Positions 1 through 64,000 of a stretch of DNA of 64,000 bases are shown in pieces. This DNA comes from Trichoplax adhaerens. Its lineage: Eukaryota > Animalia > Placozoa. Both the position numbers and the translations under genes were made by a program. The notes beneath the pieces are model-generated. The model was given only the letters and a program-made list of their open reading frames with translations. It searched no databases and was not told where the DNA came from. The stretch is taken from NCBI RefSeq assembly GCF_000150275.1, contig NW_002060945.1:2813172-2877171 (forward strand), written 5' to 3'. Numbering within the stretch: the stretch's first letter is position 1; each line of letters begins with the position of its first letter.

Positions 1-36
1 GTACTGTATTGTACACTGTACACGGTAGCAGACTAG

Positions 37-206
37 AAGCTGTTAAAATTGAAATTTCTTAGAACGTGAACCCTTCTTAATTACAACTATCAAGAACTCA
101 ACTTCTTCCCTGAGTTAAAACGAAATCGACTTTAACCATCTACATGACACGAATGTAAAAAATCTTGATCACCAAAATTTGCAAGAAATTTCAATTTGAA
201 CAGCTT
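37..206. mobile_element. MITE-like element with 24-bp terminal inverted repeats
   Basis: aagctgttaaaattgaaatttctt (37-60) is the reverse complement of aagaaatttcaatttgaacagctt (183-206) with 1 mismatch. Non-coding interior. No clear target-site duplication. Confidence 0.5.
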
Positions 207-254
207 TTGCTATAGAGAAAATTGAAGGGATCCAAATCGATCCATACCACTAGA

Positions 255-345
255 CTACAGTACATACTGTACAGTATAGTGTGTGTACACTGTACTGTAC
301 GGTACTGTACTGTACTGTACACTGCAAAATTACACTACACGACAC
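255..345. repeat. Degenerate (TACTG/TACAG)n low-complexity repeat
   Basis: Repeated gtact/tacag/tacac pentamers, also at 1-25 and 525-545. These account for the spurious ORFs 222..434 and 281..505. Confidence 0.7.
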
Positions 346-569
346 TCGCACAGCTTCACAAAAGCAGCGACTTGACAAAAGTCAAGTTAACACTGAAAAA
401 AGTGTTCTCAACTGTTCAATGTTCATATTATTAGGAAAAAACACTATGGTGTCTCATAGGGCTGGCACTGTACAGTACAATCAGGATTTGTCTCTCCTTC
501 AGTAATAAGCCCCCATAGTAAGCATGTGCTGTGTACTGTACAGTATGAACATGTTCAAATCTCCTAGCA

Positions 570-1070
570 ACTCGATGACGTAATAAAGCGAGTAGTCCAA
601 ATGTCCAATACAATGAAGCCTTTACAAAAGGTCCTCTGAAGGAGACCGGTGACGGTAAAGTACACGATCGAGTTAACGCTTGACCCCATTGAAGCCTATA
701 CAAAAAGCTGCTAGGAAGGGGACCCCTGACGCTATAGGAGTTGACGCTTGACCCTATTGATGACGTCACTGTGACCCCTTGCATCAATAGCAAGTGTTCC
801 CCAGTGGAGTGGTAGACTACCGTAGACCTTTCTTGACGCAACTTTCTGAGCCCAGTTTTGTCAAGACGAAATCACTGGAGGATTCCTACCTTAGGATCAA
901 TTCATTGAAGAAAATCGAAAAGTAATTCAACGGTAGGTAGCCAGAGTTAACGGAAAGAATATGCAATCAATTGTAGGCAAAGAGATTTTGTTTGTTTCAG
1001 GTGGAATCAAATCTCTTGCATTTCTTGATGTTCAGAAAGCGCTCCGTTGAATCCATTGAGGATTAACTCG
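570..1070 (+). mobile_element. Degenerate non-LTR (LINE-type) retrotransposon reverse-transcriptase fragment
   Basis: Decayed RT motifs in the correct order: KASSPNVQYNE at 585 (cf. KAxGPDG..E), SLYKK..GDP*RYR.LTL at about 693-750 (cf. IxKKGD..NYRPITL), GFLP*DQFIEEN at about 880 (cf. QxGFxPGR.I.EN), AFLDVQKA at 1018-1041 (cf. FLDxxKAFD). Stops and frameshifts throughout. Confidence 0.55.
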
Positions 1071-1601
1071 TTTTCTGCAGATGATCATGGAAGACTATTG
1101 AAGCTTGTTATACTGCTTTAGAAGAAATCAATCTACTGTAGAACATCTGCAAAGGAGTAGCACAGCATGATTTGATGATGGCATTATTTCTAGTTGCACT
1201 TGGCGTAATTTTAACCACGTTCCTGTTGCAGCAATGGACAAATTATTCAGGTTATCGTCCCATCTCGTTAATATCAATTTCGTCTCTGTTGCTTATTAGA
1301 TTTCACGCAGCAGAAACCAACCTTGTAGGAAGTGACAAAAATAAGGTAAAGATAAAAAAATATTCAGTCAATCAGTGCATTTTCCACTTCTTATGTTCTC
1401 ATCGACAATTTGCATAATCGCTTCTTCATATTAATAAATTACAATTCCTTGAAATCAAACAATCAAATGGATTACGGATCCTAGCTTGGATGATCCAGGC
1501 TGCCATGATTGAACACAGTATTAAGTACAAGGGATTGCTATAAAATTGAAAGTGTCTACACTTTTAGTTATGCTGAATGCCGCAAGATCGACCACTATTG
1601 A

Positions 1602-1860
1602 TTAATTAAATGGGTAATAGGCCGGTAGAATTATCGGATTAATGCCGGTGCTCGCGTACTTGCATACTTTAAAAATTGCAAAGTACGTAAAACAAATTAT
1701 GCAAATGACTAGAAATCCAGTGGAGTAATAGCGTCTATTACGCCCATATTGGATACTGGCTCCATACTCCCTTAGTCCCTTATAATAATTATAATAGAGA
1801 CGAAACAGGAAGCTACAACACAGTACATTTATACACAGGCTAGTGTTAACGTACAATCAT
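1602..1860 (-). pseudogene. Rhodopsin-type GPCR relic (TM5-TM7 fragment)
   Basis: ORF 1602..1856 has hydrophobic segments ending in KYASTGINPII, resembling the TM7 NPxxY region, with a frameshift just after it. No intact N-terminal half. Confidence 0.35.
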
Positions 1861-3082
1861 TCCATTTTACCCTTACTGCGGATCATGATAGACGCACATG
1901 TGTACTCTTTCTGTATGTTACAGTGGCGATATTTTTGCAGTACAGCACTACAGTATCATAAATCATCACTCATCAATTTAATTTAAAAGGCAAATCAGTT
2001 CTTCTACAGCCAGAGGAGAAATGTCTGCCGATATTGGATACACAGCTTAGCCTAGTTCGTATAAGCCATTCCGTTTCACTAGTTAAAGTAGTGTTCAATA
2101 GCTGGCTGGGCCATTTTATCCCGGTGTTCAAACGCAAAATTCAACAATTTAGAATGTATGGATTATGCTCACCAATGCAATGATACGCTCTTAAATAAGT
2201 GGATAAATGCGATCTGATCTCACTGGAATCGATTTGAATGTTTGTATTTTATTAAAAGTGAGTTAAGTGAGAGGGATAGAAGAAAAGTTTCTTCTCCATA
2301 TGTAGTATCTATACTAGACTGCGACAGTATTTATAAGTATAAATATGGTTTACCATATCTCTTATTAACCAAACTCATAAGCATTATATATACTGTAGAA
2401 ATAAGAAATATCGTTAAATATCAAAAGACGGAAAAATAGGAAAATTGGCCGTCATTTACTCTATCTGCAATAGACTGCAGTATTAGTTACAAGTAGAAAA
2501 AATGTTCGATGTACAGTATACTGCATACTCGCCAACCAAATTCGTTGGTTGAAAGATTAGCGTGCTTCGTATAATAACCGTAAACTACGATCCAAATACT
2601 TACATATACTGGTATTTTGTTATTATGAAAGTAGTAAATAGGATATGGAAGCTATATACAGGCAGTATAGTATCTATTTCTTCCCATAATTGCGATCAAA
2701 TTTTTACCCTTTCTGCAAGCACCATGTTGCTGCTTTACAGCTATTCTGAAAGGAGATCTACTTGCTAATTTTCATGACCGCAGTAGACCTTGACAGTACT
2801 TTTCATGTATATACTTTTTAACAAAGATATTGATAGTATCTGATGCTCAGAATGTTGTAACTTAAATGCATGCAAATAATTCAATCTGGTAAAAATTATA
2901 ATTATTCCAAATTTGGGAATTCATTCTTCGCAGATAATGTTATTTGTTGACACTGGTAATAATTGTAACTTAAATGTCCTGTAATTTTACATACAATGCA
3001 TATATTCGTCGTAATACAATGACGATGCACATTGTAAGGTATGACTTTCAAAAGTTCTAATAAGTATAAAATGTTTAATAGC

Positions 3083-3811
3083 ATGTCGGACTGGAAAAAG
3101 ATCGTTCTAGCAATCGCTATACCCGAAACCGTTGGCTTTTTAGGGTCTTATTTTACCAAGAAGTCCATTAATACTTGGTACAAGCATATTCGTAAGCCAT
3201 CTTTTACACCGCCCAATTGGATATTTGGACCTATGTGGACACTGTTATATGCTGGCATGGGTTATGCATCCTACCTAGTTTGGCGTGATGGTGGTGGCTT
3301 CGAGGGACCAGCGTTAAAAGCCCTACAGGCTTATGAACTTAATCTTGTATTCAACGGCATCTGGACACCATTATTTTTTGGAGCTAAGAGAATGGGACTT
3401 GTAAGTTTGCAATAATGTAAAACAATAATTAATTATATCGCTACTTTGACAACGTGAAGCAATCCATGCATACTTTAATTCTTTACCGTTGAACCTTAAC
3501 ATCATCAGTAATGATAGCTATAGTCAAGAATTTTGAACTGAACAAAAGCTTTAGCATTAAATAAATGATGTACGATAATCATTTCATCATCTATCTACCG
3601 GATATAACGGTTATTATATTTTATTAAGGCTGGCATTGATATTGTAGCTACGTGGGCATCGATTGTATACTGCATCCATTTATTTACTCCAATTAATGCA
3701 ACCGCTGGAAAACTAATGTGGCCTTACCTTGGTTGGGTTTCCTTTGCTAGCCTACTAAACTTTTCTATGTGGTACTTGAATCGAAACACTCCATCAATCA
3801 AGGAAGACTAG
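3083..3811 (+). CDS. TSPO: Translocator protein (TspO/MBR family, peripheral benzodiazepine receptor), 166 aa; exons 3083-3400 and 3629-3811
   Basis: WYKHIRKPSFTPPNWIFGPMWTLLYAGMGYASYLVW and NGIWTPLFFG in exon 1. Phase-0 GT-AG intron at 3401-3628. Exon 2 reads AGIDIVATW...LMWPYLGWVSFASLLNFSMWYLNR...ED*. Start taken at MSDWKK; upstream in-frame ATGs exist at 3041 and 3071. Confidence 0.95.
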
Positions 3812-4599
3812 ACAGTAGACTGTTAATTTTCTCAAATTACACATGCACTATTTTTGTTCTCTGTTAGACAGTAGTACATTAAATCTTTATTGGGTGTATA
3901 GTGGTTTAGCTTTATACGTATAGTATAGTACCGTAATGAATATAGTGAGAAAGTCATGTTGTGATCATGTTTTGCAATTTCTCATTATGTTTGTCACTTA
4001 ACAGTTTTAATATCAGCAAGATGTTGCTAGTAAAATAAAACAACACTAAGTTTAGAACTTATAGTTTGTACAATGTATTCATTGTTAACAGATATTGAAG
4101 AGCCTTAATTCTCGTCAACAATTGTAATTGAATGGGACAGTAGTAATGATACATTATTAATGGAGGGTAGAATGGTGTAACAAGCCTGTGAGTGTGCTAA
4201 CAACTCGAACCTTGCTAAGTACTCTACCCAAGAGGCAATTCTATGCGATCTTATCATCAATCGCTTTGACGAAGCTTAGCAAGTAATTATAGTACATGCT
4301 ATCACGTTTGCTAGCAGATATGAAAGAAGAATGGGTCAATATGTTGTGTCGTTCAATTTAGCTCCTCATACGATATCGATAACGATATTTTGAAGTATTA
4401 TTACGTGAATAAATTAGTTGCAAGTGCAAAATTGTATTGCATTCTACTAGGGCAATAAATGAATGCTAATCCAGTTTATAAAAAAGCTTACATTAGGTAC
4501 CTAGTGGCACTGGTGAGAAAAATAATCCGGAGAGAATATTTCCTAGCATTGTCTATAAAATCATGAAAACCATATCATCTGTTATGTAACTTACTTTAT

Positions 4600-4990
4600 T
4601 TGTAAATTGTGTAAGAATAGAAAAGGAAAGCCTTGAACAGCCAGATACGAGCATTGCAGAGATTAACTCAATTTAGGCTCTTTAGTTGCCATCATAGCAA
4701 TAGCAATTTATAAATTCGAGATGGTTTTCCGTTAATAAAACCTGCAGAAATATTACTGTCATAACCGTATCGATAAGAGATTCTGCTAGCTGTTGCATTC
4801 TTTTAAGTTGACACTGCTATTTGTCTACATTAGCAGCAAAAATACTGATCGTCATATACGAAAAAGGGAGAAAAGGGAAAAATTGATTACGTCCTATCAA
4901 GAACGCTTAAACATTCTTTATTTTGCAATTGTGATAATCCTAATAATGAATTTTAAGATTAGGCGTAAAACTCTTAGATAGTTTTAAATA
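4600..4990 (-). pseudogene. Possible heavily decayed rhodopsin-type GPCR relic
   Basis: Minus strand reads LRVLRLILKFII..ITIAK*RMF (TM1-like LGVLGLILNF after single-base changes), a frameshifted LAxISY-(D)RY-like stretch near 4770-4790, and IW near 4645. Confidence 0.25.
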
Positions 4991-6394
4991 CGGTGAAATC
5001 CTGTAAATTTATTGCCATATTTGAAATCAGAAAATCTTTGTTACGATAATAATTATATACAATGTCTACAATTATTGACTCAGATGGCGGCATTTCATTT
5101 AAACTAAAATCTTTACAGAAATTAGATTAACGAGGTATACTTTCATGATTAAAATATGAAATTAATCATCATTGAACTTAAAAAGATCTACCATTGGCGT
5201 TTAAGTTTTCACTTTCTCATCCAAAGAAAGAAATAAATATATTAATATGCCTAATTCGAAAGATAGAGAATAGAAAATATAAAAGCTGTAGGAGCGATAT
5301 TACAAATTGCTCATAGCTAATATGAGAATCATAGCGACAAGTAGCGACACTAAGGTTCCAAATGTCAAAGTCCAATATTCGCTACATTTTTGCGTAAACG
5401 GAGAGACCGTAAATATAATTCAGTACGTGTTTAACAGGACTCGAAAACCTTGCTTGACAAGTAATTAAAAATTAGCTGGTTCATTTAACATTGCAACAAA
5501 GAAAAAAATAGTGAATATTGTTGATACGTAACTAACAGGATCAATAGCTTAACGATATGAAATTTGGCATATAGAAAAAGGGTTGTTGTCCTTAGTATTA
5601 AGGCTTTTAACTATTTTCTTAAAATGAGGAAATCTTAAGTAAATAAATCATTAAGATATTTAGCCCGGTTTTTCTAACATTATCAATTACTATCGAATAA
5701 TTACCATTTTAAAAATTGGCAATACATTAATAATTGATTAATTATCAAATCAAATCGTTACATCTAAATCACTATAAATTATATCAGTTTAAATTGTATT
5801 CCATAGATTTAAACTTTGCTCATAATTATGTCGTTTGAAAGCGTTATTGACATATACCTATATTTAAATTACTTATCCATGCATTAATAACGATCTATTG
5901 TAATTGCTATGAAACAATACAAAATCTATATTGTAGTTGAAATATTTACGAAAAACAACTAACTACCGTATATTTATGTGTCGTAAACAATTTAAAAGTT
6001 GCTGCTACTTTCTGTAGTAATTAATACTTAAAATTGATATATAAATTTGTAGAGTAATTATTAACGCCAGTAGATTTTGATGTTGGACTGTAATTACAGC
6101 CTTAAAGAAATAGCAAACACCGCTTTCTAAAGCTATCATTCTATAAAGTCGTTCTTAAAATCTTTAAAGCACATTACTTTTACTGATAGATTCTCACGGG
6201 TACCATAATTACAGTTTTATAAATGGTTATCATATACTGTTGTTAATATTGTTCGTTATAATTTATTAGATTGAAGGAAATAGATTATTCAAAGCTTAAA
6301 TATATTTCAGTTGTGATTGAATACAGACTCATATAGAAAGTTGATTTGGATCAGAGTTTGGAAATATTTCGTCAGACCGTAATTTCAGGCAGCT

Positions 6395-7627
6395 ATGGAA
6401 TCGAACAATACTACAAATCCTCAACACATGAGTACCTTTACCGAGAATATCTCTCTATTTAATGGTATTTTCATCGTTCCAACTATTTTAGGTACGAGAA
6501 ATACTGTATCTTTCAATGTCTGTTGATAATTATTATAAATTTATTATGTTATATTCTCAATGTATGCGAATTTCGATGATCTTATTAGCCTTTTTATTTC
6601 ATTTTTAGGTATTTTGGGCAATTCGCTTGTATTTCGTACTATCTATACCTGGGATAAATATTATACACCAACCTATATCTTGATGGCGAATATGGCTATA
6701 TCTGATCTCATTACTTTGGTGGCATCATTGGCTTACTCTATCGCTAGTATCCTCAGTTGGCTATTCAATGCTTCATTATCATCATGGCCAATTACTTGTC
6801 GGGTGCTATCCTATCTTATTACCGCATTTCATGGGGTATCAAGTTTAAGCTTAACAGCAATTAGTTACGATCGTTTTAATACCATCGTTCAGGCGTCTTT
6901 AGATCAATGTCCACCTTTTTTCCGTCGAAAAAAAGCTTTATCAATTGTTTTGAGCTCAATTTGGATAGCTGGTATGACTTTAGCGCTTCCTTATCCGTGG
7001 ATTATCACAATTGATTCGCGACTGCCGTATATTTGCGAGATGGGCCAAATTATTAATACGGCTAATCTTGTTCTTTATAGCATTAGTTGTTTATTCTCCA
7101 CATTTTTACCGTCTTTAATCATTGTCATTTTGTATATTAAAGTTGTTTTGTTTATACACCGAAAGTGGCGTGTCTCGTCATCTCTTTCAGCAAAGTATAG
7201 CAAGGATGAAGAGAATAAGAAAAAAGATGTTCTGAAAATGCTTATAGTTACTACCACTATAGCAATAATTTTTACACTTCCCCATATTTTTGTCTACGTA
7301 ATAGCGACTGTATTTAATTCGACATTGTCCAATGTTATCATTACATTACCACTCTATCTTCGATACTTGCTCTATTTTACATATAAATTTAGTGTGATGG
7401 CTTGCGCCCATAGTCCACTAATTTATAGCTTGATGAATCGTAAATTTCGTCAAGATATGAAAATAACTTTTCGACAAAGTTGTAATAGTTCAACTTCCTT
7501 AAACGCAAAAACATCTCATAAAGTAGGAGTTACAACCGTGGTAACTACTTGCGATGATTATGTCAGTCGTCAAAACTTTCGATATCTTGATTCTGTCGAA
7601 ATGATGGAAAAAATTGACCCCCTTTAA
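6395..7627 (+). CDS. Orphan rhodopsin-family (class A) GPCR, about 371 aa; exons 6395-6491 and 6609-7627
   Basis: Seven hydrophobic segments; GN (TM1), MAISD (TM2), SYDRF (TM3), W (TM4), FLP (TM5), TLP (TM6), HSPLIY..NRKFR (TM7/H8). Upstream exon MESNNTT...PTIL G|gtacga splices in phase 1 to ttttag|GT ATT TTG GGC AAT and supplies N-glycosylation sequons. Confidence 0.9.
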
Positions 7628-8836
7628 ATATGTTACACAGAAATAGATATTGTGCTACGAAGGACTTTAAGTAGGCTGCTTTAAGGAAATATAATATAGG
7701 TATTAATGATGATACTGATCAACAAAATTGATTCATTTTAAGTTAGATACTTATGAGTAGATATTGCATTCCTTACAACTGTACTTTTAAATTTTATTTC
7801 AACATTTATGAGCTTTTTGGCAGAAAATATCCAAAAGTTACTGATAAATTATGCCTACTTTAATAAGCTAAATTAGATATTTGTGCTAGAAGTGTCTACA
7901 CTGATCATTACGATTGCTATTTGAAGATCAAAATTCAATTCCATTAGCCTATCTTAGCTAGTGTTCTAGTTTAACAATCTCTGATACTGTATGGTGAGTT
8001 ATAGCTATTCTCAAAATTATAACGACACAGTAGGCTAATACTAATACCAAACCTAGAAAGCCAATGTTTGATTTATACTAAATATTATGCTATCTGCGCT
8101 GTTTTAACCATCATTGCATTGAATCATTATTATGAGTCTTCAATTAGATAAATTGCAGGAATGAGGTGAAATTAATGAGAAATATTTTATACCCTATTAC
8201 TCTTACTGACTTAAGCATTATTGTACTTATAATTTAATTTAGTATTAGCTATTAATAGTTCTTATGCCAATATGCATTGCATTATAAGATGTAACAAATG
8301 CATTTTATGCATTATCTACCGTACCTATTTCGTATAGCGATGTTCACATGTTGATATTTATTGCCTTTTATTATATTTAACTTTGAATACTTAAATAAGT
8401 GTAAGTAGAATAATACTGGTATTAATCTATTCTAACGAAAAATATTACTGAATTCGGTAGCTATCATAGTGCTTTACAAAGCGACTTTCACCGTTGCTCG
8501 TAGTAGATAAATCAAGCCTATTATGCGGTGTGCACCATTGTGCTATATCTATTTTTCGTAGTAGATATATGAATTCTGTTGCTTGATGCTCAGTAGAGAC
8601 GAACAGAGTCCAGCTTAGAGTATATTTAATTAAATAGTTGTACCGCATTCATCGATGTCCATACGTAAATAAAGGAGTATAGATAGGGACCTAAGCTAAT
8701 GCTTCTTATTTACTGAAATGGTGATAATAAATATAATTAGTAATTATCAGTATTTGGAATACAGCTTACCATAGTTGCTCTCTCCATCATCTTTGTTCAA
8801 TCTACTAGCATTGCTGACAAATTCATATATAAATCA

Positions 8837-9280
8837 ATGGGAACTAAAAAGAGAAGAAACCATCTGATATCAGCAAAAAATCTTGACAACAAGAATCAAA
8901 AAGTCAAAACTCGCAAACCCAAAAAACATAAAATAACTCTTGCTAATTATCGATATAAAATTCTCAAGCAAGTTCATCCAGATACTGGTATTTCATCGAA
9001 AGCCATGAATATTATGAATTCATTCATTTATGATCTTTTCTATCGACCGACTAAAGAAGCCTCCAACCTAACCAAGTATAATAGAAGATCAACGATCACA
9101 AGTCGAGAAATACAAACAGCTGTCCGCTTCCTCCTACCTAGCGAATTAGCAAAGAATGCTGTTAATGAAGGGACGAAAGCTGTAATCAAGTATACAAGAT
9201 CTGCCCAGGACACGGTGAAAGATGATGAAATAACGATACTAACCAACAAAATATATAACAATGATGGGCAAATATCGTAA
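8837..9280 (+). CDS. Divergent, solitary histone H2B variant with a C-terminal extension (147 aa)
   Basis: [55 protein letters not shown]. Intronless intact ORF. AATAAA at about 9302. Confidence 0.85.
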
Positions 9281-12200
9281 CAATGATGGCTTGTAAGTTA
9301 AAATAAATGTTGGCTGGTTTAGCTCCGTAACTACGTAAGTAATGTTAGCTAGCCGTTCTTCTCTTCATTATCTTTTGAGAATAAATTCAAATTGTATTGC
9401 TGGAGTTATATGCTAATAATGAAATGATGAGGAAGTACAGTTTCTGCAATCTTAACGTTTCTTGTATTTTTTAGCTACAGCACATTCGCTTGCTCCAAGG
9501 ACTAATACGAGTATTTGCTATACGTATTAAGGAAATTAAAGAAGAGCAATTATTTCCATCGGAATCTACACTAATTTAAAGATTTAACTGTCATATATAA
9601 AATTACATTATAATCATATTACAATAAAATAATTTTATCTGCTAATCTGCATCTTGTGTTTCTTCAATAGCAGACGTTAATTAAATTGTAATAGCAGATA
9701 TTTTGCTCTGCAAATTTCATGCATAGTACTGTAAAAGGATACGTACATCCCAATAGTATATATATAACATATATATATATAGATTTGAAATTGCATCGCC
9801 GCAAAGACGATAGTTGATAGAAATTTTTTATCGTCTTAAAATGCAGCATAATCAAACATAATAAAAGATCAATTTCATCCAGAATGCGATGATTACAATC
9901 TATTGGTTTTGCTAAGGAATAAATTCAGAAAGATAATAAAAATATAACATCGTTTCAGGTAGAATAAGTTTACTCCTTCCATTACGGACATGAGCTTCTG
10001 CTATCAAATAGCGATATCACTAGCAGATTTACGTATCAACTCTCGCAACTAAGATTTGCAAAATATTATACTGTTGTAAGCAATTCTCTTCGGTTCTCAC
10101 TGGATAAATGTTAAGCCGGCCTATCTTAACGTATATGTTATATCTAATGTACAACTTACGATAATGCATTTCCGAAAATACAGCAATATAAGATTTGATT
10201 TGCAATGAATAATGGCGTTATTGATCAATAAATTTTCATATTTTTCTGGCTATCAGGCATTAACTAGAATAATATTCTAGACTACTTTTAGGCACTAAAA
10301 CTGCCTATTTTCGCGTAATTTTTGCTCTTATATAAGTCTGAGTAAATGTAAAGCAAGCTATTGCTGAGTTACGGTCGTACTTACTTTACTAACACGTATT
10401 TTGCGTAGATTCATGCTATAATTGCAATAGCGTCGCAAATCAATTTAATTTTATAAAAATATGAACTTTTAAGCTTATAAATAAGCTATCAATTTCAAGC
10501 TTATTAAAGCTTATAACCTTTATGAGCTGGCGAATGTGATAAAATTCTTACTAAAAATATATTTACAATTACTGAAGTTGCAAATATACGACATATTTAA
10601 TTTTACTGTAGGGTAGGCGGGAAGAATAGAGCTATAAACTCTATGCGAAGCTAATAAATGAAAAACCAAGGATGCTTTTATTGGTTATTATCTTAAAAAA
10701 TAATAAGCATTGCTAATAAGCAGCATAATGTAGTGTTCTAAGAAGTGAATTTTGATTATTCACTCATTTATCTATATAACTACCAATAAATTGTTTACTA
10801 TTTGCTGATAGTGTCAATCTACAGCATAATATTTTAACATTTTTTGTGTCTCAGATCCTTTGCTTTAAATTGCTAAATTGGATCGTTAAAATTATAACAG
10901 TTAACGCAAACCACTTAAAACCACATCGCTTTAAAAAGTTATTTAAAAAATCTTCATAAGCTAGAGATACTTAAGGTATGTGTAAAAAGAAGTACGATAG
11001 TCGAAAAATTGGAATTTGCAATGCAACTGTTTAGAAAGATATAAAACAATACCAACTTCTAAGCCTTTTAAATATAATAATTATATAAATTTTACTGTAA
11101 CTGTACACATAGAATTGATAATTGCTCTATGAGCTTCTTTCTATGAACGTCTTAGAATCTTTGATCATTAGTAAATGTTTGACTTAATATAAATTTGTTC
11201 ATTGATTTAATGTTCGTTAATGGAAATAAATTATTATATCAATATCAGTGTACCCTACTGCTGCAAAATAATTTTATCGTATGGTATTGAAAGTATTTAT
11301 AATTGATACAATAGACAGAATCAGGCCGCACTAATTGGTCCTCAATTTGCAATTCTATTAACACTTTTCAAGATAATTATGGTAGAGAATATTCGTGTAC
11401 TATGATTCTTTAAACTTAAAGTAACAGCTACAGCACTGCATATAATATATTTTGATTAGTAATAGTAAATGAATTACTTCACGAATGTAATAAATGTTAG
11501 TAACTAACTGATACTTAGAATAATTTTCGAAAATAAAAGCAGGTCCAGGATATTGAAATTTGATAATTTCTAGATTTACAATAATTTCAACTGGAAATAC
11601 GGATATCTTAAGGCTTTCATCTAAATTTTCCTTACTAGCTTATTGTTCCCGCAAAAAAATGATCGAAATGGGAGCGAAAGATGATAATAGTTAGATGGCT
11701 TACTTTGCTACCATATATAACTGCAAGCACTAAATTATTTAAGGATAAAATAAAGAATTCAATTATTTTTAACGACGAGAAACATTACGTTGTCGGTGTG
11801 GAATCTATGGTTATAATACTGTATATTTTATATTTTCTTCTTCTTTCATCAGCTGCATCAATATAACGGGAAGTAGTCTTTTATTCTTTGAATGATTAAT
11901 TTTATATTATCAATGAAGGTATCAAATAAAATTCCTGGCGGACAGAAAGTATTTTATGTCGAAAATAAACCAAAAGGCGACGAGGAACAAGTAAAAATTC
12001 TAATTTCAGTTACATAAGATTATAGACGGAGCATTGGGTGCATGGAATAGTGCAACAAATCATAAGCATTACCTAGGCAACAATATCAGTTTTATTCTTT
12101 GACAGCTGCTGTAAATTTCACTTAATAATCAGGTAAAAAATATGAATACTTATACAGTAGCAGAGCGCGAGTAATTTTTCTACATAAAAATGATTAAGTA

Positions 12201-15200
12201 AAATTTTCGGAATGTATTAAAATATCTAGCTACCAATGTTTTAACCACAGCCAGCTTAGTTGCCTATCAAGAAGGGAAAGATACTACTACGGTAGCCTAT
12301 GATCCTAATAAATTATTTATTAAAATATTTTGAAGCTTTACAATGATATCGGGTCATTAAAAGCTAATTGTGAGTCGTGAAATAGTTGATTAGCTGTTAT
12401 TGGTTAGATAAAGAGTCACGTTGTGAAACTCCGCTCCTTGAGATACGACTTTAGAACATTAAAAATCAGCTGGAGCTATATCCATTTTTAAGTAATTGCC
12501 GAGCAATGATAGGAAGCGTAAAGTATATTACCTAGAACAATCCGTAGCGTAGCAGTAAAGTTACTGACTATCCTAGCAAAATTTTAATTAAATGCCATTA
12601 AAGAATATCAAGATCCCTAATCATTAGAAAAGAGAACGACTTCATAAGAATACATTGGTAATTTGATACCGAATTATAAAATTGATACAGTAAATCATTT
12701 ACAGAACTACCTAAGGATGAAATAGAATAAAAATATATATTTTTCACTATATCTTTCGGTTTGACTATCTAGTTGTGAGGACTTCGATTTTATCGAACAT
12801 TATTTTTTCTTAAAAGTAAAGCGCCACGATAATGTCAATTTGAATTGATAGCATCTATATTAATATTAACTCACGAAGTATTAAGTAAGTAAGTAAGCTA
12901 TTAAATGTACTTTCATCTAGAAGTTACTAATAGTGAAAAAGTTACAGAAAATGGAACTTAATAAAAAATCGAATGAAAATATCTTTAAGTCAAAATCTTA
13001 CTTCTTACAATAAAACTTCTTTCAGATTCGGTAGACGATAAAACATTACATTTAAGGCATTAGATTCGCTTATTTATCATCCTCACTTCTTTATTTTTTA
13101 TTAGAAATATCAATGATGATATTCAGTTAGATGATAAATAGATTATTGTATCTATACAGTTATTTTACACGAAATAATCAGCTCTGGATCTGTTGGTGAC
13201 AAGTTAAGTAAATAAAAGTTGATAGTTTTTCGAATATTGAAAGTTTATGTCTATTTGCTCATTTCACTTTCAACTGACATAGCTAAAATATGATATGACT
13301 TAAATAACAGCTTGACATGATTGTCGTATTGTTCTATGTTGGTTAGTATATTGTAAGTAGTTTTATTCATACCATTGTTTCAACCAGGTTACAGTAGATT
13401 GTTTGATTTTAAATAATGGTGACACCTATTTTCTTATAACTTCTGAGTTGATAAATTTAAATCCTAACTTTTTATTCGCAGCTTTGCTTAATATTTAGTC
13501 TTAAATTAATCAAGCTATTAAATGTATAAGGTGTTTTAACTTACGGTTGTATAAATTTGAGATCCCGTTTAAATGTTGATAATGATGCCTAGTGTAGAAA
13601 GTGATAGGTGCTACTACTATTAGGTAGTACTTTTAAATTCATATGTGTAAAGATTATGCAGGAGATTAATAGTACTTTCTGTACAAGCGGTATCGCATAG
13701 TACATTATAGAATTTTTCCTAAATACTAGTTAATGCAATCTAAGTTGAATTTGTATAAAATGAATTAGTAATGTAGCGTTTGATTACTGCTATAGATAGT
13801 ATCGTAGCATTCATAGTCTTTAACCTTAAATTATGTTATAATTAATATTTTGCTAAAAGGTTTAACTGAAATCGTGTAGTAATTTTTCATATCAATGATT
13901 CTGAGTTAGCTGATTTACAGTATTGTAAATGATATTTCTTACCCACAATTTTTATGACGTTGTCAATCAAAATTTACCTACTGTAAGAAGTTCTCGGGCA
14001 AATGTAGAGATAGCATATTAGCAAAGTATAGAACTTTATTAAGACTTATAAGTGCGAACTAATAAAATATGACAGCAACGGTGATATACAGTATATAATC
14101 TATCATGGAGTATTCTAAAACTTATTAGTAGTTATTATAATATACATAGAATGAGTATTCTAGAAGGCTCTACAGGCATGTGAGGTTCGAATACGTGTGC
14201 ATCTAAGACTAGCTCTTACCAAGTCACTCTACCGATACTATGATACCTACACAAATTGATCAAAGGTCAATGCTTTATTTAAGAAAATGATCAATCCTTC
14301 CATTGAATTAATGCACGTAGTCATTTTGAATCAAATATCGACAACATCTTAACGCAAGTATAGAATTTTAATTAGATACTGTAGGTTATAAAGTTTAGCA
14401 TTAAAACATCATCGTATGCTAATCAGTCTTAATAAAGTAAAATTAAATGTTAGAGTTGATAGTTGATTGTTTTCTCTAAGAGTTGATTATGCTCCGTGAG
14501 TTCGCAAGTCAACTTGGAAAAATGGCTTGAAAATTGAATAAGAAATTTATGACTAATATGTAGTTAGTTCCTTATTCACTTAAAGCAGTTTAGTTAATGT
14601 TTCATTTTGAAAATTAACTGAGACAGTAAATATAGCTTGCAGCTTATGATGTACATTCTTAAATGTTGAATTGCATACTCTATCATTTCGTTTGGATAAT
14701 ATAGATAGGTTAGAACCTTTGAAAGAGAAAGTGGATGAGACTACTGCAACTACGGAATCCAAGCCCAAAGTGATTAAAGGCCGGGATATTTTCCAATATT
14801 TAGTTAACTGGATGCTGAGTAACCAGTGAAACCTAATAAAGCTTACAATAGGTATCTTTTACTTCATTATCTAACTTTGTCAAGAATGTCTTTGCTTCAT
14901 AATTTGATACAGTGTTACTGAAATATTACCAGACGGTATATGGTTACGTCGACCGGCTATTTTTAAAATGATTCCTTCTTCAAAATTTGATATTTTAAAA
15001 TGACAGGATCGAATGATTCATTAACTTTAAAATTCATCAAGGCGATATTCAGCATTATTATTCTTCGTTAGAGAACATATAAGAACAGTATCGCAGTTTT
15101 AAAATATTGTTATCAAAATTGTCTGAGTACTATTCAATTGAGACTGGAATTAAATCAAATTTATAAATTACTACGACGGATGATAACTTAATTTATTTTG

Positions 15201-15228
15201 AATTGAGACCATCAAATTTAATAGTGAA

Positions 15229-16269
15229 ATGGAATTAAGTAACATGAGCAATACTACAATTCAATCTTTAAGAGTCATTAAAATAAATTCCTTAGTCTTC
15301 TGCATCATCTTCTTGGCTATGGCTAGCACTGGAATGATATGGAATTTTGTGCTTTTTCGCACCATTTATAAACTCAAAAGATATCATTCTCCAACATTTA
15401 TTTTAATGGCTCACATGTCTCTTTCTGATTTCATTTGTCTAACAACTAATTTCTTATATATATTTATTAGTACTATATCTAGCTATATCGGTATATCCTT
15501 AATTTTACTTAGCATTTTATGCAAGATTCTCATTTTTATTGCCGTAATTGCCTATACAACATCAACACAATTGTTAATTGCAATCAGTTTCGATCGATTT
15601 AATACAATTGTCCAAGCGTCACATCAACATACTATTCCCTATTTTCGTAAAGGTAATAACCTTCGAAATTCTATTTTAGTCATTTGGTTAGCGGGTATTT
15701 GCATGGCTCTACCTCAAATTTGGTTGATTGATGTCAACCCACGATTTCCATATACTTGTGATAATCGAGAAATTCATTACATATTTAATATCTTTTATTA
15801 TTCATTGGGATTTGTTACTATTTATTTAATTCCATTCATCATTATGGCGTTATTTTATGCTAAAGTAATTTTATTTCTACGTTCATCTTTTGGAGTCAAT
15901 CAGGATAAATTCAATTATCTGCAGCGGAAACAGGAAGAGCATAAGAAGAAGGAGATTGTTCACATGTTAATAATAGTAACAGTCTTATTTATGCTTTTAA
16001 CCTTTCCCTTTGCTATCATGCTAATGATATTATCATTAATTGGTAAAACTCTAACTCGTATTATATTATATTCTCCACATTATGTTATATATATGATGCA
16101 GATTGCATATGGATTATCAATTATAGTTTGTTTGCAAAGTCCAGTCTGTTATATTATCTTTAATGCACAGCTCCGTCAAGATATGATTAGCTACGTACGA
16201 CAGTGTTATTCATTTACAATCTTCAGAAAAGGGAATTTAGTTATGGTCACTAGTCACAACTCTGTTTAG
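15229..16269 (+). CDS. Orphan rhodopsin-family GPCR, intronless, 346 aa; paralog of 6395-7627
   Basis: 7TM pattern; MSLSD, SFDRFNTIVQAS, IWLAG, LIP, TFP, LQSPVCY..NAQLRQDM. Shares FRTIY, PTxILMA, DRFNTIVQAS, PYxC and RQDM blocks with the upstream GPCR. Confidence 0.92.
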   Translation: MELSNMSNTTIQSLRVIKINSLVFCIIFLAMASTGMIWNFVLFRTIYKLKRYHSPTFILMAHMSLSDFICLTTNFLYIFISTISSYIGISLILLSILCKILIFIAVIAYTTSTQLLIAISFDRFNTIVQASHQHTIPYFRKGNNLRNSILVIWLAGICMALPQIWLIDVNPRFPYTCDNREIHYIFNIFYYSLGFVTIYLIPFIIMALFYAKVILFLRSSFGVNQDKFNYLQRKQEEHKKKEIVHMLIIVTVLFMLLTFPFAIMLMILSLIGKTLTRIILYSPHYVIYMMQIAYGLSIIVCLQSPVCYIIFNAQLRQDMISYVRQCYSFTIFRKGNLVMVTSHNSV

Positions 16270-17298
16270 TCAAAATGATAGCTTACTATTGCTATACAAT
16301 GTAAATTATTTACTAACTTTACTGGCTTTTCTGTTATGGTACAACCCTCAAATAGATAAATAGATTGTAAGAAACCACTGAGTGATTTGTAAAGGTATAA
16401 GATTGACACTCTTATACGAGATCATAGATTCTCTGAAATCTCAAGATTGTATTAAGCGCATATCCGCGCTAAATAGTTACTGTAAATGTTGAAGGTTTGA
16501 TTAGAAATATTTTATTATTAAGGTGGTTTGACGGAGTAAATGTTACGGTGTTACCTTACCGTTAGCATAGTTTGATAAGTACAGTAGTAGATAATATAGA
16601 AGATATCCATATTTGTACTAATAGGTAAGATAAGTAATATCTTAATTTGGATATTATTTGTGATAGTTTATTACATATTTGATATTAATTGTAATTGTGT
16701 GATGTATAGTGGTAAGATAATTCAAGTTCTAGTACTACCCACCGTCCCTTGAAACGAGCATCGCGGGGTTATTTATACTACTGTTAGATGGCTGTGATTA
16801 TGGGTTCATTTCAATAGGTCAGTATAAGATTCTTACAGTAATTTTTACCTCAAGATTTCTTCATGTAAAACGAATAGCTCTAAGGTAGTAATTTCTGCAG
16901 AGTACTGATTATTAAAATAGTATTCGTTATATCGCTAAGGGTGGCCACTGGGCCTTTAAATTTTGGTTTCATGTAATATTCTGATGAAAATTGAATAAAC
17001 ATAGAATCTTTATACAGTTTTCTACATAGCCATTTTGATTGTTAAATTTTCTTATAAAGGTTGCTATCGACAGAGCAAGTTTTGCTTGCATACTCAAGCA
17101 ATCCTTAGACATATTATAATGATAGGCATAGAATTGACCACAGTACTAAGGACATCGTACCGCACTGTAGATATCTTACAGTACCTGCTAATGTTAACTT
17201 GGTATGTCCATCACCGTACATTAGTTATCATAATGTGCTTTGGACCATTAACTAATCTTTATATAGCATTTCTGGTGATACTTGTATGATTTGTAACA

Positions 17299-17695
17299 GG
17301 CAAAGTTTCTATTTGTGGACTGATAAAAGCCGAAATTATCTTCACTGGAAACATAACCTGGAGCGCTCCATTGGCCCACTTGCGTCACTGGAAGATTGCG
17401 TATATAAATGACACAAACAGCTAGCCACAAAGTGAAGAAACTTATTTCTATAAGTATAGCCACGAATATTAACGTAATCAACTCGGAAACACATCTAACT
17501 TTCAGCTAGAATACGTAAAATCTTGATGTTATTAAGTGAACTTTGCAAGTAATCACGAGCACTTGATGAAATTGGAAGAGAAAGATGTAGGAAATTATAA
17601 GTTGACCACCAAAGGGTGCGGTCACTTAAATATTAGTGACGATTGTATGTATTCTGCATTTGAAGGTGGCTCATTCGATAGAATGTCCGGTTAAT
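17299..17695 (+). pseudogene. Possible relic of a pepsin-family (A1) aspartic protease C-terminal lobe
   Basis: Ordered fragments across frameshifts: GKVSICGL...FTGNITWSAPLAHLRHWKI; VINSETHL (cf. IIDSGTSL, with D>N and G>E each a single-base change); GNYKLT...DDCMYSAFEGG (cf. DDSCTSGFEG). Confidence 0.4.
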
Positions 17696-19181
17696 GCGTA
17701 TATTTTTATGATTCACAAGAAGGTTGAATGCAAATGATCGATCAATATTCGGTTTGTGTGCATTTTCTAGCGAAAATGACTCAATTAGTGTCCAGGCATA
17801 ACCAGGTTGTGAGTCAAAATCAAACATCCAGCTATAGCTAATCACTATATAAAGAGCCATATCCAAATTTGGATACAATTAACTAAAAGCGCTAAGCACT
17901 TTATTAATAAATCTCGCTCATTTTCGCTTACCAGATTCAGTAAATATAGAATATCTACATTATTGACGTACAAACTACTTATTTTACGACTTTACAAGTA
18001 TACCAATTAAGTTAATATACGGTAATATCAGAATAAGTGAATAATCACATAAACTGTTATAAAATAGTTTTAAAAGTTTTATTTGGTGTTATATTAATGC
18101 AATAGCGGATTTATATCAGGCTCAAGAAGTTATGATTGTAGTAATCAACCTTATCTAAATTATGATAAGGCAATTTCGCAATTATTTATACATGTAATTA
18201 CATGAGTAGTAAGTCAGCTAATATACAAATCAGGTAAAAAGAAATATAATAATCAAGAAATCAAAAGATAATAGCATAAATGCTATAATATAAAATACGT
18301 AAGCCGACGTTTTGCAACTGATAGAGAGAGGAGGAGTTAGTAGTTAGTTTTACAAAACTTGGACTAATAGTGCAAATTCCTGTCTCCAATGTTAGTTGAC
18401 AGCAGTATGAACCTTTAATCAGTACGATAATCTGTCTGTTTCGTTAGTGTGCATTTTAAGAGCAGAATATAAATCTTCTCTCCACTTAAAATGCTACAAT
18501 ATACAAGTATTAATATTATTATCAGCGCATTAAAGAGAAAAATATTAGTCAATTTTTTCACAGTCTGCCAGTTAACTGCAGACATATATATGAGTAGTAA
18601 AGGATGATAAGGCTCGTAGTTTAATTATTGGTGCTTTAATAAGTCCTTGCGCTCTCAATTTGCAAAATTTGTGAGCTAAAATAAATAGCTTAAGAAAAAA
18701 TTCAAGTAATTATAGACAAATTTGTTGGAAATTGAGCTAATGAGTGTAAATTATTACTGGGTTGAAGGAAACACAATTTCAAGATGAGTCATGCAGTAAA
18801 AGCGATCTTTGATAATATGAATTATTCCTAATCACTATACTGTCGTTTTCTCTAAAATCCTGAATTATGAATATGTTTGATCTATAGATAAGTTTTAGTT
18901 ATTGCTAAACCGAAAATATAATTAAAATTAAAATTTCAAGTTGTTAATGTCTAGATTAGTTAGCAAATATTAGAGGCAAGTCGTGTAGTATTACCAAATT
19001 ATAAATTGATAGTTTATGAAATGATTATTTCCCTTAATTTGCTATTGATTTAGCTTTAACATGGAATATTTCAGTATAAGATACCTCATTAATGGAAAAA
19101 TAAGCTATTGTTATTATCTACAAATTGCATAAGTATGTTTTTAGTCAATTTTAGTTACAAATAGGATTTTTAGTACTTCAT

Positions 19182-22100
19182 TTAGTCGCTTAAATTTGCT
19201 GGAAGTGAAACCGACTTCTTAGCTCGGAACAGTTTAGAAGTCTGCTGAGAGCTATTCTTATCTAGATAAGCAAATAGAGCGTAGCAATTTTGGTAATCTG
19301 ACTTATTTTAATTCTTCATTCACTTTATAAAAACACGCGAAAAGTTTACTATTAGTTATCAGCATAATTTAATATATCATATCCTGTCAAAGATTGTAAA
19401 ATTTATTGAATTACCAGCTAAACGAGAGACCAACCATGTAAACGGAACCTTTAGACTATCTTTTTCGTCGTATATTATTTCAAATATTTTTACTAAGAGG
19501 AAAAATTTCAATGTAATGGCGCAAGATTAGCATTTAAAATAATTTTATAGAAAAGCGACGATCTATTTATATCATTTTGGCTTTATGTTTATGTCAGCTA
19601 CAAGTATAAATGATTTAATAAGCATTTCCAAGTACTGTCACCATCACATCTTGAACTATCATTTCTAATACCCTTCATTAATGTTAAACTCATGCAATAC
19701 CCTTTGAAGTATATTTAGACTTCACTGCAGTCTTTAGCTCACATTCTTAAATATAGATGTTTTATATTGTACCGAAAATAGATAGCTATACAATCTATTT
19801 CTACTATACTCAAATATAGCTTGTCATGATTAGTTATTTATAGCACCTATAGTCTTCGCTGTTTTCTACAACCATTTGCTGTTACTCAGTCTGTTTATGG
19901 CAAATGTCATATTCAATTCTACTATCGTGTTCTCTGCATGTGATCTATCGCTTAATCTATAAATACTGATGATTTCTGCCTCAGATTTGTCAGTTACACT
20001 ATTCGTAGCAAAAGTACTTCCTTACGTTACTCCACGACAGCTTACACGCTGATCTAACGTAACTACCGCATTGTACCTCCATTTCTATCTATAATAAAGC
20101 ATTCACTTTATCAAAACCCCTTGCATATTTTATGTGAATGCCTACTAAGTCAGCAGTCGCTGATTCTTCGAACCTTCCATCATATCCTTACCTTTACAGT
20201 CTCTTGAAGATGAATTAATCGAACTCTTTGAAACCTGTCTCTGATGTGATAAATCTGATTTCGTACCAACAATAAGCATAGGCATCTAATAGATATTCAC
20301 ATAATTAATTGAGATCAATTACAATAAATTAAATTGAATTATTAAATAAAAGTTATACTATGGCTTAAATAATCTTACATCATTTCCCCTGATTTTAGCT
20401 GTTTCTGTTTTTAATCTTTTAGCAAGTTCAAAGGAAGCTATGGAATCAAGGCTAAAAACAAATATCGCTGCCTGAAAAGTAAATCAAACATTTGTGCAAT
20501 TGTAAAGGAATGAATGGTCACTTTTATTTTTTAAATCGATTTCTACTTTTAAATTAAATAATAGATAAAAATTATAATATTGAAATAGTAATTAGCTATT
20601 CTGAAGCTCTGATGACAACAATCCAGAATAATTTGTTATTACAAAGTCAAGATTTAAGGCTGACCCGGAAAAATGGCTTTAAATATTGACTCCCTACTCT
20701 CGATTTTAAACTTCTTTTACTACTTCAATAACTACAGCGTTAGTCTTTCTATTAGTGTTTCTCTTACAACATCATATGTTAATTACTAAACAGAAGCCAT
20801 TGATTAATAATATATATCATACACAGTACTGAAATACATACGCGTATATTGTATGGTACTCAGTGAACAAGTCCAGCCAATATCACGAGTAGCGTGTTCG
20901 ACTAGTAATTGTAACTTAATATATGACTGACTGTAATCATGCTTATTTTTCTTGAAATTTCATCGTTCAAAATAGTAAAAAAAATAGTGCTTAACTACAA
21001 TAACGTAACATAATTGCCAAATCCCATCAAATTTTTCTTACGTCAGCTGTTGCTAAATAGTAATTTGGTACGGACGAGGTTTCATCGTCCTAAAAAGGAA
21101 TATAATCCGCTTCATTAAAAATAAATCGGCTGCCGATGGCAACATTTTCTTCAAATCAATATTGCAATAATTACTGATACATTGCTACACTAAAATTTTA
21201 TTACAGTAAATAATGTTCAGATCAATCAATTATAACATCTACAATATCTTTGATTGCAGAAAGCACCTTAGCCAAATAGATAAAAGCTTACTGATTTCTT
21301 AACATAGCTTAGATGGTATTATAATTCACGGATACTTATTAACAGACACTGGTGCAAGTAGTTTATTAAATTGCAGGGTGAACTATAACTTAAAAAATTA
21401 CAGTTTACTGTAGCTATTTAACAACTCATAAATAAAATGACTTGAATAGCTCACCAGACCACCGGTGTCAAATAAACTGATTCGTTCTTTAATTCCTCGA
21501 TCAGATTCTAGTATAATGTCATAGATATCTTCAATAGTAGTATAAGGTTCCTAATATATTAACAGAGTATCGCAATGTTAGTATACACATATTAGACATT
21601 CAGCTATTCCATAAAACAGCTTATTTGCGATATATTCTGTATACTATATAGTCAAGGATAGAGCTCAGTTTAATCTTTGTATGGCTTGGTTGAAAAGATT
21701 TTCTTTCCCTTTATTAAATATACATATAGTAATAAAACAAACTCGAAGACTTACTCCATTGACTACGTTTGAAAAAAATTCTGGTAAATAAAAGGAGTGT
21801 ACATCGATGCTTTCACTGTAATAAACGATAAATATCTGCCCCAATGTAAGCCATGTAATAATGCTTGTACTTAACCTAAATTTTGTAATTATTAGAATGA
21901 ACTTTAAGCACGTTGCTTCACTAATGATTTATCATATTGTGCCATGATAACCTATAATCGGCCCAATTTCTTCTTTTAAAATTATGCTTAACTAATGAAA
22001 AATTCTTGCTAAGTGCGGTAACAAAACATCTCTACAAAACTTCTTTACTGTAACAGTGTGAATAATTTTTTTGTTTCTGTTGTTACAGTATTTAAATTCG

Positions 22101-24760
22101 ACAAATAATATAAATCTTAAACTAATAATAAGTAGAATAAAGGAATTATGAGATTGTAATCTAATTCCTTTAAACATGGCGAACAATAATACAACAATCA
22201 TTGATTAATGAGAGCATAAAGGCCCATTTTCTGGCTTTGATATCAACCAACATTCAGTAATTGCAATTGCATATACTTTTTGTGTATCTGAAGATGATTT
22301 TATGATCAAATAAAGATAGTTAATTAAATTTATTTATTGCTAATTTATACAGTGGAACGATCATGCGTAGTGCCTTGAATTTGGTTGCAAATTTATCGTT
22401 GATGGAAAAATAAAATGTCAAAGGTAGAGAGTAATAGAAATACGTTAATAAACGTTGTGTACAATGTAACACTATACATAGGCTTAGCAATGAGATCAAC
22501 TTTTAAATGTCAATTACTACGGGCGCATTCAAAGGATAACTATGCTGGAAGTTAAGCCATTATTTAAGGGATTAGTAGATACTATTACCGTAGTAATGGC
22601 TTCTTAGTCTAACAAACCGGTAGTAATTCATTACAATCATGTCATCTCTTGAGACTTCTAGTTTGGAGTTGGGATAATAACGAACCATTCCGCTGCATTA
22701 TTCATGAAATAGGATAAAATATATACTTGATACTCTTTCCATCTGCCAACTTACTAAAAGACATATTAGGTTCTACGTGCGATATCTCAACTTAAAATCA
22801 TATTGTTTATAAGCCTGAAAAGAAATACTAAAACCCAAGGTAAAGTAATTTGCTCCAGAAACTATGCGATCATTTGTAATGGCTTAAAAATTAAAAAGAA
22901 ATAACGGAATCGAAAAAATAAAGCACAGTATATCACCACAAGATGAAAACGAATCAATTTCTTTTCTAAAATTTTCAGAAGATACACAAACTATCTACAT
23001 AACAGAATTTACAAGCACAATCCCAACTCTATCAGGATTGCCTGACTTAGATGGACCGCAGAAATTGGGATTATTAAAAACATTAGTACCTTAAGTTAAT
23101 GAAAAATTAAGATAGGTTCCTGATCCATCATTCGATTCCCAGAACAAAATAAATTAACTTTCTTAAAGCTCGTTCACAATAAAACTGAGATGAACTAGAA
23201 CGGTCCATCAATCCTAAGCAGACAATGCAGAAACAAAATGAATAGCCCCATGTGCATGTATTAAAACTGTTCTCGCTAAATATTCGATTATAGGTCCAGT
23301 ATACCATCACTCCTGAATTATTAAGACAGAGAGAGACGGCTACTACGATCTCATCAATCTAGGGAACAAATAAGAAAATATTTTCTCCTCTTTCCTTACA
23401 TTCTACCATTTTTTGTTGCCAATAATAAGATTGAGTCATGCTTCGCTAGTAAAATCATGGATATTAGCATGTAATACCACTCCTCAAAAGACATCAGTAA
23501 TTGTAAGACTTAATTAAAATGATATACATGAAATCATTATCCATTATTCTAAGGGCTTTCATACTTTTTTCAGAAAGTATTTGAAGTTCTATCCCTTCGT
23601 TCACTATAGGAGTATCAAGTGCTAAAGTACCCCTGATTCTATGTATTATCGGTATATTAGCACTAAGCCTGGGAAGCTGCTGCTAATTTTATTTATGGTT
23701 TAAGCTTGTAATAATTGCACCTAATTGTAATGTAACTTAGTATTGTGATTGTAGACTGTTAGCCATGTGTAGTATAATGTACGGTAGATATTTATCCTAA
23801 GAGATATTTGGTAGCTGTAACTATAGACTGTAGTGGTAGAGACTCTATGCTAGAGTACAGATGACTATACACAGTAAGCTGTTGAGTTACTAATATGGCT
23901 ATAGGTAGAAATAGAACTGTAAATCATATATTAGGATATGGTTAATTCATTGTACTTTGGCTGGTGTGAATAATGTCTACGTAAGTACTGTAGTCGTATC
24001 CATATTGGATTAATGATGGTCCGCAGTAGAATAGTCTTACTAAGAATAATTTAACTATGTGTAAAATAAGGTAAAAGGTTGCCATGCGGATTGTAGCTGC
24101 GAATGCTACGAAAAGTATAAAAGCATGCAACTTTAGATTATTCTGTTAGTTCGTTGTAGAAGTCTTTAGAAGTAGTATTCGGCTAGAGTAGAGCTGTGTA
24201 GTTAATCTTTGTATAAGATTCAATAAAGCCCTTATTTTTCTAAAATTTGGAATTTCGTGATTGGTATATATCACACTAATGAAAGTGGTTTTTAGAATAT
24301 GCGTACGTATACAGCTGTATAGTTATGGGAATTGTTAACGTATTGGATGATGCTGAGCTGATGAATTTAACTTTCTTACTATTTCATTAACGAATGTTTA
24401 AAATGTTCTATACTGTAATACTCAAACATACAACAATTATCTTTTCAGCCAAATACGCTTACATTTATATGACAACAGTTTACTGTAAATTACTCTCTTA
24501 GCTGTCGCTAATATTAATTATAACCGCATAGTACGCTATATCAAAAGTCACGAATGAAAATGAAAAATCAGCTTATCAATAACTACCCTCGATCTTAAAA
24601 CACAAAATATGAGGAAAATAGAACATGAGATTGTATTAAGTACTTCACCATATTTCCACCTTCTAACCTGACTAATAGATCCATGAATTAACAAATCGAT
24701 CATCGAAGTCTTGCCAACACCATGGCCACCAAATACATAGATCTTATGGCGTTTTGGCAT
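19182..24760 (-). CDS. NKIRAS: kappaB-Ras (NF-kappaB inhibitor-interacting Ras-like GTPase), 193 aa; exons 24760-24668, 21550-21455, 21089-21042, 20471-20379, 20285-20192, 19492-19415, 19261-19182
   Basis: All introns GT-AG and frame-consistent (582 nt total). P-loop GGHGVGKT; TIEDIY...ESDRGIKERISLFDTGGL (kappaB-Ras signature ETDRGV.E....DTRGL, Leu at the Ras Q61 position); VGTKSD; VKIFEI...SL.VPF..L.SRL; no CAAX box. Confidence 0.9.
22480..23200 (+). pseudogene. Decayed leucine-rich-repeat gene fragment inside NKIRAS intron 1 (antisense to host)
   Basis: Frameshifted LRR units: SITTGAFKG/LTMLEV (about 22510), MSSLET..L..**RTIP, LDTLSI/SANLLKDI, ILFISLKRN, LKTLVP*VNEKLR*VPDPSF, KLTFLKLVHNK (23151-23183; LxxLxLxxN). 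Confidence 0.65.
23735..24290 (-). pseudogene. GPCR pseudogene fragment A1 (TM5-TM7); paralogous to A2 at 28095-29390
   Basis: IRMATFY (cf. IIMALFY of the 15229 GPCR); FTVLFLP-x21-LP with the same spacing as FTLP-x21-LP in the 6395 GPCR; LHMANSLQS (TM7-like). Clear nucleotide similarity to copy A2. Confidence 0.5.
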
Positions 24761-25259
24761 AGTGGCAACCTAATTTATAAGGAAGCTACCTGATAGCGTC
24801 CTAATGCATTTTACTATGATAAATAACTTTAAATTGAGTAGAAATGCGTTTCTTCATTTCATTTAACATCAAATCGATGTTTTTCATGTCTTAAATATGT
24901 CAATTGAATATTAAATACCCCTCCAGCCCATACGACATAGACAATAATAAGTCGCAGCAAACTGTATTTTCTACCGTATCTATTGTTATTTATAATTAAT
25001 GAAATTTACTTGTATTATTTAATATTAATTATCTCCTCAAAAGAGTGCATAGATGTACTAAATTTTCTATTGTTAGATCCAAGGCCAATAATAATATACT
25101 ATTGAATAAATGTAAAGTAAACGACATGGCAACGCCTAATCATATCGGTATCAGTAATAAGCTAATTCTTAATCACGTAACATCCATATTTTTTAATTCA
25201 AAGACAATGTATAAGGCAAGCGTCTCTTTTTTATAAGACTTAGCCTAATCAATTAAATA

Positions 25260-26350
25260 ACACAGTCCAAAGCCATGTTAGCAAATACTTTTACAGTAAA
25301 ATAGTCTGCATGGTTCTGGCACAAGCCTTATGAATGATTAATAACCAAACTAATTTGCTAAATTAATTACAAACTCGAATGCAAACATCGAATTTCTTTA
25401 TGATGGCAAACATCCTTTTAATTAGAATTACTATGCTTTCTCGATTATGGAGGAATACAGTTATATCAAAGGCAGAAATATTGAATAGAAGTTTATAACA
25501 TAAAACATGTTTTCCTGTAAGAATGACGATGTAAGCTTGTCAACATTCTTGAGCCACAACCGTAACTAGCAGGAACTAATCATGCATCATTGATATTGTA
25601 TAATACAGACTAGAAATAATTAATCTTTTTCGCTATTATGCTAGCTCCAAGGATAATAATATGAACATACAAGTGAAATAAATGCTGTATAACGATGCAG
25701 TATAGCGATATTGCAATAACTAATTATATCGATATCGGTAAAGTCTGACCAATGATCATGTAATAGACGAATTTCGTAATTTAACGGCAATGCTCAACTC
25801 CAGCTTCATTTTTTATTAAATTCTGAATCAGATCAATGAAGCCTAAAGGCTACAGTCATGTTAACAACACTTACAATAACCTACTTAATATTGGTGCAAG
25901 CCTTATGAATGATCAATGATCAATTCCATTTTCTAAATAATTACCGAGAAGGTTCCGTACACCATTTTCACTAACGTCGAACAATCTATTACGATTAATA
26001 TGCTTTGTAAATTAGGGAACAATTCAGTTATGTCAGAGGTAGGGAAACTGAAAGGAAACCACAGTAAATAAAGCTAAAACACTTTTTTGCATGAGAATGG
26101 TGCGGCATATCTGTTAGCATTACAGATCATATGCAAATATACCATTAATTACTGCATGCATAGTTGATACTAATTAACATAAAATATTAATAGCTAGTCG
26201 TACTCGTAAAATAATTTTATCAACCAGTAATGGCGTAATCTAGCAATAGAGCCTGCATGATAAAGATAAATTGTTTTGACTAGTTCAATATATTACATAC
26301 CTGTCATTTCTAATATTACTAGAAAAATTTTTGCAATGGTTCGTAGCCGG
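25260..26350 (-). pseudogene. Two tandem, mutually similar GPCR relics (about 25260-25800 and 25850-26350)
   Basis: Shared blocks such as caagccttatgaatgat (about 25322 and 25897) and cagttat.tca.agg.ag. Decayed motifs KLRNS/YYMII..L/TD (ICL1-TM2), IAILHRYTAF (DRY-like, about 25680-25710), SIFLPLI/ITVFL (TM5). Confidence 0.45.
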
Positions 26351-26799
26351 ATATAAGAACTTAGAATGTAGGACAATGAAAAGTAGGTGCTTGATGTATC
26401 GAATAAGATGCCAAACAATGAAAATATTATAATTATAAGAACTACCGTACATCTTTTCCTAATCAAATCTAAAGTATCATATAGATTTCAACCTCGTATA
26501 ATACTCATAGATGTTCCTTGCGAGTCAGTAATCATCAATCAACATTGGTCGATAATGATATGCAGTACACAAATTTTTCATCTACTAATTTAGGTACCGT
26601 AATATATAGATTTGAAGTATTTGATCATGCAAGATAATCACGCCCTTAGAATTAACGCTTATACGGTAAAAAATATACTCAGTATTAGATAAAATGATGA
26701 AAGTAATATACGTGCGGTAATGTACGAGTATTAGATGCTATAGGAGGATGATATACGAGCATGTATAAGGTTATAATTAAGATATCAATATAAAATAAA

Positions 26800-27530
26800 A
26801 TCCGGAATTTTTTATTGAAAGCGTGTAGGTAAAAATAATTAAAAATTGCCAATACAGCACAAACTATATTATGGAATAAATAAAGGCTAGACATTCAATC
26901 GATCAATGCAGAGTAAAATTTTATCAGCAAGCTACCAAATACTAAAAGAATTAGCACACTATGACCTAATATTACATCAAAAAGATTTGTTCCAAATCAC
27001 AATCACACAATTTCATCCATAAAAGATTAAAGCTATGAAACAGCTGATTCAAATTTTTTTAATATAATAAAGAAACCACTAATAAATCGCTAAAGAAGAG
27101 CATCCTTAAAATTGTGCTGCATTTATTACTATATGATTAAATTTAAGTAACACGAATACCGAAATTGGATCAACTAACCGGTATCTTAAAAACAAAATCT
27201 TAAAATTAGTAGCATATGGAATCAAATTTATCGGACGATTAGAAATATTAAACTGTAACAGTAATAACCGATAACTGTAGTCATTTAACTAATTAGCTTT
27301 AACACATTCGTCCATTAACCACCTTTACTATATAAATTCATCAGAAATTCGAAATTTTCTAATTATAGGATCGCAGTACTGACATACGTCAGGATGATCA
27401 TAACGCAATCCAAGTATCTGCAAGATAGTTAAAGATTGCTAAGATTACCACATCGAACAAAGTTCAGACTATTCTGACTCGTAAAAAATTTTTAAAACCG
27501 CTATTCTAAATTATAGCGTAGCTAAGACTG
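26800..27530 (-). pseudogene. GPCR pseudogene fragment B1 (TM4-helix 8); paralogous to B2 at 29530-30230
   Basis: AIFNYFYLHAFNKKFR (TM7/H8-like). Long shared blocks with B2, e.g. aattcatcagaaattcgaaattttctaa and ataacgcaatccaagtatctgcaaga. Confidence 0.45.
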
Positions 27531-28094
27531 TTATTATTGAATGGATTACTATTTATTGTGTTATATTTTGAATTTTGAACTACAATCATGATCCAAAGTT
27601 AAATGAGCAAGGAATATTAAAACTTGGAGAACAATAAGCCGATTCGAATTTACAAAGCGTACCTAACAATTAATTGAAACTTTTAATCGAATAAAATAAT
27701 GGAATCACATCAGTACCAGGATTATCCTAAAAACGATCTTAAGCACTATACGATAGCCGATCCGTTTCTATTTGTTCATGTTACAATTGGGTTGCTACTT
27801 GTCTGATGTTGGGAATAAGAGATACTCCAAATATTAGTGGGGCAAATTACCTTTATTTTCCCATGGGTGTTTAGACGCTAATCGACTTCACACTAAATAT
27901 ATACATGTACATCTTCGGATATAACCACTGATCAGTGATCTAAAATGCAGCCTGATGACTGACTAAGACAAACTCTTCGCTACAGTATATCAGTACAATA
28001 TATGGCAAAATCTAACAAAATCACAAGAGCTTAAGAAGACTGTAATGATTTCAGCTAGTTACACTACTTATATAAATCAACAGTTGGTAGTTGA

Positions 28095-29390
28095 AACTTA
28101 GTATTGGATTGTAGACTAATAGCCATGTTTAGTATGATGTACTGTATAGTAGAATTCTATATCCATCTAAAACCTTATTTAGTAGCTCATAACCATAATA
28201 TGTAATTAAAGATTCTACGTTACAATATAAATGACTATACACAGTAGCATGTTAAGTCACTATTAAAGCTAGAGGTAAAAGTGGATATGTAACTCATATA
28301 GTATATTAGGATATGGACAGTTAATTGAACCGTAGTACTGGTGGTCCAAAAAAATAAAATTTTACTAAATTAGATTAAAACTACAAACAATTGAAGTCCA
28401 AACAAAATAAACTAGACTTTTCTTGTCTTCTCTAACTTCAACTGCAATAAATTACCGAACTACGCCACCTTTTATATGCTACGCAGAGCAGTTGGTGGTA
28501 TTAGACTATCCAACTATCACTCTAATGTAATCCAAATTAAACTAGCAATCAAACACACATGATAAGATAATTTATACCCTAGACTCCCGAAACTACTAAA
28601 TTAATACTAAGTATAGTTTAGCTTGAAATTATACGTTTCTACAGTGCACACTAAGACAAAATAATAATCTCAGTCAAATGTTTTGGGTTCATACTGCATG
28701 AAATTACAAAGCAACATTAACTTCTACTGTAATTAATGATCAAAATTAATACACACATATTCTATTAACTAAATATATCGCTTGAATTATAAAATCATAA
28801 TATTTGATTCTCAATAAAAATCATGCTATGGATTATCTTAACTTCTAACCCGAATAAAGCAGTCGGGTTTACGATATACTAAGATTCTAAGTAAAATCCA
28901 CTATTATTGTAGTGAGATATCGAACCCTCCATCACAATTATAATCAACCAAATAAGTCATAATTTTAAAGTTAGAATGCTTATCACGATATAAAAACTAA
29001 GCTAGAATAATTGCAATGCAAGAACTTGAGGAAAATTCTAAAAATTATCCTTCATTACAGTACTTTGGCTATTAAAACCAACGTCTACGTAAATACTGTA
29101 GTAATCATGTTGAATTATAGATGGTTTGCTGCAAAGTGTTGTTACTAATAATAATCTGAATAATTGTAAAATAGCGTAGAATCTTGCGATGCGGACTGTA
29201 GCTATAAATATTGCGATAAGCATTTACGTAGGCAGCTTTTATATTATTCAATGATTCTGTCTAGAAGTCTTTCTAGTAGTTGTATTATGCTAGAGAAGAG
29301 CTATGCGTAGATTATCTTCGTACAGTATAAAGATCTAATAAAATTTTAATTGTTTGCGAATTTTCGAACTTTGTAATCGGTTGTATCACG
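28095..29390 (-). pseudogene. GPCR pseudogene fragment A2, interrupted by about 720 bp of extra sequence (about 28326-29050) relative to A1
   Basis: ORF 29038..29223 aligns with ORF 23942..24130 (ATVRIARFY/ATIRMATFY, PSIIQ/PSLIQ, YVD, SQST). VYNPIL (NPxxY-like) near 28100-28115. Confidence 0.5.
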
Positions 29391-29529
29391 GTACCTCGCA
29401 AAGTACGAAAGCATCAACTAGCTACTGTCGTAATATAACCTGATATACACGCGATAATGTATTACATTCTATAGGAGAGTGATATATATGCAAGATTGCA
29501 AATTTGATATCGGTATAACGTAGAACCTA

Positions 29530-30230
29530 GGATTTTTATTGAAAACGTGTAGAGAGAGAGATAATTAAAATTACCAATACAAATAGTATAATAGAATAAA
29601 TGAAGGTCAGATGTTCCATCGATGTAGCTTAAGTAAAATTTGTAAGCAATCTACCAAATTTAAAAGAATAAGTACTCTGAGGCCTTCTAGTGTATCAAAA
29701 ATATTAATACCAAATAACAAGCACAAATTGTACCCACGAAAGACTAAAGGTACGAAACAGCCAATTCAAATTATTTTAATATAAAAATGAAATTACTAAC
29801 AAATCACCAAAGAAGAGTATGCTAAAAATCATATTGCACTTACTATTAAGATACTAAATTTATGTATTATGAGTACTAAACATAAAAAATAAATTTCACT
29901 GCTCACGCCCAGCCGGCATTTTTGTGGAGCAGTGAAAATATCGGACGACAAGAAAAAAGTAAACTATAACTATAATTACCAATAACTAAGATCGTTTAAT
30001 AAATTAGCACTAGTAAATAAGTCCATTGGCTATCTATATGAATTCATCAGAAATTCGAAATTTTCTAACTGTAGGTTTTCAGTGCTGACATACATCAGAA
30101 TGATTATAACGCAATCCAAGTATCTGCAAGACAGCTGATGATTACTAAGATTAGATTACAATATCAAACAAAGTTCAAACTATCCCGACTCGACTTGTAA
30201 AGAAATTTAAAACCGTGATCCTAACTTATA
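29530..30230 (-). pseudogene. GPCR pseudogene fragment B2 (duplicate of B1)
   Basis: Colinear nucleotide similarity to 26800-27530 along its length. Confidence 0.45.
29894..29937. repeat. GC-rich hairpin (11-bp perfect stem)
   Basis: tttcactgctc ... gagcagtgaaa. Absent from the paralogous copy B1. Confidence 0.6.
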
Positions 30231-31275
30231 ACTTACTTAGATTAAAAGTCCGCTTCTGTAAGCCTTTTATTATCCTAAATAACCGAATCACATATTGCCT
30301 TCAGTAATCCATAAAATTCAAATTAACTGATCGATTCGAGAAAATTAAGAAATATATTCAAAACGCCATTTAAGGACCTTATCTTTTTCGCCAGCCCTTG
30401 TTGCTGCTCGATGAAAATCATCAGTTGCAAACACTTGTGTGCCATTAGTCTTTGTGTATATACAAGATTTATATATTAATGTACTTTCAAATTTTGCAAT
30501 CAAACAGTTTAAAGAATACAAATGTTCCAAAATTACTATTGTACTTAAAATACCTGTGCCGATTTCATGTCAGAATTTGAGCGTATAGAATCATGACCGT
30601 TATCATCCATGTGTTCGTTATCATGGCTATTAAGAACGTATAAATCAGCTATTAGTAGAATCGCTGGGCGCACAATCTAATAACCGATACAGGTACTCTG
30701 CCCGTAGAAAAACTAATTAAATTACAATGCTATAGTTTCTGTGAGTTTAATAAATTTTTTAATTGTCAATTTTGAAAGTGCTAGTGATTTACATGGAAAG
30801 TAGACTCATTTACAATTGCAGTCTTAATAACAACTTTGTAGTATTAAGGATGACATGTACGATATTGATTTATTATAGTGAAATGGCTTGCATTAAAAGC
30901 AAGCAGAAGTGGGATAAATAATTACTATTCTCACCCCGTAATAGATGCCTTATAATATTCATTTCTTCCCTCTTCATTAATGGATATATTTTCCACCTGA
31001 GAATTCCGTATTAAATAGAAGCAACTTTATAATTTAACTGCTGAAGTCTTTTTTAATTGCCACATCTGTTCTATTTAGATCTATTCGTGATGATCGAAAT
31101 AGCCTTAAAATTTCTTAGTTTTAACTACTTATTTCAATTTCACTTATTACCCTAATTTGTCTATTTTAATAAAAGACAGTAGTGTGTCCATATATTTTAA
31201 GTTATGGGCTTTACTGCAACAATATGCTGTTAAAGAAAAACTATCTATCAACAGGCAGTCTTACTGTATATTTAC

Positions 31276-34200
31276 CTGACAATTAATGCAGCAGTAGAAA
31301 ACGAAGATCAATATACCCTATAAATTAAAAAGTATTATATTTATGTTATAGCTCGCATTAACGTTATAAGCTGTCAAAAGAATTTTAATAAGAAAAAGAA
31401 GTCTAGAATACAATTAGAATAAAAGCTTAAATAGTGTATACAATTATTCATCACTTATTCTTAAACCGCATATAATACAACTCTATGATCTTTATCTGAT
31501 CTTAATAGATTAAATACCTGCAACATTGAAGCTATTGCAAAAACATATTGCAAATCTGTACGCTGAAGGATAACAAGAGCTGCAAATGTTATCCATCCGA
31601 TACCGAATACTGGTAGTAAAAGAACAGGCGCATACTTGCTCCTTCTGTAGAGATTATGAAGCAACAGCAATGTTACTTGACTGCACTTCAATCACAAAAC
31701 CTAATTAACTTTGAGTCTATCGTTTAATTAAATACTATACAATGATCATTCAAATTTATGAAACTTATTTTAATAATCTCTTTAAGAAAACCGACAATTG
31801 TGCTTTTCAATTGACAGAAAATTTCTTAATTTATAGAGAATTTTTAAATCTCGAGGTGTCAAAGAAATATTTATCCTCCGAGTTCAATACAACTTATTCA
31901 ACACAATAATAGGACTCTTATAATTTACCTTATATTCATAATTCCAGCGTTATTGGCTGTTCGATCGATATTTAGTTTCTGATTTCTTTTAGAATCAACT
32001 TGAGTAGATCTAAATACCACTGCAGCGGTAAGCTAAAGTTTGTATTAAGATGTACGAAGATGAAGTTACTCTCATAAACTAGCATTGTTTCTGTTAAACT
32101 ATTTTACAGTATACATCATATTATTGAATTTCTGTACAGATTAATGAAATCTTCATCCAAGCAGAAAAATTAAGCTTAGACTATAAAAAGTGTTACTATA
32201 TCATTCATAGGTGGTTACAATTTCAATATCCACCATGTGAGAACGTGATGGGGTAACTATGTTGCAATCTGCAGGGGCTCGTTATCTGGCCATTCTGCTA
32301 GAAGTACTCCAGCTACAGTTCCTTTCTCGTTATTACTACTAACAACTGTTACTTGACCGCAGTTAAATCTAGGAAGATTCTTTATTTGTACTTTAGATTT
32401 GTAAACTGAAACCAACAATGCGCCTTCCTCGAGGCACTGATCCTAAAAACTGCCGAATAGTTACTTGATACTGCCCTTATATACTCATAATCCAATATGT
32501 ATCAATGAGCATACGATACAGTGGTTATGACTGCACGCCATAATTGCCCTATACTACTTCCACCGCTAGAAATAAAATCGTGATAAGCACACGCATAGCG
32601 GTACTAACAGTAATTATGACAACCAAAACATTCAGAATTACAATAACCTATCATGGTACTCAGATTGTGGTCGTGGTATTGAAAATTTAGTTGGCAGTAT
32701 TTCACAATGGCAGTATTACTCACAAAACTAAGTCGGATATCATGATTAATTTAGAGAGTCACACTATAGTGAACTTACTAATATCATAACACCAATCGGA
32801 ATGACATAAGCTAGGAAGATAGGAGGACTTGTAGACAACCAACATCTGAGATTAAAAAGAACGAGTATGTATCTGATTTTAGTAACATGATACACAAACT
32901 AGAGTAGCTTGCAGCATTAGTATTAGATTGCTCATCTTACACTTGACCATTCAGATAAAAGTTGATTCCTTTGATAGCGACAGTAATAACAGCTGTAAGA
33001 ATAGCTAACAACCCAGGCAAGACTAAAAAGTAGAGTAAAGCAATAGGATAAGAGCTGGAATAAGAGAATGGTTACAATTATTGACTGAAGATTTCTTATA
33101 ATAATTACAAGAATGATTACGAAATTATTTTCGTATATTGATATATTTATTTAGACCTTTCCAATTGATTTCTTAATACCTTATGTGGTTATTTTAAAAC
33201 TGTTAAATGTGCGCTAGTTTATAATTGATCGTATATTCTTTAATGTCAACTTACTAAAGCCAATGGCCATAAAGGGACTAAACCCAAACTTGCTATCAAA
33301 TCCATTGGTTAATAGTTTATAGATATATATTTGTTCTACTAGTTGCCAGCTGAATATCATCAAAATACTTAAATGTAGAGCTACTGATATAGCAACACAC
33401 AATGGCTAGAAATATGAAAACAAATTTTTGTTAGAATAAATAAGGTCAAAAATTTTAGTTTTAAATGCACCAAAATTTGTTCATTGCTAATACGTAATAG
33501 AAGTTTCTATTCCTTTACCTTATGCTGTATCTGTATCAGGCCAGATATAACCAAAATATGACTGATCATCACCGACAAAAATAGATTTATCCTAATGACG
33601 TCAAGAGTGCGGGAAAATTGCCTGTATCGTAGATGAAAACATTAAAGATAAGCTATCAATGCCTCACTAACATAAAATATTGTTATGAAATTATTCAAGC
33701 AAAATAACTATAATGATCAAGATTGAAAGCCGCTATAAATATAGTACTATCAGATACCTGAACCATTTACGAATGAAGTGATAGAGAGTTTTTGTCATGA
33801 ATGCAAATTTACTACAAATGCACTATTTTTATTTGAGAATGAATTGGAATATATTATATATCATTTGAGTACTTAGTATATATCAATAGTATCAAAAATG
33901 CAAATAAACTTAGTGTTTGTATCAGTAAATCTATAGAATTTTACTTATGCCCAGGAGTAAGTAAATATTTACCCAATTGCATTGCTATCATTGATACATT
34001 CGTTACTTATATGTCTAATTCTGATCTCCTGCGACATACCTAGTTCAACTATTTTGTAAGAATATCCTAGAAATATGCCTTACACTTACCTCCAGAAAAT
34101 ACAACATGTGATTAGCGCTAATAGTGCACACAAAATAGCAATACCACAACCAACGTATGTTATTACGTGCAAGGTAAACGATGATGACGGTTCCTAGATC

Positions 34201-37200
34201 AAATTTTATAATATGCATCTGTAATACTAAAGTACTGATCGATTGTCAAAATACATACAGTATGTTTAAGTGTAAATTTGCTCTTAGTGGACTAGTCGAG
34301 CATTATTTTAGTATAATTTATGTGATTTAGAACTTACAGTTTGATTCGATATGATTAGTAGTGATGTGAATGTAGTCATATGATTGCAATAGCATACAGT
34401 TTGGCTAGCATTAGATTCTGGCCCTACTCTGCAACCAGCGGAAGACCACTTGCAGTTGCTGATTGCAGAACAAACAGAGTATATTAAATTGATTCTATTT
34501 GAAGGTATTTCTTACACTACGATATTCATACAGATCGTGTGGCAATAAAATCTTGTCAAAGACAAATGTGTTATACATATAATACTTTGAATTGCTACAT
34601 ATTACTCAAAATAATCTTCTCAAGTTACTTATAATATTAAGTAATCGTATGGTAAGCTACAGTATATACTTTATAAAAATAAGCTATAGATCTAATGTCT
34701 ATCTACAATATCACTAAATAAATTTATGGCGTTGGCTTTGTTATCGAAGTGGGGTTTTTCCGAGAAATAAATGATATTTCAAAATTACAAACAGATAAAG
34801 TGCGTTTACTCTATTACTGTAATTAAGAACAAAGAGTTAACATTTATTAATCGCTTAACCTATATACCAAGTTTAAGCAGGATTAATAATTAAGTTAGTT
34901 ATTAAACTTACAAGTAGCTTTAAATTACCTTTCAGAACAATCCCAATAAGTACATTGGCTTTGCAGTGAGTTATTTTCATTAGCGATTGCCTATTGACGA
35001 AAAGATGCATAAAATTTCTATTCTATTGTTATAAATATCTACATAATTACCCCTCTATCGCTAAGTTTTTTATAATTTTTCCGTGGTAAATTAGTATAAT
35101 ATGTTCTAATAAAAGTCTAATTATAGAGCTGACAAACTCTGCTAACATAATTTGTAAAGTTTGGATAATGTCGACTACAACATTATACAAATAATTTAAA
35201 TGTTAGATAAAATGAACATATACCCGTATATCCTATCATTCACAATATAATTAACCAATATACTAAAGATCAAAGTACGATTTACATTTTTGTTGGATAT
35301 AGTAAACCTAAATTCTGATGGTAGTGGTGTTGGTGGTTTAGGTTGAAAAGAAATGGAAAAAACTTTGGAATTAATGACCACTCGCGTAATATCGGTCCTG
35401 TGATAATCATGATTTATATACATGTTAGAATAAGTTAACATATTTTTAATAAGAAATAATTACCTATGCAATCATGATGTAATGTATATTTACACTAGAA
35501 TAACTTGAATTTAAGTTCGTGTTATTGCTGATTAAAATGGAATCAATCTAATCTAACTTGTAGGGTACTAATTTGCCGTAATCTCCAATTATTTAGAATA
35601 TTTATTTATTCTGCAGTTAAAACGGTAGAAATTTCAAAACCTGTTATTGCCAGTCGCGGAGGGAAGAATTCTATCTAGCGATGTATAGCTTGTTAAGGTA
35701 ATTTTATCGTCTATTATAAAGATAATACGAAACGGTCAAGAAATGACGGAATATCATAGATTTTTAACTACCGCAATGATAATAATCAATTACGTTATTA
35801 CAATAGACTCTTTGGCAATAATTTGATATTAAAACTGCCAAGTGCACATGATAATAAATAATTAATTGTACAACCGATGCTTACAATTTTTTCTTTGAAA
35901 TAGTTCCTTAGCCAATGAAATTACTAAGTTATCTGACGAACTACTATCTGTATTAGCTGTTGAAGTCGATAACTCGAAACCAGAAGTTGTGGTTGTATTT
36001 GTAACTTTGTATACCTTTAACTCTGTTCATATTAAATTTAGAATTTACTATTCCGAGCGAATATTAAAAACTGGATTATTTTAGCTAAATGCTCTAGAAA
36101 TTGATATACCTCAATAAGATTTAATATCATTTAATCAATATTCGCAATATAAATTAAAAGCATAGTGCGATGAAATTTAGTATTTTTAAATTTAAAGTAC
36201 GGCACGTGTTCTCTATTAAATGCTATTGCTTTTGTTAAACCTATACAAGCTAATTTTATTTTATTAGCCATACCTAATACAGGCGTTGATATAACGAATT
36301 CGGTAGTATTTTCACTTAAGACGACCTTGTCAGCCATATTTTCTAGTACGTCCATTATAGATGAGTTTCCTTGAACCGCCTGATCCAACTATAGTTCACA
36401 ATATTTCAGTTTCAAAATAATTAAGAATAGCAAAAATTAAATTCAAAATTATTAAGATTGCTAATATTTTCGCCACTATACTAATAGCACAGTAATATAT
36501 ATATTCGTTAGCTATGACAACTTTTAATATCCACCTCACCTGTTGTGAATCCTTCAGTTGATTAGCATTACTAGCATTAAGTAATTTACTTTGAACCGTC
36601 GCAAATTTCTAAGTATAGATATCAAATTTATAAATCAGACTTAGGTTTGTTTTTATAAAAGAATATACATAGCGAAAGCAAATACGACAAATTATAACGC
36701 TAATAAAATGTATGTGATTCTTGATAGCTCAAACACAAGTTAAGATATTTGAAATCATACCTATCCGTTAAAATTAGTATTAGAAGAAATGCTTCGCATT
36801 AAATTGAATAAGTTGTGTAGGAACTGTACTATAACTGATCAAATTTCAACCAAAATTCTCGTAAAGGTCTTACTTCACATATTGCTCAAGCTTAAATATC
36901 CTACTAGTCGGTTTTACGTTAATACTACAGTCAAATATTCAGCCAAAAAATTAATTCCTCTCGTACTTATACGCAATATTTAATTTTCATGCTTATCAAA
37001 AATGTGTAAAGATTTAAAGCTAATGACGGATAGTTTTACTCTAATCTCATAGTGTCAGCATATTTACAAACCAGAAAAAGATAATACTCTCGTGCTAATA
37101 CAGCATAGCTAGTAACAATAAATAATAAATTGAATCAATACCTAGAAATATAGATCATAGAAAATAGGACATACCTCTAGTAAAGACGGAGTTACAGTAT

Positions 37201-40200
37201 TAGAAACTTGATTGATTTTAGCCAAGAGATTTATTGCTACCTTCATATCGGCTCCTTTTAATCCTGACGTTAAGCTGATGGCATTATCAAGTTTATTAAT
37301 TGCAACTTGTGTTCCATTTTGTCCCTCCTTGTCTAAGGTATTACTCTATTTCGATTAACACAATATATTAGACTGTTATACGTTATTATTTATTAATCAC
37401 TGAATGTATTAAACAATTATTTACGTAAAGTTAAGTGCAATTTGAATAAAAATGTACGCTACAATATTTCATGACATAATAAAGTAACTACAATACCGCA
37501 CCGTGTTCGAGATAGCTTCAAATTGTGGCGATAAACAATTTGCTGTATTAATTCGACTCCAAACTTGGTGAGTACTGTTAAAGCTATTGCAGATACGCGA
37601 TGCTGTTCCTAAAATAGAATAAAGGCAACGTTGGATTCAACTTACTATAACGATAACCAGTCTGTTAGAAATTGATAATAAAGAAGTAATGAAAATACTG
37701 CGTGTAATTATATTAATTAGCTAGAATCTAAAATTATACAGCAATATATTATATATAGTTAGAAATAGAGTATCACTTATGATAGTCTCGGCTAAGGAAT
37801 AAGAAATTTCTTGCCATTTCTCCTATTAATTATTAACAATAGACGAAGATATGATATATAAACGAATTGAATTTTAACAGAACCTTGTGAAGGTGGTGGA
37901 CAAAACGCAGTTGCTGTTTGTCCTGAAAATGTCTTTGGCCAACGAATATCAGCTTCAATTATTGCATTGCAGTAGCTATCAATATTGTTATCTAAATATT
38001 CAAAAAATTTCCGCCAATCAACAATTGAAATACAGAAATAATTAATTTTAAAATATAAACGAAATTCCACTCTAGAATTTATTATTATCGACCACGATAT
38101 TACTATACCGTTAACAATGACTTGTGCTGCATCCGTTGTAGTGAAATTTTTTATATTAGAGATATTACATCGATAGGTGCCAGAATCGACCAAGGCTGCT
38201 TTATAAATGGTAAGTGAACTACTATTCGATATCCTCCGAATAGTATATATCGATCCTACTTTTTGACCATTTTTCAGCCACTCTATTGTTGGCACTGGCT
38301 CGCCATAACCTTCGCATCGTAGTGTGATATTAGAATCAGCTACTGTAGTGATACTCTGGGGAGATACTAAGACCTCAGGCGAGACTAGAAGTAGTTAAAT
38401 ATTTGTTGGCAAAATAAGTAACAAAATATACCATGTTATTCGTACGCTACATGATATTAGACATTCATGAATATTTGTCAAGACCAACTTATGCTAAGTA
38501 TAACTTGAATACGAATAAGTAGCCAAGTATAAACATATAAAGATAACTAACCTGCATCAAATGTTTGATAAAATATTGGTGTACTATAGGGCCCAAATCC
38601 TACTAAGGTAGAAGCGGCAACTCTTATTGAATAGTTCCTTAATGGTGTCAAATTGGTTAAAGTGTAGCGAGTAATATTGCTGGTAGTCAAATGAACTAAA
38701 ACATTTCTTCGAAAACGAGCTCTGCCAACATTGTTATATTCAATCCGATAATGTGTGATAATACCATTACGATCTGCAATTGCTGGTGGTTGCCAACTGA
38801 CCGAAACGGATGTCGATAGTGACGAACCCATCGATGCAACGATATTAATAACCGATTTTGAGGGTACTAATATGTATATATGAGCAAAATGTAATTGTTA
38901 ATACAGTACTCCATATTATAAATTAATAATACGATTACAGTTCTGAAATTGAAATTAATATCTCTGACCTGATTGTAATGTCATTATGTAAGCTAATGAA
39001 CTAAGTGGACCAATTCCAGCTGAAGTAAAACCTTGTATTGCTACGCTATACCTTGAATAATAGTCCAAATCTGTAGCAATCAACGATCTTGTATTTCCTG
39101 ATAAACTGATTTGATTTACTAAAATTGTTCTATTGCTTGTAGATCCAAGTTTTGTATTACTTAAGATTAAGTAATATCCTGATATAATACCATTCTTTTC
39201 ATTCTCTGGAATAGCCTTGAAGGCAATCATACATGGGTCAGAATGTTACTGTAACTGAAACTTTAATTTTCATAACTCTAATTATATAATTTTAAAAAAT
39301 ACGAATTATATTTTGGCTAGTAGAACATCATTAACACTAATATCGAAACTGCTTGCTTAATATAATAACACTGATTACAAATTGTAATAAATAGGGCGTA
39401 AGAAATTACAAATACCTTCCAATTTATTTTGATAGTATTGTTATTTGTTAAAGTAACAGTTGTTATGCTTGGACTTGTGGAAGGCGCTTTATAAGGTGAA
39501 TAATCAGATATTAAATTAAATTAATCGAGATATCATCAGCTAAATACAGTTTTTAATCAACGTATTTAGTAGTTTAGGTGGAATTACTTGCTCAATATGA
39601 TATCGCATACGAGAGTGCTATCACTTTTAGTTATTTTAACTATCATAGCTTGATTGCATAGCCCTTCTTTATATACTTAATATTTATTGTAATATACACT
39701 ACTGATCGATCTCTATACTTTAGACTTAAAGTACACTTTATAAATCTTTAGAGTCAAAAGAAATCAGCTTCACAAGTTTAGTAAGCCATGCGACCATCTA
39801 AAACCGTTATTCACCGATTAAATGCATATCACGTATTCGTCTGATTTACATGAATTTACTAGTAATTTCTATATAGTACTATATCCACAGAGAAAGCTAG
39901 AAGGATGATATTTATAATCAATTCCAAGTACTGTATATCAAATATAATAATTAGTATACATTTAGATATTATATGTTAATATTAAGATTAAAGCTAATGT
40001 AGGCAAGCTCATATCCAATTTCTGTATAAAAGGCTTCATTTACATGTAAAAATGGCCAGGTGTAGTAATTTATAATAGAATAAAATCCAAGTGATAAATA
40101 TTAATTTTATACATGCACGCGTATATCCTAGGAATACACTTGTAGGAAAATAGGATCTATAGTGAGATCCTAGTAATCATAAGTAAGATGACAGTGCTAG

Positions 40201-43200
40201 AGCTTGAGTGAACTAGTGATACCTGGGATTACTTTAGGCGTTAAGATAGTCGGGTGCTATTAATAGGTGATTCTAGAGATGATAGCAGTAATCTTAACTG
40301 AGACTACAGGGCACCTCGGTAAGCGGTATCTGCATGTCTCAGTAACTCGTATAAGATTGTTTCAGAATGAGGGTGACAATCATACTTAGTTAACGAGTTT
40401 GCATCTGTAGAAGCCATACTAAGTACTGGGTTGTATAAAGGAAACTACAGATTAAGTTAAGTTAGCTTATTAGTTGAATTGTCTGGAGAGAATGATTTGG
40501 CAAACAAGCTTGCCAACGTGTTGCATAGAAGGATATAAAAGGCTGGTTCCTTCCGAGAGAAGTTCAGTCGATAACCTGAGAGCTAGCTGTATGCAGTTGC
40601 GTATTGTAACATTTTATTACTGTAACATTTAGCAATACGAGTATTTATAAGTAATAAAACTATTTCTAACCGGTAAATTAATTATCAGACTAATCATTGG
40701 GGGACAAGTTTACAGCGGGCTAAAGGTAGCACTTTATTACAACATTTTATAATGAAGATTACGGCAAATATGTATTTAAGAATTACACTCATAATACGCT
40801 TACCTGCTTCATCTGTTACTGTTGTAACAGTAATACTAGGTCCAAATCCTGCTACAGTGCCAGCTTTGATGGTAAGACTGTAATTAGTATAAGCCTTCAA
40901 ATTATTAATCGTGTACGTTAAGGTACCGCCAGAAGCCGATGCCGACATTGTAACATTCGAGCCAGTAATCTTATAATCAATTTCATATGCTGTAATTACT
41001 CCATTTCGATCTGAAATTACAGGGGGCTGCCATGACAGTTTAATACCAGTCGATGATAATACTGTTGCAATGGTATTGATTGGCGTCGATGACGGAGCTA
41101 TACATATAAAAAAGTTATTCGGTTAACAGAAATAAGTATGTTACAAGAAAAACAAATTATATCGTATTTAATCATTCAAATAAATCCAATTCTATATCTG
41201 ACATAAACGTAAACATAGATGTAAGTATAAATACGTAGTTAAGGATTTCAGTTATATGTATTTAAGAATTACACTCATAATACGCTTACCTGCTTCATCT
41301 GTTACTGCTGTAACAGTAATACTAGGTCCAAATCCTGCTACAGTGCCAGCTTTGATGGTAAGACTGTAATTAGTATAAGCCTTCAAATTATTAATCGTGT
41401 ACGTTAAGATACCGCCAGAAGCCGATGCCGACATTGTAACATTCGAGCCAGTAATCTCATAATCAATTTCATATGCTGTAATTACTCCATTTCGATCTGA
41501 AATTACAGGGGGCTGCCAAGATAGTCTAATACTAGTCGATGATAACACTGTTGCAATAACGTTGACTGGCGGAGATGACGGAGCTGCGTAACAAAAATCA
41601 TACGGTTTATAATTTTACAGATCTTTGCATCATCCATCATCGAGTCATTCATGAGAAACAATTTATTAGGTAAATTAGCGGAATATATATGAACGTGACC
41701 GTATGCGAAGTCGGTCATTTTGCAAACTGCCCGGGCATTTTGCAAAATGACAATACAAGCACCAACCTGACAAACTGTTCAGAATATTCATTTAAACATT
41801 AAATCTATATTTGGTTAAGATTTATAACTTAAAATACTCACCATATTCATGAGTGGTAGCATTGACAATATTACTTTCCGGACCTGTTAAATTATATTTA
41901 ATGTTATACGGAATGACTTTATAATAGTAATACTGATCCTGTTGTAAACCAGTCGAGTAAACACTTCTTGTGGTGCCGTCAAAAATCATAACTCCCGAAG
42001 AATTTAGGCTTAAACTACGTGATGAATCAACATATATCCATTGATATAATCGGTAGCCCACTATCCCATATGATAGTGCTGGAGAATCCCAAATAATTTG
42101 AATACTTGTAGCATTATAACCCAATGCAACGATATTTCTCACCATACTTGCTGGAGCTGCAATTATGGATATATAATTAACATAGATTATACTAATATAT
42201 GAATTAGATACGGTAAGCAGAGATAAAAATTTATATTCCATCTACAATATGTATTTAAATCGTGCTCATCATAACGGATCAATTTAAGCGTTATCGCCAA
42301 CATCTCACAACAAATTGTATGAAGCTAAATCTATACTATATTTACCGCTTTCATCAGTCTGTACTGTGATAGCCATCTTTCTACCATTACCGGCAATATT
42401 TGAAGCCCATATATTAATGTTATAGTTCTGATATGGTATAAGGCTAGTTATAGTAGTGAAAGGGAAGGTTATAACACATCCATTTGATATTAAACTGTCG
42501 TAACAAGACTGATTAATCACGGTATTATTGAATTGCAGAATAATTTCCACTGTATAATTGGTTATGGTCGTATAGCCATTAAACGAAGGAGGCAACCATG
42601 AAACGTTTAGTGCGGAAGCAGTAATATTGGAAACTGTTATCTTGCTAATAGCTGCAGGAGGGACTGTAGTTATTAAATTAAAATCAAAACAATAGCTTAA
42701 AAATTAACATTTTTGATTACATTCAGATCCAAGTAATTGAAGAATATTGGAGTAATTTAATTACTGTAACTCTAGTTTTTTAATAATTTCTTAACAATAA
42801 ATTCGATATATGATTGATAATAAAGAAAAATAATTCTGAAATCATACGCGTACACCCTATGTTTAGAATGTTAATAGTACAGTTAAGAGTAGAAATCAAT
42901 TTCATACCCATGACAACGACGGAAATATTAGGTGATGTAGCTGAAGAGAATGCATTTTGGATCCAACAGCTATAGTTGCCAGCATCAAATAAAGTTACAG
43001 AATTAATAATCAATGTACTAGAGGCCATAGTGATGCCATCAGCTTGAAAGGAGGTCATTGTTGATGATAGACCATTATCTAATGCAGTATTATTCCTCTG
43101 CCAGATGATACTAGCAGATGGTAGACTGGAAGTATTGCAAATTAAGCGAATCATGCCACCATGAATCACTCGTAACGAAGTTGTTTGGTGCAGAATAATC

Positions 43201-46200
43201 GGTACAGCTAGTAATAAAGCATGAATCATAATGAGAGCTATGTGAGAGTATTGATGTTCACAACACAACAGATTTTAATAGGAAAAATAAATATTATAGC
43301 ATAACAAAAGCTGTCTAGATAATTTAAATTTATAATACAGTTCTCTTATTTATAATTTTCAATGGTTGTACAAGACTTTATTACATTTGGTGGCTCATGA
43401 ATTTAAAATATGAACAGCCTTATTGATAACTAAATGATAAACTTCCATTTTCCACTGTTACTATAATTTATAATCAAGCTCTTGCAATCCAATTGACGGT
43501 AACAGTAATTACCATGATTTTATAGTTTATAATTTTAACTACATCAAATTCGTAATATTAAAGAGATTAAAATACTTCAATACGCTCATTTGTATTTCTA
43601 TAGCCTTATGTATAAAGCCGTTACGAGATCTTATTATATGTATTAGGGTATAAGTGCGTAACATATGTACTAAAGTTGAAGATGATTATAACTATTACTG
43701 TAACTATAAAAAACAGAAGAGAACATACGCCCTTCTTACGGTAACTCTATACTAGCCTCAATAGCACTGCAAAGCTCTACTGAGATACTTTCTTTATGTA
43801 ATATTTGTGAACTGTTTTGAATTGTATAAGGTACTACATTGCCAAAAATTGATAAGTTAGATAAAATTTGTAACTATCCTGGAATAACTTTATATTTACT
43901 CGATAGCAGTTAAGATTTTAGTGAAATTTGAATGAATGCAATTAATTTTTATTATATTTTAGTACTATAACAAATATTTTTTGAGTAATAATATCCATGA
44001 TATATGTAACGCAAGTATACTAAATATTGCATTTTTTATATTATTGGCAATATAGTATTTAAAACAGCTATGCGACACTACTGAAATATGTAAAGACCCT
44101 AAAAAACTTTATTGAATGTACAAACGCTACAACGATATTGTGTAGAATTGTGTTTTTTTTTAATTAATCTCACTTACTGAAGACGTTTATCGTTGAAGCT
44201 TGGGTTAATACCGAGCCAGCAGAATTATTAAATAAGCAACGATAATCTGCCGAGTCTTTCGCTGTTACGTTTCCAATTGTTAAGCTATTCGAAACAGCAT
44301 TCGATATTGCCTGCCCACCTTTCGTCCAAGTCACAGTTGGTGAAGGTTTACCAGTTCCCTCACAAGTTAATATAACCGTTTCACCAAGAAGTACAACACG
44401 GCTTATAGGCGAAAGCAAGACGGTTGGAGGAACTATTAGCAAATAAGCAAACAATTTTGTTATTCTTTAGATACGATAAATATTTATATCATCAGCGCGT
44501 AAGACTAACATCTTCAAACAATTTATCAAGTGTCACAAACAGCTACCAAATTAAAGCAATAGAATGAGCAATAAGCAGTCCTTACTTTCAATTACAACTG
44601 TCGCGATGTTACTCGTAGCTTGTCCAATGAAGTTAACAGCTCTACAGTGATACCGACCTTCATCAGCTAATGATGAATTATTTATAGTTAGCGTACTGTA
44701 CCCAATCAAGGAAAAATACTGGTAAGCTGTTTTATTCAGCAGACTGTCATCTTTAAACCATGTAATGTTAGGATAGGGATTACTTGTACTATTACAAGAC
44801 AAAGTAATTTGCTGTCCCAAAATTTTAGTTTGATTTCTTGGCGACATGACAAACCTCGGATATGCTAGGTAGACATAGAATCAAAGTAAGGTAATCATTT
44901 TTACAGCAGTCTGAATGGTTCGTTACGTTTACTGCTAATATCAATCCGATTTAATTCTACAAAGTAACAGAACTTACTATAAACATTGATTATAGCCGCA
45001 GAACTAGTAGAAGTATCAACTTCATTTGTAGCCTGACATTTATAACGACCGGCTTCAATTCCAGACACATTAAGTAAGGCTAAAGTTGTATAACTTGATG
45101 TAGCATTAACAAATGTTACAATTTGATCATTTCTAAGCCAAATCCATGAAGATTCAGGGTTACTAGTAGCATTGCAAGACAGCATCAGCGATTGACCTTC
45201 TGTTACATTGTTGCTCTCTGGAGATACCGTGATAATAGGCTTATCTAAGTCAACCGAGAAAATAAAAGGTAATTTATCTCAAATATTAAATACGCCAATA
45301 ACATACTCGAATATTCATAATTTATAATTTATCAGTCAACTTATACGTCTTTGATAACGATTAATTGAAGCGATTATACGTAAATCCTAGCTCAAATACT
45401 CTTATATATTTCCAAATTTAAATTCTACTTTCATGGTTATACTTACAGTATACAACAACCTCTCCTATAGATCCATATATCGTTCCCATCAAATTTTTTG
45501 CTGAGCACTCATAAAATCCAGCTTGAGATACAGATATGTTAGAAATCGTTAATACGCCGTAACCATTTGACGATATTTGCCTGGCATTACTATAAGTTAT
45601 TGCTGTACTATTTTTCAACCAAATAATTTCCGGAATAGGATTGCCTGATACATTACATGTCAGTATACTAATCCCTCCTTCATTGACCACTACGTTGCTT
45701 GTTGAAGCAGTAATGACTGGCATAGCTGAAAGAAATTTAATGTTATTTTAATTCATTCATTGATTAAAATTGTAGGTTTATTTAGAGAATTTGAATGCGC
45801 TATTTTTATCTATTATGTTACTTAAATTAAAGTAGCAATTGAAAATTTATAAGATATTTTACTAGGTTGCAAGTTCCCTATTTTAATGGTATGGCATCAA
45901 TTTCCACTTACTGTAAACATCAATAAATCCATTACTACTACTTGCAGTACCAGCAATATTTGTAGCAGAGCATCTGTAATTGCCTATATCGGCACTAGAT
46001 AGATTATACAGCGTCAGCTCCGCATGATCTGATGATATATTCGTATAATTTATAATTTGATTATTCTTCAACCATGTCCATGTTGGTGAGGGATTTCCAG
46101 TTGCATTGCACGATAAGGTTAGAGATTCTCCGTTTGCCCTATTTTGGCTTTGTAGAGATACTGTTATCAAAGGTTTATCTAAAGTTAATAAAAGTAAACA

Positions 46201-49200
46201 TAAATAGAACTTAGCTTTATGGCTTACTTATATGATGTTATGATTATCATAACATCTAATTTCAATCAAAAGCTTACAATAAACGTCAACTACCGCTGGG
46301 ACCGAAGTTACATTCCCCACCCTATTGCTTGCAACACACTGATATTGTCCTGACTGACTCTTTGTTATATTCAATATTGTTAGTGTGCTACTACCATTTG
46401 CTGAATCTTGTATAGTATTACTAAAATTTACAGCAATTCTATTTCTGAGCCAGGTTATAACAGGTATAGGACGACCGATACTGTTACACGTGAGTGCAGC
46501 AATTCCTTCTTCGATAATGCCTGTATTTCTAGGTATATTTATCAGTTTCGGTAAAGCTGAAACAGGATCAAAGGACATTCATGTATTTAATTAATCTATT
46601 CTTAAATAATTCGATTTCATTACGTACCGATATTAGCTTTACTAAAACTCCAAAACATGATATATTGCTTATTGAGTAATTTAATTGCACCTTTAGATAT
46701 AATACAATATACAAACATCTAAACTAGCAAGTTTGTGTATCTCGAACTTACTATAAACATTGACAGTCACCGATCTACTTATATGACTTCCGATTACATT
46801 CGTTGATTTACATGTATATTTTCCAATTCCGATCGTTGATATGTTAGCAATAATTAATTGACCATATCCATTTACTGATGTTTGAATAATGTTGCTCATT
46901 GCAACTAATATATCATCCTTATACCAAGAAATAATTGGCGTTGGATAGCCGGTACTATTACACGATAGAGTAATAGTATTACCCTCAACCACTTCCGTAT
47001 TATTTAATATACTCACTACTCGTGGATAAGCTATAAAACATAATTGATAGGCTATATTACTTATAATTTTTTATGTATCGAAAAATTATAAATGCAATGT
47101 ATAGTAATTTAAGACCGAAACAAGGTCTACATTAAATTTTATCATCTAAAGTAACCGTGATCTACGAAAAACTTACTGTATATATCAATTATGCTCGAGC
47201 TGCTTGAACTGCCAGCGATATTTTCACCAAGACACCGATAAATGCCTACATCTATCCTAGACACGTTCAGTAACGTCAGTGTAGTATAACTAAGCGATGA
47301 TGTATTCATAAAGCCAATAATACTTTGACCATTTTTCAGCCATGTCAAAGTGGGCGAAGGATTTCCAGTTGCATTGCAAGATAATGTTACTGATTCACCA
47401 TGCGTCATGTTATAATTCCGTGGAGATACCACAACTACTGGCTTAGCTGTTATAGTAATAATAAGACAATGCAAATTTAATATAGCGGTATGATCAAATA
47501 CCACGCTAACTGAAGATGCTCGATAAGCCCACTTGTATAATACTGTACATTCCAGAATTGAAATTCGATGAACAGTATAGAAATTGCATAAATTATTTTC
47601 AACAAAGTACCTTACTATAAGGTTTATCATAAAATACTAAACGATAACAATCATCAAAAGCTGTAACGTCAGCAAACACTTACTGTACACGTCGATGATT
47701 CCAGTACTACTCGTAGAGCTACCAATAGTATTTTCAGCACGGCATTGATAACTGCCTACATCCAAACTAGACACATTCTGTAGCTTTAACGTAGAATAAG
47801 CAGAAGACGACGAATTCGTATAATCAACGATAGTTTGGTTGTTCTTAAGCCATATCCATGTAGGATAAGGATTTCCGGTTGCATTACAAGATATTATTAT
47901 AGTATCGCCTTCCGTTTTATTTAAGCTAAGTGGCGATAAAGTAACCACTGGCTTATCTTTTATAACAGAATAGAGTTATATTAATTATTAAACTTCATTT
48001 AAACTAATTTATCTTTAATACAGAGAAAACAATAAACCGAGGACTATTTGATATATCGGACTAAATAGAATCAATTCTACTGTAGTAGTTTAATAATATT
48101 CACTATAAATTTTGATACATACAAAGTACATCAACGCCTATAGGATTTGCATACGCGGTTCCTACTAGATTTTCAGATTCACATTGATAAAATCCAGCTT
48201 GTGATCTTGATACATTTGTAATCGTCAGTTGGCCATTACCACGCACTGAAATCTGGGCTATATTACTAGAATTCAACGTTACCCTGTTCATTTGCCATTT
48301 TACGACAGGTATAGGATTACCGGAACTGTTACAAAATAATGTAATACTGTCACCTTCGACTACAGTTAAATTAACAGTTAAGCTTGTTAACTTTGGTAGA
48401 CCTATTGATTTTAACATTAGAAAAATCTCCTTAAAATTGTATTTCGTTGTAGGTATTCCTTAATTAGTGATTCATATAATGTTAGTAATACATTAGTACC
48501 CAATTTTAAAAAAAGAACGCCATATTACTCATTAAACATTGCTACTACCTGTATCTGTATATGCTTCGACTATTTTTCTCATTTTATGTACTTACTGTAA
48601 ATATCGACCTCTCCAACGTTGCGGATATCAGCGCCAATGTAGTTCTCAGCCTTACATTTATAATAACCAACTTCACTACTAGAAATATTATTTAGAGACA
48701 GTGTGCTATAGCTCGAAGATGATAAGTTAACATAGCCACTAATAGCAGTATCATTCATAATCCATGTCCAGACTGGCAGAGGATTTCCACTGGCATTACA
48801 GGATAATAACGCTGACTGTCCTCCCGTGAAGTTAAAATTTCGCGAAGAACTTACGAATTTGGGTTTATCTAAACGTAGTCGAAATTAAAATAAACAATTA
48901 GTATTAGCATAAACTATTGGGTTATTACTCACGATCAATTATATATTATTTGATATGTATAAATAAATCGAATGGGAATCTAAATATTTTGTAAGCTACC
49001 GAATATTAATTAATAATTTAGCAGTACAATATGATATCAATTAAATCATATCAATATTTCATAGACCCTGATACTCTGTACAGATTTATACCCAGATTTA
49101 ACACTTACAATGAAAATCCAAATTAGCAATCTGTGACTTATAAGTATAAGACAGCATAGAAAATAGACAATAATAGTTCCCAGCGTCGTTGCTAGTAGCA

Positions 49201-52200
49201 TTTAAGACACGTAATTGACTGTAGCCAGGTAAGGTTGTGTTCATGTAATCGTGTAATACAACATTATCCTTATACCACGTGATACTGATCAGCGACGATA
49301 CTCCAGTAGCATTACACTGCAAATTAAGCTGTTCGCCTTCTTGAAATTCAGTAGAAATCGGTTGCTGATTGATTGCAAGATATGCTAAAGGTTTAATTAT
49401 GAATCACCTCATCAATGTTTGAATATACTTTTACGAATCCGTAACAATTCAAGTATATGAAGCTGAAGTTATTTTATACTTTTACCGTTTAATAAATACG
49501 CATGACTTCTAGAGCTACCTACATAATATCTAATTTATAATACAGGCATATAACTTACTAATCGTAATAGCAATGCTACTCTATTACGTCTGATATGCAT
49601 ACAATTGTGTATTATTTATGAGTGGCATATAATAAATTCAAGTTTATCTATTTTGTATTACTATTTGTTTACGTGCGAATATGTATTGTACGCTTAAGAT
49701 AAATCGAAAATTTACCGAAATTGTATGAGGTCAGCAGTACGCTGTATATAGCAACATAAATGCTTTTGTTTCATGTGAATTAGTGATCTTTTATTACTAT
49801 TAACATTATACAGTATATACTGTACCTTTAACGCGAACTTCAGCAATATTCGATATTAATGCAAGAGATCCCATCCAGACTCGACAGCTGTAATTACCGG
49901 CATCAGCAAAAGCAGCATTTGTAATATTCCAGTCAGTATCAACAATATAGGATGAATTAACGTAATTGCTAATTTGAATGTTATCCTTAAACCATGCAGT
50001 ACTTATAAGTTCATTTCCTTTAACTTTGCACCGTAAAGTTGCATTAAATCGTTCAACGACATCAGTTGAATTGGGGTGTTCTTCAATCGATAAAGAAGCT
50101 GCAGGATATCCACATATATTAAGGCGTAGAAAAAATAATAACCGAATTGTTACACAGTAACGCAACATCAACATTTGTTAATGATGCAGTATATGAATCA
50201 TTAACTAGTAAGACTCTGTATTCATATGCTACTTTTAAAAATTTATATTGTCATAAAATTAATTATACCCCTTTATACTCGATTTTTATCTAGCATGGTT
50301 ACAAAATTTTGATTCCTCTTTACATATTCTCTACTAAATTTTAGTAATTGCATTCAATCTAATAGCATCATCTTGTTTCAGAGAAATGAAAATAATTTCA
50401 AGTGCATCAAGTGTATTAGCTGTAATAATATCTAGTAGGGTAAATAGAATTGATTGCTAAATCCGCTAATATTATCCGTACTTCTAACTATAAATTCAGT
50501 TATATTCTCCCACTAGTATAATTTAAAGCGTAGTTTTGGTACTTACCAAATATTATGCCGCCTACGAAACCATATGACGTATAAAGAGTACCATGTCCAT
50601 ACATCGTTAAGGCAAAGTTTACACCGGATTTTATGTGATTTACAGTATGAAATCCTGGACTAATTATTAGTGTTGCTGTTGCATACGAAGAAGCTGTTAC
50701 CATTTGAAACATCGAGCTTTGGATGGAATTTCCGTCTAGTAGAAATCCATCTATATAGCTTGATTTAACAACGATATTTATATAATTTTGACGAAATGCG
50801 AGCGCACCGTTAACAGGTACGTAAAATTTATAATTTGGTGCGTAACTATAAACACCTGGCATAAATATTGATAGCGGGCCAGCAACTACATTATCTTTAA
50901 AATATTCTCGCGTAAAATGAATAATTGAACATGGCATACTACAATCAAGTTGACTGGTAGTGCCACTTGGTAGCAAAATCTCTTTGTAACCTGTTCTTGA
51001 TAGGTTATATGTTGCTCCATTATGAGATAATGTTACTGTCGTTGAATTATACGCCGCAACTATACGGTAGATATCGCCTGAAGTTCTCTCAGCGACAGGT
51101 GTTAATATAAATTCTTTCTTATAATACTCAACTGGTACGCTTTGCTCAATGCTGCTATGGCATCCAGATATTGTACTTGATGTTCTGAAACATTTTTCGC
51201 CACGAATTAATCCAATATTCTGCGTCGAAGAAACAATAGTACCAGAAATATCCGTGTTTGTATTAGGTACGAGGTAATATCCTTCACCTTTATTTAGAGT
51301 AGTGACAATCGAATCGTGGAAGGAATTCGCTCCGTTAAAATATATCTTTGTAGTTTTTGGAAATTTGATGGAAATCTGGGTGTTATCTTCCTTTGCTAAA
51401 ATCGTAATCATAGATGAGCTTGGAGAGTAAATATTTAACAAATATTCTTTACCATACATCGCGGTTGGGTATACTCGATAGCCACCTCCTCGGTATTGAT
51501 CAGCAAAATAAGCAATAATTGTAATATCTTCGTCGGAAGTAACGTACGCAAGTTTCGTCGTTTTGCCATTAACTCGTTGGTAAACTTCCGCTAGATTAAA
51601 CAAAATCTGAACTGTACTAGCTGCATTGATAGTATAGGTACTAGTAGAGCCCCCAGCACCGTAATTCGTCACATTAACTTTAGCAGCTTTGTCCAAAGCA
51701 GTTACGAATATTAATGCATTTGGATTGCCACGATAATAAATGCCCAAGAATCCAACATAGAATTCTTTACCCTGATGAGTTAAAGAGACCGAAGTAGGAT
51801 CTATAAAATAAAATTAATTACAAAAGTAGAACTTTATTAATGTAATAATTCTGTTATTATACAATATGTACTTTATTGCTATAACTAATGTGTCTATTAA
51901 CGGATGTCGATTGTATCAGATATCAGCTACTGCATGCTGACAAATTCCACAAAAGAATTCTGACAATGCATCCGAAATCAAAGTCCAACCTTCACGGTGA
52001 ACAATATTATCTCTTCTAGCAACTCCCTGTCAGTTTGCTTAGCAACCATGAGTTCAATTAAGTGAAGTTAATGGATCGATATAATAATGTAGGATGCAAA
52101 CTCAATGAGAATAAATCTATAGCTAAGGATTAACAATATCATTTTTATAACAATTAAATTTAATGTCCGGCTTAAAGCTACCACCTACAGAAGACGAATG

Positions 52201-53130
52201 CCATCAATGCTACTGTGAAGCAGTTATAATTCTTTATTTTCATCAGCAACTGTAATCTTTTACGGCCATGGACTGTTAGCAATTTCTAGTAGTCCATGGT
52301 ACAGTCGTAGTACGATTATTATTAGCAAAGTATTATATCAACTCATCTCTAATTAATTCCAATAATCTTTTAAATAACAACAATATTTCCCCCTCCCCAA
52401 CCGGTAACTTTGAAACAGTCTTTTCACCTAAAAGCATCTAGTGTGGTACCATAATTAATTAAAATTAATCGTCAACACCCTAAATGAGTCAAGTAAAGTT
52501 TTTGCGAGTATTTGCAGCATAATAATATCTTAGACATCACGAGACAATGTTACCGTGTGTATTGAAAAACAAGTCATTTTACAAATGCCTAGTCATTGTA
52601 AAGAATACCTAACAACAATACGACGACAGCTAATAATCAACATATTGCCAAAATTTCATGAACCGTCTTGTATGGTAGCTTGAAGATTAGCATGACCATG
52701 AACGTTCATATTACCGTAATTATTGCTAATAAGAACGTTGGTAAGATTTTTCCGTGCAAGTTCTGCCTATACTCGTTGTTAATGCATTCTTAACGTAGCA
52801 AAATACATGTTGCTATAAGTTTCTGGTATGTTTACTTTTCCATTATCATTAAATTCATTACTTTAGAATCTATCACATCGGTAGTTACTGAAAACCTTGA
52901 TGATTTTACGGATCATCAAATACTATCAAATCTGCAGATAAAATGTAATCACTTTTAAATTAAATACGTCTGTGTTAAAGAAACTCTTTCCTACATTCTT
53001 TGCGTATTTCTAAATGATAGAAATTTAATCCTGACGAAATTTTAATAAACTTACTGGTGCTAGCCTCATATGATTGAAAAAAGGTACCGATCCACACCAA
53101 AAAAAGCAAAGTCCAAACAATGCCGTTCAT
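31276..53130 (-). CDS. Giant adhesion GPCR (class B2): SP - IgGFc-binding-like N domain - 14 Ig - 6 FN3 - Ig - HRM - GAIN/GPS - 7TM; at least 42 coding exons, about 3,050 aa plus an unresolved C-tail (probably extending to about 30650-31000)
   Basis: Spliced by hand with consistent phases and no stops from ATG 53130 (MNGIVWTLLFLVW) to the TM7 exon 31317-31276. GPS exon 34458-34338 reads WSSAGC...TVCYCNHMTTFTSLL. TM1 ITYVGCGIAI, TM3 FSWQLVE, ECL2 CWL, TM6 LLPVFGIGW, TM7 MLQGILIFVFYC. Confidence 0.9.
32236..32724 (-). mobile_element. LTR-like segment with adjacent PBS-like stub in an adhesion-GPCR intron
   Basis: TGTGAG...CTCACA termini (489 bp). Minus-strand TATATAAG (32483-32476) and AATAAA (32386-32381). 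Immediately followed on the minus strand by TGGTGGATAT (PBS-like). No TSD. Confidence 0.4.
34338..38384 (-). other. Membrane-proximal Ig (38384-38109), hormone-receptor motif (37991-37502) and GAIN domain with GPS (37345-34338)
   Basis: HRM: YC....I.WPKT.SG.TA...CP....G.A.R.C......W...N...C. GAIN end: NSKVFSI, QCTYWD, WSSAGC, CYCNHM|TTF. Confidence 0.88.
40141..40706 (+). mobile_element. Possible solo-LTR-like insertion in an adhesion-GPCR intron
   Basis: GC-richer than flanks; TGT...ACA ends; TATAAAAGG at about 40534 followed by a cagtc Inr-like site; AATAAA at about 40653. Left boundary uncertain and no TSD found. Confidence 0.3.
40768..41585 (-). repeat. Recent tandem duplication of an FN3 exon (offset 486 bp)
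   Basis: About 40768-41030 vs about 41254-41516 are nearly identical, including about 35 bp of donor-side intron. The acceptor-side end of the exon is more diverged. Confidence 0.95.
41714..41751. repeat. 38-bp near-perfect palindrome
   Basis: gtcattttgcaaactgccc|gggcattttgcaaaatgac, one mismatched pair. Confidence 0.85.
42908..50098 (-). repeat. Array of 14 I-set Ig-domain exons (255-300 nt each, all phase 1-1)
   Basis: Exons 50098-49826, 49384-49109, 48868-48596, 48401-48123, 47956-47684, 47446-47177, 47030-46752, 46556-46278, 46178-45912, 45725-45447, 45244-44978, 44864-44586, 44432-44178, 43207-42908. Each has the Ig C...W...Y.C core, most with GxPxP and D/xxGxYxC. Confidence 0.93.
50547..51800 (-). 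other. Exon 2 of the adhesion GPCR: IgGFc-binding protein (FCGBP) N-terminal-like domain (1254 nt, phase 1-1)
   Basis: GKEFYVGF, VTSDEDITI.AY, VYPT.MYGKEY, TLNKGE.Y, DISGT.V.S, EQSVPV, YRIVA, YINIVV, LLDG, GFHTV.H, YG.....SYGF motifs typical of this domain family. Confidence 0.8.
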
Positions 53131-54855
53131 CTTTGCTAATCTGTAAAAAGCAAAATCCACGTTAAAAATATTACATTAAAAGTACCATAAATATCTTTAA
53201 AAGTTTTAGTTTCGCAAACTCATATTTTGTATTTTTTAGAGATATTGAATGATAGATTATTTTTCTCTCCATGTAATAAATATCCTTCACATTTTATCAA
53301 CCATTATCGCAATAAATAATGAGCAATGATGAACTATTACCGTAATTTATAGTTTATCTTGAGAAAATAGCATTAATACCACAACTATCTTGATAGCTAG
53401 GCGTTTTATTACGAAAACTATGACAGATAAGCGAATCTTGCAGAAAGAGGAAACTTGTAATATACCTACCCGAAATTATGGGACTTCGATAAATTGGTTA
53501 GTGTGATAAGAACATCCGATGAATTAGTAAGGCGCTCAAGGATAGAAGTTAATGCTGATTAATTAGAACTTTTATACTAAATCGAAACAATACAGTACTT
53601 GGTTCTCATGTGGAGCTTCCCCACCTAGCGTCATTTCACAAGTGCAACGCCTATGAAATGACATTCCTAGAAATTATCCACCGCTGTTACATATTTATAG
53701 CACTTTTGTTCTACTTTGTGAACAAGACACATTATTCTAAGCACCTATAATTCAGAAATTACTTATCAAGCATATTTTAAAACTGGAAAAGCCTAGTTTA
53801 AATTTTAACGCGATACGATAGTTTTCCTATCGATTTAATCTCAAATTTAGTTCAATAAGATTTAAGATAATCCATAAGTTCAGTATTTATTTAGGACATA
53901 TTGTATCATCTATATTACACCTTCTAATTTCCAATTGTTATATTTTTGTGAGTAGTTCACATCTCATATAGCAGAATCAAATAAAGTTAGTTAAGAAAAT
54001 TTGTGATTCACACAACGTCTCTACTAAGCATAGTTACATATAGTAATTTCGAGTACTTCCATAATATCCATACCTTGAACCATTCCATTATGGGCATAGC
54101 CTAGCCCCAAATTAGCTTAATATTAAAATCATAAGTGTGTAATATTATCATGACATAGCAAGGTTGGGATCATTAGCGTGTTTTTTCCATAAGCACACTA
54201 TGAAAATGTTTTATATTTTGTATACCTTCTATATTACGATAACTATAACAAACCACTGGTACGAGTATTTGTTGTACTGGCCATGATTGCACGTATTGGT
54301 ACTGCATTGCATTGCATTACTGAATAGGATTTGCGTATAAATGGGTTGCAGAGTTAAGAGTAAAGTTAGTTACGAGTTATGGGTAACGAGTACGCTTTAA
54401 CATCTACGTTCTAGGCCAGCACTTAAGAGTAGGCTGGTAGAATTTTTACCAAGTTTTAAAGCAATGTTAAACACGACTGATTCTACTAAGAGATATTGTG
54501 ATAACATTATCAATTTAGAGCTGGTCTAGCCAATTAATTGGGAGGATATAATTGTGTTGCTAAAAATCATTCAGTAACTAATTTTACGTTTAGGATTTTG
54601 TCGTAATAATTTGAATAGTCTGATTGCAGCTAGATAGGCCTTGGTATTTGGAAAGCGAACCTAATTTATGTAATAAAATTAAGTTCACAAGAAACTGTAG
54701 TGCTTGTTTATTTATTTTAAAAGACTCGTTATCACAATATCAGGATAAATTATACCATCAGTGATTCCAAATAAAACATGGCTGACATACTTAGCCATAG
54801 CGTGTTTCAATCTCTAATTTCGTTCTATCAATTTAAGATAAACTCCAACGTTAGA

Positions 54856-54905
54856 NNNNNNNNNNNNNNNNNNNNNNNNNNNNNNNNNNNNNNNNNNNNN
54901 NNNNN
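54856..54905. other. Assembly gap (50 N)
   Basis: Run of n characters. Confidence 1.
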
Positions 54906-56876
54906 CATCTCTTACGATATTTTTCATAAACTAAAATCCAAAAATTAAAACAGATAAATTAATACAGAAAAATTATATCGGACATAAATCCGACCGGTTC
55001 CGGAATCCCAATCCCAAAAATCCGGATTTTATAAAGATTACTGTAATCGCTTATCAAGAAATTTTATATGACTACTACGACTACTTTTCTGACATTAGTA
55101 TCGCTTAGTATTGACAGTTGATGTTTTAGCGTCAGGTTGTACGGTAACTGTACGATTATAGACAACATTACATTATTCTACTGTCACGTTATAAATCCCC
55201 TTTCTCTATGGATAGGGTTTTTATTACTAAGTCAGATTCATTTACAGTTTGAATAGACGATCAAACGCCCTTTCTTTAGATTAGGTAATTGCTCTAGGGC
55301 TACTTCTATAGTAATCTATATGATACCCTGTAAAATAATGAAGAAGAAAAGATGGCGACATGATGATTTGGCAGGGTAAAACTTAAAGACACTATCACTT
55401 TCTAGGTATTTTCTACAGTAAAATAATACTAGCTACATACTAAAAGCTATAAAGGACTCTACTTTTAGTCCTTTACTACATATGATTGTAATATTAAGGT
55501 TTTAAGTTTCGATATAAACACATAGAAGTATGCAATAAATGTATTTTATTAAAGTTAGTTAAGTTAATCAGTTATTGAATAGGAACGTTGTCACTTAAAT
55601 CATGTTTACTCCTCTACTGTAGTAATAATTGCAATACTCGAAGCCCAATTAAGATATTAAAATTATCCTCATCATGTGTAAGATATAAGTTAATGGATAA
55701 GTGTATTACAATGTTGTATTACTCGTAAATGTTATTATGAAAGTAAACGTAGAATGTACATATTAGGCAGACATATGTACATTAGTATATTGAAATTTTA
55801 AAAGTCATAATTAATTACCAAAATGATTATTTTATCGATGACAACAGTTAAGCAGCGGTAATAAATGCAAATACTTAAAACTATTGCAACAGCTTATTAC
55901 CAACAATGTAATATTTCCTTAAACTGCTCTAAGTGGCTTTCTGCTCAGTAATTCTACTACTGGGTATCTATTTAACTGACTAATCTTAAAAGTACGCCTT
56001 AGTTTGCAGTATACTTAGGTAAGAGACACTATTATCGGAATGAAATTTTTTATATAAAATAGTGACATGCTCTACTTTGCAACTAAAATTAGTAATAATT
56101 TACTTAATGAGGTGAGTTTCTTATATAATCATACCAACTTTATCCAGTGCCAAACAAGCAATAATTTACCACTTAGTTATTATATGATTATTATGATATG
56201 GCATATTAATCATTAATATTACTCGCACTCTATCGAGTATAAAACCACTATTTAATTTTATCTTTCTTAGCTACTTGTATCATACTTACAGTTAATTCTA
56301 TAAATCCATTAATAGAATGTAATGATAGCCTTCTGTTACGATTTTCCTCACCACAAATGTTTGGTAGATGTTAATATTATTAAAATCTGTTTATAGGTTA
56401 CTAATAGAGTTATTAGTATTTGTATAGAAAGGTTGTATCACAATTAAGATGGCAGGCTTATTATTAATGAATATTACTTGTCAGACTGTAGTGTTAAGAG
56501 TACTTGTGGTATTTCGTACTATTGCTATATTTAGGATGTTATTATCACTTCTTCCTATTTGGTAGATTGGCCACATGTTATTATTGTTATTGAGGCTTAC
56601 CTGTTAGAGCATATTGATACAATAATTAATTATTATTGTTTGTAATACTACACATACGATAGATTATAAGCTTTATTATGAAATACTCATACTAATGTCA
56701 TTAACTCTATTTTTTATAGTAATCTATAGATATCTAAATCTCTTTATAATATACGTATTTACTTGTCGACAGGGCTAGAGAATGCTATATAAATGAACTC
56801 TTCTCTTACCCTCAAAAAGTTCCCGTAAAACTGCATCCCATATTTCTTAGAATTTAAATAAACGTAGTTATTCTAG

Positions 56877-56892
56877 CTCTCTCTCTCTCTCT
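56877..56892. repeat. (CT)8 microsatellite
   Basis: Direct reading. Confidence 0.9.
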
Positions 56893-59252
56893 CGTTCGTG
56901 AGTTCTAACCCTTGTTACAACTACAAGTCCTAGATTATAACAGTACTTAATTGGATTCTACTGGTTAACGTAATATATTTATATTAAGACTTATTATTAC
57001 CTATACCAATTATTAGATTAAATTCTCTATAGTCAAGTAATTTACTTATTAATTTGTTAATTAATATTTCCTTACACGGAAATCTGTAAATAGCTATGAA
57101 TAGATATAGGTTACATCCATTAAGTAAGAAACATTATCTTACATACTACAGTATATCGTCTTAATGGAATTTCAAACTTTTTTATGATTATTATTATACC
57201 GTAATAGAAACATAACAAAATGCCATTAGAAAGGACTGTATCAGCTCATGTTATTACCGATCTAAATGTAATGGCCCTCCTTGTATCTTTCAATCTTCGC
57301 TGTCAAATCAAATGAGATCAAATAAATTTATCCTTAGTTTATATTCATCTTACTTAAATTCGTATATACAATTTTAACTCCGTTATAATTTCTCTAGATT
57401 CTTAATTATAATCCGATTATATTATCACTTTCATGTAGTAGTATAAGCAATCCGGCGCTAACACACTACCTAGTTTAAACATTATCTTGAAACTATTACG
57501 GTATGCAACAACTACCCTTGCGACACAAGAAGCAACTCAGTACTTCCAGTGAATTTCAATTTAATCCGTAAGACTACTTCCCTAGCCTACGATACGGTAA
57601 CTGGAATCTTTATGAAGTACACATACTAACATATAACACAATATAACGTAACTTTCTTCTATTTCTTCTTCGCTCTTTATTAATTACTATTCCACTTGTA
57701 TACTCTATCAGTCATAGTAAACATATTTACTGCGCTATCAGCATATTTTAATAAGAATAATATTGTTTTAATTCGTTCGTAACAATTAACAATATATTCT
57801 GTAGCTCATATAATACGCAGCATAAGCATATCCGCGTAAATTTTTTATTATTTCATATCAACTGGGTTAACATCCTGTTACTTCGTTGATAAAGATATCA
57901 TACTAATGTATTTACTACAACAACAGACGTAACTTACCGATGATACCCATACAACTTAATATGAATAGACGATTATATAATATATGCAATCGTTGCATAC
58001 GAGTATCCACCCTCTGACCGTACTAATTTAAACTCATCACAACGTTAATAGATGATTAAATGAATGGGAATTAAATGAAATCCAATCTAATTTAATCTAT
58101 TAACTTGCTAATCTGCTCGCATTTTAATTGATTATCAAGTATTTTATTTAGAAATTCTTATAACCCTATTACCCAAAGTTTTTGAGAGAAAGTTATGTTA
58201 ATACGTTTGTAACAGGTTCTAAAATCATGAAAACCATAAGCATGATCAGGAACTGAATAAATTTCCTTAATTTTAGCTCCATAATTATATGTAGAATACA
58301 AGCACCATATTTCATTAAGCAGTAGTGATAAATATTAATTCTGGAATTGTGCCTTATAAATTATCAAACGATACAGTAACGTCAACAGTAAGAAAATTGA
58401 AAGAGAATTTTATAATAACTCGATATTTTTTCGTAGGTACAATGATGCATGCCAAGCTACAAATAACAGCTTAATTACGGTATGTATTGTCAATACTATA
58501 CTATGCAGAAATATTAATCAGTTGCACTTATATTGCCGTTTCCTTAAATCTTTAATAACATATGGTAATCCAGAAACAACACCTGTATTACAAAACTAAA
58601 GAAGTGCCTTTGACTAATTTACAAAATTATATATACATTGCAACGCCGAAAGATATAATTTTTGTATCAGTCAGGAAAATCTCCAATAATGAGATGCATT
58701 ACAATATCAATAGACAAGTTACATGACACGTTATAATTCAAAGAAAGCAGCTATTATAATTATAATTGTTACTTAAGATTTCTTCTTAATTGATTTCACA
58801 TTACCACATAGATTTCAACCTCGTTTAATCAAAATTATAGACATCTTCTTTGCCAGTTAATAATCGTTAGAATCGGTTGATAACTTATAGCCAGTTAATC
58901 ATGCAAGGTAAAGGTACATGTTGTTCTAACATTATTTCAATCGGGTATAATAACTTCAAAAAGCATAGAGAAAAAGGAAGAGGTATATCTTCCCATATTA
59001 TTTAGAAAATCAACTAAAATGATTGCTCTAGCTTCGTCTGCAGTTTATAAACTGTAGCATCATATTAAATGCACCAAATTGTAAATTTTTGCGAAAAAAT
59101 AATAATACTTGATATCAAATCAATTAAGGTCATGTATAACCTTCGATGAATAGTATAAAGTCTTTCATAGTCATAATCAGTATCACGATTTAAGTGTAAA
59201 AACCAGTTCAAATAGCAATACAAAATTTATTAAATCAGTCCGTATCACATAT

Positions 59253-62200
59253 TCAATCAATTGTTTTGTATAATGAAAATAAGTGATATAGTACCCTTAA
59301 TGTTGATTTAATATCCTTAGAAACCACATCTGTAATCACAACAACAAAAATTAATAAATATCTTTAAGACTATTTGCTGTTACATCATCATACATACCTG
59401 CTGGTACAACTCTGATTTTAAGCTCTTCGTTCTGTTCCATTAAATCAAGAGCGAAGGAAACATTATGTATCTGGAATAATACGATGTATATAACATTTAT
59501 TATTATCACAAGAATTTTGAAAATTAAAGCTGCGGATAACGCTACTAAGCCTTATGACTTGGTGAACATTCACAAAATACACCAATTTATTACTTCATAC
59601 CTTTTCCTTTTCATTACTAGGCGTTTTATAATATTTATGAAAGGGCACAAAGTATCCTTCCAATAGACCAGTTAATATGATAAAATTAACACCATTATGG
59701 AACTTGGACATATATTTTACAATGATAAAAACTGAAAATTAAATTCCTGTTGAGCAAATTTGATTATTTCAATAGTTCCCTTACCTGAGTCTCAATATCG
59801 TATACCTCTATGTTGACTTTTGACAAATGTTTATTTGCAAATGCTGTGAGTGACTAGAAAAAACATCGTAATAAACTATTACTGATAATCTAAGCCAGAC
59901 GAAGACAATAGATTTAATTATGTAAACTATCTATTATTCATGTACAACTTTGCTTACCCGTTTTACTACCTGAAGCTTCTCATCTGTCTGTTCGAATAAG
60001 ACATCAAAGACATCCCTCCCTGAACAGAAATAGTATTAAGAAAATTGAAACACAACCTGGCTATTACGCTACATAGCACAAAGACAGTAAATAAAAATCT
60101 AACATACCTTGAACACCCGAATTCGTATCACTAAATAGCATAAAAATCCATTTAGCACGAGAAATTTGCTTATTTTATGAATCGTTAAATCACTTTACTA
60201 CTGTATTTATAACGCAAGATGTAATCAATTATCATTGATATGCTATCGTTATACTTACGACTGAGGGAATCCAGTGATCATTTCTTTAAAATTATTTACA
60301 GCTAATCGACCATCCTGCATCTATAACGTAACCATAATTTATTGTTAATGTTTAATATTTCTCAGGTTCAGTAACAATGTCATAGTGTCAAAAAAATTCA
60401 AACAGCCACTTTCAGTAAGTATACCTTTACAGAAATGACAGGCATCGACACGTTAGCAGGCAATTTCGGAGGATTTTGACTTTGCTTGGAGATTTCAACC
60501 AATATTTGCAAAATTGATATTGCATTCTTCGAGTAAACTTCTAAGGTTCAAGGGTGGAAAGAAAAAATAAGGAACCGAAATAATACGCATTCACATTAAG
60601 AGACTGGGAAAATATAAGATCCTTTTATGCTTTAGATCATACATTTATAATCTTCAATACGGTTCAATTCAAAATTATTTTCTCTACATTTTCTATTGTT
60701 AAATATCTGAAATCACTTACTTTCGACAGACCAGTTCTTTCCACTTTCGGGATGTAACCACCTATGCACGTAATCCAATACGACTCTTAACCGTTCTTTC
60801 TACTCAAACAATTGCAAATAAGAAGAGACATTATTGTCAATCATAGATTAAATAAACTATCACACCGTAATATTCACCGATTACAATTCAATTTCTATTA
60901 CCTGACTTGCCACAGATTGCGCAATCTCAGGTACATCTAGTTTGGTACGGGCTAACTTTTCTATCCATATTAATACCAAATATTATTACAAAGAATCATC
61001 TCAACCATATATTAGTCGGTAAATTCTCTATATTACTTTAATAGCATCATGATATAGCCGTACGCTATTAATCCATGTAAAAGATGTTATCGATACTTGA
61101 AATATACAAATATCGCTTTACCTGTAAGAATAGCAAGTACTTGTCCATCGTATATATCATCTAATATATCTCTGACAATAATATGTTTATCTGATAATTC
61201 ATCATGTATCCAATCAGTCAGACACTATCCAATCAATAGCATTTTGCATTAAGAGAACGATCCAGTCGTTTAAGTAAGATTTACATTAGCGACACACCAT
61301 GCGTCATTAATAAAGTTCTATGTTACTGATGTTAAAATTACAATAAGGTGATGCGTTTAAAAATTGCAGCAGTATAAACAGTTATCTGAGCGTCTTTAAG
61401 CTTTACTTGCGCTATATGAAGTTTAAAATAATGACGAAATAAAATTGTGACATAAAACTCTTTTTGATATTTTTAAGGTAAATTGCCTAACATTTTAACG
61501 GTTTAGCCGTGATGCAATTAGTATTAACGATATTATTGCAGTACCTCGATCAATTCCTTCACCTTTGCATCTTCTAAAGCTCTCGGTTTAAGCATTTCAC
61601 GGGACTCGTCTTCATCTTTAGTATGGTGCATTACAGAAAATAGTAAATTGTAGCCATATTATTACTTTATAAATTATCTTAAAGCTGTAATAAGTAACAA
61701 TTGTTGACGTGTTCGGCGATGAAGAATGAAAAGTAATGTTACAATGTTTGTTACCTAGTACAAAATTTTCTTCTGATATATTGGGTTTGCCTAGTTGGAG
61801 AGCATCACGATCGAAACCTTCTAATAAATACGCTACAAAATAAAATTTAAAGTCTCTATAATTAATTATATATATTACAACGAATGTTAGAACATTATCT
61901 AATGTACTGTATATAACAATCTTAATAATATAAACGAACTCCAATAAATCTAATCAATGAAATAGATGTCAAACTTCACGCTATCAATACAGTGCAGTAG
62001 GTATAACATTTAATCCAGCATTGTACTGTACAATAGATCATCCAATAATTATAATAAATGCATACTGTATATAATAATTTAATTTTTATAAGCTCAACGG
62101 CAATAACAACACATTCTAGCCATCATTCTATTAGGTTATAATTTAACACTGTTATGAACCAATATACTCACAAGAAGCAACGCCATAAAGTATGGCGAGT

Positions 62201-62334
62201 GCCATATGTACGGTACATACTGTATCCTTCCTTTATAAACCACTATTACTGTATTTATTTATCCTAGTATTGATGCATAAGCTCTAACCTGGCCTTTGAC
62301 TTGATTTTTTACTTTTTCTCACACTAAATGCCAT
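59253..62334 (-). CDS. PARV: Parvin (two calponin-homology domains; ILK-PINCH-parvin complex), about 340 aa, 14 coding exons
   Basis: Spliced exons give DAKVKELIECLTDWIHDEL..HIIVRDI.DDIYDGQVL, RDVFDVLFE...EKL.VVKR, FANKHL.KVNIEV.DIETQFHNGV, GLLEGYFVP, HNVSFALDLM, DIKSTLRVLYHLFSLYK..*, all parvin hallmarks. First coding exon (62334-62289, MAFSVRKSKK) is the least certain. Confidence 0.93.
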
Positions 62335-62559
62335 GATCCTGCAATTATTCCAATACGCATTGAATTAACTAAATATCAATATATTCTTTTGATTTCTGCC
62401 ATAGTAAATTATTTCCCCGATGGTTGACAATCACATTTCCGATATGAACATCTCTATCTACTAGGTTTTATTCTCGTTGTTAGCAAGCAAACGTGACCAG
62501 ATATCCTGTATATCTTGTCCTATTCACTCTACCATGTTAAATCGTTATCAAAGCAGTAT

Positions 62560-63300
62560 TGCAACTTGGAAACAACAACTCAGGTGCGTAAGTGTGTAGA
62601 TAATAAAATAAACTCTATTTGGGGCGAAAGAAGGAGTCAAAACTAGAGTAAATAAGCTAGTATCCATTTCTATGCCATGTAAATTAACGCTGTATTATGT
62701 AGCTTGTTAACAATGAAAATGGCCATAAAAAGACAATTGCAGGAATTTTGAATAAAACGTTGCTGTATTGTGTAAGGACTTTTTTAGGATCAAGTTGGGA
62801 ATATCCGCTTCATTTTAGGTAGTAAACATGGCTGCAAGTTGTTGTTACAATTATATTATCATGATTTCTACTATCGATAGTTATTGTATCTACAAGATAG
62901 GAAAAAGTAGCAGCAAGCAGCACAAACACAAGGAAGATGTCCGTTGTGTATTCTCTTTTATTGATATACGCGTATACTGTATGGAAAGAATCGATGATTG
63001 CATAAAGTGTATTTTTGTAATCACCAACAGAAAAATTGACGATCTCATCCAGTGTAGAATAAAACTACCGACCAAGGCTAAATTGATATGATCGTCTTGA
63101 TACAAGTTGATCAAAAATGGAATCATGACGAATTCAAACATCAAGAATTATTATTCTACGCGTACATATACGACTACTTGTATGATACAATCAAGAGTTT
63201 CAATATCGAACAAAGTCTAGTTTCGTTTGATATCGTTGCAATTCTAGCAAGAATCATACTAGTACAAGATATTATGTATACAATTAGGCAAGAATCCTCC
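62560..63300 (-). pseudogene. Possible decayed rhodopsin-type GPCR relic
   Basis: Hydrophobic segments with a TM1-like IISCTSMILARIATISN, a TM3-like SILSIQY and a TM5-like VLFKIPAIVF, interrupted by stops. Confidence 0.3.
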
Positions 63301-64000
63301 TTCAAATTACACTGCTACGTCGGATGATAGATTAAACCTACTGTAACACTCGCCATTTCTACGCTATCGTACAAGACTGTCCAAAATCAACGCTATAAGC
63401 TGCTACTCAAGTCCTATTTAGGTCATGTACTGTACATGACTTCAAAAGGAGTTGAGTAGGTTAGTCATTCATCCATCTAAGTTAATACACCCTTGTGGAT
63501 TGGGCTTTCTCACCACTACCATTTGCAAGACTCACCTGGGTAATTGATGATCTTTGTCCCTCTCGTCTACAGCACCCTAAAATATTACTCCTAATGGCAG
63601 CACTGCAATTCTTCAACTCTCTCCTAATGTAATTCAACCATTAGAAAAATGTTGTTCAATGTGTCTCATTGAAAAGAAGCAGCCTTACTGGAATGAATTT
63701 GCTCTCAATTGCTCATCCACGATCGACGATAGGCCTCAAAGGTGCAATGCATGCAAGTAGAAGGAAGAAAAACAACAACTTTTTGAAAAGCTTAGGTCGA
63801 TCCTGTAGACCTGTACTGTAGATGGTCACTACTAGCCACTACCGGTGTTGAACGGGATACTTGTATAATGTTTACACTAGAAAGAGCCAGAGGTATACAC
63901 ATGCGCAGTCAAAGTATTTCTTGCATCTCGTACGAAATTGTACGGTACAGTACAGAGTCTGATTATTTTGGATGGCACCCTGATAAGATAGATTTATTAT

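What the first reader, a model, noticed from the sequence alone, without database searches (positions are those of the whole stretch)
31276..53130. Giant adhesion GPCR combining an FCGBP-type N domain with a DSCAM/sidekick-like Ig-FN3 stalk on HRM-GAIN-7TM
Seen: one phase-consistent spliced ORF of at least 42 exons encoding SP, an IgGFc-binding-like N domain, 14 Ig, 6 FN3, Ig, HRM, GAIN with GPS and an adhesion-type 7TM. Established: vertebrate aGPCR families (ADGRA-G, L, V) use LRR, EGF, cadherin, TSP1, lectin, CUB/PTX, SEA or Calx-beta modules, with at most a few Ig domains. The IgGFc-binding N domain is known mainly from secreted mucus proteins such as FCGBP, and long Ig+FN3 arrays are typical of single-pass receptors (DSCAM, sidekick, RPTPs). 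Inference: this could be an undescribed long-reach mucus-, microbe- or substrate-sensing GPCR, with a putative ligand-binding head on a 21-domain, sequon-rich rod that could transmit force to the GAIN tethered agonist. The fragmented ORF track hides it.
Basis: partly seen in the sequence, partly recalled or inferred. Interest (0 to 1): 0.9.

Follow-up and report, generated by a model that had tools for sequence, protein, structure and literature searches.

The report
Giant placozoan adhesion GPCR gene
This is a real Trichoplax gene of about 40 exons for a receptor of more than 3,000 residues, an adhesion-type GPCR with an FCGBP-like head on a rod of 15 Ig and 6 FN3 domains; it is one of at least nine such genes in the genome, so it is a lineage-specific variant of a known receptor class and not a new kind of system.

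Summary
On the minus strand, 53130 to 31276, I could chain 40 GT-AG exons with consistent phases and no stop. They encode 3,012 aa up to the end of TM7:
- signal peptide
- IgGFc_binding head (Pfam E 9e-41)
- 14 Ig, 6 FN3, then one more Ig
- HRM, GAIN and GPS (CYCNHM|TTF)
- a complete seven-helix class-B2 bundle

The C-terminal tail and stop codon were not found.

No RNA data could be obtained, so one transcript is inferred from four lines of evidence:
- Phases are continuous across the FN3-Ig-HRM junctions.
- The receptor half has no signal peptide or start of its own.
- Six other loci in this Trichoplax adhaerens-type genome repeat the same order of domains.
- A public evidence-based model of one paralog (Trichoplax sp. 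H2, "Protein sidekick-2, partial", 2,976 aa) already joins IgGFc_binding, Ig, fn3, HRM, GAIN, GPS and 7tm_2 in one protein.

The H2 ortholog of this gene ("Hemicentin-2, partial") is cut at a contig end. I found no paper describing an IgGFc_binding head on an adhesion GPCR, but Ig/fn3/HRM adhesion GPCRs are known from sponges.

This scan had already found paralogs of this gene on other DNA of the same genome (s1-784837, s1-734989).

Ligand, cleavage and force sensing remain inference. Verdict: new variant of a known kind, moderate interest.

The parts
53055..53130 (-). Exon 1: start codon and signal peptide (25 codons, ends in phase 1).
   Evidence: Met followed by a hydrophobic core, read. 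The H2 model P0001 starts at the same Met. The donor is CCA|GTAAGT.
50547..51800 (-). Single 1,254-nt exon (phase 1-1) encoding the IgGFc_binding head domain.
   Evidence: Pfam PF17517 E 8.6e-41, 140.5 bits, 4-297/297. It is 96% identical to P0001. The AF2 model has pLDDT 91.6 and is all-beta. Between H1 and H2 it carries 15 replacement and 2 silent differences.
42908..50098 (-). Fourteen Ig domains, one exon each, all phase 1-1. Exons: 50098-49826, 49384-49109, 48868-48596, 48401-48123, 47956-47684, 47446-47177, 47030-46752, 46556-46278, 46178-45912, 45725-45447, 45244-44978, 44864-44586, 44432-44178, 43207-42908.
   Evidence: Pfam Ig_3/I-set on every piece. All are contained in the H2 model P0001.
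38552..42663 (-). Six FN3 domains. Exons: 42663-42346, 42156-41842, 41583-41290, 41097-40804, 39486-39416 plus 39215-38969 (split FN3-5), 38866-38552.
   Evidence: Pfam fn3 E 7e-10, 1.6e-3, 6e-17, 1e-14, 5e-5, 2e-17. Phases.
40768..41553 (-). 486-bp tandem duplication (97% identical) that created FN3-3 and FN3-4, exon plus intron.
   Evidence: the repeat finder. Both copies are present in H2, whose contig ends inside the repeat.
38109..38384 (-). Ig15, the membrane-proximal Ig domain (phase 1-1).
   Evidence: Pfam Ig_3 E 1.8e-16 on piece 37795-38394. It aligns to P0231 from residue 2216.
37502..37991 (-). HRM (hormone receptor motif) domain on two exons, 37991-37884 and 37608-37502.
   Evidence: Pfam HRM matches the first half only (19.3 bits, profile positions 2-32 of 66). 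Both exons align colinearly to the HRM of P0231 (residues 2313-2378, z 25 and 10.7). The Cys/Trp pattern was read directly.
35224..37345 (-). GAIN domain upstream of the GPS, on about five exons. Provisional coordinates: 37345-37175, 36608-36540, 36388-36274, 36022-35885, 35362-35224.
   Evidence: These exons are colinear with P0231 residues 2380-2598 (first exon z 9.3, the others weak). P0231 matches Pfam GAIN at E 1.6e-16. No piece matches Pfam GAIN on its own. The internal junctions are uncertain.
34338..34494 (-). GPS exon with the putative autoproteolysis site CYCNHM|TTFTSLL and the tethered-agonist (Stachel) strand.
   Evidence: Pfam GPS E 1.9e-8, 35.1 bits. Own-genome scan hit at C1412:2847530-2847622. 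57% identical to the GPS of P0231.
31276..34193 (-). Seven-transmembrane domain on eight exons: TM1 34193-34090, TM2 33621-33519, TM3 33405-~33290, TM4 33054-32941, TM5 32845-32779 plus 32070-32021, TM6-7 31644-31518, end of TM7 31317-31276. The last exon ends at a donor, so the gene continues downstream.
   Evidence: Three-frame read and a search for the missing TM5b exon. Acceptors. A partial 7tm_2 match on TM3. TM3 is nearest to ADGRD1, ADGRG6 and ADGRL3 in the PDB, E 0.01. Every TM exon aligns in order to P0231 residues 2657-2899.

Best explanation
The span is one protein-coding gene of a placozoan (a Trichoplax adhaerens-type genome) that encodes a giant adhesion GPCR (class B2). A signal peptide takes an ectodomain of about 2,700 residues out of the cell. 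That ectodomain consists of:
- an IgGFc_binding-type head, an all-beta, multi-sandwich module;
- a heavily N-glycosylated rod of 14 Ig, 6 FN3 and 1 Ig domains;
- the conserved HRM-GAIN module with a GPS site.

A seven-helix bundle follows.

By analogy with studied adhesion GPCRs, the most likely mechanism is this. The GAIN domain cuts itself at H-M|T. The head binds an extracellular partner such as matrix, mucus, glycan or another surface. Pull or rearrangement along the rod then exposes the tethered agonist (TTFTSLL...), which switches on the 7TM and a G protein.

Shown here: the domains, their order, the open spliced frame, purifying selection on the exons, and membership of a family of at least nine 'head-capped' adhesion GPCR loci in this genome.

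Inferred: one transcript, cleavage, the ligand, force sensing and G-protein coupling.
For: - Domains: identified exon by exon with Pfam.
- Gene model: 40 exons, all AG/GT, phase-consistent and stop-free; 22 consecutive phase 1-1 cassette exons.
- N-terminal two thirds: SP to FN3-4 is one evidence-based MAKER model in Trichoplax sp. H2 (P0001 = RDD38184.1). It stops only because the contig ends (PMC6057997).
- Receptor half: its exons align in order and without gaps to residues 2216-2899 of paralog P0231.
- Paralog model: P0231 is a single public model carrying IgGFc_binding, Ig, 14 fn3, Ig, HRM, GAIN, GPS and 7tm_2. It maps to locus C1397 of this genome.
- Family: six further loci show IgGFc(1-2), Ig(n), FN3(n), Ig, HRM, GAIN, GPS, 7TM on one strand.
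- Co-location: an IgGFc_binding match is followed by GPS within 25 kb at 9 of about 17 loci, against a chance rate of about 0.7% per locus.
- Selection: exon divergence from H2 is 0.75% against 1.7% for introns; dN/dS is 0.52.
- Class B2 signature residues, read directly: TM1 ITYVGCG, TM3 H..W..E, ECL2 CWL, TM5 P...N.IF, TM6 LLLPVFGIGW, TM7 LQG.
Against:
- The 7tm_2, HRM and GAIN matches of the window's own pieces are partial, below cut-off or absent, because these domains are split over short exons. The own-genome 7tm_2 scan did not list this locus at E <= 0.01.
- Several GAIN junctions and the TM3 donor are guesses.
- The C-terminal tail and stop codon were not found.
- If a two-gene block had been duplicated as a unit, the repeated co-linearity would arise without fusion.
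- Nothing here tests cleavage, ligand or signalling.
Confidence: 0.8

Rival explanations
1. These are two neighbouring genes: a secreted hemicentin/sidekick-like protein (SP, IgGFc, Ig, FN3) and a separate, shorter adhesion GPCR (Ig, HRM, GAIN, 7TM). The gene pair would have been copied as a block during the family's expansion.
For: Public names treat the N-terminal part as 'Hemicentin-2, partial'. No RNA evidence was obtained for the junction. Long introns of 1,317 and 970 nt lie within the stalk.
Against: - The H2 model ends only because its contig ends inside the 486-bp repeat.
- There is no stop, and every junction from FN3-4 through Ig15 to HRM keeps phase.
- The receptor half has no Met plus signal peptide of its own.
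- Paralog P0231 is a single evidence-based model running from the head to the 7TM.
- Seven loci share the invariant FN3-Ig-HRM-GAIN-7TM junction.
Confidence: 0.07
2. It is a decaying or non-functional paralog of the family, that is, a pseudogene or a copy that is never expressed.
For: The own 7TM is divergent: it was not listed in the genome-wide 7tm_2 scan. No tail or stop was located. The family is large, so redundancy is possible.
Against: - Forty exons with no stop or frameshift and intact GT-AG sites.
- Exons are 2.3 times less diverged than introns against H2.
- The GPS Cys/His/Thr residues and the class B2 helix motifs are intact.
- H2 keeps the same open exons.
Confidence: 0.05
3. It is a real single gene, but it works mainly as an adhesion or spacer molecule anchored by a 7TM bundle. 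It would be uncleaved and would not signal through a tethered agonist or a G protein.
For: Some adhesion GPCRs are not cleaved (established knowledge). The residue before the cut site is Met here and Thr in paralog P0231, not the usual Leu. The ectodomain makes up about 90% of the protein.
Against: The H-x|T core, the four GPS cysteines and a hydrophobic T-x-F-x-x-L-L Stachel-like strand are kept. The TM6 and TM7 motifs used in activation are also kept. Nothing here tests function either way.
Confidence: 0.15

Closest known systems
P0231, 'Protein sidekick-2, partial' of Trichoplax sp. H2 (2,976 aa); locus C1397 of this genome
   Same: Same plan in one predicted protein: IgGFc_binding head, Ig, fn3 array, Ig, HRM, GAIN, GPS, 7tm_2. 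The window's Ig15-to-TM7 exons align colinearly to it.
   Different: It is a paralog: about 40% identity in the best local alignment. It has 14 fn3 and few Ig, against 14 Ig and 6 FN3 here. Its genomic locus has two heads. It is mis-named after sidekick and is not described in any paper I found.
RDD38184.1, 'Hemicentin-2, partial' of Trichoplax sp. H2 (P0001, 2,140 aa)
   Same: It is the ortholog of this gene: 98.7% nucleotide identity over 14 kb, and the same exons from the start codon to FN3-4.
   Different: It is truncated at a contig end, so it lacks FN3-5/6, Ig15, HRM, GAIN and 7TM. Its name hides the receptor nature. It uses a different donor in Ig7 and an extra 60-nt exon.
Vertebrate ADGRA2/ADGRA3 (GPR124/GPR125) and ADGRF5 (GPR116)
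   Same: The membrane-proximal order Ig, HRM, GAIN, 7TM matches ADGRA, and both groups have Ig domains in an adhesion GPCR ectodomain. This rests on my knowledge of these families and was not tested here.
   Different: There are no LRR or SEA domains. This gene has 15 Ig and 6 FN3, against 1-3 Ig in the vertebrate receptors, and an IgGFc_binding head. Orthology is untested because no 7TM tree could be built.
Sponge (Amphimedon) adhesion GPCRs with Ig/I-set/V-set, fn3 and HRM domains (Krishnan et al. 2014, PMC4302439)
   Same: Non-bilaterian adhesion GPCRs that combine Ig, fn3, HRM and GPS with 7tm_2.
   Different: No IgGFc_binding head is listed there. Array lengths are not comparable from the text, and no orthology is shown.
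FCGBP (IgGFc-binding protein) and other IgGFc_binding-N proteins
   Same: A full-length PF17517 domain at the N terminus, directly after a signal peptide.
   Different: No VWD, C8 or TIL mucin-type repeats were found in any piece. The protein is membrane-bound through a 7TM and not secreted. Apart from P0001, the ortholog of this gene, the head's nearest relatives are only 24-34% identical. They come from animals, an ichthyosporean and bacteria, and none of them has an HRM-GAIN-7TM part.
DSCAM, sidekick and LAR-type receptor tyrosine phosphatases
   Same: Long Ig-then-FN3 arrays built from phase 1-1 exons, with weak matches to the DSCAM C-terminal FN3 model.
   Different: Those are single-pass receptors with their own cytoplasmic domains. 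Here the array ends in HRM-GAIN-7TM, and the domain numbers differ.

Membership tests
Adhesion GPCR (class B2) | GPS motif directly before TM1, with the conserved Cys pairs and the H-x|T/S cleavage core | tested here: met
   Pfam GPS scores 35.1 bits against a cut-off of 22.5. CYCNHM|TTF lies about 20 residues before TM1.
Adhesion GPCR (class B2) | GAIN domain (about 270-320 aa) enclosing the GPS | tested here: inconclusive
   No window piece matches Pfam GAIN alone. About 263 aa of exons lie between HRM and TM1. They are colinear with the GAIN region of P0231, which matches PF16489 at E 1.6e-16.
Adhesion GPCR (class B2) | Seven-helix bundle of the secretin/adhesion type (7tm_2) | tested here: met
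   Seven hydrophobic segments lie in order on eight exons. The TM3 exon scores 22.1 bits against a cut-off of 20.6. Its nearest PDB chains are ADGRD1, ADGRG6 and ADGRL3. All TM exons are colinear with the 7tm_2 region of P0231, which matches at E 9e-22.
Adhesion GPCR (class B2) | Autoproteolysis and activation by the tethered agonist | not testable with these tools
   Only the sequence motif is seen. This needs expression and cleavage or signalling assays.
Adhesion GPCR (class B2) | Ectodomain and 7TM on one transcript | tested here: inconclusive
   Supported by phase continuity, the single paralog model and seven loci with the same order. No RNA reads were available.
HRM-GAIN-7TM module | HRM domain directly N-terminal to GAIN | tested here: inconclusive
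   The first half scores 19.3 bits, under the 26.2 cut-off, because the domain is split by an intron. Both halves align to the HRM of P0231, which passes the cut-off at 27.6 bits. The Cys/Trp pattern is present.
ADGRA subfamily (GPR124/GPR125) | N-terminal LRR domains before Ig-HRM-GAIN-7TM | tested here: not met
   No LRR match in any piece from 53175 to 31276. No 7TM phylogeny was made.
FCGBP / IgGFc-binding proteins | N-terminal IgGFc_binding domain (PF17517) | tested here: met
   140.5 bits against a cut-off of 25.6, with the full profile covered.
FCGBP / IgGFc-binding proteins | Repeated VWD-C8-TIL mucin-type units; secreted protein | tested here: not met
   None of these families was found in any piece. 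The protein ends in a 7TM.
DSCAM / sidekick IgSF receptors | Ig array followed by an FN3 array | tested here: met
   14 Ig followed by 6 FN3.
DSCAM / sidekick IgSF receptors | Single transmembrane helix and the family-specific cytoplasmic tail and domain numbers | tested here: not met
   The array is followed by Ig-HRM-GAIN-7TM. The counts differ from 10 Ig + 6 FN3 (DSCAM) and 6 Ig + 13 FN3 (sidekick); those counts are from established knowledge.

The most novel reading that the evidence does not exclude
Placozoans evolved their own family of at least nine 'head-capped' long-reach adhesion GPCRs. In this reading, a fast-changing FCGBP-type head on a glycosylated rod up to about 90 nm long samples mucus, food algae, microbes or the substrate at the animal's surface and reports pull to the tethered agonist. 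This would be a receptor system for external sensing or self/non-self recognition in an animal without neurons or antibodies. The rod length could be tunable by skipping phase 1-1 cassette exons.
Probability: 0.15. Interest if true: 0.7.

Novelty: new variant of a known kind. Interest (0 to 1): 0.45.

Why it matters
Adhesion GPCRs are defined by what their ectodomains touch, and most are still orphans. This gene and its paralogs show three things. An early-branching animal built very long Ig/FN3 rods on the ancient HRM-GAIN-7TM module. It capped them with a domain otherwise known from secreted mucus proteins and bacterial surface proteins. It then expanded the design to at least nine loci.

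This gives a concrete, testable set of receptors for asking how a nerveless animal senses surfaces, food or microbes. It also shows that public annotations ('hemicentin', 'sidekick', 'LAR', all partial) hide them. The family would add a domain combination to catalogues of adhesion GPCR architecture, but it does not change how the class is understood.

Tried and rejected
- All searches were exon by exon, by reference. Only phases, lengths, sequon counts and H1/H2 substitution counts were computed locally.
- Full-length relatives: searches from the head found no protein with head plus 7TM. My first GPS regular expression was too strict and would have missed P0231, so I redid the check with phmmer. 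The whole-length search with P0001 then found P0231.
- PDB by sequence: the TM6-7 exon gave nothing useful and the head gave no hit.
- C-terminal tail: no downstream piece resembles the tail of P0231.
- Automatic splice scoring often preferred wrong sites inside domains. The final exon table was therefore chosen using domain limits and the H2 model.
- Subfamily assignment (ADGRA or other) was not attempted, because no set of reference 7TM sequences was available by reference.


Full report
WHAT IS THERE

The window is AT-rich (about 31% G+C), and the open pieces in 31-53 kb all lie on the minus strand. I scanned each stop-free piece, by reference, against Pfam. The results were:
- A 437-aa open frame at 50503-51813 is a full-length IgGFc_binding domain (E 8.6e-41).
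- Fourteen successive pieces between 50177 and 42783 are Ig domains.
- Six FN3 domains follow between 42703 and 38550. Four are above the Pfam cut-off and two are just below it; one is split by an intron.
- Piece 37795-38394 holds a fifteenth Ig and the first half of an HRM domain.
- Piece 34311-34511 holds a GPS motif (E 1.9e-8), and 33217-33405 holds part of 7tm_2.

THE 7TM AND THE GENE MODEL

Reading the three frames from 34560 to 30800 gave all seven helices in order, with the usual class B2 landmarks:
- TM1: ITYVGCG
- TM2: INLFLS
- TM3: C...H...W..E
- ECL2: CWL
- TM5: P...N.IF
- TM6: LLLPVFGIGW
- TM7: LQG.LIF

The second half of TM5 lies on a 50-nt exon at 32070-32021, found by enumerating phase-compatible exons.

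I then fixed donors and acceptors by phase, splice consensus, domain limits and the H2 ortholog. This gave a provisional model of 40 exons from 53130 to 31276. Every junction is AG/GT, the phases are consistent and there is no in-frame stop. The model encodes 3,012 residues up to the end of TM7. Twenty-two consecutive exons, from the head to FN3-4, are phase 1-1.

The last exon ends at a donor, so at least one tail exon is missing, and I could not find it. The TM3 donor and the inner GAIN junctions are uncertain.

I did not send the joined protein to any search or fold tool. That step is left out.

ORGANISM AND ORTHOLOG

Several results agree with the Trichoplax adhaerens reference assembly described in PMC6057997:
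- the assembly size of 105.6 Mb;
- the 13.26-Mb largest contig;
- a 1,364,312-bp contig, the same length as the scaffold that carries TRIADDRAFT_61038.

The best database relative of the head exon is RDD38184.1, 'Hemicentin-2, partial', of Trichoplax sp. H2 (2,140 aa, 96% identical). It maps exon for exon onto 53130-40805. The H2 contig aligns at 98.7% over 14 kb and ends inside a 486-bp tandem duplication that made FN3-3 and FN3-4. The H2 model is therefore cut by the assembly and not by biology.

Against H2, exons differ at 0.75% of sites and introns at 1.7%. Overall dN/dS is 0.52. These are constrained coding exons.

ONE GENE OR TWO

The case for one gene rests on four points.
1. The frame and phases run unbroken from FN3-4 through FN3-5/6, Ig15 and HRM into GAIN and the 7TM.
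2. The receptor half has no start codon with a signal peptide of its own.
3. Scans of the whole genome found 23 IgGFc_binding matches. Eleven of them, at nine loci, are followed on the same strand within 25 kb by a GPS motif, usually with 7tm_2 and sometimes HRM. The chance rate is about 0.7% per locus.
4. I fetched eight of these loci and scanned them with Ig and FN3 profiles built from this gene and with its single exons. Six of them (on C1396, C1397, C1401, C1402 twice, and C1410) show the same plan: one or two heads, Ig(n), FN3(n), one Ig, HRM, GAIN, GPS, 7TM.

For the C1397 paralog, the evidence-based H2 annotation has a single 2,976-aa model (P0231, 'Protein sidekick-2, partial'). It carries IgGFc_binding, Ig, 14 fn3, Ig, HRM, GAIN, GPS and 7tm_2. 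The window's exons from Ig15 to TM7 align to residues 2216-2899 of that protein in strict order.

A duplicated two-gene block could mimic point 3, but not points 1, 2 or the single paralog model. I put one gene at about 0.9.

THE HEAD

Across a 1.8-billion-protein library, the head has 3,640 relatives at E <= 0.001. They occur in animals (annelid, amphioxus, coral), an ichthyosporean and many bacteria.

Between H1 and H2 the head exon carries 15 replacement and 2 silent changes, against 15 and 15 in the stalk exons (Fisher p = 0.012). This fits a faster-evolving binding head, but the counts are small.

THE STALK

The stalk has 76 N-glycosylation sequons in 1,867 residues, twice the number in composition-matched shuffles.

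HOW IT PROBABLY WORKS

By analogy with studied adhesion GPCRs (established knowledge), the sequence of events would be:
1. The GAIN domain cleaves at H-M|T.
2. The head binds an external partner.
3. Tension or rearrangement along the 21-domain rod frees the TTFTSLL strand.
4. That strand activates the 7TM.

Only the parts list is shown here. Cleavage, ligand and coupling are inference. An adhesion-only role cannot be excluded.

WHAT IS KNOWN

Full-text searches found no paper that links IgGFc binding domains with adhesion GPCRs. A 2025 survey of holozoan adhesion GPCR ectodomains does not mention the domain.

Ig-, fn3- and HRM-bearing adhesion GPCRs were, however, described in the sponge Amphimedon in 2014. 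The architecture also already sits, mis-named, in a public protein record. This scan had itself already reported two paralogs on other DNA of the same genome, with the same conclusion.

VERDICT

'Undescribed' is fair for the literature, but this is one member of a placozoan expansion of a known receptor class, not a new kind of system.

Noticed in passing
window 40768-41553: A 486-bp tandem duplication (97% identical) of an FN3 exon with its intron. It is shared with Trichoplax sp. H2, and the H2 contig breaks inside it. This is why the public ortholog model is 'partial'.
   Followed up: yes
window 46629-46688 and 46812: The H2 model P0001 leaves Ig7 early, at a GTAAAT donor near 46812, and includes a 60-nt exon at 46688-46629 that my model treats as intron. 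This is either an alternative isoform or an annotation artefact.
   Followed up: no
window 50547-51800: The head exon has 15 replacement and 2 silent differences between H1 and H2, while the stalk exons have about equal numbers of each (Fisher p = 0.012). The head may evolve faster or under diversifying selection, but the counts are small.
   Followed up: partly
window 38109-51800: Twenty-two consecutive exons from the head to FN3-4 are phase 1-1, as are FN3-6, Ig15 and HRM-a. Any of them could be skipped or duplicated without breaking the frame. Whether this happens was not tested.
   Followed up: partly
G000 C1414:11117218-11124626 and C1410:7415017-7428524: Two further loci have an IgGFc_binding match followed by GPS (and 7tm_2 at the first), but show no Ig or FN3 stalk with my profiles.
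   Followed up: partly
G000 C1412:787581-801744; also C1369 and C1337: Clusters of two to four IgGFc_binding open frames (430-715 aa) in tandem with no GPS or 7tm_2 match nearby. These are possibly secreted head-only proteins.
   Followed up: no
window 6539-7624 and 15202-16266 (+): Two intronless rhodopsin-type GPCR genes (7tm_1, E 8.5e-25 and 5.5e-26) lie downstream of the giant gene on the other strand.
   Followed up: partly
window 3038-3412 (+) and 8744-9277 (+): A TspO/MBR-family exon (E 1.3e-34) and a core-histone open frame (E 1.7e-15; H2B-like by eye).
   Followed up: partly
window 32260-32442 (-): A 61-codon open piece, G+C-richer than its surroundings, lies inside the 708-nt intron that splits TM5. 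It has no Pfam match and may be a repeat or a relic.
   Followed up: no
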